DNA from: Acidobacteriaceae bacterium
GTDB taxonomy: Bacteria; Acidobacteriota; Terriglobia; Terriglobales; Acidobacteriaceae
DNA: 63,784 nucleotides
Reading direction: 5' to 3'
Assembly (NCBI GenBank): GCA_030037475.1
Contig: JASHRH010000167.1
Coordinates: 1 to 63,784 of the forward strand
In this document: piece after piece, positions 1 through 63,784 of the stretch
How the letters are laid out: every line of letters starts with the position of its first letter
How positions within the stretch are numbered: position 1 is the stretch's first letter
Position numbers and translations under genes: made by a program
Notes under the pieces: model-generated
What the model saw: only the letters and a program-made list of their open reading frames with translations
Told to the model about the DNA's origin: nothing
Databases searched by the model: none

Positions 1-144
1 GTAGAAGGTCTGCCCTGTGATCCCATGCTTGCGGCACAGTTCACGCGTCGGCACTCCGGCGTCGGACTCCTTCAGGATGCCGATGATCTGTTCCTCTGTG
101 AATCGACTCTTCCGCACGACTCCTCCTCGGCCCTGCCGGGCCAT
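1..144 (-). CDS. IS3-family transposase OrfA (helix-turn-helix), N-terminal 48 aa only (partial)
   Basis: My own translation of the reverse complement of 1-144 is MARQGRGGVVRKSRFTEEQIIGILKESDAGVPTRELCRKHGITGQTFY. It carries the conserved RFTxEQIIxILKE...ELCRKHGIxxxTFY signature of IS3/IS407 OrfA. It is absent from the ORF track because it is under 60 aa and truncated. Confidence 0.8.
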   Translation of the reverse strand, partial: MARQGRGGVVRKSRFTEEQIIGILKESDAGVPTRELCRKHGITGQTFY

Positions 145-195
145 GCTATCGGAGAAGTCACATTTCCTCTGGTCTATTTTTCGGGGGGCAGGTCA
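1..195 (-). mobile_element. End of an IS3-family (IS407-group-like) insertion sequence, truncated by the window edge
   Basis: Read on the minus strand from 195, the sequence is TGACCTGCCCCCCGAAAAATAGACC. This is a TG-initiated G/C-rich terminal repeat of the kind I recall for IS407-group elements. The OrfA start codon follows 51 nt later at 144. The rest of the element lies left of the window. Confidence 0.7.
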
Positions 196-273
196 ACACC
201 ACTCGTTGTATCCCGCCAGATGGTAGACTGCCCGAGATGCCCCAACCCTACAGTAGTATTTTAAACTTCGCCC

Positions 274-1761
274 TCACGCATTCAAAGGGTCGGTTGAGCT
301 CTCTACGTTTCCCCGGACATACAGCGTCGCTAGGAGATACTGCACAAGAAAGAGTGCCACGTAGGTAATAAGCGACGAAAACGCGGCGCCTTCGATTCCC
401 CACCGCGGTATGATTACCAGATTCAGGCTAATGTTTAGGCCTGCGGCGGCCGACCATGGCCATACTGATCGCCACGGCTGACCACATGATGAAAAGAAGA
501 TACTCACCACGTTGTTCGCTCCATAAAAGACAATTGCCACACAGAGAATGAGGAAAGCCGGCACTGCGGGCAAAAATGCACGACCAAACATAAACGCAGT
601 TATAGGCTTAGCGACAAGCGCTGCACAGGCAGCAATGAGGGCCATTATTCCACTGACTCCAAGTGTCGTCTTGCGCGCCCTACGCCATTTACAATTAAGG
701 TCGCCGCTCCCCGCAAGCATCGGAAACAAAATCATGCCCACCACGGCCGGAAAAGTATATATGAAATCCGTCATGCTCGAGGCAAGCGAGTATAGACCAG
801 TAGCAGTGGCGCCAGCCAGGTATTTGACCAGCAAAACATCCGACTTTAGGACAGCATATCCACTCAGACACGTAAGGTAGGACCGCATGCCAAAATCTGC
901 TTGTTTACGAAACAGCGCAACATTGGGCCGCGGAAGATGCCCGGCCAAGAATACATTGCGAAAGGCGAGAACACCACCCGCGACTCCGGTGGTCGATAGT
1001 GATACCAGTGCTACCTGTTCAGGGCTTAATCGGCGCACAGCCAACCAGCACAGACCAAGAACGATCACAAAACTAGTTCGAAATATTACATCGACAATGT
1101 TATACCATCTGATATCCTTTACGCCGAGCAGCAGATTTTGGAGAAGCAGTTGACTCAAACTAACCGGAATGAGAATAAGCCCGATGGTCAACAGTTCGCC
1201 ATGCACCGGCGCCCACGATGGGCGTAGGATAAAGAGGCCACAGAGTAGCAGTGCCAAAGAACCGCCAATAACATACGCCATGCATAAAGCATTCGACACT
1301 AACTGGGGGAAGAGACCACGATCTCTAGCCACATAGTACGTATTAGCAGAATGCATCCCGAGGTTTGCAAATTGACCTCCCATCGCACCCATAACAAAAG
1401 TAGCGCTGAAGAGGCCACGTCCCGCCGGTCCTAGTATTCGTGCCGTCATGATGGACGTAATCAACCCAGTCGCAATCAGGACGACGCGAACAGCAAAAGT
1501 GGCACTCACATGGCCAAAGAATTGCCTGCGCTCTGGCCCGCCCCAAAAAAGATTTCGCGCCCTGGCAGCGAACCCAGCGGGCACAATATGATTCAAAGCC
1601 GCCTTGGGGCCATGGTTTTGACTGTTGATCGCCAGAGACGCCGCCTTCCCCCTTCTATTGTGCCGTTTCTGGAAGGCCCGCGCTGCTGGTTGCTGGTTCC
1701 GGACGTCCCTCACTTCTAAGAAATACGTCGGCGCGGTATTCCCCTTAGCATGGACAAACAC
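274..1761 (-). CDS. wzx: Polysaccharide flippase, MOP/Wzx (Polysacc_synt) family
   Basis: Multi-helix hydrophobic protein with an N-terminal ...ITSIMTARILGPAGRGLFSAT... segment typical of Wzx flippases. The longest ORF (to 1872) overlaps the upstream gene by 110 nt. I therefore place the start at GTG 1761, 1 nt after the upstream stop. The start is uncertain. Confidence 0.75.
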   Translation of the reverse strand: MFVHAKGNTAPTYFLEVRDVRNQQPAARAFQKRHNRRGKAASLAINSQNHGPKAALNHIVPAGFAARARNLFWGGPERRQFFGHVSATFAVRVVLIATGLITSIMTARILGPAGRGLFSATFVMGAMGGQFANLGMHSANTYYVARDRGLFPQLVSNALCMAYVIGGSLALLLCGLFILRPSWAPVHGELLTIGLILIPVSLSQLLLQNLLLGVKDIRWYNIVDVIFRTSFVIVLGLCWLAVRRLSPEQVALVSLSTTGVAGGVLAFRNVFLAGHLPRPNVALFRKQADFGMRSYLTCLSGYAVLKSDVLLVKYLAGATATGLYSLASSMTDFIYTFPAVVGMILFPMLAGSGDLNCKWRRARKTTLGVSGIMALIAACAALVAKPITAFMFGRAFLPAVPAFLILCVAIVFYGANNVVSIFFSSCGQPWRSVWPWSAAAGLNISLNLVIIPRWGIEGAAFSSLITYVALFLVQYLLATLYVRGNVESSTDPLNA

Positions 1762-1762
1762 C

Positions 1763-3160
1763 TTAATGCAATGCCCGAGCCGGGGTCCGCCGCTGCGAGC
1801 CAGCCGTAGCCCCCTCTCCGCCGTCCAGACCGTCGCTCCAAGCCACGACGCCAGCACGTGTAGTCTCCACAATACCTAGAGCCGCCATAACAAGACATAT
1901 CCAAGTGTTTACAAACGAATTGTTAATTGTCAAATCTGATACCAGTCCTCTGCCAAAGTATACTGCCGGCGCAAGCAAATATAGGAACTCGAGTCGCGAC
2001 TGCATCGATCTAGCACCTGATATCGTCACCGATGCGAGCTCCCACAGACATCCACCAGCCATTAACAACACACCAATCGCGGCGAACACCCCACACTCAG
2101 CGGCCTGCCAGATAATCATCTCGTGCGGCACCGTTTCATCTATGACCCGTTTGCTTTGGCCAGGGCCCAACCCAGCGATGGGTTCCCTCTCAAAGGCCGT
2201 CCAACCTTCCCGCATGCTCTCGATGCGAGATTCCACGTTTGCGTTCCCCATATCGTAGGTCGCCGCCACCTTAAAATACTCCAGTAGGTGCGTCAGATGC
2301 CCACCCACAATAGTTGTACCAACTGCCATCACGCTCGCAATGACTATGCTAAACAGCAGCCTTCGGCTACGCTCAAAAGTAGCCGTAACTAGCATTGCAA
2401 GGAAAAGCGCCAGTATGCCTGTCCGCGACATGGTCAATAACGTGTTGAGGGAAGCGGTTATCAGCGTGAGCCACGCTATCACGCGAGTAGCGAAGCCGAA
2501 CTGTTTACCGAATGCTACTGGCATGCAGATCATGGAGAATATCCCATAGGCGCAACTGGCATTGTCAGGGTTGCCAAAAAAACAGTTGAGCGCCCAATAG
2601 TGTGGATCGTACTTGATCGTAATTATCTGCATGAGTGAGGGGAAGCCCCAAGCGGCATGATATCGATAGAGGTCATAGATGGACGGGAGTAAAGCGCCCA
2701 ATGCTATAGCGCGAAAGGCGAGCTCGTAATCGCGCAAGGCTCTGAATCTCACGCGCCGGGCAGCATAATAGACGAGGGCCCCAGACAGTATACCGGCGGC
2801 ATAGTCGAAATCGACGTCAGCAGTCCCTACGTGTGCCATCGTGCTAATCGTGGCGCCAAGTATCCAGGCTATCAAGCCTGCACGAAACAATGTAACAGCT
2901 CCCGGCCTATAGGAACGTGAGGTAGAACAAATCATCACCAGTATAGGAGCTACAATGGTGGCCAGTAGCAGGGACTGAGCGCAGATCAGTAGGATATCTC
3001 GGGGTAGGGTAGCGCCAACGGTGTCAGAGGCATGCAGGTCTAGTAAATGTATGTATCCTCGACCGATAAAAGTGTTCTCCATGGGTATCCAAAAGAGCAG
3101 ACAGAGAAGGAGAAGGAAATCGAGAGGCTTAGAGCTCAGTTTTTCGCTCACGCATAGCAT
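1763..3160 (-). CDS. O-antigen ligase / Wzy-like polysaccharide polymerase (Wzy_C domain membrane protein)
   Basis: 465 aa with many hydrophobic helices. The segment ...LLTMSRTGILALFLAMLV... resembles the O-antigen ligase/Wzy_C core. It sits between a glycosyltransferase and a flippase. Confidence 0.65.
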   Translation of the reverse strand: MLCVSEKLSSKPLDFLLLLCLLFWIPMENTFIGRGYIHLLDLHASDTVGATLPRDILLICAQSLLLATIVAPILVMICSTSRSYRPGAVTLFRAGLIAWILGATISTMAHVGTADVDFDYAAGILSGALVYYAARRVRFRALRDYELAFRAIALGALLPSIYDLYRYHAAWGFPSLMQIITIKYDPHYWALNCFFGNPDNASCAYGIFSMICMPVAFGKQFGFATRVIAWLTLITASLNTLLTMSRTGILALFLAMLVTATFERSRRLLFSIVIASVMAVGTTIVGGHLTHLLEYFKVAATYDMGNANVESRIESMREGWTAFEREPIAGLGPGQSKRVIDETVPHEMIIWQAAECGVFAAIGVLLMAGGCLWELASVTISGARSMQSRLEFLYLLAPAVYFGRGLVSDLTINNSFVNTWICLVMAALGIVETTRAGVVAWSDGLDGGEGATAGSQRRTPARALH

Positions 3161-4868
3161 TCGCGGCCTCCGAGCACTTGGCTTCTTCGAGGGAATCCAA
3201 TATCTTTGTTACGTGATGATGCCATGTGTATTTTCGCAGTACATCGCCGCGGGCGGCCACCCCGATCGCGCGGCGCACGGCTGGCCGTTCGACCAAGAAC
3301 CTGAGGGACCGATTTAGATCGTCTACATTTCCGGGGCGAACAAGAATGGCGGACGCGAACGGACGGGAATCGAGAGAGTCGGACCAGATGCGAATTCCTG
3401 CGGCGAGAACCTCCCCGATCTGGTCGAGGTCAGACGCGATGATGCCCTTGCCCATGGCCATGTACTCGAAGAGCTTGGTTGGCGAGCCGAAGAACCGGCT
3501 GCCGTCGGCGTTGGCCACATGGGGAGAGACGAGAATATCCGAAGCCGCGAGATATTTTACAGTTTCGCTCTGTGGAACAAGGCCGGTAAAGAGGACCCAC
3601 TTCGCGTATTCCGGTAACCCGATGAGTCTTCGCACATCGGGCATTGTGGCGCCATCGCCGATCATTGCAAAGCGAACTTTGCCCCTTCCCAGCCAAGACG
3701 GGTGTCTCTCGATGAGGTTGCGAATGGCTTCGGCAAAGACAGGGGCGCCGTGCCATCGGCCAAAGGTGCCAACGAAGGAAACGAGGCACTCATCTGGAGC
3801 GATGCCGTGGCGTTCACGAATGACAGAAATCTCTCGTTTCGGCACGGCCTCGGGACTGAAGTGGGAGGGATCGACACAGTTTGGGTAGCAGACTACGCGC
3901 TTAGGGTCAACACCGCGTCTAATTACTTCTTCGGCTAGGGCCCGGGACACCACGACCACGCGATGGGCATGACGAAGGCAAGCGCCTTCGAGAGTAGTTG
4001 CTAATGCCGAGAAGCGCAGTGGCTTACCCCAATTTCGGCTAATCCACACCTCAGAGCCATTGTATTCGAGGACGAGAGGAATGCGCCATAACCTGGATAA
4101 AGCCACACCGGCAAAGTTGAACAGAGACATTCGCTGATAGATAAAGCGATAGCAAGCCCCATTGAGAGCTCGTAACTGGTTCCAAACATGCCAGTGAAAG
4201 CGTAGCAAGTTAAGTTCGATCGGATAGGCTTGGGTTCTGAGCCCTTTGATAGGGATCTGCCGCACGGCAGGACGGGTCATTGGCTGCGGACTGGCGCTGG
4301 CAAGATCGACCCCATATCCCAAATCTGAGAAGGCGTTTATGACCCCTGCAATGTGCCCAATGGAACCACCGACACGAATTCCGAACCAATAGTTAGTATT
4401 GACATATAGGATCTGACGTTTCGATTGTATATCGGCACATTCTCGCCGCTGGCGGTTCACCAACAATGCTCCGGCAAACTGACTCCAGGCCAGGGCCAAC
4501 AGGCCTGAGATCATCCCGACTCCGACACGCGGTATAGCAGAGAAGATTTCGGATTTTCGAACATCTCGCAACGAGCAATCCGCGCCAACCACCACGGTAC
4601 TCTCGACCGAAGAAAGCGCGACAAGTCCGAGAATAAGGGGATACATAGACTCGCTCTGTGGATCTTCGAGGGGAATGTAAAGGATCGCCTTTTTATGCAT
4701 CTTCCTCAAGAAGAAGACCATCTTTGCAAAGCTCATCCTGCGAAGCTCAGCAACTGAGATATAGACAACGTTGGTGCCTGCCACTCTCTCCACTGCCTTT
4801 CGGAAGCCGCCGGAAAGCGGATAGCAGCTCAAGACATAAGCTTCTGGATTCTGCACATTCATACCCAA
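3129..4868 (-). CDS. Glycosyltransferase family 4 (GT-B, Glycos_transf_1) with a ~190-aa N-terminal extension
   Basis: C-terminal half has ...FVGTFGRWHGAPVF... and ...PTKLFEYMAMGKGIIASD..., the E-x7-E region typical of GT4. I do not recognise the N-terminal ~190 aa. Its 3' end overlaps the downstream start by 32 nt. Confidence 0.8.
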   Translation of the reverse strand: MGMNVQNPEAYVLSCYPLSGGFRKAVERVAGTNVVYISVAELRRMSFAKMVFFLRKMHKKAILYIPLEDPQSESMYPLILGLVALSSVESTVVVGADCSLRDVRKSEIFSAIPRVGVGMISGLLALAWSQFAGALLVNRQRRECADIQSKRQILYVNTNYWFGIRVGGSIGHIAGVINAFSDLGYGVDLASASPQPMTRPAVRQIPIKGLRTQAYPIELNLLRFHWHVWNQLRALNGACYRFIYQRMSLFNFAGVALSRLWRIPLVLEYNGSEVWISRNWGKPLRFSALATTLEGACLRHAHRVVVVSRALAEEVIRRGVDPKRVVCYPNCVDPSHFSPEAVPKREISVIRERHGIAPDECLVSFVGTFGRWHGAPVFAEAIRNLIERHPSWLGRGKVRFAMIGDGATMPDVRRLIGLPEYAKWVLFTGLVPQSETVKYLAASDILVSPHVANADGSRFFGSPTKLFEYMAMGKGIIASDLDQIGEVLAAGIRIWSDSLDSRPFASAILVRPGNVDDLNRSLRFLVERPAVRRAIGVAARGDVLRKYTWHHHVTKILDSLEEAKCSEAANAMRERKTEL

Positions 4869-4910
4869 TTATACGGAGACCTAGTACACATTAGACTGTC
4901 ACGCTTACCT

Positions 4911-6992
4911 TCAGCCATTTGCAGAGACGATTGCGATGTTAAGATCAGTCAGCGAACCTTCACGCCTCCACACGAGTCTGCAAGATGGGAGGCATACGCC
5001 GTAGGATGGAGAAATGCGACAGGGCTCGATGGACAATTTCCACGATAAAGGCTCGATCCACTCCAGGAGAAAGCGCCGGTTGCGAGTCCGCAACTGCACG
5101 GATCCCGGTTCGATAATGTCTGCCCTAGCGCCCGGGTCGAGGTGGAGCGGGATCTCGACTTTGTGGCTGCCGGAGCCCTCGAAGGAATCGCGAATACGGA
5201 GCTTATGAGATCTGTGCTCAAGCTGAATCCTTCGGAGGGGCCGAACTTGACCGGGCAGTCTGAGATAACCCGAGTGTGAACCCTCGAACTCGTCTCCCTC
5301 CGCGCACGACTTCCACTTGCGGAGCTCGGGTTTGGCGTCGTAATGCAGGGACCAGAGAGCATCCCATGCGACGAATCGGTTTATCTCTTCGCCGTCGACA
5401 AGAGGGGTGTTATGCGCGGTGGTGGAGCGGAATCGGTTTCGCTCCTCAGCAGAGGCAGTATAGACGTATGCCCCGCAATCGGTGATCAGGTGCACTCCAT
5501 CCAGCGTCGCTTCGAAACTGAGGCAATCATTGTGCCCATGACCACCACGCCCGCCCAAACCGACGGGACCGCAGTCGATGAATATTCGATCGTCGCGGTT
5601 ACGCATAATGAAGAAGCCGCCACCGGGAAAATGCTCCGAGGTGATCTCTTCGCAGCCTGCCTGTGCGGAGAGCCAGTCACATGAGTCAGGCCCGAAAATC
5701 CAAAAGATCTCATCGAGCGGACCGGAGAATTTGCGGGCAAGATCATCGGAAGTCCAGTTGACTGCCCCTAGTCCGACGAGATAGCGATGGTCGTTGCACT
5801 GCTGACCTCCAAAAGGAAGAGTGCGTGCGTCATCCGCATCACCCCAGAGGGGGCAGGAACCGTCGGGAGCCGAATAGGCTGCACTGAAGTGTGCCATTGT
5901 CTCGACACGGACACGGTAGGAATTGTCCAAGGGCAACCCATGCAGTTGCCGATATATCGCCGGAAAGAGAAATAGTTCCTGAACCAAGCGGTGATAAGGA
6001 ATGGAAGCTTCGAAATCGACGCCGTCGCTGTAGACCTGACGGGGCAACTCACTACAGAGCGTCTTCCAGCCGTGGACGAGCCAACGATCCGGCTGCTCGC
6101 CTTGACCAAAAAACAGTCCGGCGAAAACTAATGCGGCAGCATCAGCGGTGTAGTGATTGCCAGCAATATCCGAAACTTCGATATGGCGTTCCGTGTACTC
6201 TGCGTGCAGATAGATGGACTGGAGGAGACGAAAGCGAAAATCGCGATTGTGCCAGGATTTGCTGCCAGCGAAGACATGAAAGAGCCATGTCAGAGTGAAA
6301 ATCCGCATGGCGACTTCCATGGTACAGGACCAATTGACGGTTCGGGCGTAAGGATTACCCTCCAGCCACTCGATAATGACATCGTGAACGGATTCTGCGT
6401 ATCGTTCGTCTTGAGTAAGCAGATATGCCTGCCCCACGGGAATGAGCCATTGCAATCGCGAGATCTCCCACGGTACCTTCACGTCGGTCGCCTGACTGAG
6501 ATTGCTGTATTCGATTGATTTGGCGTAAGCCCTAGGCCAGCGGTAACCGGTCTTAAGGTCACATTCCCAATCAATCGGCCGACCTAGCATTCTTGGTCCA
6601 GTACCCAGTAGGTCAATACGCCGCTCAAGGGCATGGCGTGCCCTCTTCATAATGCTTTCACGCGTGCCGGGGCAGCACCGGTCCACTTGGGAGGCGCATT
6701 TGGCGGAGAGGGTTGCGGGATAGGGTCGTCGTGCAAGCCGTTCCCAGAGGTCAACCAGATCTCGCGCGCGAAGATTCCGAATAAGTCGCTGTTCGGTGAG
6801 ACGTGTGGGCCTCGACTGGGACAGATGTTTGTCGATGGCCGCCGCTATCTCCTGGCGGAGGCGGATCAGAATGATGCGAGGGGGCTTCCTGAATGCGCGC
6901 CGAACCTTTGCAATGAGGGCCTTCAAGCGACCCCAACCTCTTTGCCCTGAATCCAATAAGAGTACCAAGCGGTGAGATTGAAAAGTACCCAA
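4911..6992 (-). CDS. Heparinase II/III-like family protein (no signal peptide)
   Basis: ...DLLGTGPRMLGRPIDWECDLKTGYRWP... matches the N-terminal heparinase II/III-type region. ...GGRGGHGHNDCLSFEATLDGVHLITDCGAYVYT... matches the Hepar_II_III C-terminal signature. ATG 6992 overlaps the upstream stop by 70 nt. An alternative TTG at 6926 forms a TTGA overlap with that stop. Confidence 0.75.
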   Translation of the reverse strand: MGTFQSHRLVLLLDSGQRGWGRLKALIAKVRRAFRKPPRIILIRLRQEIAAAIDKHLSQSRPTRLTEQRLIRNLRARDLVDLWERLARRPYPATLSAKCASQVDRCCPGTRESIMKRARHALERRIDLLGTGPRMLGRPIDWECDLKTGYRWPRAYAKSIEYSNLSQATDVKVPWEISRLQWLIPVGQAYLLTQDERYAESVHDVIIEWLEGNPYARTVNWSCTMEVAMRIFTLTWLFHVFAGSKSWHNRDFRFRLLQSIYLHAEYTERHIEVSDIAGNHYTADAAALVFAGLFFGQGEQPDRWLVHGWKTLCSELPRQVYSDGVDFEASIPYHRLVQELFLFPAIYRQLHGLPLDNSYRVRVETMAHFSAAYSAPDGSCPLWGDADDARTLPFGGQQCNDHRYLVGLGAVNWTSDDLARKFSGPLDEIFWIFGPDSCDWLSAQAGCEEITSEHFPGGGFFIMRNRDDRIFIDCGPVGLGGRGGHGHNDCLSFEATLDGVHLITDCGAYVYTASAEERNRFRSTTAHNTPLVDGEEINRFVAWDALWSLHYDAKPELRKWKSCAEGDEFEGSHSGYLRLPGQVRPLRRIQLEHRSHKLRIRDSFEGSGSHKVEIPLHLDPGARADIIEPGSVQLRTRNRRFLLEWIEPLSWKLSIEPCRISPSYGVCLPSCRLVWRREGSLTDLNIAIVSANG

Positions 6993-8944
6993 AGCTGGGC
7001 GGCATTTTCGCGGCGTCCGTTTCTATGGTCAGCAAATAGGCGGTTGATATGGTCGGTATGGAAGTAGCCCTGTTCAACGAGACCGGAAGTGAGGATGCTC
7101 TTTTGCACGAACTTGCCGAAGCCGCTCTTCAGCCAGTTCGACATCGGAGCACCGAAACCCCTCTTAACACGGTAGATGGTTTCGTTGGGAATGATACCCT
7201 CAGCGGCTTTCTTGAGCAGGTATTTGGCGACCCCGCCACGGGTTTTCCACCCCATGGGGATGTCCATCGAAAACTCTACCAAGCGGTGATCCAGGAAGGG
7301 GACGCGCGCCTCAAGAGACTCTGACATTGTGACCTTGTCGACGCGCATGAGCAGAAGTTCAGGCAGACGATGCTTGAACTCGTTGTACACCATCCTTGAG
7401 AGCACATCGTTGCCAGGATAATCGGCATCGAATTGCTCGAGGAAGCTACGGACTACGTTGTAACTATCCGGTTGAAAATAGGATGCGGGCAGCATCTGCT
7501 CATCACAGACCGTTTTCGGGGGAATGTAGGACTGGAGACATTCTGGACGCAAAAGGGGTCGTTTGAGGATGTCCCAGTAAACAACGGCTCCCGTCCAGAA
7601 CATCTCACGGTTGCGTGCAGCACGGTCTAGGATATCGGCATTAAAAGAGAAACCGGGGCGAATGGCTGCAATACTGCCGGCGGCCGCGGCGAGGCCTCGC
7701 TGAGCGAATTTAGGCAGATATCTACGAAATGGCCGCCAATAATCGCGGTATAGCCTGAGGTAATCCATATACTTCTGATAACCGCAGAACTGTTCGTCAG
7801 AACCCTCTCCAACCTGGACAACAGTGATGCCAGCATCGCGAGTTAGTTTTGAAACGAAGTAGAGGGGTACGCATACCCAATCGGCAATGGGCTCGTCCTG
7901 ATGGAAAATCAGGTCATCGAGGCAGCCGAACATCTCCCCTTCGCCAATTAGGACCTCATGGTGATTGGTGTTGAATCGTTTGGCCATGAGGCCGGCCTCG
8001 TCGAGTTCGTTAAGATGCACATGATCGCGGAACCCGACAGTAAAGGTTTCTACGGGCGAAGACGTGTATTCGCTCATCAGCGCAACGTTCAGCGAGGAAT
8101 CGATTCCTCCGGAAAGGAATACTCCAAACGGAACATCGGACATCATCCGGCACTTGACGGAAGCGCGCAGGCGTTTGCGGATCCCCTGAACGTAGAAGTC
8201 TTCGAGAGCGGCATCGGATAGCCCTCGGGTTTCAGATGCGGGAATCCCCTGTCCGGGTACGGCGTCCCAATATCGGCGCGCTTCAAGGTGGCCGTCGTTG
8301 TGGACCTGAAGACGATATCCTGCTGGAAGTTTATAGATCCCACGGAAGAGTGTGAGCGGCGCTGGAGCAGACATGAAAGTGAGATAGTGATACATAGCCA
8401 TGACGTCAATGTCTCTCTCGACGCCATGATGCTTGATGATAGCTTTTATTTCCGAACCGAAAAATAGGGCGTTGGCCTGGGGCGAGAAATAGAGCGGTTT
8501 GACGCCGATGCGATCGCGTGCCAGACTCAGGATTCGCCGCCGCGCGTCCCAGATCCCGAAGGCGAAATCGCCAGCAATACGCTCAAGTAATCCATCCAGT
8601 CCCCACTCTTCATACCCGTGCACCAGCACTTCGGTGTCTGAGTGGTCCGTTCGGAAAAGATGTCCGCGCCGAATCAGGTCCGGACGAAGCTCCGTGTGGT
8701 TGTAAATCTCTCCGTTGAAAGTAATCCAAACGCTACCATCTTCGTTTGACATGGGTTGGGAGGCGACCGCACTCAGGTCAATAATGGAAAGCCTGCGATG
8801 GGCGAGACCTGTCTTCCCATCAGGCGAAATCCAATTAGCGCCGCCATCGGGACCGCGGTGGACCATGGTGTCGCGCATGGCGGTCAGGTCTGTTTGGTCT
8901 ATCCGTCCTTCGCCGTGAACGAACACCCCCGTTATTCCGCACAT
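6923..8944 (-). CDS. Asparagine synthetase-like glutamine-dependent amidotransferase (long AsnB/WbpS-like form found in polysaccharide loci)
   Basis: Starts MCGITGVF, giving the Cys2 nucleophile of class-II GATases. PP-loop motif FLSGGIDSS is present. At 673 aa it is longer than housekeeping AsnB. Confidence 0.9.
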   Translation of the reverse strand: MCGITGVFVHGEGRIDQTDLTAMRDTMVHRGPDGGANWISPDGKTGLAHRRLSIIDLSAVASQPMSNEDGSVWITFNGEIYNHTELRPDLIRRGHLFRTDHSDTEVLVHGYEEWGLDGLLERIAGDFAFGIWDARRRILSLARDRIGVKPLYFSPQANALFFGSEIKAIIKHHGVERDIDVMAMYHYLTFMSAPAPLTLFRGIYKLPAGYRLQVHNDGHLEARRYWDAVPGQGIPASETRGLSDAALEDFYVQGIRKRLRASVKCRMMSDVPFGVFLSGGIDSSLNVALMSEYTSSPVETFTVGFRDHVHLNELDEAGLMAKRFNTNHHEVLIGEGEMFGCLDDLIFHQDEPIADWVCVPLYFVSKLTRDAGITVVQVGEGSDEQFCGYQKYMDYLRLYRDYWRPFRRYLPKFAQRGLAAAAGSIAAIRPGFSFNADILDRAARNREMFWTGAVVYWDILKRPLLRPECLQSYIPPKTVCDEQMLPASYFQPDSYNVVRSFLEQFDADYPGNDVLSRMVYNEFKHRLPELLLMRVDKVTMSESLEARVPFLDHRLVEFSMDIPMGWKTRGGVAKYLLKKAAEGIIPNETIYRVKRGFGAPMSNWLKSGFGKFVQKSILTSGLVEQGYFHTDHINRLFADHRNGRRENAAQLWVLFNLTAWYSYWIQGKEVGVA

Positions 8945-11100
8945 ATCGCCGCGCTCTCCTGATTATGGTTCTCGGTCGTCCAGATTTGCCGTTCCACATC
9001 AAAGCTTGTGCTGGTAGCCTGCAGCTGATCTTCAAGAGAAATGGGCCAGTCCGCACCCTCACAAAGTGTGTTCGCCACAGCCTCAAGTTCCTCAAGCTGT
9101 CCTTTTTGAACGAATTTGGACGCCCACCCGGAGCGTCGCGAACCGGCAATACTGATGCATTTGAAGTCGTCCATCGATATGACAAAGCCGCCGGCGAAGA
9201 TTTCCATCTGCTCCTTGGGAAATTGGCTGCTGCCCTGAGCCGTATACGTTAAGGTGCAAATAGACCCGTCTTCGTAGCCAATGACCGCAACGAAGTTGTC
9301 ATTGCGAGTCCATTGCTTAGAATGGGGTGCAATCGACCGTGCGTCAACGCTGCACACTCGCGATCCTGTAAGATAGTTAAAGAGGTCATAGATGTGGCAG
9401 GCTTCGCCGATATTGCGGCCGCCGCCCTCGAGTCCGTGTATCCAATGAGTGAGTGGAGTGTAGCCAGCGTTCATGCGATAATTAACAATCAAGGGCGTCG
9501 TTACATCAGCCAGCAAATCCTTTGCCTTGCGCATGGCGGGAGAAAAGCGGCGATTGAAACCCGTACACAGCAGGCGCCCCGAGTCGTGACCAGCAAAGAA
9601 TTCGGCAATAGCAGCTAGCTCCCCATCGTTCATGGCTAGCGGCTTTTCAACAAGGACATGTTTTCCAGCGTGCAAAGCTTCAAGCGCCAGACGGGCGTGA
9701 AGATTGTGTCGAGTGGCGATAAGAACCAAGTCAACATCGGGGGATTCCAGTACACGTTCGTACTCCGTAGTGCTGAAGGACGCGCCGAATTGTTCGGCGA
9801 CTGCTTTAGCCGTAGCTCCAGTGCGGCTGGCAACGCAGTAAAGCTGGTATTTCCTGCGCAAACGGACCATGTTTGGCAAGTGCATGCCTTGAGCGAAGCT
9901 GCCTGCGCCGATGAGGCCGACACGGATACGATCGGCCTTGATGGCAGCCGTACGGAAGATGACCCGCTGTAGTGCCTCTGGCCGGTCAGGATAGCTGAGG
10001 ATAGCGATGACAGGTCGTCTCTCGGCGCGTTGGAGGTCGGAGTAGGCTTGGGGGGCTTGGTCAATTTCGTAGGGCTTACCGATTAGGTTACGGAGGCGAA
10101 CCCGACCTTGGGCCACTAAGTATAGATAACTATCCATATTGCGATTCTCAGTCCATCGAACGTAAGGGAGAGGGTAATCGTGTCCGTCTTCCTCATAGAC
10201 AGGGTCGTAGCGTCCAGGACCGTACGAGCAGGAGATCAGGAAGTCGATCTCTTTAGTGTAGAAGTCAGAACGCCTGAGATGCAGACCAACATCGCCGACA
10301 AGCACGATACGCCCCTTCTTGCGGCACGCAATGGCTGCATCGCTTACAATCTGGTCCGTGGAGGAGGCGGCTGTAATAATCACGGCGTCGGCGCCGAAGC
10401 CGCTGGTAGCGTGCCTGACCACCTCGCAGTAGTTGTCCGTCGCCGCGTTGAGCCCATTTGCCAAGCCGTTCTGAAGGGCTAAATCGATTCGATGTTGGTC
10501 CGTATCGACCCCAATGACTCTACAGCCGTTCGCGGTCAGTAACTGAGCCACGATTTGGCCAAGGACGCCAAGGCCCACGACCACGATGGTTTCGCCCAAC
10601 GTCGGCTGTGCACGGCGAACTCCCTGCATAGCGATGGAACCCAGCGTGACCGTAGATGCCTCGTCCAGCGCCAGACAGTCCGGGACCTTTGCCGCCAAGT
10701 TTACCGGCACCGCGATTATCTCAGCATGACAGGCTATCCCCGCGCCAGCGCAGGCAACCCGGTCGCCGACTGAGAATCCTTCAACGGTTTCTCCAACGGC
10801 AATCACCTCCCCGGCTGCGGAATAGCCGCTTGCATTGCCCGCTGCCAGCTTGCCCTGAACGCGATTCAGGGTGCGCCGAAAGCCCTGATCCCGAATCATC
10901 CCCAGCATGCGCCGGGCCTGCTCCGGCTGCTTAAGCACGCGCCGGTACAATGACATCCCGGAATTTGTAACCGAGGAAAGCTCGGTGCCCGTGCTGATGC
11001 AAGAGTAGCGGACCCTGACAAGAATGCCGCTCGTCCCGGCCAGAGGGGCCGGGACTTCCTGCACCTGGGCAGTTCCGGACTTAAGCAGAACTTGCTTCAT
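8932..11100 (-). CDS. Bi-domain oxidoreductase: N-terminal zinc-type alcohol dehydrogenase (MDR) fused to C-terminal Gfo/Idh/MocA oxidoreductase
   Basis: The N-terminal half has an MDR-like fold with Rossmann motif VVGLGVLGQ. The C-terminal half begins RVGLIGAGSFAQGMHLPN... and continues ...LVLIATRHNLHA...GKHVLVEKPLA, which is the Gfo/Idh/MocA signature. Its stop overlaps the downstream AsnB-like start by 13 nt. Confidence 0.8.
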   Translation of the reverse strand: MKQVLLKSGTAQVQEVPAPLAGTSGILVRVRYSCISTGTELSSVTNSGMSLYRRVLKQPEQARRMLGMIRDQGFRRTLNRVQGKLAAGNASGYSAAGEVIAVGETVEGFSVGDRVACAGAGIACHAEIIAVPVNLAAKVPDCLALDEASTVTLGSIAMQGVRRAQPTLGETIVVVGLGVLGQIVAQLLTANGCRVIGVDTDQHRIDLALQNGLANGLNAATDNYCEVVRHATSGFGADAVIITAASSTDQIVSDAAIACRKKGRIVLVGDVGLHLRRSDFYTKEIDFLISCSYGPGRYDPVYEEDGHDYPLPYVRWTENRNMDSYLYLVAQGRVRLRNLIGKPYEIDQAPQAYSDLQRAERRPVIAILSYPDRPEALQRVIFRTAAIKADRIRVGLIGAGSFAQGMHLPNMVRLRRKYQLYCVASRTGATAKAVAEQFGASFSTTEYERVLESPDVDLVLIATRHNLHARLALEALHAGKHVLVEKPLAMNDGELAAIAEFFAGHDSGRLLCTGFNRRFSPAMRKAKDLLADVTTPLIVNYRMNAGYTPLTHWIHGLEGGGRNIGEACHIYDLFNYLTGSRVCSVDARSIAPHSKQWTRNDNFVAVIGYEDGSICTLTYTAQGSSQFPKEQMEIFAGGFVISMDDFKCISIAGSRRSGWASKFVQKGQLEELEAVANTLCEGADWPISLEDQLQATSTSFDVERQIWTTENHNQESAAICAE

Positions 11101-11197
11101 GGAAGTCTCATCTGATGATTGCTAATGGATATTCCTCGATAAATCTAGAGAGTAAGGCGCGGGGCGCGGCAGCGTCGCGCTCGCCTCAAAAACTCAG

Positions 11198-12205
11198 CTA
11201 GTAGACCGCAGTAGCATAGATCGACGCCTCTGCCGCTGCCGCCAATATGCCTTGCGTGCTTGTGAAGGTCGATCTGAATTTATTCGTCGGGATGAACAGA
11301 ATATCTTCAGGATGGAGCTGCACGTCTGGAGTCTTTCCTCGGACGATTCTGTTGTACGGTAGCTCAACTTCTGCTACCACGCCATCACGCTCCTTTTGCA
11401 TCACGTAGATCTTTCGCGTAGAGGCAATATAGCTGGTGCCCCCCGCAAGGGCCACCGCCTGCAGGATAGTTAGCGACCCGCTCTCCTGCATGATATAGCC
11501 TCCGGGCCGGTTTACCGCACCCAGTACAAAGACGACGCCAGCGCGTTTCACTTCCACGATATCACCGGGGTCCACGATCGTGTGGTTGGCCACACTCGTG
11601 TCAGCTTGCTTCGAATATGGCACCTCCTCAGTAGCTTCTTTACCGGCCTTATGAGTGATCATGATCTGACTGCCGGCCAGCAAAGTGGTGCCCCCCGCCA
11701 TCGCGAGTACGTCAGCTAGTTTGGTCGGCGCAAGCAGTGGATATTCTCCAGGAGCACCAACCTCACCCATAACGATGACGTGGGGAACTGTATACTCAAG
11801 GACATCTACCTCAACCAGCGGGTTGCGCAGAAGACCATCATCGATAAGTTTCTGTTTGATCGCAATGCGCGCCTCTTCGGCAGTTTCTCCGGCGACGTGC
11901 AGTTGCCCAAGTTGGGGGATATTGATATCTCCGCTCCGATCAACTCGGAAGCTTCCCGAGAAATCCGAATCGTCGGCCACATGTACACCAATGAGAAACC
12001 CGGGGGTGAGCTTCAGCATTTCGAAGTTTTCAGGCAGGGCCGCGGGGCCTGAGTGCAGTCCCATTAACGCATCCGAGTGCGACTTCGGCGTCTCACTGCT
12101 CTGGGTAGTAAGCCTCTGCTGCAGGTCCACTTGGCCTATGGCTTCACTCAGCGGCAGCAAACCGGCCACGCCCGCCAGTACGATCAGTCGAAAGCTCTTA
12201 AACAT
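11198..12205 (-). CDS. wza: Polysaccharide export outer-membrane protein, Wza-like (Poly_export + SLBB domains)
   Basis: Start chosen at MFKSFRLIVLAGVAGLLPLSEAIGQ, which is a signal peptide. ...GDINIPQLGQLHVAGETAEEARIAIKQKL... is Poly_export-like. ...VIVMGEVGAPGEYPL... and ...VFVLGAVNRPGGY... are SLBB-like. The ATG overlaps the wzc stop by 8 nt (ATGTTTAA). Confidence 0.8.
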   Translation of the reverse strand: MFKSFRLIVLAGVAGLLPLSEAIGQVDLQQRLTTQSSETPKSHSDALMGLHSGPAALPENFEMLKLTPGFLIGVHVADDSDFSGSFRVDRSGDINIPQLGQLHVAGETAEEARIAIKQKLIDDGLLRNPLVEVDVLEYTVPHVIVMGEVGAPGEYPLLAPTKLADVLAMAGGTTLLAGSQIMITHKAGKEATEEVPYSKQADTSVANHTIVDPGDIVEVKRAGVVFVLGAVNRPGGYIMQESGSLTILQAVALAGGTSYIASTRKIYVMQKERDGVVAEVELPYNRIVRGKTPDVQLHPEDILFIPTNKFRSTFTSTQGILAAAAEASIYATAVY

Positions 12206-14555
12206 CGGATGACTCCCCGCCTTCGTAGTACGATCCATAGAACTTGTGGCTATATCCATACTCGTAGTCATAGCCGTAAGGGTCCAAGTGCCGCGTAACC
12301 CCATTCAAGAGAAACCCGATTACAGGCATTCTGGCCTGCTCGATCAACCGCATTGCACGCCGGAGCAATGGCCGCGGCGTAAAGCCAGCCCGCGCAATCC
12401 AGATGACAGCGTCCATGTGCGATGCAATGGATGCCGCATCAGTCAGCATCAGAGCCGGGGGACTGTCAATGATAACCACATCGTAATTCGCCCGAAGCAT
12501 CTGCAACAACTCCACGAACGCGACCGACCCGAGAAGCTCCGACGGAAGCGGTGGCCGGGGACCCGCGGGAAGAATATCCAGTCGGTCGACGGCAGCCGAA
12601 TGGATCACCGTATCAGCGAATGTAGAAAGTCCGGAGAGAACACTGCTCAACCCCACATCGTTGGAGACCTCGAGTACATGCCGCATGGTCGGTCGTCGCA
12701 TATCCGCCTCGACAATGATCACTCTCTTTCCATATTGGGCAAAGGTCACTGCAAGGTTGCTTGTGACCGTGCTCTTGCCTTCCCCGGGAAGACAACTAGT
12801 GATGAGCAGAACCCTAGGGCCGCCGTTTGGGCGAGAGAGCAACACCGACGTTCGCAGCGAGCGGAAGGACTCGGTCTGCCCTGAATTAGGATGCGTGAGA
12901 ACTATGAGGCTCGGGTCTTTAAGAGCGGAGCCATCGCCTTCCACCCCTTCTATTCTCGCTTTCGGTCGACGCGAGCCGACCTGACCAGCACGGAGATCCG
13001 GAATGACTCCGAGAACCGGGATTCCAGTAAGCTCCTCCACATCTGTATTGCTGACCACGATATGATGTGCTTTATCGGCTAAGTATACCACGTTGATGCC
13101 CAACAACAAGCCGAGGAGTACAGCCAGCTCAAGGTTGAGGGCGCGGCGTGGGCTGACCGGTGCTCCCTGTGGCCGGGCCGGGTCGACTACTGTAATGTTG
13201 GTTGCCTTAATCCCAGCCACAATATTCGCCTCCTGCAGACGCGTGTACAGGTCTTCGTAGAGCTTTCTGCTCGAGACCGCCTCCTGACTGAGCAAAGCCA
13301 ACTGCACCGTCTTATCGTTAAGTTTGCTTGCCTCGTTCTGCTGTTGTTCAAAGCGGGCACGAATCTGGCTTTCCGTTTGTTGTGCCAGTTCGAGATCGAC
13401 TTTCGCTTGATCCGCAAAACTGCGAAGCTCCTGCAGAATCTGATCATTCACAGTATGGAACTGCAATTCGACATCTTTGAGATGTCGGTTGTTGGGGCCA
13501 TAGACACTGAGTGCTTCCGTCAACTTTTCCTTGAGATCCAGTTTCCGTTGCTGAAGGAACTCCAGATTCTGTAATTCCCCGGAGGAAATCACCGCGCCCG
13601 AACTTATTTCGTTTGATGGGTTGCTCGCCACAGCCAAAAGCGTCTCGATGTTTCCGGATCTTGCCAGCTGGTAAATTGCTTCCTTCTCAATCCGGCTCGT
13701 CTCCGCAGCTGTCAGGTTACTGTTGAGGATGTTCAGCTTCTGTATGACGGGATTGGGCGCTAAAACGCCGCTGGTAGCCTCTGCATCCGGCGCAACGCCC
13801 CCGCCTTGCAGAGTGAGAATGCCGGATGCCTGTTCGAAATCGGTTAGTCTCTTCTCGGATCTCTCGACATTTGTCTTCAGTGTGGTCAGCTGCTGCGCCA
13901 GCCAGTTTGAGGCTTGACTTGTGGCATTGTAACGCGATTGCAGATATTGCGTTTGATAGCTGTCGATTAGCGCGTTGGCAATTCGGGCGGCCTGCTTGGG
14001 ATCCTGGCTCCTGAACGTCACCTGAATCAGGCGCGTGCCTTCAATTGGCGATACAGAGAGATATTTCTCGAAAATGTCAATGAGGCGACTTCGCTGGGCT
14101 GGATCATCCTCCCACGGTGGTAGCGGTTTGTCGTCCTTTCGGCGTGCCACCAGAAACGGGGACTGTGAAGCAAGGTTTAGCTTTCGCAGGACATCGATTG
14201 CCAGAGAATCGCTCTTCAGGATTGAGATCTCCGTCTTCAGGTCGGTGGTTAACGCCGGCCCAACCGAACCGACATCATCGCCCATCATGGCATCAAGGCC
14301 CAGACTGCTAGGGCCGTTATCACGGTTCAGCTCAATGGTTGCGGTTGCCTCGTACATCGGCGTCGAAATCGTATTGACCATCAAAGCCAGTACGATGCAG
14401 CACGCAATCACCCCGACGAACAACCATCGCCGCCGCATCATCACACGGACAACACTGCGTAGGTCCTGCGATTGCGGCTCCCACTGCTTCCGCTGAACCT
14501 TAAAACCGGCTCCTGGGTATTCATCGAGAGGAGAAAGTACTTGATTGCTCAACAC
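12198..14555 (-). CDS. wzc: Polysaccharide co-polymerase / BY-tyrosine kinase, Wzc/GumC-like (PCP-2a)
   Basis: N-terminal Wzz-type TM segment is followed by a long coiled-coil periplasmic region and a second TM. The C-terminal P-loop kinase has Walker A SCLPGEGKST and the DSPP motif VIIDSPPAL. The tail is Tyr-rich: DPYGYDYEYGYSHKFYGSYYEGG. GTG start. Confidence 0.85.
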   Translation of the reverse strand: MLSNQVLSPLDEYPGAGFKVQRKQWEPQSQDLRSVVRVMMRRRWLFVGVIACCIVLALMVNTISTPMYEATATIELNRDNGPSSLGLDAMMGDDVGSVGPALTTDLKTEISILKSDSLAIDVLRKLNLASQSPFLVARRKDDKPLPPWEDDPAQRSRLIDIFEKYLSVSPIEGTRLIQVTFRSQDPKQAARIANALIDSYQTQYLQSRYNATSQASNWLAQQLTTLKTNVERSEKRLTDFEQASGILTLQGGGVAPDAEATSGVLAPNPVIQKLNILNSNLTAAETSRIEKEAIYQLARSGNIETLLAVASNPSNEISSGAVISSGELQNLEFLQQRKLDLKEKLTEALSVYGPNNRHLKDVELQFHTVNDQILQELRSFADQAKVDLELAQQTESQIRARFEQQQNEASKLNDKTVQLALLSQEAVSSRKLYEDLYTRLQEANIVAGIKATNITVVDPARPQGAPVSPRRALNLELAVLLGLLLGINVVYLADKAHHIVVSNTDVEELTGIPVLGVIPDLRAGQVGSRRPKARIEGVEGDGSALKDPSLIVLTHPNSGQTESFRSLRTSVLLSRPNGGPRVLLITSCLPGEGKSTVTSNLAVTFAQYGKRVIIVEADMRRPTMRHVLEVSNDVGLSSVLSGLSTFADTVIHSAAVDRLDILPAGPRPPLPSELLGSVAFVELLQMLRANYDVVIIDSPPALMLTDAASIASHMDAVIWIARAGFTPRPLLRRAMRLIEQARMPVIGFLLNGVTRHLDPYGYDYEYGYSHKFYGSYYEGGESSDV

Positions 14556-14567
14556 ATCACCCTTTTA

Positions 14568-15836
14568 TTATCGTTGCGTGATCAAACTGCATGCGCGCAA
14601 GTTGTCGTCTTCCTGTTGATCTTGACTTGCAGAGCTCAGAGGAACCGTAGCGGCCCGGGCAGCAGTCTCACAAAGCGCCTGTGCCGCATAGTTGATTTGT
14701 TCGACTGCAAGTGTTGGATGCACCTGCAGCATGATCGCTGTTTCGCCAAGCTCCCGTGCCACTGAGAGCCGCGTGGCGGGCCGCCATTGTTTCGGGAACG
14801 CCTGTTCCAGATAGATCTCACCGCAGCTCCCCGTGAAACACGGTACACCGCGGGCATTTACCTCCGCTACTATGCGATCGCGGCTCCAACCGGTACAGAG
14901 TTCCTCCGGTCTTACGAAGACATAGTATTTATAGCAAGAGTGACCGATATCCGGCGGAGGAATGGTAACACGCAACCCCGGTACCGTAGCCAGTGCAGTG
15001 TTGAGAATCCCCGCGTGCTTACGTCTTCTTTCAACCCACCTCGGTAACTTGCGTAGCTGGATGCGACCGATTGCCGCCTGTATCTCAGTCATACGCCAGT
15101 TGGTGCCGAACGACTCATGCAGCCAGCGAAAACCAGGCGCATGGTCTCTACGGTAAACTGCATCATAGCTCTTGCCGTGATCTTTCAGTCCCCATGCCCG
15201 CTCATACAGATTTTCGGAGTTGAGCGTGAGTATGCCACCTTCGCCTCCCGTCGTCATGATCTTATCTTGGCAAAATGAAAATGCCGCCATGTCGCCGAGC
15301 GAGCCCACCGGCCGACCTTTGTACGTCGCGCCATGCGACTGCGCACAATCCTCGATTACGAACACATTGCGAGAACGGCCCAGCTCGAGAATTGAATCCA
15401 TATCGCATGGCCATCCCGCCAAGTGCACCGCGACAATCGCCTTGGTGCGCGGCGTCATCACGCGCGCGATACTCTCGGCTGTGATGTTCTGGCTCTCCCG
15501 GTCGATGTCTGCCATGACGGGCCTTGCACCAACCATGACAGCGCAACTTGCCGAGGCAACAAATGTGCGAGGAGTTGTGATTACTTCGTCGCCTGGTCCC
15601 ACGCCCAAGGTCCGCAGAGCGAGTTCCAGCGCCACGGTTCCGTTTGCCACAGCCACCGCATACTTGCAGCCGGCCGCGCGAGCAAACTCTTTTTCGAATT
15701 CCCTGCCTTCTTCGCCAGTCCAGTAATTAACCTTGCCCGATTTCAGGACTCGGGTCGCGGCTTCGATTTCATCGGGGGCAAAATATGGCCAAGGCGCGTC
15801 AGCCACACCAGGCTGAGCGGGCTTTTGTGCGTTCAT
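14568..15836 (-). CDS. DegT/DnrJ/EryC1/StrS-family PLP-dependent sugar aminotransferase
   Basis: ...YFAPDEIEAATRVLKSGKVNYWTGEEGREFEKEFA... is present. ...AAFSFCQDKIMTTGGEGG... is the PLP-lysine region. ATG start. Confidence 0.9.
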   Translation of the reverse strand: MNAQKPAQPGVADAPWPYFAPDEIEAATRVLKSGKVNYWTGEEGREFEKEFARAAGCKYAVAVANGTVALELALRTLGVGPGDEVITTPRTFVASASCAVMVGARPVMADIDRESQNITAESIARVMTPRTKAIVAVHLAGWPCDMDSILELGRSRNVFVIEDCAQSHGATYKGRPVGSLGDMAAFSFCQDKIMTTGGEGGILTLNSENLYERAWGLKDHGKSYDAVYRRDHAPGFRWLHESFGTNWRMTEIQAAIGRIQLRKLPRWVERRRKHAGILNTALATVPGLRVTIPPPDIGHSCYKYYVFVRPEELCTGWSRDRIVAEVNARGVPCFTGSCGEIYLEQAFPKQWRPATRLSVARELGETAIMLQVHPTLAVEQINYAAQALCETAARAATVPLSSASQDQQEDDNLRACSLITQR

Positions 15837-15880
15837 AAACTCTCTCTGTACACGATTTCAGAAGACGCCCGCTGCGCACG

Positions 15881-16987
15881 TCACTCTTTCTTGGCTGCTT
15901 CCGTCGGGATGGCACCCATGCACTCTAACCACGAGCGATGGAAGTGAATAATACGAATTTCCTCATCGCTGAGCATACCGACACTGTTTGTCTGCCCGAC
16001 AGCGCGCTGCACCGATTCGCATACGACCTGATCCTCAATCAGTACCTTACGGTTGAAGTCGCAGGCAGCCTCATGCAAAATGCCCATCATCATGGGCTTT
16101 ATTTTGGCTCCTGGATCCGGTTCACGATGAAACAGATGGCTTACTAGACGAGTACGATCCAAAGCCAGAGGATCGAGACGCTGCACGCTGTAAACGATGC
16201 CATGCGATGTTGACATGAGAAATGCTGGAAAGATATGGAGGTGATAGTAGCCCTTAGTGTGAACCGGACGCGCATCGAACGAGGCCAGGAAGTCATGGTT
16301 TTTGCGATCCTGTCTATCGAATGGACTGTCGGCGTGAGAATGCATACCGTGGAGTCCATAATCGCCGAAAGTCAAGCCCAGCTTGGCGAATGTCTCCGCG
16401 TGAACGAATCCAATGTGGTAACCCTCAAGGGTGTTCTCGACTACGATCTTCCAGTTACAGGCCAATTCCATCTCAAACCGGCCGATTTCCCGACCCATAT
16501 TGTCGGTCATTGTCTCGAGAATGGAAAAGTACTCACCCATCCACTCGCGCAAAGACGGGCCCGACTCTTTCACACGTATGAAGACTAGACGGCCACATTG
16601 CTCCAACGCGACAGACTGCAAAGCAAGACCACAGATAACTTCCGGTGAAAGATTCTCGAATTTCGGGCGCGCCGGAATCCCTGTCGGAACCCCCGCGCTA
16701 TCATAGGTCCAGCCATGATAGGGACAGCGAAATGGCCCATTGCCTCTAGGCTCGCAGTGAATTTGACTGAACCGGTGTGAGCAGACGTTGACAAACGCGC
16801 GCAACTGGCCCTTGAAATTCCGGATCAATACTGATTTACGCCCTGCTGGCACCACGACGTAGTCATTATCCGCCGCCAGATCGTCGAGAACACACGCGAA
16901 TCTCCAACTTCTCTCAAACAAGAGTTCCTCCTCGCTGGCGAATAAGCCCGAATCGCAGTAGCCTTTTGCCGAAATCAGCCCTTTCAT
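15881..16987 (-). CDS. Rieske [2Fe-2S] non-heme-iron oxygenase, alpha-subunit type (no beta subunit or reductase nearby)
   Basis: Rieske motif CSHRFSQIHCEPRGNGPFRCPYHGW (C-x-H-x16-C-x2-H). Mononuclear-iron motif NTLEGYHIGFVH (H-x4-H). Start set at MKGLISAKGY because its ATG forms an ATGA overlap with the upstream KAS III stop (16984-16987). The longest ORF form starts at 17014. Confidence 0.85.
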   Translation of the reverse strand: MKGLISAKGYCDSGLFASEEELLFERSWRFACVLDDLAADNDYVVVPAGRKSVLIRNFKGQLRAFVNVCSHRFSQIHCEPRGNGPFRCPYHGWTYDSAGVPTGIPARPKFENLSPEVICGLALQSVALEQCGRLVFIRVKESGPSLREWMGEYFSILETMTDNMGREIGRFEMELACNWKIVVENTLEGYHIGFVHAETFAKLGLTFGDYGLHGMHSHADSPFDRQDRKNHDFLASFDARPVHTKGYYHLHIFPAFLMSTSHGIVYSVQRLDPLALDRTRLVSHLFHREPDPGAKIKPMMMGILHEAACDFNRKVLIEDQVVCESVQRAVGQTNSVGMLSDEEIRIIHFHRSWLECMGAIPTEAAKKE

Positions 16988-18009
16988 TGATATTTCCTGA
17001 ACACGTTGCTCCACTCAAGCATGCATGCGCCCCACGAGTAGCCAACGCCAAAGCCGACCAGCATAGCCAGATCTCCGTCACGCATGCGGTCAGCGGCGGC
17101 CTGAAGCGTGATAGGAATCGTATTGCTCACGGTGTTCCCAACCTCCTCGACGAACAACGGTGCCCTACCTTCTGGTATTTTCAGAGCATTGCACAGCTTT
17201 CCATTCATGAATGCATTAGCCTGATGAAAAATAAACCAATTAATGCAGTCCATTGTGGTTTCGGATTTGGCAATGAGAGCCCTGACCACCTCCGGCACTC
17301 TCTTAAGGGTAAACGCAAACACCTCCTGACCATTCATCCAAAGATTCTCTTCCGAGCGCATGCATCCCTGATCGTCGACTCTCTCTTCCCGAGTTAGCGC
17401 GCTTCGGGGCTTTCGCGCTGCGCCAGATGGCACAATCAAATTGTTAAAACCACTGCCGTCAGTACCCAGAACAAAGTCCCCTATTATTGAACCAGGCCCC
17501 TCAGCACCAATCAGCGTAGCGCTTCCGGCGTCCCCAAAAAGTACTCGAACACTACGATCACGAGGATGGATGAATTTGCTGTATGTTTCTCCGGTCAACA
17601 GCAGAACGTTCTTAGCCATTCCGGCCCTGATCATCGACTTGGCGATAAACAAGCCATAGACATAACCAGAGCAGCCCTGGTTAAAGTCAAGCGCCGCACA
17701 GGATGTTGGAAGACCCAGGCGATCCTGTAGTACGCAGGCAGTGGCCGGAAGAAAGTAGTCCGGGCTCTGAGTGCAAAATAGCAAAACGTCGATACGGCGA
17801 GGGAGATCGCTGCCCGCTAACAGCTTCTCAGCAGCAGCGAAGGCCAAATCCGACGCCGTTTCATCTTCTTTCGCGATTCGTCGGTTCCGAATTCCAATCT
17901 TCCGGGTTAAGCGATCCAGGTCCCAGTCTAAGTTTTCACGAGCGAGTTGTTCGTTCGTAAGTCGCCCTTGCGGTAGATGAACGGCTATTCGCTTCAAGTA
18001 GACGTTCAT
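16984..18009 (-). CDS. 3-oxoacyl-ACP synthase III (FabH-like, KAS III) paralog 1
   Basis: The Cys-His-Asn triad contexts are intact: NQGCSGYVYG, FIFHQAN and VGNTVSNTIP. ATG start 6 nt after the ACP stop. Confidence 0.85.
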   Translation of the reverse strand: MNVYLKRIAVHLPQGRLTNEQLARENLDWDLDRLTRKIGIRNRRIAKEDETASDLAFAAAEKLLAGSDLPRRIDVLLFCTQSPDYFLPATACVLQDRLGLPTSCAALDFNQGCSGYVYGLFIAKSMIRAGMAKNVLLLTGETYSKFIHPRDRSVRVLFGDAGSATLIGAEGPGSIIGDFVLGTDGSGFNNLIVPSGAARKPRSALTREERVDDQGCMRSEENLWMNGQEVFAFTLKRVPEVVRALIAKSETTMDCINWFIFHQANAFMNGKLCNALKIPEGRAPLFVEEVGNTVSNTIPITLQAAADRMRDGDLAMLVGFGVGYSWGACMLEWSNVFRKYQ

Positions 18010-18015
18010 TCCAGT

Positions 18016-18255
18016 TTAGGAAATAACCATCGCCCTAGAACGGATGTGTTCGATTAGCTCTTCCACCGTCACAAAGGAACGAATTTTTCGAGGTTCCAAT
18101 TGAAGGGCGTACCTCTCATCGAGAAGAGACATGATGGTAAGCCAAACGAGCGAGTTCCATTCGGGAATGCTTGCGATGGTCGTCTCCGGAACAATGTCCG
18201 CGGGATTGACCTCAAGAGCCTCGGCAATAAGCTCTATAAGTTCGTCGGTTGTCAT
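18016..18255 (-). CDS. Acyl carrier protein (phosphopantetheine-binding)
   Basis: 79 aa and acidic. The putative attachment serine lies in ...IPEWNSLVWLTIMSLL..., an N-S-L variant of the DSL motif. The start is preceded by TTTAGGAGATCGT-ATG, an AGGAG Shine-Dalgarno sequence that overlaps the upstream TAG stop. Confidence 0.75.
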   Translation of the reverse strand: MTTDELIELIAEALEVNPADIVPETTIASIPEWNSLVWLTIMSLLDERYALQLEPRKIRSFVTVEELIEHIRSRAMVIS

Positions 18256-18263
18256 ACGATCTC

Positions 18264-18923
18264 CTAAAAGTAGAAACTCTTTCCTGGAACTCCAATGATG
18301 GTGCTTCCAGCTTTTACATTGCGAAGCGCGACACTACCGGCACCGATAATCGCAAAGGCGCCGACTCTCACCCCCGGACATACAACTGCGTGACTGCCCA
18401 TGTAAACCCCGCGTTCGAGGTAGGTGTTTCCAGTGATATCGCAGAATGCATTTAACGTACAGCCGTCCTCAAGTATCGAATCGTGTCCAATTCCGACGAA
18501 AGAGTTGAGCGCATTGTGATTGCCGATCTTTGAGTTCGCGCTGAGTCCTGTGGAACGCAAAAGGATGTTTCCTTTTCCCATGGTACTGGTCTCGTATTGC
18601 CAAGATGTTGGATCAATAACATTCGTAAACTGGCCTCCTCGGCTACATATTAGGTCACACAATTTTAGCTTTATTTTGGGTGTACCTACAGCACAGATAA
18701 ATCGATCCTGATCTTGCGGCTGGTAATCCTGAATGCTACTCAAAACCGGCTCGCCATACCCCTTAATGCTCAACTCACGTCGGGCCTGATCGGTATTGTC
18801 ATCTAGAAATCCACCGACGTCCCATAATGAAACGGAATGCCGCTCTATGAGACGCACCGTTCCCAGCACTTCTCTGCCGAATCCTCCGGCCCCAATAATG
18901 AGCAACCGCGGTCGGCTCAACAA
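18264..18923 (-). CDS. NeuD/PglD/PglB-family sugar N-acyltransferase (N-terminal Rossmann-like + left-handed beta-helix)
   Basis: ...RLLIIGAGGFGREVL... is the NeuD-type N-terminal domain. Hexapeptide repeats follow, with ...FVGIGHDSILEDGCTLNAF... carrying a His equivalent to the catalytic His of PglD. TTG start overlaps the upstream SDR stop. Confidence 0.8.
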   Translation of the reverse strand: MLSRPRLLIIGAGGFGREVLGTVRLIERHSVSLWDVGGFLDDNTDQARRELSIKGYGEPVLSSIQDYQPQDQDRFICAVGTPKIKLKLCDLICSRGGQFTNVIDPTSWQYETSTMGKGNILLRSTGLSANSKIGNHNALNSFVGIGHDSILEDGCTLNAFCDITGNTYLERGVYMGSHAVVCPGVRVGAFAIIGAGSVALRNVKAGSTIIGVPGKSFYF

Positions 18924-19675
18924 AGCAGGCCGCCGTCAATCACCAGGTTTGCCCCCGTGATGGCGCGCGCTGCGTTACTCAATAGAAATGCAGCGGCGGT
19001 TGCAATATCCAAGGCGGACGGAAGACCTAGAAAATGCTGACTTATGAGCGTATCTACTGTCTCTCCCAGGTTTCGTCCCCGCTCTGTCATGTTCGTACCC
19101 GATATGTAGGTCGGCGAAAGAGCATTCACCCGGATCCGACGCGCCGCCAGCTCCTTTGTAGCACTCAGGATCATGGCGTTCAGCGCCCCCTTAGAAGCAG
19201 AGTAGACAACGAGTCCCGGATTTCCGAAGATCGATGCGATGGATGACAGCATCACAACTGATGCCCATTCGGAAGAGACAAATTTGCTGCTCATGCCCCG
19301 CATTAGTGCAAACGCGGCATAGAGGTTCGGAACCATGATCTCGTCGATATGGCGCCGGGATATGACCCGCAACGGAGCAGTACTCCCTACGCCAGCGGAG
19401 TGCACTAAGCCATCCAAGGTCGCTCCCGCGCCTGAGCACACTGCTTTCATCCACGCGGGAATCGCATCGATATCAGAGAGATCGAAGGGCGCGATGATAT
19501 GGCTGCTAGATGAGCCCATCATCTGCCGAGTTTCATCCAAAGCTTCCTTCCGGCGGCCGCTGAGAATTACACGCGCTCCCAACTGGTCGAAGAGGATGGA
19601 TGCAGCCCGACCGATACCTGAAGAGGCGCCGGTAACGAGGACGAGCTTGCCTGTAAGGTCCAAGGGGTTATCCAC
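18917..19675 (-). CDS. Short-chain dehydrogenase/reductase, FabG-like 3-oxoacyl reductase
   Basis: Cofactor motif VTGASSGIGRA and catalytic YSASKGAL (Y-x3-K). GTG start overlaps the upstream KAS III stop by 8 nt. Confidence 0.85.
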   Translation of the reverse strand: MDNPLDLTGKLVLVTGASSGIGRAASILFDQLGARVILSGRRKEALDETRQMMGSSSSHIIAPFDLSDIDAIPAWMKAVCSGAGATLDGLVHSAGVGSTAPLRVISRRHIDEIMVPNLYAAFALMRGMSSKFVSSEWASVVMLSSIASIFGNPGLVVYSASKGALNAMILSATKELAARRIRVNALSPTYISGTNMTERGRNLGETVDTLISQHFLGLPSALDIATAAAFLLSNAARAITGANLVIDGGLLC

Positions 19676-20759
19676 TCGCAGGCGCTCCGATCTGGATGAT
19701 TTTGGCTACCTGTAGAGATCGCAGAGTACCTGCCATCGCACCCCAAGAATAGCCAACTCCAAATCCGGCAAGTACAGTCTTTGTCGCAGCCTCTGACTTC
19801 AGACGGGCGGCTACTTCGTCGGCGATCAGAAGGCCGATGGTCGAAACTGATGTGTTTCCGAACTTTGCGATATTTCCCGGCACGCGGTCCAAGGGTAACT
19901 TTAACCGTTTGGCGATTGCTTTGACGATGAAATCATTAGCTTGGTGAAGCAGGTAAAGGTCTACTTCCTCTCTATTCCAAGCGTGCAGTTTCAGGACACC
20001 ATCGATTAACGGTGGAACACGCTGCAGCGCAAAATTGAAGATGGCCAGTCCATCCATGTGAACCTGCATTCGTGTGCGTACATTGCCCTCAGGATCAACG
20101 ATTTTCTCACAGGCTTTCACAGACGCCGGTTCACGAAAGGCGCCCGCCGGCACGATCAGATTGTCGGCTCCGGATCCGTCCGTGCCCAGCAAAAAGGACC
20201 ATTCCTCCGCACTCTCGTCGAACTCAACTGCAGTCGCGGTTCCAGCGTCGCCGAATAGCGCGGCGACACCTCGATCTTCCCACGATGACATCACGCTCGG
20301 CGTATCGCCGGCCAGCAGCAGAAAGCGCCTGCAGGCCCCGGAGGAGATGAAATTCGCGGCGAGGAAAAGACCATAGATATACCCGGAACACCCCATGCCG
20401 ACGTCGAACGCCAGCACATTGTTAGGCAAGCAAAGCTTTTCCTGTGCGATGCAGGCGGTCGCAGGACAAAAGTGATCAGGATTCTGCGTTACCATCACCA
20501 CACCGTCGATTGAAGAGCGCTCCCACACGAGGTCAGTCAGTAGCGCATCGGCTGCTGCTATGGAGAGGTCGCCCGCCGTTTGTCCGGGTTGTACTCGATG
20601 GAGGGTGCGCACGCCTGCACTGGCAGAAAGCTTCTTTAGATCTTCGGCGCTGAAAGGTGAAGGAACATCGCTGATATCGAGCGGAAGGCCGGGAACGGCC
20701 CCAACGACCCCGCGAATAGCGACACCTCTGTATTTGCCGGCTGCCAAAGACTCCTCCAA
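19668..20759 (-). CDS. 3-oxoacyl-ACP synthase III (FabH-like, KAS III) paralog 2
   Basis: Triad contexts are DVGMGCSGYIYG, LLHQAN and FGNTSVSTIG. The apparent TTG start lies 4 nt after the AcpS stop. The exact start is uncertain by a few codons. Confidence 0.8.
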   Translation of the reverse strand: MEESLAAGKYRGVAIRGVVGAVPGLPLDISDVPSPFSAEDLKKLSASAGVRTLHRVQPGQTAGDLSIAAADALLTDLVWERSSIDGVVMVTQNPDHFCPATACIAQEKLCLPNNVLAFDVGMGCSGYIYGLFLAANFISSGACRRFLLLAGDTPSVMSSWEDRGVAALFGDAGTATAVEFDESAEEWSFLLGTDGSGADNLIVPAGAFREPASVKACEKIVDPEGNVRTRMQVHMDGLAIFNFALQRVPPLIDGVLKLHAWNREEVDLYLLHQANDFIVKAIAKRLKLPLDRVPGNIAKFGNTSVSTIGLLIADEVAARLKSEAATKTVLAGFGVGYSWGAMAGTLRSLQVAKIIQIGAPASG

Positions 20760-20763
20760 AAAG

Positions 20764-21144
20764 CTACTGCATCAGCACGACAGCCATCGCAAGCTCGTTC
20801 TCGTGAGTTATCGATGCCGAGAGGCAGGTACAACCCTGCTCCCTAGCAAACTCTTCCATGGTACCCAGTAATCGAACTATGGGTTGACCTTCTCTATTGG
20901 GAAGGCACTCAATTTCAGACAACCGGAACCCATTGTCAATTCCCCTGCCCATTGCCTTCAGCAGGGCTTCCTTAACGGCGAAGCGGCCGGCGAGAAACTC
21001 ACTTCTACGTCGATGAGCCACAAGCTGGTCAGCATGGACCAACTCTGCAGGGGAAAAAATCTTTTCCGCAAATGTCACGGAGCGACTCATCTTTCTCTCC
21101 AGACGTCCCACTTCGACGACATCGATACCAATACGCAAATGCAT
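20764..21144 (-). CDS. acpS: Holo-ACP synthase (AcpS-type 4'-phosphopantetheinyl transferase)
   Basis: 126 aa. MHLRIGIDVVEVGRLERKM..., ...FLAGRFAVKEALLKAMG... and ...SITHENELAMAVVL together form the classic AcpS pattern. Confidence 0.85.
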   Translation of the reverse strand: MHLRIGIDVVEVGRLERKMSRSVTFAEKIFSPAELVHADQLVAHRRRSEFLAGRFAVKEALLKAMGRGIDNGFRLSEIECLPNREGQPIVRLLGTMEEFAREQGCTCLSASITHENELAMAVVLMQ

Positions 21145-21202
21145 TGTGCTCCTAAGAATTCTGTCGATGAAGCGCCCCGATTACGCTTCCATAGTGGGAT
21201 CA

Positions 21203-21832
21203 TTAATCACGGACTGCCCTCTCGGGGTTGAATTCAGGCATACTGACATGATTCCTGTTTGAAATCTCTCGAGCGGCCAAGGCCTTCGGAATGGTGAGCA
21301 GCAGAATCTTCACATCGAGCCAGAAGCTCCAATTGTCAACGTACCAGACGTCCAGTGCGAACTTCTCTTCCCACTCAATAGCGTTCCGGCCGTTAACCTG
21401 GGCCCAGCCGGTCAGGCCCGGCTTCACCAAGAGTCGCCGCGCCTGCGCTGGCGAGTAGCGCGCAACGTATTCTGCGAGTAATGGGCGGGGACCGACAAGA
21501 CTCATTTCTCCGCGCAGCACATTGATGAATTGCGGCAACTCGTCCAGGCTAGTTGCCCGGAGCAACCTCCCAACTCCATGCAGGCGGTCTGCATCGGGCA
21601 GCAGCGCGCCAGTCGCGTTATGCTCATCGGTCATGGTCTTGAATTTCAGAATTGTGAATAATCGCCCGTTCATACCGGGGCGCTCCTGGTAGAAGAATAC
21701 CGGCGTACCCAGCCAGATCCTAACCGTCAAAAACGTGAGCACAAACACCGGCGAAACAATCACTAGCGCGACCGCACTAACGCAGAGGTCTAATACTCGT
21801 TTCGAGGCATTAGCTAGTCTCTTCACCTGCAA
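21203..21832 (-). CDS. Small monotopic phosphoglycosyl transferase (bacterial sugar transferase, PglC/WbaP-C-terminal type), initiating enzyme
   Basis: 209 aa with one N-terminal hydrophobic helix. ...SLDELPQFINVLRGEMSLVGPRP... and ...KPGLTGWAQVNGRN... are the Bac_transf signatures. Confidence 0.9.
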   Translation of the reverse strand: MQVKRLANASKRVLDLCVSAVALVIVSPVFVLTFLTVRIWLGTPVFFYQERPGMNGRLFTILKFKTMTDEHNATGALLPDADRLHGVGRLLRATSLDELPQFINVLRGEMSLVGPRPLLAEYVARYSPAQARRLLVKPGLTGWAQVNGRNAIEWEEKFALDVWYVDNWSFWLDVKILLLTIPKALAAREISNRNHVSMPEFNPERAVRD

Positions 21833-21922
21833 CTCCTTGCCGATATCACATCTCGTGTCGCCAAGTCTGGTTTCGTACCGCCGCCAGCGAAGCAGTTGTC
21901 GCTGGCGAGTAATACCCCTGCT

Positions 21923-23470
21923 CTAGCCGCCCAGCGCCACTTCTGCCTGGCTTGAATGGCGTAACACCTCCTGAATCCAGCGCTGCTGCGCGATGCGCAG
22001 CGATGCCGGCCCAATCTCCTCAGACAGGAATCGTACATTGCTATAGCGCGGATCTTTGTAGTTAGTCACTCTGCCACTCGTTATTGCTCCAAGCACCTGC
22101 TGAACTCCCATTTCCAGCGTCCACTCCGGATGAAACCGAAGGGAACGTCGTATGCGATCGAAATTCACCCTGTAATTTCTTCGATCCACGTCTTTCTCGA
22201 AGAACTGCAGTTCAGCGTCCGGCACCATGCTCTGAATGAGTCGGCCAACGTCCCCAAGAGTGTAATTTTGCTCATCTGAACCAACATTGAATATAGTTTC
22301 AGCGACAGCACCGTCCGAGGCGCGGCACGCCAGGTATACAGCCAAAGCCGCATCGTTCACATGTAGGAACGGCCGCCATTGGTCACTTCCATAAACTGTT
22401 ATCAGACCGTCCACAATCGCCTTGGCGGAGAGCAGATTCACGACTAGGTCAAAACGGGTGCGCCCGGAGAGACCATAGATGGTTCCGAATCGCAAAATTA
22501 CCGGCTGGAAATCTGTGCTCATCATGGCCAGCAACATGTTCTCGCAGGCGATCTTGCTGCGAGCATAAAGTGAGACCGGATTTAGTTTCGATTTTTCGTC
22601 CAAGTACTCGTCGCTGGCGCCATAGACGGAGCATGTGCTCGCGAAGATAAACCGTTTGATCCCTTGCCCTTTCGTAACTTCGGCGATCATACGCGTAGCC
22701 AGCAGGTTGGTTTCAACCGTGAGTTCTTCATCCAGCGCGCAGGCGGGGTCACCTACTATAGCACCCAAATGAACGACCGCGTTGATACCCTGCATCGCCT
22801 GCACAACCACATCGACACGGCGGAAATCCGCCTTTACGATTTGCAGATTCGGATGGTTGATCCACTCTTGGATGGGCTCGCTCCCATAAAGGAAGACATC
22901 GAGAAGCCGAACCACGTAGTTACTGTTTAGAAGACGCGGCAGCAAGCTGGAACCGATGTAACCAGCACCACCGATCAGAAGGATGGTTTTCGAAGGCGTG
23001 GAGAGAGAGAAGTTGGTTTCAGAAGTTGCACCGCTCATTTCGATCCGGTTAACATGCCCCCAGACGACAGCCCACAGACGCGCTAGAAGCAGGCCCGCCG
23101 CTGTCAGGCCCCAAGACAGCACAAGAGCCGGCCTGCCGATTCGACCGACCCAGGGAATCACAAATTCGGCGAATCCAAACAAGAGGAACGCAAGCGCAGA
23201 CGCCTGAAGCACAACTAAAGCCTTATAGTGGCTGGCATATGCTCGTCCCCGCGTATAGAAGCCCATGAGAGCAAAAACAGCAATTCCAATGATGGAAAGC
23301 GCCCAGAAACTGCCTAGAAATGGTCTGAGAATCGTGTTACTGGGGCGTCCGACGAGCAAGATGAAGCAATTGTTCAACAGGAGAGCACTGAAAAGCGCTG
23401 CATTCACGATCACGAGATCGGCCAACACTCGTACGGCTGCATTCTTGGGCACAATAGTCTTCCGCGCCAT
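21923..23470 (-). CDS. Membrane-anchored NAD-dependent nucleotide-sugar epimerase/dehydratase (extended SDR)
   Basis: About 160 aa of N-terminal hydrophobic helices (VRVLADLVIVNAALFSALLL...) resemble the CapD/PglF/WbpM anchor. They are followed by ILLIGGAGYIGSSL (Rossmann) and ...ASTCSVYG...SLYARSKIACE (S/T-Y-x3-K), a GalE-like catalytic core. Confidence 0.75.
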   Translation of the reverse strand: MARKTIVPKNAAVRVLADLVIVNAALFSALLLNNCFILLVGRPSNTILRPFLGSFWALSIIGIAVFALMGFYTRGRAYASHYKALVVLQASALAFLLFGFAEFVIPWVGRIGRPALVLSWGLTAAGLLLARLWAVVWGHVNRIEMSGATSETNFSLSTPSKTILLIGGAGYIGSSLLPRLLNSNYVVRLLDVFLYGSEPIQEWINHPNLQIVKADFRRVDVVVQAMQGINAVVHLGAIVGDPACALDEELTVETNLLATRMIAEVTKGQGIKRFIFASTCSVYGASDEYLDEKSKLNPVSLYARSKIACENMLLAMMSTDFQPVILRFGTIYGLSGRTRFDLVVNLLSAKAIVDGLITVYGSDQWRPFLHVNDAALAVYLACRASDGAVAETIFNVGSDEQNYTLGDVGRLIQSMVPDAELQFFEKDVDRRNYRVNFDRIRRSLRFHPEWTLEMGVQQVLGAITSGRVTNYKDPRYSNVRFLSEEIGPASLRIAQQRWIQEVLRHSSQAEVALGG

Positions 23471-23593
23471 CTTACACCTCTAGCTAACCTACGGATTACA
23501 GCTAATTGGTTTGCATAAACCGGTGAGACTTCCTGGGCTGGATTCAAAACATCCGAAAGCAGAACGGACAGGACCAGCAGAACAAAGCGCCGT

Positions 23594-24946
23594 TCAGCAG
23601 CGAACAATATTGCTCGACCTGATTCCCCTCATCGCGTTACGGGTGTCCACCACCAAGCGAGCGTCCCGGGCGATTCGACCGTAATCGTAAGTAGAATGGT
23701 CAGTGACAACCAGAACGCAATCATAACGGTGCAGATCGTCGAGCGCGGCACGAACCATGTTCAAGTCGTAATGGCGTCCTCGGCCGACATGCGGGAAATA
23801 CGGGTCGTGATAGGAGACGGCGGCGCCGTATTGCCGCAGCAGTTCGATGATGATCAGCGAGGGCGACTCACGCAGGTCGTCGATATCCCTCTTGTAAGCC
23901 ACCCCAAGTATCAAGATCTCGGAGCCTTTCAGCGGCTTGTTCCGAGCGTTCAAAGCCTCAGCTGTTTTCTCGACAACGTAATACGGCATCTGGACGTTTA
24001 CCTCGCCGGCCAACTCGATGAATTTCGTGCGAAAGTCGTACTGCTTCGCTTTCCAAGAGAGATAAAAAGGGTCAACGGGTATACAATGACCGCCCAAGCC
24101 CGGGCCAGGGTAGAACGCCTGGAACCCGAAAGGTTTGGTCTTCGCTGCTTCGATTACCTCAAAGACGTCAATCCCCATGCGATGGCAGAGTTGCTTGAGC
24201 TCGTTCACCAAAGCAATGTTGACGCACCGATAGATGTTCTCGAGCAACTTGGTCATTTCCGCCGCCGCCGGCGAGGACACTGGAACCGTGCGGTTGAAAA
24301 TGCTGCCGTAGAGCGCCTGAGCCAACTCGCTCGAAACTGGACCGACGCCGCCGACAACCTTCGGAATGTCACACCGCTCTACGGTGTCGTTGCTCGGATC
24401 TTCGCGCTCCGGCGAAAACGCCACATAAAAGCCTGCCGGTCCATCACCGGCAGGCCGCTCCGCCCGCAGAGCTCCGTGATTCCCTGCTTCGAGCAGTGGA
24501 ATCAATACCTCTTCGGTCGTGCCCGGATAGGTTGTGCTCTCAAGCACCACAAGCTGGCCTTCCCGCAGGTGCGGCGCGATCGCCTGTGCTGTATCCCTGA
24601 TGTAGCTCAGGTCGGGCTGATGAAACTCGTCGAGTGGCGTAGGAACACAGATGATCAACACGTCCAGTTCTTCTATCAATGCAAAGTCTGTCGTAGATGA
24701 GAATCCATGTTGGCGCGCCCACTGAATTTCTTCAGCCCCTATCCGGACGATGTAGGATCTGCCTAAGTTCAGGCTTTCCACCTTCTTTTCGTCAATATCG
24801 AAGCCGATAACGGGAAACTGCTGTCCACTGAAAAGTAGCGCAAGCGGCAGGCCGACATACCCCATACCGAATATCCCGAGGCGCGCGGTTCGCGCATCAA
24901 TTTTTCCCCGAATCCGACGCAAATTGCTCACAGAAATCGTAGTCAT
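23594..24946 (-). CDS. Nucleotide-sugar 6-dehydrogenase (UDP-glucose/GDP-mannose dehydrogenase family; WbpA/WecC/Cap5O-like)
   Basis: ...LGIFGMGYVGLPLALLF... is the NAD-binding site. ...GPGLGGHCIPVDPFYL... contains the catalytic Cys. Start set at MTTISV (24946), preceded by AGGGGTAACA. The longest ORF starts at 25012. Confidence 0.9.
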   Translation of the reverse strand: MTTISVSNLRRIRGKIDARTARLGIFGMGYVGLPLALLFSGQQFPVIGFDIDEKKVESLNLGRSYIVRIGAEEIQWARQHGFSSTTDFALIEELDVLIICVPTPLDEFHQPDLSYIRDTAQAIAPHLREGQLVVLESTTYPGTTEEVLIPLLEAGNHGALRAERPAGDGPAGFYVAFSPEREDPSNDTVERCDIPKVVGGVGPVSSELAQALYGSIFNRTVPVSSPAAAEMTKLLENIYRCVNIALVNELKQLCHRMGIDVFEVIEAAKTKPFGFQAFYPGPGLGGHCIPVDPFYLSWKAKQYDFRTKFIELAGEVNVQMPYYVVEKTAEALNARNKPLKGSEILILGVAYKRDIDDLRESPSLIIIELLRQYGAAVSYHDPYFPHVGRGRHYDLNMVRAALDDLHRYDCVLVVTDHSTYDYGRIARDARLVVDTRNAMRGIRSSNIVRC

Positions 24947-25044
24947 TGTTACCCCTGTTCTTCTGAAGATCCTGACCAACCTCGCCGAACCAGATTCGCC
25001 GTATTGCCCCACTTCCCTTTGAACGAGATCTCTCTGTGTCGTTT

Positions 25045-25647
25045 CTAGGCTGAAATCATCGATGACTCACTAGGATGTTGCAGACATGAGAGCAGCGTGA
25101 TCGGCTCCCCGAGCAAACGCTCCATTGACGATTCAAATGCCACTATCGCAGCGACCAATAGAACCATATCTCTCAAGGAGGAAAACGGTAGGTCATCGCC
25201 ACCAATGTGAGGCTGCAGATGACCTGCAAGCAAGTCAGTGAATTCCAGAACCTTGCTCCTCAGGACCGGCACCATAGCCGGCGACATTTCAAGTGCACCG
25301 AATTGAATCAGACGCAGTAACTCGCGCTTTGGTTCAAGAGCTTCCCAAATGAACTTCCATCCATGCCCAATCGCGTCGACTCTGGTCGACGCCGACCTCA
25401 GTCGGGCAAGTATCTCTTCCGAAACCTCTATGGATTCCAAACCCGATTCGATTACTGCGCAGTACAACCCGTGCTTGGAGCCATAGCGGCGGTAGATCGT
25501 CACTTCATTCACCTGAGCTTCACAGGCGATTTGCCGCGTTTTGGTTCCGCGATATCCAAATCGCGCAAAGAGTCCCGTCGCCGCGTTCAGGATTCGCCTT
25601 TCCAGCTCGCTCTGCTCTGCGAGTTTGGCGCGCTTCATGAAATACAT
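25045..25647 (-). CDS. TetR/AcrR-family transcriptional regulator
   Basis: N-terminal HTH: ...RILNAATGLFARFGYRGTKTRQIACEAQVNEVTIYRRYGSKHGLY... It is the first gene at the 5' end of the minus-strand polysaccharide block. Confidence 0.85.
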   Translation of the reverse strand: MYFMKRAKLAEQSELERRILNAATGLFARFGYRGTKTRQIACEAQVNEVTIYRRYGSKHGLYCAVIESGLESIEVSEEILARLRSASTRVDAIGHGWKFIWEALEPKRELLRLIQFGALEMSPAMVPVLRSKVLEFTDLLAGHLQPHIGGDDLPFSSLRDMVLLVAAIVAFESSMERLLGEPITLLSCLQHPSESSMISA

Positions 25648-25753
25648 AATGCAGACCTAACCTCTATCAAAGTCGACACCATGTGTGCTGTACCACTATT
25701 TGTCAACGAGAGGACATAAGCAAGGCTTCGCCATGCTTACCTGGATGAAGGTT

Positions 25754-25770
25754 TTCCACAATCTGTGGAA
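25754..25770. promoter_or_regulatory. Perfect 7-3-7 palindrome TTCCACA-ATC-TGTGGAA, candidate operator (TetR?)
   Basis: Read directly from the sequence. It lies about 107 nt upstream of the TetR start on the transcribed (minus) strand. A further CCACAGG half-site-like copy follows at 25772-25778, and a TTGACA hexamer (minus strand) sits at 25701-25706. Confidence 0.35.
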
Positions 25771-26592
25771 CCCACAGGAGGTTTTGGTCCTCGACGAAGA
25801 TTGAGAATCCTCGGCTCGGAACGACGGGATTACGCAGCGGAACTGGCGGCTGCCGTTATCCACTCTCAATCGCCGGCGTTACGCGGGAATCAAGCCGGGA
25901 ATTGACCCCATAGATCGCTGCCCGACGAAGCTAGCTCCCGGCCGCCCAACACGCATGCGTGCAAGCACGCACATGCATTTGTGTGCAAGTGTCTGCCTAG
26001 AAAGTGGGATAACGAAAGTCACTATAGACAAGCGAACAGCTACAAATCAAGAAAAAAATCAGAGAATTGCCTTTGCGTGATCAGACCTTGGACATCTCCC
26101 CCAAGTCGTTCATAAAAAATAATTTATTCATGGGCTGGAGTGTTTGGGCGGGCACAATCTTATTCTTGGAGCGTAGATTTCTCCGCGAAAAAGCCGCTTG
26201 CAATGAAGAAACTGGGGCGCAAGTGAGCGAAATCTCCTATTGAGGCTGGTCCAGAAATCCGGGGCACTTCAAATGTCGCAGGGCAGTTCAATTCATGGAA
26301 AATTATGTCGCAGGGAGCGTTCTGAGATGGGTAATTCGACGCAGGATAAACAGATCGAAGCCTTGACAGCAAAACTCCAGGCTGGAAGAGGCACAGATCC
26401 CAACGCGGCCCATCTCGTTGACCGGTTCGGCCCGATCCTCTATTGCTTCTGCATATCGAGCATCATGTACCAGCGGTACCGTTCAGGAGTAATTTTCGAA
26501 AAAGGCCGTCTCATGGACTCCAAGCGAGCTCCTTTTCGAATTAGCTGATCGGCATACCTGATATCATTCACACAGAGCCTGCATCGCCTAGC

Positions 26593-26615
26593 TGTGAGGT
26601 TTCAACAGGTTGTCC
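26593..26615 (+). repeat. IS481-family left terminal inverted repeat
   Basis: TGTGAGGTTTCAACAGGTTGTCC. It pairs with 27597-27619. Confidence 0.8.
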
Positions 26616-26672
26616 ATCGGATCAAGAACTGGGAAGCTGGGTTTGCGAAGACTCGGTTTCACAGGAGAGCCG

Positions 26673-27624
26673 ATGGACTACCACCAGAATGCCCGACTGA
26701 CGATCCACAGTCGAGAGCAGTTAGCCAGCAAAGTTGTGGAGCGGGGATGGACACTGAAGCAGGCTGCGGCCTGCTTCAGTGTGAGCGCGAAGACGGCCGC
26801 CAAATGGGTATGTCGCTATCGTGAGCTGGGGCCGGCGGGGCTGAGGGATCGCAGTTCGCGTCCCCGACGTTGGCCGCGGCAGACTTGTTCTTCCTTAGTG
26901 GAAAGGGTTTTGGCTCTTCGCCGTGAGCGGTGGACGGGCCTCCGTATCGCGCAGCAGACCGGCCTGAGCCGCGCCATCGTCAGCCGCATCCTGCGGCGCG
27001 CGAAGCTGAGCCGGATGCGCGATCTGGAACCCCCATCCCCGGTTCGCCGCTACGAGCATGCGGCTCCCGGTGACCTGCTGCACCTCGATATCAAGCGGCT
27101 GGTGCGCATCGCCCGACCCAGCCATCGCGTCACCGGCGACCGCCGGGATACGGTACGCGGCATCGGAGTCGAGTACGTTCATGTGGCCATCAACGATTAC
27201 TCGCGCATCGCCTTCTCGGCCATCCGCCCGGATGAGAAGCGGGCTTCGGTGCTGCACTTCCTGGCCGATGCGCTGGCTTACTATGCGCGCTTCGGCATCC
27301 GCTTTCGCGCCGTGCTCACCGATAACGGCCCGGCCTACCGCTCGCGCGCCTTTGCTCAGGCCTGCCGCGCTCTGGACCTGAAGCACCCGCTTCACCCGGC
27401 CCTACACCCCGCGCACCAACGGCAAGGCCGAGCGATTTATCCAGACTGCTCTGCGCGAATGGGCCTGCGCACGCACGTACCAGAACTCCAACCAACGCAG
27501 CCGGGAGCTTCGCCCCTGGCTGCACCAGTACAACTGGCATCGGCCTCATGGTAGTCTCGGTGCGTCGCCGCCCATCACCCGATCACTCCTCGATCGGAAC
27601 AACCTGTTGAGACTCCACAGCTAG
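26673..27624 (+). pseudogene. IS481-family DDE transposase, interrupted by a 1-nt frameshift near 27387
   Basis: The first frame gives MDYHQNARLTIHSREQLA...RSSRPRRWPRQT...HLDIKRL...VHVAINDYSRIAF...LTDNGPAYRSRAFAQACRALDLKH. The frame then slips at CAC-C-CGC. The +1 frame continues RFTRPYTPRTNGKAERFIQTALREWACARTYQNSNQRSRELRPWLHQYNWHRPHGSLGASPPITRSLLDRNNLLRLHS and stops at TAG 27622-27624. The catalytic E of the DDE triad (NGKAERF) lies downstream of the shift. Confidence 0.8.
27597..27619 (-). repeat. IS481-family right terminal inverted repeat
   Basis: The reverse complement reads TGTGGAGTCTCAACAGGTTGTTC. Confidence 0.8.
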
Positions 27625-27658
27625 CAGCCACATTGGACATAAACTTCGGATTGGTTCC

Positions 27659-28020
27659 TCAGCCCACGCTCAAGCCTTGCGCGATCTGTATGCTTTCCGC
27701 TTGCGGCTCGATTTTCTGTGCTGCTACTGGCTCCTGCTGGATCGCGGTCGGGTGCGACACGTCGCGGCTCAGGTCGTACCCCAACGCCTTCGCGTCGTTC
27801 GTGTACATCTGCACGTCGAAACTGAGCGCGCGACGCCGATACATAGGCCATGCGGCTGTTGACCAGCTCTCCGGGAGCCTGTTCTGTGTCCACGTGGATC
27901 AGCACGCGGTCTGCTGTTTGGCTCTGGCTCGTCACATCTCGCCACGCCACAATTTCTGCCCCCGGAACTCCCTCAGTATCGCACAGGATTTCCGCCTCCT
28001 GGTCAGGCTGGCCCGAGCGG
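27659..28020 (-). pseudogene. Remnant of the C-terminus of a conjugative relaxase/helicase (MobF/TrwC-TraA type), N-terminally truncated and frameshifted
   Basis: Two minus-strand frames join to read ...SQSQTADRVLIHVDTEQAPGELVNSRMAYVSASRAQ / FDVQMYTNDAKALGYDLSRDVSHPTAIQ... This matches the pattern HSxQGxTADRVLIxVD...YVAxSRA...xxiYTND...L at the end of relaxase helicase domains. The frames switch near 27835. The upstream end runs into the stop of the aminotransferase gene. Confidence 0.4.
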
Positions 28021-29388
28021 TTAAGCCGCCGCTGCGGCATCGGCCACAGCGAGCGAGGCGTCGAGGGCGTCTATGGCCAGGTCCAGCTCCTGCTCAGTCA
28101 CGATGAGCGGCGGGGCCACAATCAGGTGACTCACCCAGGCCTGGATCGCGACGCCGCGCTTCAGCATCTCCGCTGCGACCTTATCCACCACCAAAGGCGT
28201 GCCATCCACTTTCTGCGCCATGGTGTTGAACGGTTCCTTCGCCGCGCGGTTCTTCACCAGATCGAGAGCCCAGAAGAGTCCTAATCCGCGGACCTCACCC
28301 ACGGACGGGTGCTTTGTCTGGAGCGCCCGCAGCTTTGGCTCCAGATACCCGCCCATTTTCTTCGCCCGTTCCACCAGGCCTAACCGCTGCATCTCGCGGA
28401 TCGTCGCAACGGCCGGCTTCAGCGTCAGCGGATGCGCCTCATAGGTGTGGCCGTGTGCGAAATAATGGTCGTCGAAATACGCCGCGATCTCGCCAGTCGT
28501 GGCGCATAGCCCCAGCGGAACATAGGCCGAGGTGATACCCTTGGCCGTCACCAGAATGTCCGGTTTCACGCCCCAGTGGTTCATCGCGAACCATTCACCG
28601 GTGCGTCCCCAGCCGGTCATGACCTCGTCAGCGATTAGTAAGACACCGTGACGGGTACAAATCTCGCGCAGCATGGGCATGTACTCTGGCGGAGGCACGA
28701 GCACGCCGTTGGTGCCCACGACCGGTTCCACCAGCACGGCCGCCACGTCGCTCTCGTTGCGGATCATGTGCTCGATATATTGCGCGCAGGCGATGCCGCA
28801 GCCGGGGTAAGTGTGGCCTATCGGGCATTTGTAGCAGTTCACCTCCGGCGCGAAGATCACACCGTGGCCCTTGCCACCCGGCTCCATCGCCCAGCGCCGC
28901 GGATCGCCGGTGGCCGCGATCGACGCCATGGTCGAGCCATGATAGGAGCGGTAGCGCGCGATGATCTTGGTCTTGCCGGTATACATACGGGCAATCTTGA
29001 AGGCCGCCTCGTTGGCTTCTGTGCCAGAAGTCGTGAAGAAGTACTTTGTCAGCCCTTCCGGCAGGACCTCGGTCAGCAACTGGCTCAACTCCGCCCGCGC
29101 CGTGGTGGCATACGCCGGGCCGGCATAGGCCAAATCCTGCGCCTGCTCCGCGATGGCCGCGATGACCGCTGGGTTCTTGTGGCCGAGATTGACGCACATC
29201 AACTGCGAAGAGAGATCGAGATAGCGATTCCCGCTGCCGTCCGTGAACCAGCAACCCTCCGCATCGGCCAGATGCATCGGGTTCCAGCCCTTCTGGAAAC
29301 GCCAGGTTCCGTAGTTCAGCTTTTTGGTGAGTTCCACGACCTGTTGCGAGGTGAGTTCGCCTGGCGGCGTAGAAACGGTTTGACTCAT
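28021..29388 (-). CDS. Class-III (omega) aminotransferase, aspartate aminotransferase superfamily
   Basis: ...FFTTSGTEANEAAFKIAR..., ...LLIADEVMTGWGRTG... and ...PDILVTAKGITS... (PLP lysine). 455 aa. Confidence 0.9.
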   Translation of the reverse strand: MSQTVSTPPGELTSQQVVELTKKLNYGTWRFQKGWNPMHLADAEGCWFTDGSGNRYLDLSSQLMCVNLGHKNPAVIAAIAEQAQDLAYAGPAYATTARAELSQLLTEVLPEGLTKYFFTTSGTEANEAAFKIARMYTGKTKIIARYRSYHGSTMASIAATGDPRRWAMEPGGKGHGVIFAPEVNCYKCPIGHTYPGCGIACAQYIEHMIRNESDVAAVLVEPVVGTNGVLVPPPEYMPMLREICTRHGVLLIADEVMTGWGRTGEWFAMNHWGVKPDILVTAKGITSAYVPLGLCATTGEIAAYFDDHYFAHGHTYEAHPLTLKPAVATIREMQRLGLVERAKKMGGYLEPKLRALQTKHPSVGEVRGLGLFWALDLVKNRAAKEPFNTMAQKVDGTPLVVDKVAAEMLKRGVAIQAWVSHLIVAPPLIVTEQELDLAIDALDASLAVADAAAAA

Positions 29389-29496
29389 GGCATCCTCTGT
29401 ACCTGCCCATTAAAGCAGAAAGCGGCCACTCTGCGCGGCCGCTCCTGTGTTGCTTCGAATCGCAGGATTACCCGGATCCGATGATACCTTTTCTTC

Positions 29497-32400
29497 TTAC
29501 GCCGTCGCCAACTGCGCCTCGTCTGCTCGGTCTCTGCCCCGCATGCCGCCCATGCGCACACTCACTACTTTGGAAACTCCGGGCTCTTGCATGGTCACGC
29601 CGTAAATCATGTCCGCGGCCATCATCATGCGTTTGGAATGAGTGACGAGGACGAACTGCGTCTCCTCGGCCATCGTGCGCAGCATGTCCGCCAGACGGCC
29701 AACGTTCGTTTCATCGAGCGGCGCATCCACTTCGTCCAGCACGCAGAATGGGCTGGGCTGGAAGAGGAAGATGCCGATGAGCAAGGACAGCGCTGTGAGC
29801 GCTTTTTCGCCGCCGGAAAGCAGCAGCACGTTCTGAAGCTTCTTGCCCGGCGGCTGCGCCACAATGTCGATGCCGCTGTCCGCGACATTCTCTTCGTCGG
29901 TGAGACGCATGAAGGCCTGACCGCCGCTGAAAAGCTTCGCAAAGGTCATGCTGAAATTCTCGTTGATGCGGGCGAAGGCTTCGTCGAATTTCGTCCGCGA
30001 AATCTCGTCGATCTCGCGGATGGTCGCCTGCGTGTTCTCGATGGAGTCCAGCAAGTCTCTGCGCTGCGTCTCCAGGAACTCGTGGCGCTGCGCCGTTTCG
30101 TTGTATTCCTCCAGCGCCATCATGTTCACCGGGCCCATGCCTTCGAGCCTCTGTTTCATTTCGCGACAGGCCTGGTCTTCGGCGATCAATGCTTCGCCCT
30201 CCACGCGAAGCAGCACATTGTCCTGGCGCAGCGCCGCGGCTTCCACGCCCAGGTCGGCGACGCAGGTTTCTTCGGCATGGCGCAGATCGGCGGCCAGAGT
30301 CGCTGCCTGGCTGCTGCTGGCGCCGCGGCTCTCGCGCAGCGCGTCGATCTCCGCGCGCAGCGACCTGAGATCCTGATCCATCGCAGTCATCTCTGCGCGC
30401 AGCGTGGCGATCTGCTGGTGAGCTGCAGATGCTTCGCGCTGCGCCGCCTCTCGCGCATCCGTGAGTTGCTGCCGCGTGCCCGCCAATTGCTCATTCTCCC
30501 GCGCGCGCTGCTCCTGCTCAGCCTGCGCCGTGGCGAGCTGCTGGTTGATCTGCGTCACCCGGAACTCCAGCTCGCGGTACATGCGGTCGATGCGCTGAAA
30601 GGCTGCTTCCGCGCCGCGACAGCGTTCTTCCAGCCCGGCCAGCTCCGCGGAAAGCTGGGCTGCCTCCTGCTGCGCCAGCTCACGCGCCGCGCGCAGCTCG
30701 GTCATGCACCGCTGCAACTCTTCAATACCGGCTTCCGCCGCTTGGTGATCTGCCTCCAGACGCTGGGCCTGCTCGCGGCGCTGCTCCAGGAAGACTTCCC
30801 TGCCATGGCGCGCATCGCGATTGCGGTCGCTTTCGAGCATCCACTCCTGCAGCCGCCGCTCCAGCCGCTGAACTTCCGTCTCCATCTGGCGCAGGGCTGC
30901 ACTCTGATTGGCGCTGTCGCGCTCAGCCTGGCGGCGCTCCTCGGACTTCGCATCCAGAGCCTTCGTGAGATCTGCCAGCGTCTTCGTGAGCATCAGACAG
31001 CGCGTCTCCGCTTCACCCAGCTCGCGCTCCACCAGAGCCAGCTTCTGCTGTGTCTCGCGCAGTTCGCGCTTCAGAGCCAGCGGGCCTTCCGCGCCGGGCT
31101 TGCCCCCGGTCACCGTGACATTGTGGAAGCACTCGCCGGACGGCGCCAGAAAAAAGGCGCTCGGATTCTCCAGGGCCAGTGTGCGGGCTGTTTCCGCATC
31201 CGGCGCCACGTAGCCCTCGCGCAGCTTGGGCAGAATCACCTCCAGCGAGCGCCCGAATCCGTCCAGCACACGAATACAGTTACGCAGCGGCACAATCGGC
31301 CGGAGCGCGTGACGTGGCGGCGGCGCATCCTCGCCTGCAAAGGAGAACTTCGCCTGCGCGTCCTCGGGATGTACCAGGAACGTCGCGCGCCCGTCGACGC
31401 CGGTCCTGAGCAGCCGCACGCCTTCGTGCGCTGAGTCCCAGCTCTTCACGACGATGTAATTCAGCTCGTCGCGCAGGAACTCGTCGACGACGCTCTCATA
31501 CTCGCCCGTGACCTCCAGAAAATCGGCCAGCGTACCCACCGGGGCCAGACCTCCGCCCAGCGAGTGCTGCTGGAAGAGTTTGCGCACCGTATCTGTCGAG
31601 TAGCTGTGCTCGCGGATGAGAGCTTCGAGTGAATTTTTATGCCCGGTCAACGTGGCGTGCTCCGCGCGCAACTGGTCCGCATGCCGGCGCGCTTGTTCCT
31701 CCTCGGCGCGATCGGTGTCGATCTCGCTGCGCAGAGCGGCGATCTCGCCCTCCACGCGCCGCAGCACCTCCGTGACGCTTTCAAAGCTCAGCGAGACCTG
31801 CCCGCGCTCGGCGCCGAGCGCTTCCAGGTCGTGCCGCGCGGCGTCCATTTCCACGGCCAGCCGCTCGGCCTCGCGCTTCAGCGCGGCCAGCGCCTCTTCG
31901 CCCTGCGTCAACTGGTTGCACGTTTGCCCCAGCTCGGCCAGTAACTGCGCCGAACGCCGGCGGCCGGCTTCCCACTCCTGTTCTGCTGCCGCCACAGCAT
32001 TTACAGCCACGCGCGTCGCCTCCTGCTTCGCTCGCGCGCGTTCTCGGAACTCGGCCGCTTCCTGCGTCGCCGACTCCAGAAAATTCTTCTGGGTCTCGCG
32101 CTCCGCGCTCATGCTGCGCAGATGCTCGGCGGCTTGTTCCAGCTCGGCACGGGCTGCGGTTTTCCGAGCCTCCAGATCCGCGATGCGTTCCTCGTTCGTC
32201 TGGCGCCGGGCATCGGCGCGCTCCATCTCCACGGCCCGCTGATTCGCGCGCGACTCCGCATCCTTGGCGGCATCTTCGAGAAGATAGCCGCGCGCGGTGA
32301 GAGCCTCGTGCTCGGCCTCAAGCGCTGTCACGCGCTCCGTCCCGGCATCAATGCGTGCGGCCAGCTCGGCAATCTCGGATTCCAGCACGGCGTGCTGCGC

Positions 32401-33378
32401 GTCCATCTGGGCGATTTTGCTGGCCAGCACCACCTTCAGCATGGCGTGCATCTCGTCACGCAGCTTCGCGTAGCGCTCCGCCCTGGCTGCCTGGCGCTTC
32501 AGCGACGCCATCTGCCGCGTGACTTCCTCGAAGATGTCATTCACGCGCGCCAGATTCTGCTTCGCCTGCTCCAGGCGCAGCTCCGCCAGCCGTTTCTTCG
32601 TTTTGAAGCGCGTGATTCCCGCAGCCTCTTCGACCATCGCCCGGCGGTCGTGCGGACGCGAGCTGAGCAGTTGTCCAATGCGCTCCTGGCCGATGATCGC
32701 GTAGGTTTCCGGACCCAGGCCGGTTCCCATGAAGATGTCCTGGATGTCGCGGAGCCGGCAGAGTTTGCCGTTCAGCAGATATTCGCTGTCGCCAGTGCGG
32801 AAGAGCCGCCGGGTAACCACAATCTCGCCCTTTTGGGGCATGCGGATGAATTTTCTGCGCCGAATTTTCAGCACCACGTCCGAAGAAGCGGCGGCCTCAG
32901 CACCATTCGCGGCCGGTCCGCCCAGCGCAGCCATTTCCGCGTTCGCTTCTGATCCAGGGCCATCGAGTACCGCTCCGGGTTGTGCTTCGGCGATAATCTC
33001 TTCCGCCTCGGCTGCCCGCTCAGCACGGAGCTTCGCCTCGTCCCACTCCGGCTCCGCCTCGTCGATCACGACTTCCGGCTCGCTCAGCAGCGCTCCTCCC
33101 TCCCAGGCGTCCGGATCGACCAGGGTCAGCGAGACCTCCGCCATGCCAAGCGGCTTGCGCTCGCGGGTACCGGCAAAGATGACGTCCTCCATCTTGCCGC
33201 CGCGCAGCATCTTCGCACTCTGCTCACCCAGCACCCAGCTCACGGCGTCCAGAATGTTCGATTTGCCGCAGCCATTGGGACCCACCACAATGGCAATTCC
33301 CTGCCCCTGCACAGAGACTTCGGTGCGGTCGGCAAACGACTTGAACCCAAGGATCTGAACCTTCTTCAGCTTCAGCAT
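29497..33378 (-). CDS. smc: Chromosome segregation protein SMC
   Basis: MLKLKKVQILGFKSFADRTEV...VVGPNGCGKSNILDAV (Walker A). Long coiled coils follow, with a hinge (...GTLADFLEV...). The C-terminus has LLSGGEKALTALSLL (signature) and FCVLDEVDAPLD (Walker B). Confidence 0.95.
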   Translation of the reverse strand: MLKLKKVQILGFKSFADRTEVSVQGQGIAIVVGPNGCGKSNILDAVSWVLGEQSAKMLRGGKMEDVIFAGTRERKPLGMAEVSLTLVDPDAWEGGALLSEPEVVIDEAEPEWDEAKLRAERAAEAEEIIAEAQPGAVLDGPGSEANAEMAALGGPAANGAEAAASSDVVLKIRRRKFIRMPQKGEIVVTRRLFRTGDSEYLLNGKLCRLRDIQDIFMGTGLGPETYAIIGQERIGQLLSSRPHDRRAMVEEAAGITRFKTKKRLAELRLEQAKQNLARVNDIFEEVTRQMASLKRQAARAERYAKLRDEMHAMLKVVLASKIAQMDAQHAVLESEIAELAARIDAGTERVTALEAEHEALTARGYLLEDAAKDAESRANQRAVEMERADARRQTNEERIADLEARKTAARAELEQAAEHLRSMSAERETQKNFLESATQEAAEFRERARAKQEATRVAVNAVAAAEQEWEAGRRRSAQLLAELGQTCNQLTQGEEALAALKREAERLAVEMDAARHDLEALGAERGQVSLSFESVTEVLRRVEGEIAALRSEIDTDRAEEEQARRHADQLRAEHATLTGHKNSLEALIREHSYSTDTVRKLFQQHSLGGGLAPVGTLADFLEVTGEYESVVDEFLRDELNYIVVKSWDSAHEGVRLLRTGVDGRATFLVHPEDAQAKFSFAGEDAPPPRHALRPIVPLRNCIRVLDGFGRSLEVILPKLREGYVAPDAETARTLALENPSAFFLAPSGECFHNVTVTGGKPGAEGPLALKRELRETQQKLALVERELGEAETRCLMLTKTLADLTKALDAKSEERRQAERDSANQSAALRQMETEVQRLERRLQEWMLESDRNRDARHGREVFLEQRREQAQRLEADHQAAEAGIEELQRCMTELRAARELAQQEAAQLSAELAGLEERCRGAEAAFQRIDRMYRELEFRVTQINQQLATAQAEQEQRARENEQLAGTRQQLTDAREAAQREASAAHQQIATLRAEMTAMDQDLRSLRAEIDALRESRGASSSQAATLAADLRHAEETCVADLGVEAAALRQDNVLLRVEGEALIAEDQACREMKQRLEGMGPVNMMALEEYNETAQRHEFLETQRRDLLDSIENTQATIREIDEISRTKFDEAFARINENFSMTFAKLFSGGQAFMRLTDEENVADSGIDIVAQPPGKKLQNVLLLSGGEKALTALSLLIGIFLFQPSPFCVLDEVDAPLDETNVGRLADMLRTMAEETQFVLVTHSKRMMMAADMIYGVTMQEPGVSKVVSVRMGGMRGRDRADEAQLATA

Positions 33379-33747
33379 GAGACAGCACTCCTCAAGGCGG
33401 TTCGGCAGACGTTCGAGGGCCGGGCCATCAAGAGAAACTGTAGCCTTCGGCTTCCGGCCGGGTCAACCGAAACACCCCAACATGTTGTGGATAAGGGGTC
33501 CAAAACCCCAGTATTGGGCGGGAAAAGCGGCTCGCACTCGATTCCGCGCATTTGCTGAAGGTTCGCGGAGATCGCCAGATTCCCCTTACACTAGCCCCGT
33601 ACCCGCCCAGCGGCAAGTGAAAATTTGTCCCATCCCGTATCCGCGCTGGTTCGCGTTCTCGACCGCTCAGGATGATTCCCACGTGACAGTCCCTCCATAT
33701 CCGGCTCGCCAGGGCGGTTCCTCGGCATCCAGTCACGGACCCCGGAA

Positions 33748-36297
33748 ATGAGCCGCATGCCGCTCTGGAAATACTCCGGAATCGCCGCGCTCGCTCTGCT
33801 TTACGGAGTGACTGCGGCACAGCAGCCGGCTATCGCAGGCCGTCCTGCCCCGCCACCGCAGGTTAATGCCAATTCCATTGTCTTCATGGTGGTCGATGAG
33901 AATGGCCTCGCGGTTTCAGGCGCGCAGATCGTTGTTTCCCAGGCCGACCAGCCACCCGTGCGTCTCGCCACTGACTACGCTGGACACGCCTCCTGGGCTC
34001 CGGCAAGGCCAGGCGTGTTCAGCGTCGCTGTCTCCATACCCGGTTACTACGAGACCTCCGCCAGGGACCTCGACACCGAGGACAAGATCGTCAAACTCGC
34101 CCTCAGCCACGAGCAGCTTATCCAGCAGCAGGTCGATGTTACCGCCTCTGTCCCTGGTATCGATCCGGAAGAGATCTCCAACCGCACGACCATGACTACG
34201 CAGGAGATCGTTAATATTCCCTACCCGACGTACCGTGACATCCGCAATGTGTTGCCCTTTACGCCGGGGGTGGTGGCGGACAGCCTTGGGCAGATCCACG
34301 CCGCGGGCGGGAACACCTGGATGACGCTCGATATCCTCGACGGCTTCGACGTCCGCAATCCCATCTTCGGCACTTTCGATCTGCTCATCAGTCCGGATTC
34401 CGTGCGCTCCATCGACACGGAAACCACGCGATATCCGGTCCAGTACGGACGCAGCACGGCAGGCATCGTCGCGTTCACCACGGGCACGGGCGACAACAGG
34501 TTCCGCTACGATGCCACCAACTTCCTTCCATCCTTCCGCGATCAGGACGACATCCGTTTCGACACCTTCGAGCCGATCGTTACCCTCTCAGGACCACTGG
34601 TACGCAACCGGGTTTGGTACTTCGACGGCTTCGAACTGGAATACAACGATCAGTACTTTACCGGCTTGCCGTCCAATGCGGACACCAACCACCTGCTTCG
34701 TGGCGGCGACCTGCTCAAGTTTCAAACGAATCTCGGCTCGGCTAACAGCCTCACTACCGCTCTGCTCGCCAACGATTATCATTCCCCCTACGAAGGGCTC
34801 TCCGATCTGACCCCACAGGCAAGCACGGATAACCACGACATCATTGCCTGGCTGCCATATCTGCGTGACCAGCAGAGCTTCAAAAACGGCGTTGTGGTTG
34901 ACCTGGGCTTTGGCGATCTGCTCTATCGCGAGGGCTATGAGCCGTACGGGAACGCACCCTACGAACTCACTCCAAACGTGGCCAGCGGCAGCAGCTTCGA
35001 AACCCAAACCACGCGGACCCAGCGTTTCCAGGGATATGCCAATGCTTTCTTTCCGTCGCGGCACTGGCTGGGCTCCCATCAGCTTCGCGCCGGCATGGAA
35101 CTGGCGCACATCGGTCTCACCGACTCCTCCGCCTTTGCGCCTGTAAATTACCTGCGCCTCGACAACACCCTGACCCGCCGCAGCGTCTTTCCCGCTTTTG
35201 CCCCCTTCACGCTGCACAATGCCAGCCTGGGAGCATACGCCGAGGATCGCTGGACTCCCGGATCAGGACTACTGATCGAACCTGGGCTGCGCTTCGACTG
35301 GGATGAAATCGTCAGGTGGCCTCAGTTCTCGCCACGGATCGCCTTCAATTACTCGCCGGCTGGGCAGGAGAACACGACGAAATTCAGCGCTGGCATTGGT
35401 GTCTACTACGGGCAGACCGATCTTGCCTATCTAACCAGCGCCCGCAATGGCGTTCGCTATGACACGTATTACGCGACCGACGGCGTTACGCCTCTGGGCC
35501 TGACCGAGAAAACCACCTTCATCGCCGAAGACGGATTGCTCCATCAGCCACGCGCCGTCAACTGGAGCGTTGGCGTCCAGCACAGGCTTCCCGGGGATAT
35601 CTACGCCGGTCTGAACTTCATGCAGAGGCGCACTTCGGATTTGCTGGTATACGCCAATCAGAATGGCACCGGCGCCCAGCCCGGCAACTACCTTCTCACC
35701 AATAGCCGCCAGGACCACTTTCGCTCGATCGAAGTCGACGCTCGCAAGACGTTCCGCGGCGGCTACACGCTGTTCGCCGCGTATACCCGCTCCTCGGCGA
35801 CCACCAACGCCTCTCTGGACTATGCTCCCGCCGGCGGGACAACGCTCGGGCCGCCCTACAGTGGTATGCCGTCCAACCTGGGCCTCCAGCAGAGCGGCCC
35901 GCTGCCCTGGGATACGCCAAATCGCATCATCTCCTGGGGCTGGCTCCCCACCTGGGTTCCCTTTTTCCCCTCTGTACGCAAAAACTGGGACTTTGTTTAT
36001 ACGTTCCTCTGGAACACAGGCTTTCCGTTCGATGCGGTCGATGCGAACCAGATCCTCGTCGGAGCGCCAGGCGTTTACCGTTTTCCGGATTTCTTCGACT
36101 TCAGCCCCGGGCTTGAGTGGCGTTTCCACTTTCGCGGCAGATATTTCGGCCTCCGCGGCACGTATCTGAACGCCACGAACAGCCTCGATCCCTACGTGGT
36201 CAACAACAACATCGATTCGCCGCAATTCCTTACCTCTTCACAGCCGCTCGGCCGGGCTTTCGTCACCCGCATCCGGCTTATCCAGTCTTCGAAATAG
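33748..36297 (+). CDS. TonB-dependent-receptor-like outer-membrane protein with N-terminal carboxypeptidase-regulatory-like domain
   Basis: A signal peptide is followed by ...IVFMVVDENGLAVSGAQIVVSQ... (CarboxypepD_reg-like). The remainder is a long beta-rich region with alternating aromatic residues ending ...FVTRIRLIQSSK. This architecture is common in Acidobacteriota. Confidence 0.7.
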   Translation: MSRMPLWKYSGIAALALLYGVTAAQQPAIAGRPAPPPQVNANSIVFMVVDENGLAVSGAQIVVSQADQPPVRLATDYAGHASWAPARPGVFSVAVSIPGYYETSARDLDTEDKIVKLALSHEQLIQQQVDVTASVPGIDPEEISNRTTMTTQEIVNIPYPTYRDIRNVLPFTPGVVADSLGQIHAAGGNTWMTLDILDGFDVRNPIFGTFDLLISPDSVRSIDTETTRYPVQYGRSTAGIVAFTTGTGDNRFRYDATNFLPSFRDQDDIRFDTFEPIVTLSGPLVRNRVWYFDGFELEYNDQYFTGLPSNADTNHLLRGGDLLKFQTNLGSANSLTTALLANDYHSPYEGLSDLTPQASTDNHDIIAWLPYLRDQQSFKNGVVVDLGFGDLLYREGYEPYGNAPYELTPNVASGSSFETQTTRTQRFQGYANAFFPSRHWLGSHQLRAGMELAHIGLTDSSAFAPVNYLRLDNTLTRRSVFPAFAPFTLHNASLGAYAEDRWTPGSGLLIEPGLRFDWDEIVRWPQFSPRIAFNYSPAGQENTTKFSAGIGVYYGQTDLAYLTSARNGVRYDTYYATDGVTPLGLTEKTTFIAEDGLLHQPRAVNWSVGVQHRLPGDIYAGLNFMQRRTSDLLVYANQNGTGAQPGNYLLTNSRQDHFRSIEVDARKTFRGGYTLFAAYTRSSATTNASLDYAPAGGTTLGPPYSGMPSNLGLQQSGPLPWDTPNRIISWGWLPTWVPFFPSVRKNWDFVYTFLWNTGFPFDAVDANQILVGAPGVYRFPDFFDFSPGLEWRFHFRGRYFGLRGTYLNATNSLDPYVVNNNIDSPQFLTSSQPLGRAFVTRIRLIQSSK

Positions 36298-36585
36298 CCG
36301 TCCTGCCTGAGGCCGACTCCGGTTCAGAAACTACAACTGGTCTTATCAATGCACCGCGCCTGGAAACGGCTCAGGTGTGAACCCGCCATCGAAGCGGGTC
36401 GCAAGCTGCTCCCGAAGCCGAAATCCTGTTGATGCGACCAGTTCCAGTTAAAGTCTTGTAAGGAAAAGCCCCCACCTGGTCCATTTTTCAGGAGGTCATG
36501 GTATCTTGCTGTTGCCACGGTCTTGTCAACGCGGCGCGTCCCGTACTGCATCCCACTCATGCGGTTCGGAATGGTCATGCTCAAC

Positions 36586-36615
36586 TTGTCAGCGTCCGTC
36601 GCGGCTTTCTATAAT
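36586..36615 (+). promoter_or_regulatory. Candidate sigma70-type promoter (TTGTCA - 18 nt - TATAAT)
   Basis: TTGTCA at 36586-36591 and TATAAT at 36610-36615, about 130 nt upstream of the ATG at 36746. Acidobacterial promoter rules are poorly known, so this is a weak call. Confidence 0.3.
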
Positions 36616-36745
36616 CCGGCATCATCACAGGACAGCAGGCCGGATGGCCGTGAGGCGCCGGGCGGCCGTCGGAGTTGTGGGTGCCCCTCAGGGCTGCCTC
36701 AAAGACTTGAGTTTTGAATCATAAGGATTTTCCCAGGAGCGTTGA

Positions 36746-38206
36746 ATGAAGAAGCTCGCGATTGCCACGGTTGCCCTCATCGGCCTTGGCTACCTTGCGA
36801 CGGCCGGCTCGGCCGCCCTCGCGCAAACTGCCTCTAATCCCTGCCAGGGCATCACGATCAAGGATCCCGCCGAGTACAACGCCTACACGAATGCCATCAG
36901 CCAGTCCACGCCCCAGGCGAAGGCTCAGGCGATTCAGGCTTTTCTCCAGCAGTACCCCAACAGCGTGGTCAAAGTAGATCTGCTCCGCACGCTCATGGGC
37001 ATCGATCAGTCCATCAGCCCCGAAGCTACGCTGGACGCGGCCAGGCAACTGAACGCCGCTGACCCTACCGACCTGCGCGCTCTGTTCGTCATCGTTTATC
37101 TCGAGCACCAGCAGGCCAATGGCAACGTGGCGAAGCTGGATGAGGCCGCAGCCGACGCCCGAAAAGGCCTCAGCGCTCCCAAAGGGCAGTGCATGTCGGA
37201 GGCCGACTACGAGAAGGTGAAGGACGCGGTCACTCCCAGCTTCTACAGCGCGATCGGCGCAGACGATTTCGCCGGGAAGGACTATCAGGGCGCTGTTATG
37301 GCATACACCAAAGAGCTGCAGTCGTATCAGAACCCGGAGCAGACCACGGCCATGCCGGCTCCGGTCGACACCTACTATCTCGGTCAGTCCTATCTGAATG
37401 AGAATCCGCGCGACCTGAAGAACGCGATCTGGTTCCTGGTGCGCGCCGCGGATTTTTATCCCCAGGCCAAATCGCAGATCGATTCCGCCGCCCAATATTG
37501 GTACAAGAAGTATCACTGCGCCGTCACGGACGCAACCTGCATTAACGGCAATCCTCCGCCTGGATTCTCGGATATCGAGCAGTTGGCCTCAGCGCCCGCC
37601 AACGCCTTCCCGCCCGCGGCATACAACCCGACGCCGGCGCCCCCGCCGCCGTCGCCTGCCGATCTGGCGCACCAGGCGATCGTGAACACGGCAGGTTGCA
37701 CAGGGGTGACACCCGCTCCGCCGCCAGCCGCCCCGGCCAACAGCGCCGCAGCGACGCCTGAGCCGGCTCCGGCAGCTGCTCCGCCTGCACCGGCTTCCTT
37801 TCCGGCTACATGCACGAATGCGCTCAAGCAAACCCTCGGCCTTTCGGATGAGGAATTCATCCTGGCCAACGGGGACGAGCAGGATCAGCAACTGATCTGG
37901 GGCATCATGAACGGTGTCACCGCTCAGGTTCCCGGGATCGTGGTCTCGGCTTCGTCCGATGGGACGTCCGTCCAGCTCGCTGTTTCCGAGGATGCCCAGC
38001 ACTCCAACACCGCGGATTTCACCATCAATATGAAGCCCGTGCTGAAGGAGAAAGAAATTCCGGCAGCGGGAGCCAAGGTGACGTACATTGCTACCTTCGA
38101 CTCCTACACACAGAAGCCGCTCATGATCATCATGAAGGATGGGGCGCCGCCCACACCCACTCGCCGCACTGCGGCACACCATCCCGTACGCCATCACCAG
38201 CAGTAA
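36746..38206 (+). CDS. Secreted hypothetical protein: helical (TPR-like) N-domain, Pro/Ala-rich linker, C-terminal beta-rich domain
   Basis: Signal peptide MKKLAIATVALIGLGYLATAGSAALAQ. Linker ...NPTPAPPPPSPADL...[29 protein letters not shown]... Coding-like composition. A strong terminator follows. Confidence 0.6.
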   Translation: MKKLAIATVALIGLGYLATAGSAALAQTASNPCQGITIKDPAEYNAYTNAISQSTPQAKAQAIQAFLQQYPNSVVKVDLLRTLMGIDQSISPEATLDAARQLNAADPTDLRALFVIVYLEHQQANGNVAKLDEAAADARKGLSAPKGQCMSEADYEKVKDAVTPSFYSAIGADDFAGKDYQGAVMAYTKELQSYQNPEQTTAMPAPVDTYYLGQSYLNENPRDLKNAIWFLVRAADFYPQAKSQIDSAAQYWYKKYHCAVTDATCINGNPPPGFSDIEQLASAPANAFPPAAYNPTPAPPPPSPADLAHQAIVNTAGCTGVTPAPPPAAPANSAAATPEPAPAAAPPAPASFPATCTNALKQTLGLSDEEFILANGDEQDQQLIWGIMNGVTAQVPGIVVSASSDGTSVQLAVSEDAQHSNTADFTINMKPVLKEKEIPAAGAKVTYIATFDSYTQKPLMIIMKDGAPPTPTRRTAAHHPVRHHQQ

Positions 38207-38231
38207 TCTGATGTTTGGTTTCGGACCTGAG

Positions 38232-38257
38232 GGGCAGCCCGCGCGGCTGCCCTTTTT
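38232..38257 (+). terminator. Rho-independent terminator
   Basis: GGGCAGCC-cgcgc-GGCTGCCC stem-loop (38232-38252) followed by TTTTT (38253-38257), 26 nt after the stop at 38206. Confidence 0.7.
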
Positions 38258-38277
38258 GTTGCTACATTGAAGAAGAA

Positions 38278-39144
38278 ATGTCTCTCCGGATTCGCAGGAG
38301 CCGCGCGGCAAGGCTCGCCGCTGGTCTTTTCCTGAGCGCCTTCGGCCTTGCAGCCGGCTTTCAGAGCCGCGCACAACAGGGTTCCGTATCAGCCTGGATT
38401 ACTCTCGGCGACCGTTCCGCCTTGGTCATGAGCGCTGCCGACGCCAACCGGCTTCGCGCCCAGCGGGGCGCCGTCGCCGAGGAATCCACCTTCTTCGGCT
38501 ATGACCTTTCGCTTCCCGGCTGGCGGTATACCCAGGCTGTTTGTCCTGAAATCCCGGACTACCTCATCCTCCATTACCGCCGCACATCCCGCAATGACGC
38601 CCAGTCGCTCTTCACCGCGCTGGTTCCGCGCCGCTCCGGACGAGTCCAGGTGATACCGGTTCTCTATCGCAACGCCACGCCGTTCCGATCCGCCGTGGAC
38701 AGCGAGCGTAGTTTTTCCGTCTTCAACCGCGTTGTTCCCTCCTCAGTGGCCGAAAAGGACTTGCAACCTGAGGCTTCATGGCTTGAGCTTGCCCTCTGCT
38801 ACGCGGAGATTGCAGGTGCCGAGCCCCGCGTTCTCCGAGAGATGGATACGAATGCAGCTCTGTTGCGCGCGCCGGCTCCTGCCCTTCAGGTTTCGGAAGT
38901 GAACCACACCGCCAACGTCCTCTTCACTGACCGCAGCGCCCAGCACAGCTACACCGTTTGGAACGTCACCTTCGACAGTCACGGAAGGGTCATGGCGGCC
39001 ACGGCTATCACGCTGTCGGATTACGTGGCCCGCGTCCTCAGTGGAAAGCCGCCTAAAGGAAAGCCCTTTCCGTCCGGAGCCCAGCCGAAAGTCATTCCCA
39101 TGCCACCAGTGGCGGCACCGAAGACGAAACCCGTCCCGCAGTAG
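38278..39144 (+). CDS. Secreted hypothetical protein
   Basis: Start chosen at MSLRIRRSRAARLAAGLFLSAFGLAAGFQSRAQQ (signal-peptide-like), downstream of the terminator. The tail is Lys/Pro-rich. I recognise no family. Confidence 0.55.
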   Translation: MSLRIRRSRAARLAAGLFLSAFGLAAGFQSRAQQGSVSAWITLGDRSALVMSAADANRLRAQRGAVAEESTFFGYDLSLPGWRYTQAVCPEIPDYLILHYRRTSRNDAQSLFTALVPRRSGRVQVIPVLYRNATPFRSAVDSERSFSVFNRVVPSSVAEKDLQPEASWLELALCYAEIAGAEPRVLREMDTNAALLRAPAPALQVSEVNHTANVLFTDRSAQHSYTVWNVTFDSHGRVMAATAITLSDYVARVLSGKPPKGKPFPSGAQPKVIPMPPVAAPKTKPVPQ

Positions 39145-39259
39145 CCGCTGGATCTCCAGCAGCCAGGTTTGAAGCGGCCGGATTCCGGGATTTCCGGCGC
39201 CCAGCAGGCATCTTGCGCCATTGGACTGCCCGGCCTACTATGCTCCGCGGAGGTTCTCC

Positions 39260-39718
39260 ATGGACTCCGATCGCATCGACGGCAGGACCGAGCTCGCTGC
39301 ATCTGTTTCCCGCGTCTGGCGCGCCCTGACCAATTCCACCGAATTCGGCGCCTGGTTCGGCGTCCGCTTCGACAGCCCGTTCCAGACCGGTCACGAATCC
39401 GTCGGCCAGGTGGTCACTCCCGGCATGGAGCACCTCACCTGGCGCGCAGTCATTCAGGACATCGAGCCGGAGCAGTACTTCGCCTTCACCTGGCATCCGT
39501 ACGCCATCGACCCCGACCGTGATTATTCCGAAGAGGTTCCTACACTGGTGGAATTCCGCCTTGCGCCTACGCCTTCCGGCGGGACGCTCCTCACCCTCGC
39601 GGAGTCGGGCTTCGAGGATCTCCCCGACGCGCGGCGCGCCGAAGCGCACGCCATGCACCAGCAGGGCTGGTCGCAGCAAATGAAGAACATCCGCGCATAC
39701 CTCGACGAACACCCCTGA
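39260..39718 (+). CDS. SRPBCC-superfamily protein (AHSA1/START-like)
   Basis: MDSDRIDGRTELAASVSRVWRALTNSTEFGAWFGVRF... and ...FAFTWHPY... plus ...GGTLLTLAESGFEDLP...GWSQQMKNIRAYL resemble Aha1/SRPBCC domain proteins. Confidence 0.7.
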   Translation: MDSDRIDGRTELAASVSRVWRALTNSTEFGAWFGVRFDSPFQTGHESVGQVVTPGMEHLTWRAVIQDIEPEQYFAFTWHPYAIDPDRDYSEEVPTLVEFRLAPTPSGGTLLTLAESGFEDLPDARRAEAHAMHQQGWSQQMKNIRAYLDEHP

Positions 39719-39826
39719 TCGCTGGCAGTCGATCTGCGCGTCTCCTTACTCCCTTCTCTTGACGCGCGGCCCGCGCCTGTCGCCTACTGTTGATCGGTGG
39801 TTTTAATCCCCGGTAAGGAGTGCCCC

Positions 39827-40339
39827 ATGTTTCGCAGAGTATTGCCGTGTGCCGCTCTCATCGCCCTTTTCGCACCCGCGCTTCTGGCGCAGGGAGTCAC
39901 CGTCTGCGTGTTTCAGGGCAAAGAATCGCATGACATCGCGACCCAGTACGCGTCCGACCCCCAGAATGTCGCCACTGCTCTCTCCGGGCAGACCCTGCCT
40001 AGCGGCGGCACGATTCAGGCCATCGCGGTTCCCGACGTAGAGCCGAAACAGCAGGATGACGCGGCTCAGAGTCACAACTGTGGCTACATCATCAGCGTCC
40101 ATCGAACCGAGATTTTGGCCGCTCCCGCAGGCGTGGCCGGCAACATGGACGCAGGTGGGGTTGGGAGCGGACACATCAACCAGTCTGCGATGAACCAGCA
40201 GAACGACACCCACCTCGATTACATTCTGCGCAGGACCGGGTCGAAGAAAAAGCTGCTCAATGGCGAAAGCGACAGCTCCTCGCCGTGGAACCATGTCGCC
40301 AGTGAGGCGGTGAAAAAGCTGGCGCGCGAGGAAAAGTAG
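39827..40339 (+). CDS. Secreted hypothetical protein
   Basis: Start chosen at MFRRVLPCAALIALFAPALLAQG (signal peptide). No recognisable family. Confidence 0.5.
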   Translation: MFRRVLPCAALIALFAPALLAQGVTVCVFQGKESHDIATQYASDPQNVATALSGQTLPSGGTIQAIAVPDVEPKQQDDAAQSHNCGYIISVHRTEILAAPAGVAGNMDAGGVGSGHINQSAMNQQNDTHLDYILRRTGSKKKLLNGESDSSSPWNHVASEAVKKLAREEK

Positions 40340-40413
40340 CGGAAGTATTGCGGAGAAATCCGGGCGCTGCCCCCCGGATGCTTCATCCGTGCTGGGCGCC
40401 CTGGTCTTGTCCA

Positions 40414-41325
40414 CTATCCGACGAAATCTACCTTCACCGGGTGAGGAATGATGCCGCGCTCATGGCCCATGGTCAGCAGCCGCCGGATTGCCTCCCGGCC
40501 CTCGGGGCCGTAGTTCAGCGTCCGCTCGTTCACGTACATGCCCACGAATTTGTCGGCGAGGCTGGTATCCAGGTCGCGCGCGAACTGCATCGCGTAATCC
40601 AGCGCCTCATTTCGGTGATCCAGCCCATATTGAATGCTGTCCCGCAGCGCCTGCGTGACCCTTTGCATGGCCTCCTCGCCGAGCGAGCGCCGGATGGCAT
40701 TCCCACCAAGGGGCAGCGGCAGCCTGGTCTGTTCCCGCCACCACACGCCCAGATCCAGAATCCGGTGCAGCCCGCTCTGTGGATACGTCAATTGCCCCTC
40801 ATGGATGATCAGCCCGGCCGCGAAATTTCCGGCCAGCACCTGCGGGATGATCTGGTCGAAGGGCACTACCGCCGTCTCGATCTCCGGCGCAAAGAGCTTC
40901 AGCGTCAGATACGCGGTGGTCAACGTCCCCGGTACCGCGATCCGCACCCTGCGGATCTCGTCCAGGTCGAAGGGCGTGGCGGCGACAATCATCGGCCCGT
41001 AGCCCTCGCCAACTGAGCCGCCGCAGGCCATCAGTGCATAGTTGTCCTGCATGTACGGATATGCGTGGAATGAAATGGCCGTTACGTCGAAGAAGGCCTC
41101 CCGGATCGCGCGCTGATTCAGGGTCTCGATGTCGCAAAGAACGTGGGTGAACTTGTACCGATTCACCCGCACCTTGCTCGTTGCCAGCCCGTAAAACATG
41201 AAGGCGTCGTCGGAGTCGGGGCTGTGGGCAATGCTGATTTCGCGGGTGGCAGTGGCGGCGGGGGTTTCCGCCGTGGAAGAAGTGGCGCTCACGGAACAAC
41301 CTCTCTGATCGTGCGTACCCTTCAT
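40414..41325 (-). CDS. MqnA/MqnD-family protein (futalosine-pathway menaquinone biosynthesis, periplasmic-binding-protein-like fold)
   Basis: ...ISIAHSPDSDDAFMFYGL...HVLCDIETLNQRA... resembles the MqnA/MqnD SPCPNDTF...DIETLN pattern. Start set at MKGTHDQ (41325). The longer ORF to 41550 is Arg-rich and overlaps the divergent gene's upstream region. Confidence 0.65.
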   Translation of the reverse strand: MKGTHDQRGCSVSATSSTAETPAATATREISIAHSPDSDDAFMFYGLATSKVRVNRYKFTHVLCDIETLNQRAIREAFFDVTAISFHAYPYMQDNYALMACGGSVGEGYGPMIVAATPFDLDEIRRVRIAVPGTLTTAYLTLKLFAPEIETAVVPFDQIIPQVLAGNFAAGLIIHEGQLTYPQSGLHRILDLGVWWREQTRLPLPLGGNAIRRSLGEEAMQRVTQALRDSIQYGLDHRNEALDYAMQFARDLDTSLADKFVGMYVNERTLNYGPEGREAIRRLLTMGHERGIIPHPVKVDFVG

Positions 41326-41427
41326 TGTCCTATAAACGCCTGCGGATTTCTCTCCGCGGCGCCCACTTTCGGGCCGTGGAGCTGTCGGCTTGTGCCTGCG
41401 GCCTACAATAAGAGACGGCCTTTCGTT

Positions 41428-43587
41428 ATGCGTCTTCGCCCCGCTCTTTCGCTGCCCGGCGCGCTGCTGCTGTTCGCCGCTGCTGCTCACGCCGCGGCAG
41501 TGCCGGCTCCGCGCCCTGCTGCTGCGCATCCCACGCTCACCGCAAAGCACGTCAGCGTCACGCTGCTGATCCCGCCCCGGCAGTTATATCCCGGCGAAAC
41601 GTTCGCCGCCGGTCTCGAGTTCCAGATGGAATCCGGCTGGCACGTCTACTGGATCAATGCCGGCGACTCCGGCGAACCCCCGGCGGCGCAATGGACACTT
41701 CCTGCCGGCATGACAGCCGACTCCATGGAGTTTCCGCCGCCGCAGCGCCTGCCGCTCGGTCCGCTCATGGATTTCGGTTACGAAAACCAGGTCGTCTTTC
41801 CTGTGCCCATGCGGGTCGCCGCCAATTTCCATCCCTCCGCGTCCGAGGCGCGAATCGCCGCACACCTGACCTGGCTCATCTGCCGTGAAGTCTGCATTCC
41901 CGAGAAGGGCGATCTCTCGGTCAACCGTACCGTCCTCGGCGCCGCTCCCGCCGTTTCCGTTGCCGACCCTGCGGCACAGGCTCTCATTGCCCACTTTGAA
42001 AACCAACTGCCGAAGCCGCTGCCCTCCGGCGACTCGGCTCGTTTCCGCTCGACGCCGCAGGGCTTTGTCCTCGATGTGCAGACTGGTTTCCGAGAATTAA
42101 CCGCCCAGTTTTTCCCTCTCGACGAGTCTGTGATCGCCAACGCCGCGCCGCAGCCGGCTAAGCCATTGGCTCGCGGCGTCCAGCTCACGCTGATCAGGGA
42201 CCAAAGCCTGCAATCGCCACCCCGGCAACTCAACGGGCTACTCGAGCTGCCGGGAGGCGCGGCATACCTCATCCATGCCACGCCCGGCTCTTTGCCGCAG
42301 AGCATTGGGATCGGCGGCTCCTTCGGCCATCTTGCGGGAATCCTCGGTTTTGCCTTTCTTGGCGGCATGATCCTCAACCTGATGCCCTGCGTTTTCCCGG
42401 TGCTGTTTATCAAAGGGCTGGCGCTGGTGCAGTCGTCGCAGCAGGAGCGCCGGCATCTCCGTGTGCATGGCTGGATTTATACGCTGGGGATTGTCGTGTC
42501 GTTCTGGATGGTCGTGGCCATTCTCGTCAGTTTGCGCGCCGCCGGCCGACAGCTTGGCTGGGGATTTCAGTTCCAGTCTCCAATCTTCCTGGCGATGATC
42601 GCGCTGCTGTTCTTCTTCCTTGGCCTCGCGCTTGCGGGGCAGTTTGAGATTGGGCTCTCGCTGACCAGCGCCGGCGGCTCGTTCGCGCAGAAGCAGGGTT
42701 TTGCGGGCAGCTTTTTCACCGGCGTGCTGGCCATGGTGGTCGCCACGCCATGTACGGCGCCCTTCATGGGCGCGGCCATTGGCTACGCGCTGGCACATTC
42801 GGCCGCCGTGAGTTTCGCCGTTTTCACTGCGCTCGCCCTAGGTCTCGCTGCGCCGTTTCTCCTGCTCGCGTACTTTCCCGGCTGGGCGCGTCTGCTGCCA
42901 AAGCCGGGACGCTGGATGGAGACCGTCAAGCAGGCCATTTCCATTCCCATTTTTGCCACCGCCATCTGGCTGGTCTGGGTCTTCGGACAGGTGGCCGGAA
43001 TTACAGCACTCGGTTTCCTGCTTGCGGCATTCCTGTTGCTGGCCATCGCGGGATGGTTCCTGGGCCACTGGCCGGGCCAACGCATACCGTCCATTGTGGC
43101 TGTGTTGGTCCTGATTGCCGCCGTGGGCGTGCCGATATGGGCAGTACAACAATTCGACACGAGGAACGCCGGCGCCGTGACAGTGATCGGCCGCTCGAAT
43201 GCCGGCGCGCCCAGTGTCTGGCAGCCCTTCAGTCCGGCCCTGCTGGCGCGGGAACGCGCCGAGGGGCGAGCGGTCTTCGTCGATTTCACGGCAAGCTGGT
43301 GCCTGAGCTGCCAGGTGAACGAGCGCCTCATCCTCGACAGCCCCGAAGTGGAGCAGAAGTTCCAGTCCAGCGGAGTCGCTCTGCTGCGCGCCGACTGGAC
43401 CGATCAGAATCCCGTCATCACCCAGGCGCTCGCCGCGCTGGGCCGGAGCGGCGTCCCCACTTACGCCATCTATCCGGCAGATCCTTCCGCACCGCCGCAG
43501 GTGCTGCCGGAGATCCTCACCCGCGGCATTGTGCTTTCTGGTCTGGAAGCTCTGCCCCATACCACCACAATCGCCTCGGCACAGTGA
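41428..43587 (+). CDS. Thiol:disulfide interchange protein, DsbD/ScsB-like (N-terminal DsbD-alpha-like domain, CcdA-type membrane core, C-terminal thioredoxin)
   Basis: Start chosen at MRLRPALSLPGALLLFAAAAHA (signal peptide). ...WLICREVCIPEKG... marks the N-domain. The membrane core has LMPCVFPVL and ATPCTAPFMG. The C-terminal thioredoxin has FTASWCLSCQVNE (CxxC). Confidence 0.85.
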   Translation: MRLRPALSLPGALLLFAAAAHAAAVPAPRPAAAHPTLTAKHVSVTLLIPPRQLYPGETFAAGLEFQMESGWHVYWINAGDSGEPPAAQWTLPAGMTADSMEFPPPQRLPLGPLMDFGYENQVVFPVPMRVAANFHPSASEARIAAHLTWLICREVCIPEKGDLSVNRTVLGAAPAVSVADPAAQALIAHFENQLPKPLPSGDSARFRSTPQGFVLDVQTGFRELTAQFFPLDESVIANAAPQPAKPLARGVQLTLIRDQSLQSPPRQLNGLLELPGGAAYLIHATPGSLPQSIGIGGSFGHLAGILGFAFLGGMILNLMPCVFPVLFIKGLALVQSSQQERRHLRVHGWIYTLGIVVSFWMVVAILVSLRAAGRQLGWGFQFQSPIFLAMIALLFFFLGLALAGQFEIGLSLTSAGGSFAQKQGFAGSFFTGVLAMVVATPCTAPFMGAAIGYALAHSAAVSFAVFTALALGLAAPFLLLAYFPGWARLLPKPGRWMETVKQAISIPIFATAIWLVWVFGQVAGITALGFLLAAFLLLAIAGWFLGHWPGQRIPSIVAVLVLIAAVGVPIWAVQQFDTRNAGAVTVIGRSNAGAPSVWQPFSPALLARERAEGRAVFVDFTASWCLSCQVNERLILDSPEVEQKFQSSGVALLRADWTDQNPVITQALAALGRSGVPTYAIYPADPSAPPQVLPEILTRGIVLSGLEALPHTTTIASAQ

Positions 43588-43596
43588 GCCGGCTGA

Positions 43597-46080
43597 TTAC
43601 TCGCCGCGCAGCGTCTTCATTGGATCGACGGAAGCCGCTCGCCGCGCAGGCAGCGCCGATGCGGCCATGGACAACAGCAGGACGGCCAGCGCCGCAGCCA
43701 GCATTGTGAGCGGATCGAAGCGGCTGACGTGAAAGAGGAAGGAACGCAGCAGGCCCGAGGTTATCGCCGCTCCCGCCAGTCCCAGCACGCAGCCGATGCC
43801 CGCCAGCACCAGCCCGGACCGCAGCACGAGGCTCACAATGTGGGAGCGCTCCGCGCCCAACGCCATGCGGATCGCCATCTCCTGCACGCGCGCCGCCGTG
43901 GAGAATGCGATCACGCTGTAAATGCCGAGCACCGCCAGCAACAGTGCGGCCAGCGCAAAGCTCGACACAAGCACGGTGTTGAAGCGCCGCGATTCCTCGC
44001 TGTGCGAGACCACCTGCTCCAGTGTCTGCAGTTTCGGCAGAGGCAGTTGCGGGTCGACGGAGCGCACGACCGTGCGCAGCGTGCTTTCCATCTGCTCCGG
44101 AGGCAAAGCCGAACGTACCAGGATGAACCCCGAGTTCCCGTTGATGTCGTCCGGAGTTGCGAAGGAGCCCGCGTCCTTCTCCTGCTGCGCCAACGGCAGA
44201 TAGTATTGGGCGCCCGCGTCCTGATCCGGCGAACCCAGTTTGGCGTCCGCCACTTCGCCGACTACAGTCAGCCACGGAGTGTTCATTTGCGGCGTGCCCA
44301 GCCGGATCCGCTTGCCTAGTGGATCCTGATCCGGCCAGTAGCGCTCAGCAAATTCATGATTGACGATCGCCACCAGAGGAGCGTTCGCGTTGTCGGCTTT
44401 CGTGAACCGCCGACCCCGCAGCAGCGGAATCCCGGCGGCCTGAAAGAACCTGCCATCCACGTCGAAATTGCCGGCTGATGAGCTGTGCCTCCTGTGGTCG
44501 CCCTCGACAGTCACCGCCACGCGGTAGTAATAATCCGCGCCCAGTTGCGAGTTGCTCAGGGCCGCGGCTTCCGTTCCCGGCAGCCGTTCGAGCCGCTCCA
44601 GCAATTCGCGGTTGAAGGCATCCACCTTTTCCTGGGTGCCATATTGCTCATGCGGCAGCGAGTACGCTGCGGTAATCACATGATCGGGGCTGAATCCCAG
44701 GTCTACTTCGCTCATCCGGGCGAAGCTCTGCAGCAGCAGCCCCGAGGCTGTCAGCAGCATCAGCGCGATGGCTACCTCAGCCACTACCAGGGTCGAGCGC
44801 AGCCAGCCATGATTGCCGCCCGCCGAGCCGCTGCGACCGCCCTCCTTCAGAGTCGCGTTCACGCTGGTGCGCAGCGCCGCAAACGCCGGCGCCAACCCAC
44901 AAAGCAGCCCGGTCAGCAGGGCCAGCGCCAGCGCAAAGGCGGCCACCGTCAGGTTCAGCCGGATATCATCGATGCGCGGCAGGGTGGCCGGTATCCAGTT
45001 TCTCCCCAGATGGACAGCCAGCGCGGCCAGTCCGATGCCCAGCACGCCTCCGCTCACGCTCAACGTCAGGCTCTCCAGCAGCGCCTGCCGCAGGAGCGTC
45101 GCTGCCGGCGCACCCAGCGCGAGACGCATCGCAATTTCCCGCTGGCGCTGGATAGCCCGCACCAGCAGCAGCCCCGCCAGGTTCACGCAGGCAATCAGCA
45201 GCACGACTGCGACGGCCAGAAACAGCAGCCGCAGCAAAGGCTTCGCCTGCTCCACGGTGATTTTTCCCAACGGGTGCACCATCGCCTGGATATGGAAGAT
45301 GGCCAGGTCCGGGGGCAGCTCGCGCATAATCTCCTGCGCTGTTTGTTCGGCGTCATTCTGCGCCGCAGCCACGGTCACGCCGGACTTCAGTCGGCCGACC
45401 ATCTCCCAGTTGAAGTTCGCTCCCTCTTCCGGATTCAGTTCCTCGGCGGTGTAACTCATGGGAACCCAAAGCTCGCAGCGGGCCAGCGTTCCCTCGGCGA
45501 TGGGGAACTCGAAATTCCTCGGCATCACGCCGATCACCACGTAGGGCTCTCGATTCAGCAGAATTTTCCTGCCCAGAATCTCGCGGTCGCCATTGAATCG
45601 GTTCTTCCACGTGGCATAACTCAGCACCGCCACCTGGACCTTCTGAATATCTTCCTGCTGCGTGAAAAGACGACCGATCAGCGGGTGCACTCCCAACACG
45701 GTAAACATCCCGGGCGTCATTCGCGTGGCGTGAACCTGCGCTGGCTGGCCAGCGCCGGAAAGCTCCAGTTCCTCGTGCCGAAATGCGCCAAGGCTCGCAA
45801 AAGAGTGGGTGTCGTGCGTATAGGTCACCGCTTCTGTGGCGCTGACCCGCCCCGGACCGCTCGATGCCCAGCCTGTTCCGCCAATCTGATCGCCCAGCGT
45901 TACCAGCCGGCCCGGATCGGGGAACGGCAGCGGCCGCAGCAGGATCCCGTCCACGACAGAGAAGATCGCCGTCGTCGCCCCGATCCCAAAAGCCAGCATC
46001 AGGACCGCGGTGGCCGCAAATCCAGGCGATTTTGCCAGTTGGCGGAGAACCAGCTTAAGATCGGAGATCAGGTTCTGCAT
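43597..46080 (-). CDS. ADOP-family duplicated FtsX/MacB-type ABC permease
   Basis: [60 protein letters not shown] is the hallmark N-terminus of the acidobacterial duplicated orphan permease family. The 827-aa protein has two MacB_PCD/FtsX halves. Confidence 0.85.
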
Positions 46081-46969
46081 GGGCGTTGGCTAGCGTTGCA
46101 GGGTCCGTGTAGTCCTTTTAACTAAATCACAGGCTATGGGAAAAGCAAGCCTTAACTTCGCCGTCGGAGCATGTTACATGGGATTTATCTGCGGATATTG
46201 CCCGAGGATTTGCATATGCTTCCGCAAACTTCACGCAAGTGGCTGATTTTCTTCTCAATCCCGCACAGCGAAGACCCCAGGTATGTCCAAAACCAAAGTT
46301 CGCCAACGAACACAGCAGGATGGCGATGCTATTGGCAACAAGCCCCAATCTCCTGACCTTCGATTCAGAAACGCCGGATTACTCACAGGCACCAGCGCGC
46401 AAACACGTTCATGGCAGCGGTTCCTGCCGGTAAAGTTCAGCGGTGTGGCGGATTCCAACCGCGGCCGCCATGGCGAGCATGATGCCCGCAGCGATCGCAC
46501 CGCCCAGATCGAACAGCAAAATCCGGTGCCCCAGTACTCGCACGTAAGGATTTCCCAGCGCGTTCAGCATTTTCCCGTGCGTGCCTTTGTTCTCACGGCG
46601 GCATTGCTGCATGCACCTGGCTTCCGCGGAAAATTCCTTCGCCTCTGGCGTTTTCTGGTCCCTTTCGACGAACTGTGGGCGCTCTCGCCCTTTCTGCTCC
46701 TTCACCACATCAATTTCGGACTCGCGCTGGCCTGCATGGCGCTCCTCGCGTGCTCGCCGTTTGCCCAGCGTTCTCTCGTCCTGATGGGTGCAGCCGGAGC
46801 CCCGCCTCCGGTTTCCGCGCCAGCGCGCTGGAGTGATCGCCTCTTCTTATTTCCGGATTGCGTTCCGCCGCTGGGACAATAACCGCATTTCCAGTCGCAC
46901 CTGGGATCAGGAGCGGGATATACCCTCTCCATGCCTGCGGTTCGCATCGGATACACTGGCTGTTACGTC

Positions 46970-47467
46970 ATGAACTCCCTTTCTATGCATTCGGATAATC
47001 TCGCCTCCACCCGGGACGACATGATCGCCTTCATCGAAGGCCATGGCATGAAGCGCATTCCCGGCCATGCTGGCGAAGACGTGCCCTCAATCGTCTGGGA
47101 AGATGAGGAGAATCCGGACAGCTGGAAGGATTTCGTGGAAACAGCCAAGGCCGCTGGGGCGCCATTTGTCACCATGAGCGAAGCCGTTCTCGAAAAGGAA
47201 GACGTGGAGATCCTCATCGAGGAAGTGCAGGACCAGAGCTACTCTCTGGACATGGAATCGGGCTCCTCCGAGCTGGACGAGGCGCAGTCCCTGGTGAACC
47301 ACATCGGCAAGATCGGCCATATCCAGCTTGGCTTTGCTCATCAGGGCATCATGTTTCTCCATGAACTCTCCACGGAGTGGTACGAGCACTATCAGCAGCT
47401 TCTCGACTCCATGGACGATGTGGGTGGCGTGGTTTTTGAAGACGAGGACGAAGACGAGGAGCCGTGA
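46970..47467 (+). CDS. Acidic hypothetical protein, translationally coupled to recJ
   Basis: MNSLSMHSDNLASTRDDMIAFIEGHG...VVFEDEDEDEEP. It is strongly acidic with a poly-acidic C-terminal tail. Its TGA stop overlaps the recJ GTG start (GTGA at 47464-47467). No family recognised. Confidence 0.55.
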   Translation: MNSLSMHSDNLASTRDDMIAFIEGHGMKRIPGHAGEDVPSIVWEDEENPDSWKDFVETAKAAGAPFVTMSEAVLEKEDVEILIEEVQDQSYSLDMESGSSELDEAQSLVNHIGKIGHIQLGFAHQGIMFLHELSTEWYEHYQQLLDSMDDVGGVVFEDEDEDEEP

Positions 47468-49227
47468 TCGCGGCTTTGGTTCCCGTACTCCCGCCTCGCT
47501 GGACCCTGGCTGCACCGTCCCCTGAAGATTCGGCTTTGGCAGCTGCTCTCATTGGGGAAACGCAGCTTCCGCCGGTGGTGGCCGAGTTGCTGGTGGCTCG
47601 CGGTGTCCGCACCAGCGAGGAGGCGCAACGCTTCCTGTATCCTCGCGTCGAGGATCTCCTCGACCCCTTCTCGATGCGCGGCATGGATCGCGCGGTGGAG
47701 CGCATCCAGCGCGCCGTCGCTGAGCGGGAGCCGATCCTCATTTACGGCGACTACGACGTAGATGGCACCTCGGCCACCGTGCTGCTGAAGACGGCGATTG
47801 AGCGCCTGGGCGGCACGGTCCGCTTCCATATCCCCCACCGGCTGCGTGAGGGCTATGGCATGCAGCGAGAGATTCTGGAGATCGCCGCTCGTGAGGGCGT
47901 TCGCCTCGTCGTCAGCGTCGATACCGGGATCCGCGCCTTTGCTGCTGCGGACGCAGCTGCCGAACTGGGGCTGGACCTGATCGTCACCGATCATCACCTG
48001 CCCGAGCCGGAACTGGGCACGCCGCGTGCCCTGGCCGTGCTGAACCCGAATCAGCCCGGCTGCGAATACGGTTGTCGCCATCTTTGCGGCGCCGGCGTCG
48101 CATTCAAGCTTTCGCAGGCACTGCTGGAGGCGTGGGACCGCGACCGGGCCCGGACGAAGATCCTGCCATCGTTTCTGAAGATGCTGGCCATCGCCACCAT
48201 CGCAGACGCCGTCCCATTGCTGGGCGAAAACCGGATCTTCGTGGCGCTGGGGTTAGCAGAGCTGCGCCGCCCCGTCGGCCTCGGCCTGCGTGCGTTGATG
48301 CGGGAGGCACAGATCGATCCGGCGCGCCGTCCCCTCAATCCGGTCGATGTCGCGTTTCGTCTGGCGCCGCGCATCAATGCTGCCGGACGAATGGATATCG
48401 CCAGCGAGGTCATCGAGCTCTTCACGACACGCGACGATGCGCGTGCCCGCGAGTTGGCTGCGAAGCTTGAACGGCTGAATCAGGATCGTCGCGCCGCTGA
48501 GGCCGCAATGCTGGGCGAAATCGCCGCTCGCCTCGACGAGCCATGCTTCCGCGATGCTCGCTGCATTGTGATGGACGGGGATGGCTGGCACCGCGGGGTC
48601 ATCGGCATTCTCGCCTCGCGCATCGTCAGCCAAACCGGCAAGCCTGCTGTTGTGGTGACTCGCGAAAACGGTGAAGCCTATGGTTCGGGCCGGTCCATCG
48701 CGGCCTTCAATCTTCTGGAAGCCATCGAGAGCTGTCATGAGCTGTTCACTCGTTTCGGCGGCCACGCGCACGCAGTCGGCTTTTCCCTGCCCTCGGAGCG
48801 CGTGCCGGAGCTGCGCCAGCGGCTCGCTGCCTGGGCGGCCGCGCATCTGCGCGACGAGGACCTCGGCAATCCTCTGGGATGTCATGCCGAACTGCCGCTG
48901 GACGAAGTCACGCCGGCACTCTTCGACTGGCTGCGCCGACTGGAGCCGTTTGGTATGGAAAACGAAGAACCCGTCTTCGTGGCGCGCAATGTTCGTGTCA
49001 CGGCACCGCTACAGTTTATGAAGGAAAAACATGTGCGGCTGCGCGTGACCCAGGGACAGACGTTTTCCGCCGTTGGCTGGAACCTCGCCGCTCGCATTCG
49101 CGATCTGCAAATCGGTCCCGACTCTGTCGTTCACCTCGCCTACCGGGTGCGGCACAACGATCATCCGGATTTTGGCGGTCTTGAGTTGGAGATTGCCGGG
49201 ATCGAGCCGGCGCCCTCCTGTGCCTGA
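47464..49227 (+). CDS. recJ: Single-stranded-DNA-specific 5'-3' exonuclease RecJ
   Basis: DHH-family motifs ILIYGDYDVDGTSA, VVSVDTG and LIVTDHHLP, plus DHHA1 ...GGHAHAVGFS... 587 aa. GTG start. Confidence 0.95.
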   Translation: MIAALVPVLPPRWTLAAPSPEDSALAAALIGETQLPPVVAELLVARGVRTSEEAQRFLYPRVEDLLDPFSMRGMDRAVERIQRAVAEREPILIYGDYDVDGTSATVLLKTAIERLGGTVRFHIPHRLREGYGMQREILEIAAREGVRLVVSVDTGIRAFAAADAAAELGLDLIVTDHHLPEPELGTPRALAVLNPNQPGCEYGCRHLCGAGVAFKLSQALLEAWDRDRARTKILPSFLKMLAIATIADAVPLLGENRIFVALGLAELRRPVGLGLRALMREAQIDPARRPLNPVDVAFRLAPRINAAGRMDIASEVIELFTTRDDARARELAAKLERLNQDRRAAEAAMLGEIAARLDEPCFRDARCIVMDGDGWHRGVIGILASRIVSQTGKPAVVVTRENGEAYGSGRSIAAFNLLEAIESCHELFTRFGGHAHAVGFSLPSERVPELRQRLAAWAAAHLRDEDLGNPLGCHAELPLDEVTPALFDWLRRLEPFGMENEEPVFVARNVRVTAPLQFMKEKHVRLRVTQGQTFSAVGWNLAARIRDLQIGPDSVVHLAYRVRHNDHPDFGGLELEIAGIEPAPSCA

Positions 49228-49334
49228 AGCAGTAGCGATTCACCGGATCCCAACATCGTCAACGGACGCGCCTGGACTTTGCGTGGCGCGAGTCCTACCG
49301 TGGAAAGAGAGACATCTTCGGAAAGGAGGCTGCT

Positions 49335-51737
49335 GTGAGCGCTTCCGTATCCGCTCCCGAAAAAGTTCTGTCGGCGGAAGAACTTCGCCAGATCGATGCG
49401 TATTGGCGGGTCTGCAATTACCTCTGCGCCGGAATGATTTATCTGTACGACAATCCTCTCCTGCGAGAACCGCTGCAACCCGAGCACATTAAGAAGCGGC
49501 TGCTGGGCCACTGGGGCTCCGATCCGGGACAGACCTTCATCTGGGTGCATCTGAACCGGCTGATCCGGAAGTACGACCTGAATATGATTTACATCTCCGG
49601 GCCCGGACACGGTGCGCCCGCCACGCTGTCGAACGCCTGGATGGAAGGCACGTATTCCGAAATTTATCCCGACAAGAGTCAGGACCTCGAGGGCCTGACG
49701 CGCTTCTTTCGGCAATTTTCCTTTCCTGGCGGCATCGGCAGTCACTGCACGCCGGAAATGCCCGGCTCCATTCATGAGGGCGGCGAACTGGGATACAGTC
49801 TGTCGCATGCATTCGGCGCGGCATTCGACAACCCTGATTTAATCGTCAACTGCGTCGTGGGCGACGGCGAAGCGGAAACCGGCCCGATGGCGACCTCGTG
49901 GCACAGTAACAAGTTTCTGAATCCCGCACGCGACGGCGCGGTGCTGCCCATTCTGCACCTGAACGGCTACAAAATCGCGAACCCGACGATCCTTGCACGC
50001 ATCCCGCACGAAGAGCTGGATTCGCTGTTCCGCGGCTACGGATGGACGCCGCATTTCGTCAAGGGCGACGATCCGGAGATGATGCACCAGACGATGGCGG
50101 CCACGCTGGAAGAATGCATTGACCAGATTCGCGGGATCCAGCGTGACGCACGCGAGCACGGCAAGCTCGTGGGCGGCAATTCCGGATGGCCGCGCTGGCC
50201 CATGATCGTGCTGCGTTCGCCCAAAGGCTGGACCGGGCCGAAAGAGGTCGATGGTCATCGCGTGGAAGGCTTCTGGCGTGCTCATCAGGTACCGATTCTC
50301 GAAGTCGCGGAGAATCCGAAGCACCTGAAGCTGCTGGAAGACTGGCTGCGCAGCTATCGGCCGGAGGAGCTGTTCGATGAAAACGGTACTCCTGTCGCCG
50401 AGTTGCGCACGCTGGCTCCCAAAGGCGACCGCAGAATGTCGGCCAATCCGCACGCCAATGGCGGCAAGCTCCGGCAGCCGCTTCACATGCCGGATTTTCG
50501 AGACTACGCCGTGAAGGTGGAGAGGCCGGCGAGCGAATATGTGGGCTCGGCGGAAATTTTGGCGCACTTTTTGCGTGACGTGATGCGGAACAACATGACA
50601 AACTTCCGTGTCTTCGGGCCGGATGAGACGGCTTCGAATCGTTTACAGGCGATCTACGAGGCGAGTCCGAAAACCTGGATGGAAGAGATTCGGCCGGAAG
50701 ACGCGGACGGCACGCAAATCGCTCCGGACGGCCGCGTGATGGAGATGCTGAGCGAGCACACGCTGGAGGGCTGGCTGGAAGGCTATCTCCTCACCGGCCG
50801 ACACGGCTTCTTTGCCAGCTATGAGGCTTTCGTGCACGTGATCGACTCAATGTTCAATCAGCATGCCAAATGGCTGGAGAAGTCCAAGACGGAACTCCGA
50901 TGGCGCGCTGCGGTTTCTTCGCTGAATTTGCTGATCACGTCAGTCGTCTGGCGGCAGGATCACAACGGTTTCTCGCATCAGGATCCAGGATTCCTAGACG
51001 TGGTCGCCAACAAGAGCGCCGAAGTGGTGCGCATCTATCTGCCTCCTGACGCCAATTGCCTGCTGAGCGTCGCCGACCACTGCCTGCGTTCCGTCGATTA
51101 TGTCAACGTGATTGTGGCGGACAAGCAGCCGCACCTGCAATACCTGGATATGGACGCGGCGATCAAACATTGCACCAAAGGAGCGGGCATCTGGGATTTC
51201 GCCAGCACGGACGATGGCGTGGAGCCCGACGCGGTGCTGGCCTGCGCCGGGGACATCGCCACCATGGAAGCCCTGGCCGCGGCGGCCATCCTGCGCCAGC
51301 ACTTCCCTGACCTGAAGCTGCGCTTTGTGAACGTCGTCGATCTGTTTCGCCTGCAGCCGGAGTCGGAACATCCGCACGGGCTCTCGGACGCAGAATTCGA
51401 TTCTCTGTTTACCGGTGATAGGCCGGTAATCTTCAACTTCCACGGCTATCCGCTGCTGATTCACCGGCTGACCTATCGCCGGCACAATCACGACAACATT
51501 CACGTCCGCGGCTACAAGGAACAGGGCAATATCAACACGCCACTGGAGCTGGCGATCCTGAACAATGTGAGCCGTTACAACCTGGCGCTGGACATCATCG
51601 ATCGCGTTCCGCGCCTGCGCGACATCGGCGCGCATGCACAGGACTGGCTGCGCGATCAGATTACCGAGAGCCTGAACTATGCGCACACCTGGGGCATCGA
51701 CAAGCCGGAGATCCGGGAGTGGACATGGCCGCTGTGA
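49335..51737 (+). CDS. xfp: Xylulose-5-phosphate/fructose-6-phosphate phosphoketolase
   Basis: ...[24 protein letters not shown]...[11 protein letters not shown]...[16 protein letters not shown]... are typical XFP signatures. 800 aa. GTG start. Confidence 0.95.
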
Positions 51738-52879
51738 ATCCGGACGAAGATCTGGTGCTGGCGATTAACAGCGGATCGTCATCGCTGAAGTTCGGGCTCT
51801 ACCGGCGGCCCTCCGACGACGTTGATCCTCCACTGGTGATGAAGGGCGGCGCGGATGGCATCGGCCATCCTGACGGCCGGCTGCAGGTGAAATCCGCGGA
51901 GGGACAGCCGCTGCTGGACAAGGCGTACGCGCTGCATTCACAGGGCGAAGCGCTGAAGCAAATCCTGGATGCAGTGGCGAAGTTCGCCGGTGCGCACCCT
52001 GCCGCGGTTGGGAATCGAATTGTCCATGGCGGACCACACTTGCGCGAGCATCAGGCGATCACCCCGGGACTGGTGAAGACACTGCGGGAGGCGGTGCACT
52101 TTGCCCCGCTGCACATTCCTCCGGCTGTGAAGCTGATCGAGGAGACGGCGCGGCTGCTGCCAGGCGTGGCGCAGTATGCCTGCTTCGACACAGCGTTCCA
52201 TCGCACTATGCCTGAGACTTCGCGGCGTTTTGCGCTGCCCGAACATTTGTACAACATGGGCGTGGAGCGCTTCGGCTTTCACGGGCTTTCGTATGAGTCG
52301 ATTGTGGAGCGACTCGGTGATGCGCTGCCCGAACGCGTGGTCTGCGCGCATCTCGGTTCCGGCGCCAGTCTGGTCGCGCTGCACCGCGGGCGATCCATCG
52401 ATACCAGCATGGGCATGACACCGACAGGAGGCATCCCGATGGCCACGCGCAGCGGCGATCTCGATCCCGGCATCCTGCTGTTCCTGCTGCGCACGGAGCA
52501 TCTCTCCGCGGATCAGGTGGAGAATCTGCTGAACCGCGAATCGGGCCTGGCCGCGCTTTCCGGAGGCGAGTCGGACATGCGCCTGCTTGAAAAAGCTGCG
52601 GCAGACGGCAATGTGCGGGCGAAACTAGCGACTGAAAGCTTCGCCTTCGCGGCGCGGAAGTTCATCGGCGCCTACGCGGCCGAGCTGGGCGGCCTCGATC
52701 TGCTGGTCTTCACCGGGGGCATCGGCGAGCACAGCGCCTCGATGCGCGACCGGATTTGCCGCGGACTGGATTTTCTGGGCGTGACCTGCGGCGATCCTGC
52801 CGGTTGCGCCAAAGTTTGCGTGATGGAAAGCGAGGAAGAGCTGCAGATCGCGCGGATTACCTGGCGACTGCACCGATGA
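51719..52879 (+). CDS. ackA: Acetate kinase
   Basis: ...[16 protein letters not shown]..., ...GNRIVHGG..., ...[10 protein letters not shown]..., ...RFGFHGLSY... and ...[10 protein letters not shown]... It overlaps the xfp 3' end by 19 nt. An alternative start is M3 at 51725. Confidence 0.9.
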
Positions 52880-53074
52880 GTACTTCGGTGGCTGGGCCGT
52901 GGCCACCAGGGTTGACGCTGCTTCTTCCGGCCACGAATAATAAAGATTCGCCTGAAGCGCACTTCCATGCCGTCAGGCAGGAGTACGCCCGCACAGGCAG
53001 AAGATCAGAATCCGGACGGCCTGGCCGGGCGTCAATACCAGAGAAGGAATTGTGACCGAATTCAAGAGAGTTGG

Positions 53075-53773
53075 ATGCAAGCGATGAGCACTGCGGTCGC
53101 GAGTCCGCGCGAAAACCGGGCCCCGGGGTTCTGGGGGTCCACGAATGGCAGGAAAGCCGTCATGGCAGTGACGGGATTCATCCTGTTCCTGTTCGTCATC
53201 GGCCATTTGCTCGGCAATCTGCAGGTCTTCGATGGCCCGGTGCGCCTGAATGCCTATGGACGCTTCCTGCACAACCTGGGCGAGCTCCTGTGGATTGTCC
53301 GCGGCATTCTGATCCTGTGCGTGGTGCTGCACATCTGGGCCACCTTTGTGCTCTGGCGGCGGAATCGCGACGCACGACCCATCGGCTATCAGGTGAAGAA
53401 GTCCGTTGCCTCCTCCTACGCGGACCGGACGATGTACTGGAGCGGGCCGATCGTTCTGGCGTTCGTGATCTTCCACCTGCTGGAGTTCACGTCGGGCACG
53501 ATCCATCCTGAGTCGCGTTTCATTCCCGGTGATGTGTACCACAACGTAGTGGCGGGGTTCAGCGTGTGGTGGGTTTCAGCGTGGTACATCTTCGCGCTGA
53601 TCCTGCTGGGCATGCACCTAAGGCACGGATTGTGGAGCATGTTTCAGTCGCTGGGACTGAACCATCCGCGGCACACACCGGTGCTGAAGCAGGCGGCTCT
53701 GTGGATCGCGATTCTCATTACCGCGGGATACATTTCGATTCCGGTGAGTGTTTTGGCGGGCTGGGTGCGATAG
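53075..53773 (+). CDS. sdhC: Succinate dehydrogenase/fumarate reductase cytochrome b subunit (b558-type, single membrane anchor)
   Basis: Five hydrophobic helices with conserved His (…VIGHLLGNL…, …VLHIWATF…, …VIFHLLEF…, …GMHLRHGLWS…). It lies immediately upstream of sdhA (TAG-ATG junction). Start chosen at MQAMSTAV. The longest ORF starts at 52967. Confidence 0.7.
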   Translation: MQAMSTAVASPRENRAPGFWGSTNGRKAVMAVTGFILFLFVIGHLLGNLQVFDGPVRLNAYGRFLHNLGELLWIVRGILILCVVLHIWATFVLWRRNRDARPIGYQVKKSVASSYADRTMYWSGPIVLAFVIFHLLEFTSGTIHPESRFIPGDVYHNVVAGFSVWWVSAWYIFALILLGMHLRHGLWSMFQSLGLNHPRHTPVLKQAALWIAILITAGYISIPVSVLAGWVR

Positions 53774-55687
53774 ATGAAACTCGATGCAGGAATCCCTTCG
53801 GGACCGATTGAGCAGGCCTGGGACAAAGCTCGTTTCGAGATGAAGCTGGTGAACCCGGCGAACAAGCGGCGACACAACCTGATCGTGGTGGGAACCGGCC
53901 TGGCGGGCGGCTCGGCCGCGGCCACCCTGGGCGAGCTGGGCTACAACGTCAGGTGCTTCTGCTTTCAGGATTCGCCGCGACGGGCGCACTCGATTGCCGC
54001 GCAGGGCGGCATCAACGCGGCCAAAAACTACCCGAACGACGGCGACAGCATTTATCGGCTCTTTTACGACACGGTGAAGGGCGGCGATTTCCGCGCCCGT
54101 GAAGCCAACGTTTACCGGCTGGCGCAGAACAGCGTGAACATCATCGACCAGTGCGTAGCACAGGGTGTTCCGTTTGCCCGCGAGTACGGCGGCTCACTGG
54201 AAAATCGTTCTTTCGGCGGAGCGCAGGTTTCCCGCACATTCTACGCGCGCGGACAGACCGGACAGCAGCTCCTGCTGGGCGCGTACCAGGCACTGGAGCG
54301 CCAGGTGGACGCCGGCCAGGTGACGATGTTTCCGCGCAGCGAAATGCTGGACCTGATCGTGGTGGACGGAAAGGCCCGCGGCATTGTGGTGCGCAACCTG
54401 GTCACTGGCAAGCTGAGCGTCCACATCGCCGACGCGGTGATTCTGGCGACCGGCGGATACGGGAACGTCTACTACCTCTCGACCAACGCCAAGGGATCGA
54501 ACGCCACGGCGATCTGGCGGGCGTACAAACGGGGCGCCTTGTTCGCGAATCCCTGCTTCACGCAGATCCACCCGACATGCATTCCCGTTTCCGGCGACTA
54601 CCAGTCGAAGCTGACCCTGATGAGCGAATCGCTGCGCAACGACGGGCGTATCTGGGTTCCGAAACAGAAGGGCGACAAGCGTCCGCCGAACCAGATTCCT
54701 GAAGGAGAGCGCGATTATTATCTCGAGCGGCGGTATCCGAGCTTTGGCAATCTGGTGCCGCGCGATGTCGCCTCCCGCAATGCCAAAGCTGTCTGCGATG
54801 AAGGCCGCGGCGTGGGTGAGACCGGCCTGGGCGTCTACCTCGATTTCTCCGAGGCCATGCAGCGGCTGGGCGAGGAGACCATCCGCGAACGCTATGGGAA
54901 CCTGTTCGATATGTATCAGCGCATCACGGACGAGAACCCGTACAAGGTTCCGATGCGCATTTATCCCGCCATCCACTACACGATGGGCGGCCTCTGGGTG
55001 GATTATCAGCTGCAGAGCACGATTCCGGGGCTGTTTGTTCTGGGCGAGGCGAACTTCTCCGATCACGGGGCGAATCGCCTGGGCGCCAGCGCGCTGATGC
55101 AGGGGCTTTCGGACGGGTATTTCGTCATTCCCTACACAGTCGGGAACTACCTGGCCTCAACGAAACTGGGAAAGGTGAGCGAAACCGGCGCAGAAGCGCA
55201 GGCGGTGCTGACTTCGGTACAGCAGGGAGTGGAAAGACTACTGGCAATTCCTGGCAGGCGTACGGTCGACTCATTCCACCGCGAGCTGGGCAAGATTGTG
55301 TGGGACGACTGCGGCATGTCGCGCACAGCCCCGGGGCTGAAGGACGCCATCGGCAGGATTCGCGCGCTGCGCGAGGAGTTCTGGCAGAACGTGAACGTGC
55401 CGGGATCGAGCAACGACCTGAACCAGAGCCTGGAGAAAGCCGGGCGCGTGGCGGACTTTCTGGAGCTCGGCGAGCTGATGTGCATGGACGCGCTGGAGCG
55501 AAACGAATCGTGCGGTGGCCACTTCCGCGAAGAATATCAGACCCCGGATGGCGAGGCGCAACGCGACGACGAACATTTCAGCTATGTGGCGGCATGGGGC
55601 TATACCGGGCCAGGGAATCCGCCTGAGCTGAGCAGGGAGCCGCTGGAATTTCACTACGTCCACCCCAGCCAGAGGAGCTACAAGTAA
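53774..55687 (+). CDS. sdhA: Succinate dehydrogenase/fumarate reductase flavoprotein subunit
   Basis: FAD-binding [27 protein letters not shown] contains the covalent-FAD His. ...[10 protein letters not shown]... is present. 637 aa. Confidence 0.95.
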
Positions 55688-56488
55688 ATGAAACTGACGT
55701 TGACGATCTGGCGGCAGAAGGATCCCGGGGCCAAAGGAAAGTTTGTCCGGTACCCCATGGACAATGTGAATCCGGAAATGTCGATGCTGGAGTGCCTGGA
55801 CGTGCTGAATGAGAGCCTAGCCGAACGCGGCGAGGAGCCGGTTGCTTTCGAGCACGACTGCCGGGAGGGCATCTGCGGTTCGTGCGGGTTTATGATCAGC
55901 GGCGTTGCGCATGGCCCGCTGCCGGCCACCACGGTTTGCCAGCTCACCATGCGGCATTTCAAAGACGGCGAGGAACTGGTGCTGGAGCCATGGCGCTCAC
56001 GTTCGTTCCCGTTTGTGAAGGACCTGGTCGTCGATCGCCGTGCCTTCGACCGCATCATCCAGGCGGGCGGCTACGTCTCTGTTTCCACCGGCAATGCGCC
56101 GGACGGCAACGCGATTCCCGTAGGCAAGGAAGAAGCGGACCGGGCGATGGACGCGGCCGCGTGCATCGGGTGCGGCGCGTGCGTAGCCGCGTGTCCCAAC
56201 GGGTCGGCGGCGCTGTTTACGGGCGCAAAGATCGCCCACCTCGGAATCCTGCCTCAGGGCCAGCCGGAACGGGATCGCCGCGCGGTGCGCATGGTGGCGC
56301 AGATGCACGCGGAGGGATTCGGCAGCTGCACGAACATCGGGGAATGCACCGGCGTCTGTCCCAAGGAGATTCCGCTCGAGGTCATCGCCCGGATGAACCA
56401 CGATTATCTGTACGGCGCCTGGCGGGAGCGGCGGCAAGTGGTTACGACCATTGCTCCGGCCACGGATTGGGAATTCGGGAAAAAGTAG
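55688..56488 (+). CDS. sdhB: Succinate dehydrogenase/fumarate reductase iron-sulfur subunit
   Basis: Cys clusters [22 protein letters not shown] and [12 protein letters not shown]. The start abuts the sdhA stop (TAA-ATG). Confidence 0.9.
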
Positions 56489-56613
56489 CCGACGCAGCCT
56501 GGCGCTTCCAGCCTGCGCTCCAGGAGTTTCGCAACATACCGGAGCCGGCTCCCGGCCGCGGACTGACACCGGCACAAGCAGCCAGGAGCCACGTTTTCAG
56601 AGCTGGCGAGGAT

Positions 56614-57582
56614 TTAGTTTCCGATCATGCCGGAAACCGGGTCGGATGAAGAGCGCGAGTTCGCGAGCTGCGCCAGTGTCTCGCGCAGATACTTGTGAGG
56701 ATTCACGGGGCTATTGTGAATGCGCACTTCATAGTGCAGGTGGGGACCGGTCGCGCGGCCGGTCATGCCCACGTAGCCAATCACCTGACCGCAGCGAACC
56801 TGCTGCCCCACCGTCACGGCAAACCCGGAAAGGTGAGCGTAGAGAGTCTGGATTCCGTTGTCGTGGTCCAGCATAATCACGCGCCCATAGCCGTCTTCCC
56901 AGCCGGCGCTGGCCACCACGCCATTCGCCGCCGCGTGGACGGACTCGCCAAACGTGCCGGCAATGTCCACTCCGGTATGAAATGCCCCCTCGCCGTTGAA
57001 TGGGTCCTCGCGCTCACCGAAGGAGCTGGTAATACGGCCCGTGATGGGCCACAATTCGGGCGCTCCGGCAATATCCATCCAGCTGGCATTGACCGCCGGC
57101 GCCATGGCAGGATCGAATTTGTAGATGCGGCCCGAGAGAGCGTTGCTGCGCAGCAGCGCAAACTGGTCCAGAGACTGCATGTAAGCTCCCGGGCTGAAGG
57201 CATCGGCGTTGTCGGAATCCGCGGCTTCTTCCGCCGCGGCGGGCGAGATTGTTTTACTCAGCCGGCTTCGACGCAAACCGTAAAGAGCGCTGACTTCGCT
57301 GGCGAGGGAACCGAGCGACGCTGCCTGGACATCCTTTTCATGAGCCAGAATCTGGAGGCGGCTGTAGTCGCGGCGCAGAGCCGCCTGCTGCGACCGCACC
57401 TGATTAAAACTTGCGGTCTTGAGCAACATGCGAGTGTAGGATCCCGCCATCCCGGTGATGGTGAATGCGCCGACCACGGCGGCGGCGACAAACACGCCGG
57501 CGTAATACAGAGGGATCGGGATCTTGCGGACAGGACCGTCCTTCTCCCGAGCCACAAAGATGATGTAATAACGTCTGCGCAA
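56614..57582 (-). CDS. M23-family peptidoglycan metalloendopeptidase (membrane-anchored)
   Basis: An N-terminal TM helix and a coiled region are followed by ...FHTGVDIAG...GYGRVIMLDHDNGIQTLYAHLS...GMTGRATGPHLHYEVR (HxxxD / HxH zinc motifs). Confidence 0.9.
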   Translation of the reverse strand: MRRRYYIIFVAREKDGPVRKIPIPLYYAGVFVAAAVVGAFTITGMAGSYTRMLLKTASFNQVRSQQAALRRDYSRLQILAHEKDVQAASLGSLASEVSALYGLRRSRLSKTISPAAAEEAADSDNADAFSPGAYMQSLDQFALLRSNALSGRIYKFDPAMAPAVNASWMDIAGAPELWPITGRITSSFGEREDPFNGEGAFHTGVDIAGTFGESVHAAANGVVASAGWEDGYGRVIMLDHDNGIQTLYAHLSGFAVTVGQQVRCGQVIGYVGMTGRATGPHLHYEVRIHNSPVNPHKYLRETLAQLANSRSSSDPVSGMIGN

Positions 57583-57966
57583 TGCCTTGTCCGGAATCGA
57601 TCCGGAACACTCCTCGTGAAGGCGTTCAGCAATCGGAAACAGGATTATCCGCTTTTCCCTGAACCGTATCAGTCCGGCCGTTCCACGTCAATCCTTTTGC
57701 CGGGGGATACCGGCACCAGGGTCACCGAATTCTCCCTCGCATCCAGCGAAGGAAGCACAGCGTCAACGGCATTGGATGCCCGTGGACAGCGACGGGCCAG
57801 GCGCTACAAATGACCATTCCATCCCGCCTCATTCCGGGCCGCAGGGTGCAACTCAATTCAGACTGGAGGCATCCCAGTTACGCCGGAAAAACCAGGAAAA
57901 CACCAATCCGGCAGAGTTCGCTCTTCTTCCCCGCCTTTTGATTCGCTTCACTCAGGGAGCCTTGCC

Positions 57967-58434
57967 GTGCTGCCTTCGTCCTCTCCCGAATCCGCGATCA
58001 GCCGCGTCTACATCGTGGACGATGAATGGATCATCGCCCAGACCCTGGCCGCCATCCTGTGCAAAGAAGGATTCCATGCGCAGGCGTTTCACAACCCCGA
58101 CCAGGTGCTGGTGCGGTCGATGGAGCATCCGCCGGATGTGCTGATCACAGATGTCATGATGCCCGGGATGACCGGCGTTGAACTGGCGATCGCGTTGCGA
58201 CGGGCTGGACATGAGGGGTGCATCATTCTTTTCTCAGGACAAGCGGGCGCTCTGGATCTTCTCTGCGACGCCCGCCGCCGCGGCTATGATTTCGAGCTGC
58301 TGGATAAGCCGCTGCATCCTCTCCAGTTGCTTCTGCGGCTGAGAAATATGCGGAAATCCGAGGCAGGACGTTTGCCACCCGCCTCTGAAACTGATTCCCT
58401 GCCGGTTGCAACGGGCTCCCGTCCCGCGGCGTAG
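57967..58434 (+). CDS. Stand-alone response-regulator receiver domain protein (CheY-like)
   Basis: ...VYIVDDEWIIAQTL... gives the acidic pair. ...DVLITDVMMPGMTGVELA... carries the phospho-acceptor Asp. ...ILFSGQ... and ...DKPLHP... are also present. No output domain. GTG start. Confidence 0.8.
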   Translation: MLPSSSPESAISRVYIVDDEWIIAQTLAAILCKEGFHAQAFHNPDQVLVRSMEHPPDVLITDVMMPGMTGVELAIALRRAGHEGCIILFSGQAGALDLLCDARRRGYDFELLDKPLHPLQLLLRLRNMRKSEAGRLPPASETDSLPVATGSRPAA

Positions 58435-58517
58435 CTCCGTTTCTTCAGGGCTGATTCCCGACGCCAGGACTCTCATCCACTGATGGCCCGGCGCGCGTGG
58501 TATGCTGGCCGTTTCCT

Positions 58518-59846
58518 ATGCGACTAAACGGCCATTTGCTGCGCAGCACCGTTGTCGGCGCACTGGGCGGGCTCCTCTTCGGTTTTGACACGGCCGTGAT
58601 CGCCGGCACCACGAACCAGCTCACGCAGGTGTTTCATCTCAGCTCTGCGGCACTCGGACTCACTGTTTCGATCGCTTTGTGGGGCACTGTGGCAGGCGCG
58701 ATTGGGGCTGGCCCACTGGGCCAGAAGATCGGTGGACGGGAAGCCCTGCGCATCATGGCGCTTCTGTACCTGGTCTCAGCCCTCGGTTGCGCGCTGACCT
58801 GGAGCTGGCCGGCGCTTCTGGCGTTTCGCCTGATAGGCGGCCTGGGCATCGGTGGATCGTCGGTGCTCGGCCCGGTGTACCTGGCCGAACTGGCGCCGGC
58901 TCGGCTGCGCGGACGGCTGGTGGGCCTCTTCCAGATCAACATCGTTGCCGGCATCCTGCTGGCCTACGCCTCCAACTATGTGGTCGCCAGTCTGATCGAC
59001 GGTGGCCCGGCCTGGCGCTGGCAGTTCGGCGTAGCTGCTGTCCCCGCTTTTCTCTTTCTGGTCTTCCTCTTCGGCATCCCGCGCAGCTCCCGCTGGCTGG
59101 TGACACAGAACCGGATCGATGAAGCCAGACAGGTGCTGGAGATGATGGGCACGCCCGACAGCGATGCGGAACTGAAGGAAATTGTCGACTCGATTCACCT
59201 GGAACGCACCCAGCGCTCTGAGCCGCTCTTCCGCCGAAGGTACCGCCTGCCGATTTTTCTGGCTGTGACTATCGGCATGTTCAATCAACTCTCCGGCATC
59301 AACGCAATCCTCTACTACGCGAACGACATCTTCCGGTTCGGCGGCTTCAGCAGCCTCTCCGCGGATAAACAGGCAGTGCTGCTGGGTGCGATGAATTTCC
59401 TTGCGACACTGCTGGCCATGTCCGTGATTGACAAACTGGGGCGCAAATCGCTGCTGCTGATCGGTTCCGTGGGCACGGCAGCAGCCCTGGCGGGCGTGGC
59501 AGCGATCTTTCACACGCACAGCCATCAGGCCGATCTGGTCTGGCTGCTGGTGGGCTTCATATTCTTCTTCTCCGTTTCGCAGGGCGCGGTGATCTGGGTG
59601 TACATCAGCGAGATTTTTCCAACCCGGGTACGCTCCAAAGGCCAGAGCCTGGGCAGTTCCTCGCACTGGATCATGAACGCACTGATCTCGGGATTCTTTC
59701 CGTGGGTTGCGGCACGCTCCACCGCTGCGCCGTTCATGTTTTTCGCGGGGATGATGGTCCTGCAGTTCTTCGTCGTGCTGATGATTTACCCGGAGACCAA
59801 AGGCGCGAGTCTGGAACAGCTGCAGCAGCGGCTCGCGGCCGGCTGA
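58518..59846 (+). CDS. Sugar-porter-family MFS transporter
   Basis: ...GGLLFGFDTAVIAG..., ...GIPRSSRWL... (PESPRW-like), ...GRKSLLLIG... and ...YPETKGASLEQL (PETKG). Start set at ATG 58518. A GTG at 58497 is an alternative. Confidence 0.9.
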   Translation: MRLNGHLLRSTVVGALGGLLFGFDTAVIAGTTNQLTQVFHLSSAALGLTVSIALWGTVAGAIGAGPLGQKIGGREALRIMALLYLVSALGCALTWSWPALLAFRLIGGLGIGGSSVLGPVYLAELAPARLRGRLVGLFQINIVAGILLAYASNYVVASLIDGGPAWRWQFGVAAVPAFLFLVFLFGIPRSSRWLVTQNRIDEARQVLEMMGTPDSDAELKEIVDSIHLERTQRSEPLFRRRYRLPIFLAVTIGMFNQLSGINAILYYANDIFRFGGFSSLSADKQAVLLGAMNFLATLLAMSVIDKLGRKSLLLIGSVGTAAALAGVAAIFHTHSHQADLVWLLVGFIFFFSVSQGAVIWVYISEIFPTRVRSKGQSLGSSSHWIMNALISGFFPWVAARSTAAPFMFFAGMMVLQFFVVLMIYPETKGASLEQLQQRLAAG

Positions 59847-59847
59847 A

Positions 59848-60720
59848 TCAAGCCCAGTGGCAGGCAAATCCTGCCAGAGCAGCAGCAAATACCGTTGAGA
59901 GCGCGTTGACCGCATCGTTGTTGAGCCAGCCTCTGCGCTCCAGTGCAGCGCCCAGCAGGCTGTCGAAGAATAGACCTCCGATGGCGGCGCCAGGCGCCAG
60001 AAGCGCTTCCGTGCGGGTCAGGAGAAGTGCGGCCTCGCCGGCGGCAACGACGATTGCCGCGCCCGCGCAGCCGGCCAGGGTCCCCGTCCAGGTAATGGCG
60101 CCATCCGTCCCCGGAGGAACGCGTTGCAGCGTCGTCAACAGACGCGGTTCGCCACCCAGTACCTGCCCCAGCTCCGAGGAAAGTGTGTCTGCCGCGGCTT
60201 CGGCCATGGCGGCCAGCATCATGACCAGCGCGGTGCGGCCTTCCGGCACTGATGAGCCGAAACCAAAGGCTCCGGCAAGCGGAATGGCAACCACGGCCGC
60301 CGCGCCGAGATTCGCTGCCACTTGCGAAGCTCTGCGCCCACGTCTGTCTTCAGCGATGCCCTGAGCTTCCTTGCGGCGCCGGCCGAATCGCGTGGCAGCA
60401 AAGGTGAGCGTCACCAGGGCCAGCAGCGGCCAAAGCGCGGTATGCCATCCCGGCGTGCGCAGAAGCAGTGCAGCGGTGATGATTCCGCCCGTGAGCGCGC
60501 CGCCGATCGTTGCCGCGCGCAAACACCAGGCCAGCGCGACAAAGCCGACACTGATGGCTGCATCCAGCCACACGAGATGGCTGTGTACCGGCCAGGCCTC
60601 TCCCGCGGCCAGCGTAACCCAAATGGCTGTCACCGGGAGAAACGCCAGCAGCACGGCCTGCGATTGCCATCGCAGCGCCGGAGCCCCCGCGCGCCGACTC
60701 TGTTCCCTCACCTGGCTCAT
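59848..60720 (-). CDS. DUF92/TMEM19-family integral membrane protein
   Basis: Polytopic membrane protein with ...AAADTLSSELGQV... and ...GTDGAITWTGTLAG..., resembling DUF92 proteins. Start set at MSQVREQ (60720). Its stop lies 1 nt from the convergent MFS stop. Confidence 0.6.
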   Translation of the reverse strand: MSQVREQSRRAGAPALRWQSQAVLLAFLPVTAIWVTLAAGEAWPVHSHLVWLDAAISVGFVALAWCLRAATIGGALTGGIITAALLLRTPGWHTALWPLLALVTLTFAATRFGRRRKEAQGIAEDRRGRRASQVAANLGAAAVVAIPLAGAFGFGSSVPEGRTALVMMLAAMAEAAADTLSSELGQVLGGEPRLLTTLQRVPPGTDGAITWTGTLAGCAGAAIVVAAGEAALLLTRTEALLAPGAAIGGLFFDSLLGAALERRGWLNNDAVNALSTVFAAALAGFACHWA

Positions 60721-60846
60721 GGCGATTGTCCACCACAGGCGCAAAGCCCGTCCCGTACAGTACAATCATCTTTCTACCAGCACAACGGGAAACCCGCGCC
60801 ACCTCGGGGGCCGGGCGGAGGAATCAGGTAATTGCGAGTTCGTAGC

Positions 60847-62421
60847 ATGGCATGGCTGAATCGCTTTCGCGTCGTAAGCAGCCACAAGTTGTTTCGGCCC
60901 TGGAAATGGACGGGCAGAGTTCCTTTCCGAACGGCGATCGTAGCCGGCATTTCCGCATCGATTCTGGCTTTGGCCGCCGGATGCGGCAATCAATACCGTC
61001 CCGTCGTCACTCCGGTCAATCCAACAGGACCGGCAGCGCAGCCGACGGCGTACGTGACGGTGTTTTCGCAGCCAGGCTTTAGCCCCTCGTCGACGGGAGC
61101 CGGCACGCCATGCAACGGCGTCACGTACTCCACACCGAGCGTCATTACCCTGCTGGATTTCTCCGGCGATTCGATTCTGGATCAGGCGGAAGGAGGCAAT
61201 GGGCCGCTGACGTTCTCGCTGGAAGCCAGCGGGGCTCAGGTGTTCGCTCCCAACTGCGATGGGACCATCACCACCTCCAACAATTCCCCCGGCAGCATCC
61301 TGACGAAGAATATCCAGACCAGCACGTTGCTCCCGGGATCGCTGCCCACAAATACTCTGCTCGACGATAACAGCCTGTACGTCACAGAGGCTGGACTCCA
61401 TGGACCGACCTGTCAGGCCACCAACTGCGTGGCGCAGCTCACGGGGGCTCCCCAGGCGCTGAAGCAGGAGATCCCCGTTGCTCCATCTCTTGTGAATCTG
61501 ACGGGCTATGGGTCCAGCGACCGGATCTACGCCATTAGCCAGGGCAACTCATCAGGAACCGGTTCGCAACCGACGTGGGGCGACTGCGACAATCCGGCAG
61601 CCGTGGCCGCCCTGGGCGAGACAGGCGAAGCGGATGCCATCGAGACCTCCAGCAACACCATCTCGGCTCGGTTGCCGCTGGGAGTGTGTCCCGTGTATGG
61701 CTTCATGACGCCAGACTTCATGCGGACCTTCATCATGAACCGCGGGAGCGGAACGGTCACGGTCATCAACTCGCAGCTCAACGCCATTGACAGCCTGCAC
61801 CCCGCCATCACGGTGGGAGCGGGTCCGGTCTACGCCGATTATTACCGTGATGGCGAGATTCTGGTGACGGCCAATTACGATTCCAATTCGATCAGCATCA
61901 TCGATGTGAGCCTGGACGTCTACGGAAACGACAGCGCGACGTTCGGGACTGTGCTGGCAACCGTGAATCTGGCCAATGGGCCAGGATGCCCCGCAGGAAC
62001 TGACACGTTCTGCATGCACCCGGTGGAGGTTTCCGTGCTTCAGGACGGGAGCCGCGCTTATGTTGCCAATCAGGGCGACACCGCGGCAGGCACCTGTAGC
62101 GGCGGGTTGCCTTGTGTCCCAGGCAGCATTTCGGTGGTCAATCTGCAAAACTACACGATTGAGAAGACGATCCCGCTCACGTCGAATCCTCACGCGATCG
62201 GATCGATTTACAGCTATCCCTACGGAAAGGTTTATGTGGCTTCGCAGAACAGCCCATACCTGACCATCATCCGCACTGACACAGACACGATATCGGCGAC
62301 GCCGGAGATGCAGGGCAACATCGTCGATATGCGGGTGAATGCACAATATCCTGATCAATCGACGGCGGGCAGTCAGAACGAGCAGACGGAAAGCCGCTCT
62401 GTGGGATCGGGCGCGCCGTAA
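60847..62421 (+). CDS. Beta-propeller (YVTN/YncE-like repeat) lipoprotein
   Basis: Lipobox ...SILALAAGC. Repeated ...YVxxxxxxxVxVID... units are present (e.g. LYVTEAG, TVTVINSQ, ILVTANYDSNSISIIDV, AYVANQGD...SISVVNL, VYVASQNSPYLTIIRT). Confidence 0.6.
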   Translation: MAWLNRFRVVSSHKLFRPWKWTGRVPFRTAIVAGISASILALAAGCGNQYRPVVTPVNPTGPAAQPTAYVTVFSQPGFSPSSTGAGTPCNGVTYSTPSVITLLDFSGDSILDQAEGGNGPLTFSLEASGAQVFAPNCDGTITTSNNSPGSILTKNIQTSTLLPGSLPTNTLLDDNSLYVTEAGLHGPTCQATNCVAQLTGAPQALKQEIPVAPSLVNLTGYGSSDRIYAISQGNSSGTGSQPTWGDCDNPAAVAALGETGEADAIETSSNTISARLPLGVCPVYGFMTPDFMRTFIMNRGSGTVTVINSQLNAIDSLHPAITVGAGPVYADYYRDGEILVTANYDSNSISIIDVSLDVYGNDSATFGTVLATVNLANGPGCPAGTDTFCMHPVEVSVLQDGSRAYVANQGDTAAGTCSGGLPCVPGSISVVNLQNYTIEKTIPLTSNPHAIGSIYSYPYGKVYVASQNSPYLTIIRTDTDTISATPEMQGNIVDMRVNAQYPDQSTAGSQNEQTESRSVGSGAP

Positions 62422-62499
62422 CCACAGGAAATAAGACCGGCAGGCTGCTGTACAGAGAGCGCCTCGCTCCTGGGAAGACCCGCCTCCTGTTGATCGCCG

Positions 62500-63784
62500 C
62501 TATGGAGCAACTCCCATCTCGTAGTTGAGCGTCGAGAGGGAAAGTCGATATTGATAGGTTGCGCTCGTGTTCTGAATCTGGGCGCTGGTCTGCTGGAGCT
62601 GCGCCTGGCTTAGCTCCACGATCGAGCTGAGGCCGAGCTTGTAGCGTGTTTCGGCCAGCTTCAACGCCAGATCGGCCTCTTTGAGCAGTTGCGCGGTAAC
62701 AGCCATGCGCTGCCATGCTGTGCTCGTATTCAGCCAGGCGGTGCGTACGTCGCGCACGATGTTGTCCCGCAGGTTCCGGGCATTTTCCGCGTCGGCCTGT
62801 GCGCGGAATTTTGCTTCCTGCGCCTGGGAGTTATACAGAAAACCGTTGAAGACAGGGATATCGATGTTGCCGCCAATGGCGCCCCACCAATTCTCTGTGT
62901 AGTACTGGCCAGGCCGGACCGGAACCACACCCGCGGTGCCGGCGGCTGTAATGGACGGAAGCATCTGCTCCCATTCCGCGCGAGAGTACTTCTTCTCCGA
63001 CTGGGCGCCAAGGTTCAGTGCCTGAAGGTCGGGCCGATGCGCGAGCGCCTGCCGGATGAGATCCTGGACATTCAGGGGAGGCGGCGGAGGCGCCGCCGTC
63101 GCTTCCACCAGACGGAAGCGCACGTTCGTATCCAGTCCCAGGATCGCGTCCAGCGCCGCCATTGAAGCATCTGCATTGTTCTGCGCGTCCAGCTGGAGCA
63201 ACTGTGCCTGGGACAGGTCCACATCGGCAAACGCCTGGTCCACGGTGGACTTCAGCTTGTTGCGCGTCATCACCCTCACCTGCTGGTCGGTGGTGTGGCG
63301 GGTGTCGACGGTTTGGCGCGCCACGTCCAGCTCCGCCTGGGCAAGCAGCGCGTTATAAAACGCCTGATCGGTGGCCAGCACCACTTCCTCAGTGGTCGCC
63401 AGGGCGTTGGCGTTCGAAGCCTTTTCCTGGAGTTTCTGCGAGAGAAGAAGGTTATGAGTATGCCCGAAGTCGTAGATGAGCTGGGTGAAATTCGCTCCCG
63501 CGCCGGCATGCTCAAGGAGGCGAGACGCGGTGAGTGAACCAGCGGAGATACGCGTGGCCTCTTCTGCCTCCACGCCGGTAAGGGCAGCGGTGGCCGTCGG
63601 CAGCTCCGCGGAGCGCGCCTGGCGGAAGACCTGGTGCTGCGCGAGGGCCAGAAGCTGTCCCACATGGATGCGCGGGTTGTTGTGGATGGCCATTTGCTCA
63701 GCTTGCTCGCGCGTCAGAAGTGGCAGATTTCCCGGCTGCGGAGCCGCAGCTGTTTGCGGACCGGGCTCAGCACCCGCTGCCTGA
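62500..63784 (-). CDS. TolC-family outer-membrane efflux protein (N-terminus beyond the window edge)
   Basis: The frame stays open to the window end. My translation of the last 90 nt gives QAAGAEPGPQTAAAPQPGNLPLLTREQAEQMAIHNNPRI. Two OEP repeats follow, with ...YYNALLAQAELDVARQ... and ...LKLAETRYKLGLSSIVELSQAQ... Confidence 0.8.
   Translation of the reverse strand, partial: QAAGAEPGPQTAAAPQPGNLPLLTREQAEQMAIHNNPRIHVGQLLALAQHQVFRQARSAELPTATAALTGVEAEEATRISAGSLTASRLLEHAGAGANFTQLIYDFGHTHNLLLSQKLQEKASNANALATTEEVVLATDQAFYNALLAQAELDVARQTVDTRHTTDQQVRVMTRNKLKSTVDQAFADVDLSQAQLLQLDAQNNADASMAALDAILGLDTNVRFRLVEATAAPPPPPLNVQDLIRQALAHRPDLQALNLGAQSEKKYSRAEWEQMLPSITAAGTAGVVPVRPGQYYTENWWGAIGGNIDIPVFNGFLYNSQAQEAKFRAQADAENARNLRDNIVRDVRTAWLNTSTAWQRMAVTAQLLKEADLALKLAETRYKLGLSSIVELSQAQLQQTSAQIQNTSATYQYRLSLSTLNYEMGVAP

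Follow-up and report, generated by a model that had tools for sequence, protein, structure and literature searches.

What does a seven-gene acyl-carrier module do within an acidobacterial exopolysaccharide locus? In the window, the whole 63,784-nucleotide stretch of Acidobacteriaceae DNA analysed here, seven tightly packed genes on the minus strand encode, in order, an AcpS-type holo-ACP synthase (AcpS), a 3-oxoacyl-ACP synthase III (KAS III-2), a FabG-like ketoreductase (SDR), a NeuD/PglD-type acyltransferase, a dedicated ACP, a second 3-oxoacyl-ACP synthase III (KAS III-1) and a Rieske oxygenase. The successive junctions measure +4, -8, -7, +8, +6 and -4 nt, the final one being an ATGA overlap that places the Rieske start on the KAS III-1 stop. 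The gene of a DegT-family aminotransferase, also on the minus strand, starts 44 nt downstream of the Rieske stop. A tAGGAG sequence contains the TAG stop of the acyltransferase gene, with the ATG of the ACP gene 8 nt further. Start codons are uncertain for KAS III-2 (TTG), the SDR (GTG) and the acyltransferase (TTG), where alternatives also give junctions of 8 nt or less. For the Rieske gene, the ATG at 16987 is backed by homologues, while the longest ORF begins at a GTG at 17014.

Families were assigned by Pfam and NCBIfam profile searches, which return the expected families for all seven proteins. These searches had been proposed in a sequence-only reading of this DNA, whose description of seven genes on the minus strand, with these junctions and intact catalytic signatures, agrees with our coordinates and motif checks: the KAS III triads, the SDR motifs, His147 of the acyltransferase and Ser35 of the ACP are all found. 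Close packing by itself is an ordinary operon trait, and a neighbourhood conserved across many phyla is stronger evidence.

A gene-neighbourhood search, also proposed in that reading, finds the core cassette in many phyla. Five genes (two KAS III, ACP, ketoreductase and PglD/NeuD-type acyltransferase) recur together with a PglC-like phosphoglycosyl transferase (PGT) and a sugar aminotransferase. The gene order on an ENA metagenome contig (L002) and in an acidobacterial genome (L007) is identical to that of the window minus the Rieske gene, and Candidatus Electronema also carries the module. A genome scan with the acyltransferase found at least 523 relatives among the 600 candidate stretches examined, and 80 loci were kept. 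Flanks of 4 kb or more on each side are available for 53 of them: one or more KAS III lie within 7 kb in 39 of these 53, two KAS III are present in 13, and an ACP was detected in 35. Some related modules occur where no glycan genes can be recognised nearby (L027, L015, L042).

A precedent for the core exists in Flavobacterium psychrophilum, where Cisar et al. (2019, PMC6519341) attributed the N-(3,5-dihydroxyhexanoyl) group of the O-antigen bacillosamine to wfpB-G. The genes encode a PglC-like protein (wfpB, 200 aa), a KAS III (wfpC, 333 aa), an ACP (wfpD, 76 aa), a further KAS III (wfpE, 350 aa), a KR (wfpF, 242 aa) and a PglD homologue (wfpG, 216 aa), and the residue attributed to them is D-Qui2NAc4N(3,5-dihydroxyhexanoyl), in a chemically determined glycan. 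Annotation and glycan chemistry, rather than enzymology, underlie this assignment (PMC6519341), and in a 2026 preprint wfpC-G is still a genomic attribution. Vibrio cholerae O3 and O100 carry the same group on the same sugar. 3,5-dihydroxyhexanoyl is exactly the product of two condensations and two reductions. While wfpB-G has the same PGT and two-KAS III/ACP/KR/PglD-homologue core as the window, the window adds a Rieske oxygenase and an AcpS. Homology to the F. psychrophilum cassette was measured only through a proxy, the cassette of Flavobacterium sp. CF136, which has almost the same gene order and gene sizes and also contains a Rieske gene. The window proteins are homologous to this cassette, with an identity of 52% for the PGT, 43% for KAS III-1 (to the first KAS III), 39% for the Rieske protein, 35% for the SDR and 30% for the acyltransferase; the ACP match is weak, with 23% over 47 residues.

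These comparisons suggest that the module is probably a Rieske- and AcpS-bearing variant of the wfpC-G acyl module, which would attach a short hydroxyacyl chain to an amino sugar. From the observed gene content, intact motifs, cross-phylum synteny and DegT homology, we infer the chemical steps, the chain length and the Rieske substrate as follows. AcpS would turn the private ACP into its holo form. No malonyl transacylase is encoded in the locus, and malonyl-ACP would come from a housekeeping enzyme encoded outside the window. One KAS III paralogue would initiate and the other extend by Claisen condensation, while the single FabG-like reductase would act on each 3-oxo group. As there is no dehydratase or enoyl reductase, a hydroxyl would be left per round, giving a short, polyhydroxylated chain on the ACP, similar in kind to 3,5-dihydroxyhexanoyl. 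The Rieske enzyme would oxidise the product further, most likely by adding a hydroxyl, either while the chain is on the ACP or once the sugar carries it. The acyltransferase would move the chain from the ACP to the 4-amino group of a UDP-4-amino sugar, most likely UDP-4-amino-4,6-dideoxy-GlcNAc, the product of the adjacent DegT enzyme. Finally, the adjacent PglC-type PGT would start a Wzx/Wzy-dependent exopolysaccharide repeat with the N-acylated sugar.

The sequence-only reading had likewise proposed a private-carrier module that takes the chain through 1-2 condensations, no further than the 3-hydroxy stage, and delivers its product, through the NeuD-type enzyme, to the DegT amine. This gains strong comparative support from the wfp glycan and the DegT match (E 1.5e-147). 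The same reading held the combination to be undescribed, which is true of the Rieske and AcpS additions only; the same mechanism has been proposed for the two-KAS III/ACP/KR/PglD-homologue cassette (PMC6519341). The core pathway was thus already put forward for the O-antigen of F. psychrophilum, a fish pathogen, whereas the Rieske oxygenase built into the cassette has no earlier description. As judged by sequence comparison, a Rieske clade tied to acyl modules and a rare cluster-encoded AcpS from housekeeping stock are new here.

The acyltransferase (18264-18923, 219 aa; Pfam PglD_N and Hexapep), a left-handed β-helix N-acyltransferase, scores 155.7 bits against TIGR03570, just under the cut-off of 160.8. 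Among solved structures it comes closest to VioB, an Acinetobacter hexapeptide transferase (4M9C), PerB, Pcryo_0637, a Neisseria pilin-glycosylation protein (4M98) and PglD, all of which presumably N-acylate 4-amino sugars. Its His147 does not vary among 40 homologues and lines up with a His of VioB. A preference for acyl-ACP over acyl-CoA is putative, as the sequence bears no mark of either.

The DegT protein (14568-15836, 422 aa) matches Pfam DegT_DnrJ_EryC1 with 331 bits and PDB 7L7X with 495 bits (E 1.5e-147). We take this entry to be Pcryo_0638. Pcryo_0638 is a characterised UDP-4-keto-6-deoxy-GlcNAc C4 aminotransferase (PMC8040287). The DegT enzyme most likely has the same activity and supplies the acceptor amine and, given this close relationship, the acceptor is most likely a 4-amino sugar. 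Whether the sugar is 6-deoxy is uncertain because the window contains no PglF-family 4,6-dehydratase and its membrane-anchored extended SDR (21923-23470, minus strand, 515 aa) is epimerase-like. This protein matches Pfam Epimerase with E 3.8e-41 and Polysacc_synt_2 with only 2e-10; its best solved relative is 6VO6. It contains STCSVYG and YARSK motifs and lacks the dehydratase Asp-Glu pair, and on these grounds we rejected it as a PglF-family protein. It may be either a keto-sugar-forming enzyme or a 4-epimerase, and its homologues adjoin DegT in acidobacterial loci L009 and L029. The small PGT (21203-21832, minus strand, 209 aa; Pfam Bac_transf, 216 bits) is presumed to load the acylated sugar phosphate on a lipid carrier. 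It adjoins the cassette in 32 of the 80 loci kept in the scan.

The Rieske protein (15881-16987, 368 aa from the ATG; Pfam Rieske and Ring_hydroxyl_A) is a non-haem iron oxygenase present as the α subunit only. It reaches no NCBIfam equivalog. Its AlphaFold model (pLDDT 93.5) aligns in Foldseek with TPADO α, CntA and stachydrine demethylase at TM 0.72-0.80. The protein belongs to a small clade, and in 37 of its members neither the Rieske ligands (C69, H71, C88, H91) nor the iron ligands (H191, H196, D319) vary. Neighbourhoods were examined for 12 members besides that of the window (4 contigs looked up and 8 genome loci), and every one of them sits in or at such an acyl module, in at least six phyla (L014, L016, L025, L040, L067, L072, L074, L076, L087-L090). 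The sequence-only reading assigned no role to this protein, the most distinctive part of the cassette.

Its role is most likely hydroxylation of the acyl chain. It is also conceivable that the enzyme acts on the sugar or elsewhere in the repeat unit, or is encoded by a passenger gene, the acyl group being plain 3,5-dihydroxyhexanoyl as in F. psychrophilum. The module works without the gene in its most similar syntenic loci, L002 and L007, no partner reductase or ferredoxin is encoded in the locus, and the structural neighbours CntA and stachydrine demethylase use small free molecules. However, in other genomes the gene sits inside the acyl module rather than beside sugar genes: in Pseudomonas lundensis (L025) the ACP and KAS III genes flank it, and in Flavobacterium sp. 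CF136 the KAS III and SDR genes do. The ATGA overlap couples its translation to that of KAS III-1 in the window. Even in a different sugar context, for example beside NeuB (L089), it is still found with KAS III, SDR and acyltransferase genes, and all of the metal ligands are conserved. We regard a role away from the acyl chain as unlikely, though it retains an appreciable chance.

The condensing enzymes bear on the length of the chain. KAS III-1 (16984-18009, 341 aa, K1 type) and KAS III-2 (19668-20759, 363 aa, K2 type) both match Pfam ACP_syn_III and ACP_syn_III_C and share 40% identity. Their best solved structures are 3GWA from Burkholderia pseudomallei (E 1e-97) and 4EFI from Burkholderia (E 3e-71), respectively. 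A single KAS III is found in 26 of the 39 full-flank cassette loci, so one condensation is a common state of the family. The product might accordingly be a C4 chain, with one KAS III condensing acetyl and malonyl units to give 3-hydroxybutanoyl, the other acting as an acyl-CoA:ACP transacylase or loader, and the Rieske enzyme hydroxylating the C4 chain. Some KAS III-like enzymes do function as acyltransferases. The premise is that 3-hydroxybutanoyl is the commonest non-acetyl N-acyl group of bacterial glycans, and QuiNAc4N often bears it. However, alignment to E. coli FabH shows the full Cys-His-Asn condensing triad in both paralogues of the window, and two-KAS loci with intact triads pair one K1-type with one K2-type enzyme, both Cys-His-Asn, with Chthoniobacter-type loci as the exception. 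Moreover, the sole two-KAS cassette with a known glycan structure leads to the C6 3,5-dihydroxyhexanoyl group. We consider a C4-only product improbable and favour a chain of two condensations.

The SDR (18917-19675, 252 aa; Pfam adh_short, adh_short_C2 and KR) contains TGASSGIG and YSASK motifs, and its top NCBIfam matches are FabG and related SDR models, every one under cut-off. The ACP (18016-18255, 79 aa; Pfam PP-binding, 30.2 bits) falls far short of the cut-off of TIGR00517, the model of housekeeping AcpP (22.9 versus 70 bits). Its predicted attachment site is Ser35 (motif NSL), which aligns with AcpP Ser36 in a column that is Ser in 62 of 62 sequences (61 module ACPs and AcpP). A Pfam scan of about 50 of the window's ORFs of at least 180 aa, at least one per locus, and of the shorter genes of the cassette gave no FabD, FabZ/FabA, enoyl reductase or KAS I/II, with several opposite-strand ORFs that overlap others outside its range; within this scope, the absence of these activities noted from the sequence alone stands.

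It is highly improbable that the module supplies the primer for a long 3-hydroxy fatty acyl chain, extended by the housekeeping FAS and N-linked to the first sugar in an LpxD-like manner as the anchor of a lipidated polysaccharide or glycolipid: the C-terminal β-helix of the acyltransferase is weakly similar to LpxA and LpxD, and Planctomycetaceae and Opitutales have four-gene, one-KAS versions in housekeeping rather than glycan contexts, one with a PIG-L de-N-acetylase directly upstream that recalls LpxC/LpxD logic, but the LpxD model gives 36 bits against a cut-off of 242, the ACP diverges strongly from AcpP, the scanned ORFs include no KAS I/II, dehydratase or enoyl reductase, the module has a PglC-type transferase on one side and a C4 aminotransferase on the other, within a Wzx/Wzy/Wza/Wzc locus, and the characterised glycan of the same cassette type bears a C6 chain.

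AcpS (20764-21144, 126 aa; Pfam ACPS, 66.9 bits) scores 88.2 bits against TIGR00516 acpS (cut-off 59.8) and is presumed to phosphopantetheinylate the private ACP. The cluster-encoded enzyme is a rare accessory, recruited from ordinary housekeeping AcpS and part of no specialised clade. The module had been described as a mini-FAS with its own PPTase, which is atypical of the family, as AcpS is present in only 2 of the 80 loci kept. The closest relatives of the protein lie in housekeeping pdxJ-acpS-yjeF settings, and among the loci examined a cassette-linked AcpS is seen only in L002, L007 and L070.

The seven genes of the cassette lie on the minus strand in the order AcpS (20764-21144), KAS III-2 (19668-20759), SDR (18917-19675), NeuD/PglD-type acyltransferase (18264-18923), ACP (18016-18255), KAS III-1 (16984-18009) and Rieske oxygenase (15881-16987), and the next gene on the same strand encodes a DegT aminotransferase (14568-15836). 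The families assigned by the sequence-only reading are each confirmed by Pfam and NCBIfam profile searches, and the tight, co-directional packing it described is borne out. The junctions measure +4, -8, -7, +8, +6 and -4 nt in gene order, an AGGAG motif covers the stop codon of the acyltransferase gene, and KAS III-1 and the Rieske gene overlap in an ATGA. The ATG at 16987 is the right start of the Rieske gene, because the alignment of its clade begins there. The catalytic signatures said to be intact are present in both KAS III, the SDR, the acyltransferase, the ACP and the Rieske protein; the SDR, a FabG-like ketoreductase by Pfam and NCBIfam, carries TGASSGIG and YSASK. As had also been claimed, no malonyl transacylase, dehydratase, enoyl reductase or KAS I/II is found in a scan of about 50 of the window's ORFs of at least 180 aa, one or more per locus. 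A promoter and terminator scan of 11000-26500 gave counts at or below the shuffled expectation and is uninformative regarding operon boundaries.

The core of the cassette has a counterpart in the fish pathogen Flavobacterium psychrophilum. The O-polysaccharide locus of this species encodes a PglC-like transferase (WfpB, 200 aa), a KAS III (WfpC, 333 aa), an ACP (WfpD, 76 aa), a second KAS III (WfpE, 350 aa, 33% identical to WfpC), a ketoreductase (WfpF, 242 aa) and a PglD homologue (WfpG, 216 aa), and also holds pglE and pglF (Cisar et al. 2019, PMC6519341). It was proposed that a type II FAS-like pathway on the ACP yields a 3,5-dihydroxyhexanoyl chain, which WfpG transfers to UDP-Qui2NAc4NH2; the assignment rests on annotation and glycan chemistry, not on enzymology (PMC6519341), and is still treated as genomic in a 2026 preprint. 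The structure itself, (3S,5S)-3,5-dihydroxyhexanoyl on bacillosamine, was determined chemically for the F. psychrophilum glycan in 2001, and Vibrio cholerae O3 and O100 carry 3,5-dihydroxyhexanoyl on the same sugar.

The window shares with wfpB-G the PglC-like transferase, two KAS III, ACP, FabG-like reductase, PglD homologue and aminotransferase, all of near-identical size, as well as the proposed logic, in which a chain is built on a private ACP in the manner of a type II FAS and then transferred to a 4-amine. The PglD-homologue acyltransferase lies near the PglE-type aminotransferase and the PglC-type transferase. F. psychrophilum has no record among the best 80 loci of our genome scan, and WfpB-G were represented by the cassette of Flavobacterium sp. 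CF136, whose genes match the wfp set in order and size. The window proteins are 23% to 52% identical to this stand-in, all matches being significant except a weak one for the ACP. Differences are also evident: the window contains an additional Rieske oxygenase and AcpS, its gene order is different, a PglF-family dehydratase is absent, and the product is an acidobacterial, Wza/Wzc-exported exopolysaccharide instead of an O-antigen.

A 3,5-dihydroxyhexanoyl group corresponds to two condensations and two ketoreductions without dehydration, which matches what the sequence-only reading had proposed: a private ACP on which a short hydroxyacyl chain is built, and an acyltransferase that passes it to the amine made by DegT. 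This mechanism is the best-supported one and we regard it as likely. The combination of genes had been thought undescribed. That does not stand for the core module of two KAS III, ACP, ketoreductase and PglD-like enzyme, which Cisar et al. 2019 (PMC6519341) already described in outline; what is new here is the addition of the Rieske oxygenase and AcpS.

The module is not confined to this fish pathogen. More than 1,000 relatives of the acyltransferase are found at 38-50% identity. When one genome per species was scanned, at least 523 relatives were recovered among 600 candidate stretches, the closest of those listed being from genomes of Acidobacteriota and Terriglobia. The best 80 loci were analysed. 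They belong to Acidobacteriota, Planctomycetota, Verrucomicrobiota, Gemmatimonadota, Firmicutes, Chloroflexota, Desulfobacterota and Proteobacteria. The KAS III/ACP/SDR/NeuD module recurs across phyla. The order PGT-AcpS-KAS-SDR-NeuD-ACP-KAS-DegT, which is that of the window without the Rieske gene (PGT being the PglC-type phosphoglycosyl transferase), is found in an ENA metagenome contig (L002) and, identically, in an acidobacterial genome (L007). In a JGI contig and in Candidatus Electronema these genes occur in shuffled order. Frequencies were determined for the 53 loci whose flanks both reach at least 4 kb, counting what lies up to 7 kb from the acyltransferase gene: one or more KAS III in 39 of 53, a detected ACP in 35, two KAS III in 13, a Rieske gene in six and AcpS in two.

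The 13 loci with two KAS III nearly all lie near glycan genes, such as L014, with GT4, AsnB and Wzx; the full cassette is thus not regularly found away from sugar-modifying genes. A complete five-gene NeuD-ACP-KAS-SDR-KAS module of a Vicinamibacterales genome (L027, 9995-13738) has no glycan genes within 10 kb, its neighbours being FG-GAP and reprolysin-like proteins, a cation efflux protein and an asparaginase. The one-KAS modules of Planctomycetaceae and Opitutales (ACP, KAS III, SDR and NeuD-type gene; L015, 6847-10666; L042, 7748-10627; also L013, L034, L038, L043, L050, L054, L055, L080 and L084) are in many cases found away from glycan loci, with housekeeping genes such as ClpB and AccC for neighbours. 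Taken as a family, the module is self-contained and at times occurs without its sugar genes. In L015 a PIG-L-family de-N-acetylase is directly upstream of the module, which suggests a route of deacetylation and reacylation on some GlcNAc-containing molecule. On this evidence, the module of two KAS III, ACP, ketoreductase and PglD-like enzyme proposed for a fish pathogen is a widespread and mobile unit, found in soil Acidobacteriota, Planctomycetota, Verrucomicrobiota, Firmicutes and Proteobacteria, and its versions with one and two KAS III could reflect C4 and C6 chains. Both the antigenicity and the physical properties of bacterial surface polysaccharides depend to a large degree on the N-acyl groups of their rare amino sugars, and to our knowledge the enzymology of such groups larger than acetyl is still almost wholly inferred. 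Pseudomonas lundensis L1802, with its cassette on contig NZ_NQKI01000006.1, and Flavobacterium sp. CF136, with its cassette on AKJZ01000007.1, are cultured carriers in which the chemistry could be tested.

Both KAS III of the window retain the Cys-His-Asn condensing triad and are 40% identical to each other. They score 227.1 and 170.1 bits with the fabH model TIGR00747, in both cases below the cut-off of 292.1, and are predicted to be specialised paralogues outside housekeeping FabH. Their nearest structures are the Burkholderia entries 3GWA and 4EFI, one per type, both uncharacterised structural-genomics depositions. Sorted by which window copy they match at the higher percent identity, the KAS III of other loci fall into a K1 and a K2 type, and a locus with two usually holds one of each. 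The triad is kept in 85 of 89 aligned sequences (88 locus KAS III and E. coli FabH). The exception is formed by Chthoniobacter-type loci, where the triad of the second KAS III-like gene is replaced by TQS, SAS or GQS (L060, 2335-3438; L072, 7762-8859; L074, 7750-8850; L076, 7744-8844). This copy may be a non-catalytic partner or an enzyme of another activity. A Rieske gene is present in L072, L074 and L076, and L060 has just a fragment of one at the contig end.

The ACP matches Pfam PP-binding, and its Ser35, in an NSL motif, aligns with Ser36 of AcpP; a Ser stands at this position in every one of 62 aligned sequences, 61 of them module ACPs and the other AcpP. AcpS scores 88.2 bits with TIGR00516, above the cut-off of 59.8. 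It does not represent a specialised clade, as its nearest relatives (44-45% identity) reside in housekeeping pdxJ-acpS-yjeF contexts. Among the loci examined, a cassette-linked AcpS occurs elsewhere only in L002, L007 and L070, and the gene is recruited only now and then. This may plausibly be explained by the private ACP, which has an NSL motif and has diverged far from AcpP (22.9 bits, cut-off 70).

The acyltransferase passes the Pfam thresholds for PglD_N (44.5 vs 23.4) and Hexapep (35.9 vs 27), and scores 155.7 bits with TIGR03570, for which the cut-off is 160.8. His147 is invariant in 40 homologues and is aligned to a His of VioB. Its closest solved relatives are VioB, 4M9C (an Acinetobacter hexapeptide transferase), PerB, the acetyltransferase of entries 7L7Y-7L82, 4M98 (a Neisseria pilin-glycosylation protein) and PglD, all of which we take to N-acylate 4-amino sugars. 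Because KAS III and/or ACP lie within 7 kb in 39 of the 53 loci, acyl-ACP is indicated as the probable donor; given its setting within an ACP/KAS III/ketoreductase module, the window enzyme presumably uses a hydroxyacyl-ACP. Acyltransferases with and without the ACP/KAS module do not separate cleanly. Those without it are scattered in several small clades within the module-linked ones, a pattern suggestive of recurrent loss or donor switching.

The nature of the acceptor is indicated by the DegT protein, which matches PDB entry 7L7X with 495 bits (E 1.5e-147). Although 7L7X is deposited merely as a DegT-family aminotransferase, we infer that it is Pcryo_0638, because the neighbouring entries 7L7Y-7L82 are an acetyltransferase and because Linehan et al. 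describe one aminotransferase and four acetyltransferase structures. By kinetics and crystallography, Pcryo_0638 converts UDP-4-keto-6-deoxy-GlcNAc to UDP-2-acetamido-4-amino-2,4,6-trideoxyglucose (PMC8040287). The likeness of DegT to this enzyme, together with acyltransferase relatives that act on 4-amino sugars, makes a bacillosamine precursor the most likely acceptor. The nearby UDP-sugar dehydrogenase, GFO/IDH/MocA oxidoreductase and AsnB-like genes hinted at an alternative in which DegT belongs to the WbpE route to a 3-amino uronic acid. As the primary reading this was rejected, the score with WbpE being about 137 bits vs 495 for Pcryo_0638.

Compared to the bacillosamine pathways of Campylobacter jejuni (PglF, PglE, PglD and PglC) and Psychrobacter cryohalolentis (Pcryo_0612, Pcryo_0638 and Pcryo_0637; PMC8040287), the window has the DegT close to Pcryo_0638, an acyltransferase of PglD_N and hexapeptide architecture with a catalytic His, and a small PglC-type transferase. 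While PglD and Pcryo_0637 use acetyl-CoA, the window donor is presumably a hydroxyacyl-ACP, and no PglF homologue accounts for the dehydratase step. A PglF-type UDP-GlcNAc 4,6-dehydratase is absent from the window locus, where the sole candidate is a membrane-anchored SDR of 515 aa (21923-23470, minus strand). Its N-terminal membrane domain is PglF/WbpM-like, while the catalytic domain is of the classical epimerase type: it matches Pfam Epimerase and not Polysacc_synt_2, carries STCSVYG and YARSK, does not have the dehydratase acid pair, and has 6VO6 as its best solved relative. Its homologues adjoin DegT in L009 and L029, two other acidobacterial loci, so it may provide the keto sugar in an unconventional way and take the place of PglF in these bacteria; alternatively, it may be a 4-epimerase. 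A 4,6-dehydratase may also be encoded elsewhere in the genome, by analogy to Pcryo_0612 in Psychrobacter (PMC8040287).

The Rieske oxygenase is the more distinctive addition to the module. The CxH...CxxH cluster ligands C69, H71, C88 and H91 and the 2-His-1-carboxylate iron site of H191, H196 and D319 are all invariant in the alignment of its clade, and the AlphaFold model (pLDDT 93.5) is a canonical alpha subunit. A Foldseek search with this model returned generic alpha-subunit matches, with TM 0.72-0.80 to TPADO, CntA and Stc2 (stachydrine demethylase), and no clue to the substrate; as modelled, the protein resembles alpha-only enzymes such as CntA and stachydrine demethylase. It falls into none of the characterised NCBIfam equivalogs compared (GbcA, CntA-like, anthranilate/benzoate dioxygenase and others; best score 84.7 against a cut-off of 670). 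A cognate reductase or ferredoxin is found neither in the window locus nor in loci L087-L090, the first of which is that of Flavobacterium sp. CF136.

The clade is small, comprising about 37 clusters with E < 1e-49, beyond which scores fall to generic 'choline monooxygenase' relatives. In all four members whose contigs were examined, the Rieske gene lies in or beside a similar acyl module. The order in Flavobacterium sp. CF136 is PGT-KAS-ACP-KAS-Rieske-SDR-PglD-DegT, and in a JGI contig the Rieske gene adjoins a PglD-like gene and an SDR-KAS-ACP-KAS set. In L089 three Rieske genes in tandem (3005-6405) accompany genes for a NeuB-type nonulosonic acid synthase, a KAS III and an SDR, and in L090 two (9001-11298) accompany a PglD-like gene, an ACP, a KAS III and two SDRs. 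These tandem paralogues suggest multiple oxidations as well as the same chemistry on other amino sugars. Among the best 80 genome loci, eight have a Rieske gene within 7 kb of the acyltransferase gene (L014, L016, L025, L040, L067, L072, L074 and L076); in one of them, that of P. lundensis L1802 (L025), it lies between the ACP and a KAS III. A dedicated Rieske clade has thus been added to the module repeatedly.

The embedding of the gene within the acyl module in other genomes, its translational coupling to KAS III-1 in the window, and its presence with the module even where the sugar context differs argue that the acyl chain is what the enzyme would tailor. If so, this would be a new kind of glycan-tailoring reaction. 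We tentatively propose, and give slightly less than an even chance to, a reading with two joint parts: that this clade, found in at least six phyla, is dedicated to short, carrier-built N-acyl chains of surface glycans, the window exopolysaccharide bearing a more oxygenated group, for example of trihydroxyhexanoyl type; and that a FabH-type KAS III elongates a hydroxyacyl intermediate without KAS I/II. The literature searched contains no paper on a Rieske enzyme in O-antigen acyl tailoring, and no trihydroxyhexanoyl-type or other relevant oxygenated C5/C6 N-acyl group. A search combining ACP, N-acyltransferase and bacillosamine returned nothing relevant.

Parts of this logic are known from other systems. 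In butirosin biosynthesis (BtrI/J/K/O/V/H) a short chain is likewise hydroxylated while tethered to a private ACP and passed from it to the amine of an amino sugar, but the hydroxylase is flavin-dependent, the acyltransferase is unrelated to the beta-helix enzymes, the chain derives from glutamate and the product is an antibiotic. Another parallel is CMP-Neu5Ac hydroxylase (CMAH), a Rieske protein by which the N-acetyl group on a nucleotide sugar is hydroxylated. It resembles the proposed reaction in acting on the N-acyl substituent of an activated sugar, but is eukaryotic and has a different catalytic domain, whereas the window protein is a bacterial Ring_hydroxyl_A alpha subunit. V. cholerae O1 rfbK-O, which we take to make the tetronate N-acyl group of perosamine, also combines a dedicated ACP with a hexapeptide-type acyltransferase to place a hydroxylated short N-acyl group on a 4-amino sugar. 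There the chain comes from acyl-CoA-synthetase-like, alcohol dehydrogenase and LuxE-like enzymes, not from KAS III condensations, and no acyl-CoA-synthetase-like, alcohol-dehydrogenase-like or LuxE-like family of the rfbK-O type is found in the window locus. LpxA and LpxD are left-handed beta-helix acyltransferases that take 3-hydroxyacyl-ACP; the likeness is restricted to the hexapeptide region (36 bits with the LpxD model, cut-off 242), and the N-terminal domain of the window enzyme is of the PglD type.

The cassette lies inside a long minus-strand exopolysaccharide locus, with genes for a TetR regulator, a UDP-N-acetyl-sugar dehydrogenase (23594-25012), the membrane-anchored SDR, the small PglC-type transferase, DegT, Wzc, Wza, a fused ADH/GFO-IDH-MocA oxidoreductase, an AsnB-like amidotransferase, a heparinase II/III-like protein, a GT4 glycosyltransferase, Wzy and Wzx. 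Downstream of Wza, the minus-strand region 4911-11100 encodes the fused ADH_zinc_N and GFO/IDH/MocA oxidoreductase (722 aa), the AsnB-like amidotransferase (673 aa), whose nearest model is the XrtA/PEP-CTERM amidotransferase at a score below cut-off, and the heparinase II/III-like protein (693 aa). Considered along with the UDP-N-acetyl-sugar dehydrogenase, these genes hint that the repeat contains a second modified sugar, a uronic acid that may be amidated. The G+C content is 52-57% in the polysaccharide locus (1-26000) and 60-66% in the rest of the window (28000-63784), and an IS481-family transposase (26610-27554) is located at the boundary, which suggests that the whole locus was horizontally acquired. 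An ADOP-family duplicated permease, a hallmark of Acidobacteriota, is encoded at 43597-46080 on the minus strand (860 bits, cut-off 622). This permease and the origin of the closest acyltransferase relatives listed make an acidobacterial host very probable. Taken at their longest, the Wzc and Wza ORFs share 107 nt (12198-12304); Wza probably starts at one of the downstream ATGs, so that the true junction is shorter.

Follow-up and report, generated by a model that had tools for sequence, protein, structure and literature searches.

The window analysed here, that is, the whole stretch of 63,784 nucleotides, contains a minus-strand gene array for glycan biosynthesis in which a Rieske-type oxygenase adjoins the genes of an acyl-chain-building module. 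Read in the direction of transcription, the upstream part of the array consists of a TetR regulator, a UDP-sugar dehydrogenase, a membrane-anchored SDR and a PglC-type phosphoglycosyl transferase. It continues with AcpS, KASIII-2, a ketoreductase, a PglD/NeuD-type N-acyltransferase, an acyl carrier protein (ACP), KASIII-1 and the oxygenase, followed by DegT, Wzc, Wza, a two-domain oxidoreductase and an AsnB-like enzyme. The tail of the array encodes a heparinase II/III-like protein, a GT4 glycosyltransferase, Wzy and Wzx. The oxygenase, its two domains and the neighbouring genes are located as follows:

14568..15836, minus strand: DegT/PseC-type sugar aminotransferase (PF01041, E 9e-99), 44 nt downstream of the oxygenase
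15881..16987, minus strand: Rieske non-heme-iron oxygenase of the alpha-only type, 368 aa (P0001), identified from the ORF, its translation, Pfam and an AlphaFold2 model
15914..16489, minus strand: mononuclear-iron catalytic domain of the oxygenase (PF00848), residues 167-358, with E188, H191, H196 and D319
16658..16906, minus strand: Rieske [2Fe-2S] domain of the oxygenase (PF00355), residues 28-110, with the ligand codons at 16715-16783
16984..18009, minus strand: KASIII-1 (Pfam and NCBIfam), Cys-His-Asn triad kept, stop codon overlapping the oxygenase ATG
18016..18255, minus strand: dedicated acyl carrier protein, 79 aa (PF00550)
18264..18923, minus strand: PglD/NeuD-type hexapeptide N-acyltransferase (PglD_N and Hexapep; TIGR03570, E 1e-45)
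18917..19675, minus strand: FabG-like ketoreductase (adh_short_C2/KR)
19668..20759, minus strand: KASIII-2 (Pfam), catalytic Cys-His-Asn triad kept
20764..21144, minus strand: AcpS-type phosphopantetheinyl transferase (PF01648, TIGR00516)
21203..21832, minus strand: small PglC-type phosphoglycosyl transferase (PF02397, E 3e-64)

The cassette of KASIII, ACP, ketoreductase and PglD-like acyltransferase genes is complete and compact (16984-21144), flanked by DegT on one side and by the phosphoglycosyl transferase on the other. Alignment with the ACPs of other loci revealed the conserved W-x-S phosphopantetheine site in the window ACP (S35). The start codon of the oxygenase (ATG, 16987) forms the sequence ATGA with the TGA stop codon of the upstream KASIII ORF (16984-18009), confirming the overlap described in the original prediction. 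The N-termini of homologues align to this ATG and not to an upstream GTG at 17014. The oxygenase had also been described as a terminal gene, which does not hold for the array: DegT follows on the same strand after 44 nt, the gap contains no terminator-like site, and wzc and wza lie further on. The oxygenase is the last gene of the acyl module, not of the array.

The block from 1 to 27 kb has a G+C content of 53-56% versus 61-66% elsewhere in the window, and an IS481-type transposase gene is found at its end. No oxygenase orthologue was found in the 24 same-genus and 16 same-order genomes searched, leaving no vertical history to exploit. The G+C contrast, the transposase and the lack of an orthologue in these related genomes suggest that the oxygenase is an accessory gene on a glycan island that was probably acquired.

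Pfam assigned residues 28-110 of the 368-aa protein to the Rieske domain (E 8e-14) and residues 167-358 to Ring_hydroxyl_A (E 1e-23). An AlphaFold2 model built on the alignment had a mean pLDDT of 93.5, and Foldseek analysis of this predicted model revealed the two-domain Rieske-oxygenase alpha fold with a probability of 1.00 and TM scores of 0.72-0.80 to many alpha subunits. The nearest solved structures are only 19-22% identical, and neither fold nor sequence gave a hint of the substrate. The complete Rieske centre and H-x4-H site claimed earlier were recovered as CSH, CPYH and H191-x4-H196. In an alignment with 37 homologues, the [2Fe-2S] cluster ligands C69-S-H71 and C88-P-Y-H91 are invariant (37/37), as are all three residues of the 2-His-1-Asp iron site, H191-x4-H196 and D319. 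The acidic residue that bridges to the cluster of the neighbouring subunit, E188, is present in 36 of the 37 and aligns with E205 of CntA, just as the iron ligands H191, H196 and D319 align with the CntA ligands. At the position of CntA Y203 the protein carries Thr186, and the homologues have T, G, A, I or S there (aromatic in 0/37). Judged by its ligands and bridging residue, the active site is intact.

Searches of the whole assembly showed no Ring_hydroxyl_B, Fer2, NAD_binding_1 or second Rieske-domain gene on the contig; Fer2 and NAD_binding_1 domains are present in the assembly, on other contigs only. These redox-partner searches covered Fer2, NAD_binding_1 and Rieske domains. No beta subunit (PF00866) scored above cut-off anywhere in the source assembly (453 contigs, 88.8% complete), and PF00866 gave no match at all in the complete gene sets of Flavobacterium sp. 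CF136 and Acetobacter lambici, two isolates that carry members of the oxygenase clade described below. Ferredoxin, reductase and beta-subunit families did not emerge from neighbourhood clustering of 15 loci or from the Pfam context, and no redox partner gene was present in any related locus examined. The original prediction of an alpha subunit with no beta subunit, ferredoxin or reductase in the window was thus borne out for the beta subunit, Fer2 ferredoxins and FNR-type reductases, and the alpha-only status extends to the source assembly and to the gene sets of both carrier isolates.

These observations also bear on the possibility that the protein is simply the alpha subunit of an ordinary aromatic ring-hydroxylating dioxygenase, present in the locus by chance, or a decayed remnant of one. 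Its best single-sequence match in the PDB is indeed the alpha subunit of biphenyl dioxygenase (E 1.5e-24), and the database labels of its relatives read ‘aromatic ring-hydroxylating’. However, the biphenyl dioxygenase match covers residues 9-225 only, and no NCBIfam equivalog was approached, as the highest score was 84 bits and the cut-offs are 600 or higher (59-84 bits versus cut-offs of 670-830 for the benzoate, anthranilate and HcaE models). Considering also the missing beta subunit, the intact set of catalytic residues, and the strict KASIII synteny and conserved fusions presented below, we regard this explanation as effectively refuted.

The closest proteins in a set of 5.8 billion clusters were only 45% identical to the oxygenase and belonged to Gemmatimonadota, Bacteroidota, Pseudomonadota and unassigned metagenomes. 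An exhaustive HMMER scan of 1.84 billion representatives at 50% identity retrieved 251 proteins with an E-value of 1e-30 or lower, of which at least 150 reached 1e-38 or lower, and the clade is estimated at roughly 150-250 clusters at 50% identity. A feature search of the ESM Atlas returned only generic ‘aromatic ring-hydroxylating’ and YeaW-like clusters. All seven metagenomic homologues examined (32-46% identity) were located inside cassettes of KASIII, small ACP, SDR ketoreductase and acyltransferase genes. Some loci carry two or three paralogous oxygenases.

Eighty loci from species-representative genomes were probed by tblastn with the window's own proteins. Where the oxygenase scored at least 160 bits and enough flank was available, KASIII and ketoreductase genes were found within 10 kb in 17 of 17 hits, which represent 14 distinct loci (L001/L002 and L004/L005/L015 are duplicates). 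The sole exception at this score was an oxygenase on a 5-kb contig. Among the weaker hits (about 70), KASIII was nearby in just two, L024, which falls inside the clade on the tree, and L070, which falls outside. Maximum-likelihood analysis placed the linked oxygenases in one clade of 20 rows (SH-aLRT 96), 19 of them linked to KASIII/ketoreductase and one on a 5-kb contig. All clade members examined, comprising 16 loci from several phyla, 15 further Flavobacterium species and two fusion loci, adjoin KASIII and ketoreductase genes in glycan loci. Whether orthologues are consistently linked to KAS III/ACP genes had been raised as a check in the original prediction, and the linkage to KASIII and ketoreductase is clade-wide.

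The genus Flavobacterium allowed a comparison of cassettes with and without the oxygenase. Of its 301 species genomes, 16 contain a clade member, always separated from a KASIII gene by no more than about 35 nt, and approximately 17 further species have a glycan-type KASIII but no oxygenase. Those oxygenase-less cassettes that were examined contain one or two KASIII genes and are collinear with the oxygenase-bearing ones, the oxygenase being inserted beside a KASIII gene in about every second Flavobacterium cassette sampled. This comparison indicates that the oxygenase provides an optional add-on step. In the KAS tree, KASIII-1 of the window sits in a subclade of six with a support of 100, and all six members are from oxygenase-bearing loci. 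A general rule that this KASIII subtype always accompanies the oxygenase was dropped, as many oxygenase loci do not have it.

Unbiased clustering of the neighbouring ORFs in 15 loci revealed only three nearly universal families: KASIII, ketoreductase and the oxygenase itself. DegT was found in eight loci, hexapeptide transferases in at least seven, and FkbM-type methyltransferases in five and also beside a fused oxygenase in L144. A bacillosamine-type set of PglC, PglD-like transferase and DegT is present in the window and in Flavobacterium sp. CF136, and L004 is bacillosamine-type with a PglD-like transferase. Acetobacter lambici has the pseudaminic-type enzymes PseB, PseC and NeuB with a CMP-sugar synthetase, and a GNAT transferase beside the oxygenase. 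The locus of Paraburkholderia monticola contains two oxygenases, two hexapeptide transferases and an FkbM methyltransferase. Cultured organisms with a clade member include Flavobacterium sp. CF136, Acetobacter lambici LMG 27439, Paraburkholderia monticola JC2948 and Niveispirillum fermenti. Since the acceptor route and the transferase family vary while KASIII, ketoreductase and oxygenase remain constant, the oxygenase travels with the chain-building enzymes and not with one particular sugar.

The same pattern weighs on an alternative in which the oxygenase acts on the sugar part, either through PrnD-like N-oxygenation of the 4-amino group or through hydroxylation of the sugar ring on the nucleotide sugar. 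Rieske N-oxygenases exist, DegT lies directly downstream of the oxygenase, and the transferase to which some oxygenases are fused (see below) also binds a nucleotide sugar. Yet KASIII and ketoreductase occur in essentially every locus, whereas DegT occurs in just 8/15 and the sugar pathway varies. An oxidised amine could furthermore no longer be acylated, although a transferase is usually present. We consider a sugar-directed reaction unlikely, and PrnD-type N-oxygenation is a poor fit, given that the oxygenase accompanies the genes for chain building and not those for the sugar. In the libraries searched, which had no PrnD sequence or model, no match carried that name.

Additional evidence for a role in the acyl module came from longer forms of the protein, of which three (P0124, P0152 and P0130) were present among the best 150 representatives; no form longer than 644 aa was found. 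In P0124 (578 aa) and P0152 (590 aa), a PglD-like hexapeptide transferase is fused to the C-terminus of the oxygenase, and P0130 (473 aa) comprises the oxygenase and the beginning of a PglD-like transferase. P0124 and P0152 are from separate samples, both lie in KASIII cassettes, and they share 44% identity across both halves and the linker. This degree of identity between different samples indicates a conserved architecture and not an assembly error. The transferase half of P0152 is homologous to the PglD/NeuD-type transferase of the window (18264..18923), and the unfused order of oxygenase followed by transferase is common (L003, L012, L014 and L021). PglD-type transferases and alpha-only Rieske oxygenases are both trimers, which would make such a fusion geometrically plausible. 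Linkage and fusion couple the oxygenase functionally to the acyl module: the strict association of the clade with KASIII and ketoreductase and the fusions to a PglD-like N-acyltransferase uphold the earlier view that the enzyme acts in this module and not in aromatic catabolism.

The oxygenase is probably an alpha-only (homotrimer-type) Rieske monooxygenase that tailors the private acyl chain of the locus at the transfer step; we infer its substrate, the kind of reaction and the site of attack. The two KASIIIs, the AcpS-loaded ACP and the ketoreductase would build a short 3-hydroxy- or 3,5-dihydroxy-acyl chain. Such an acyl-ACP is expected because both KASIII triads are intact and the cassette has a single ketoreductase but neither a dehydratase nor an enoyl reductase. 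Electrons would be delivered by a housekeeping ferredoxin/reductase to the [2Fe-2S] cluster of the oxygenase and pass via Glu188 to the iron of the neighbouring subunit (H191, H196 and D319). The oxygenase would introduce a further oxygen function into the chain, in all probability a hydroxyl group, and the PglD-like transferase would place the chain on the 4-amino group formed by DegT. Oxidation at the transfer step could involve the chain while it is bound to the ACP, which we favour slightly, or when it has just been moved to the nucleotide amino sugar. Prediction of a complex between the oxygenase and the locus ACP gave a score of 0.03 (mark 0.32), which counts neither for nor against binding.

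Linkage and fusion are compatible with hydroxylation, desaturation, demethylation or ring formation. The enzyme might accordingly be an oxidative demethylase or catalyse some Rieske reaction other than hydroxylation (O- or N-demethylation, desaturation or C-C ring closure) on a glycan substituent. The N-demethylase Stc2 and the C-N-cleaving CntA are among the alpha-only enzymes closest to it in structure, and the FkbM-type methyltransferases in 5/15 loci and beside the L144 fusion could be seen in the same light. However, the cassette of the window has no methyltransferase, the oxygenase does not have the cation-pi residue seen in quaternary-amine enzymes, and it makes little sense to add a methyl group and remove it again within one locus. 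We judge a non-hydroxylating role to be quite improbable.

Hydroxylation of the private acyl chain, the reading preferred here, leads to a wider and more tentative hypothesis, which we hold at somewhat less than an even chance. The clade may represent the first Rieske oxygenases in bacterial surface-glycan assembly, hydroxylating an ACP-bound short polyketide-like chain in a complex or fusion with a trimeric N-acyltransferase. Their products could be polyhydroxy-acyl amino-sugar epitopes that have no genes assigned, such as trihydroxyhexanoyl and dihydroxybutanoyl groups. In the literature, no account was found of a Rieske oxygenase in KASIII/ACP surface-glycan cassettes or acting on ACP-tethered chains there. 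In O-antigens, capsules and flagellin glycans, short hydroxyacyl substituents of amino sugars act as dominant antigenic determinants, and the assignment of genes to the simple forms (3-hydroxybutanoyl and 3,5-dihydroxyhexanoyl) is only just beginning. If the hypothesis is true, a dedicated oxygenase clade that occurs in several phyla would account for more oxidised acyl epitopes and provide a new marker gene for serotype prediction. The Rieske family, which is of interest for biocatalysis, would also gain a biosynthetic and possibly carrier-protein-directed aliphatic C-H hydroxylase. The conserved oxygenase-transferase fusion is a ready-made test construct.

Among known Rieske enzymes, the terephthalate dioxygenase TPADO (7q05/7vju) gave the best Foldseek matches to the oxygenase model (TM 0.76-0.80). 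The alpha subunits of terephthalate, biphenyl and naphthalene dioxygenases share the cofactor ligands with the oxygenase and give the best sequence matches in its N-terminal half. The alpha3beta3 dioxygenases, however, depend on a beta subunit and are encoded in catabolic operons together with a reductase and a ferredoxin, whereas the oxygenase has no beta gene, is 40-90 residues shorter and has a bridging Glu where theirs is Asp.

The group V enzymes CntA, GbcA and Stc2 resemble the oxygenase in being alpha-only and about 370 aa long. The clade profile aligns with CntA over nearly its full length (E 4e-43), the bridging glutamate is present in both (E188 here and E205 in CntA), and both have the C-terminal F..ED...E.VQ.G motif with the iron-binding Asp. 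Structural matches of this group to the model have TM scores of 0.72-0.77, but identity is only 19-21%. The hallmark of group V is an aromatic residue at the position of CntA Y203, which makes a cation-pi contact with the quaternary ammonium (PMC7948474). In the oxygenase it is replaced by Thr186, and it is never aromatic in the 37 homologues. The GbcA model NF058607 covers residues 10-203 only and, at 84 bits, stays below its cut-off of 670. A CntB/GbcB-type reductase gene is not adjacent, and the context is glycan biosynthesis instead of amine catabolism. The ‘GbcA/CntA type’ of the original prediction therefore stands with respect to size, full-length alignability and the bridging Glu, but not with respect to Thr186, which is not aromatic, or the 84 versus 670 bits. 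A quaternary-amine enzyme of the CntA/GbcA type was ruled out by the absence of the cation-pi aromatic residue. By its sequence features, the oxygenase is of the alpha-only Rieske kind and a member of neither the quaternary-amine group nor the alpha3beta3 aromatic dioxygenases. CylP, a Rieske cylindrocyclophane hydroxylase mentioned in a review, is unrelated to the present clade.

A functional analogy is offered by CMAH, an animal iron enzyme with a Rieske cluster. Its substrate is a nucleotide-activated sugar (CMP-Neu5Ac), on which it hydroxylates the N-acyl group, and an oxygenase acting on the chain after transfer to the nucleotide amino sugar would catalyse a reaction of this type. CMAH has another catalytic domain, whereas the oxygenase has Ring_hydroxyl_A, and no homology is implied beyond the Rieske domain.

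The closest counterpart of the cassette as a whole is the R1-group wfpC-wfpG of the Flavobacterium psychrophilum O-polysaccharide, which is predicted to place a 3,5-dihydroxyhexanoyl group on UDP-Qui2NAc4N (Cisar et al. 2019, PMC6519341). In the published model, type-II-FAS-like chemistry on a private ACP is followed by transfer of the chain by a PglD homologue (PMC6519341). In both systems, two KASIII genes are grouped with genes for a dedicated ACP, a ketoreductase and a PglD-like N-acyltransferase, and genes of the PglC/PglE type are adjacent. The published cassette is without an oxygenase, and the words ‘Rieske’ and ‘oxygenase’ are absent from the text of the paper (PMC6519341). The window differs from wfpC-wfpG in having its own AcpS gene in addition and a Rieske oxygenase next to KASIII.

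Two genes were found in which an oxygenase of the same well-supported clade as the window enzyme is fused at its C-terminus to a PglD-like hexapeptide N-acyltransferase (positions here and below, where a locus number precedes them, run within that locus):

L143, 710-2446: fusion protein P0124 (578 aa)
L144, 8001-9773: fusion protein P0152 (590 aa)

The two proteins share 44% identity across both halves, and the fusions are natural and conserved. In the L144 locus, a Bac_transf phosphoglycosyl transferase and a DegT aminotransferase are also joined in a single 617-aa gene (3896-5749). In a nonulosonic-acid locus (L013, 3005-6405), three clade paralogues stand in tandem next to NeuB, flanked by one KASIII and one ketoreductase gene, an arrangement which suggests that a C4 chain is oxidized several times. 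The genome assembly from which the window derives encodes two more Rieske-domain oxygenases outside it, on contigs C353 (10993-11952) and C9 (5975-6226), the former sharing 27% identity with the window oxygenase.

FkbM-type (Methyltransf_21) methyltransferases repeatedly adjoin the oxygenase (L013, L014, L020, L021, L023, and L144), and their target may be the hydroxyl made by the neighboring enzyme. At two loci, a conserved trio adjoins the cassette and may constitute a loading system for the starter unit:

L003, 4254-6626, and L012, 12925-15328: ORF of ~100 aa, SDR, and AMP-binding (acyl-adenylate-forming) enzyme

One of the two KASIII enzymes of the window, KASIII-1, falls within a distinct subclade of this family with a support of 100:

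Window, 16984-18009, minus strand: KASIII-1
L001, 3415-4470: subclade member
L004, 7701-8705: subclade member
L024, 6213-7280: subclade member
L141 and L142: subclade members

Within the loci sampled, this subclade was confined to those bearing an oxygenase (6/6) and was found in none of the four oxygenase-less Flavobacterium cassettes in the sample. Many oxygenase loci do not carry this subtype.

The polysaccharide locus (window 1-27000) has a G+C content of 53-56%, compared with 61-66% for the remainder (27001-63784). This shift coincides with an IS481-family transposase gene (26610-27554), a pattern that suggests horizontal acquisition of a glycan island. The operon of the oxygenase also spans window 4911-11100, where it includes the following genes:

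Minus strand: heparinase II/III-like protein, cytoplasmic-looking
Minus strand: long AsnB-like amidotransferase
Minus strand: fused zinc-ADH/GFO-IDH-MocA oxidoreductase

The dedicated ACP of the window (18016-18255, minus strand) has the phosphopantetheine site E-W-N-S, compared with E-W-D-S in its relatives. All members of this ACP group have Trp at the second position ahead of the Ser.
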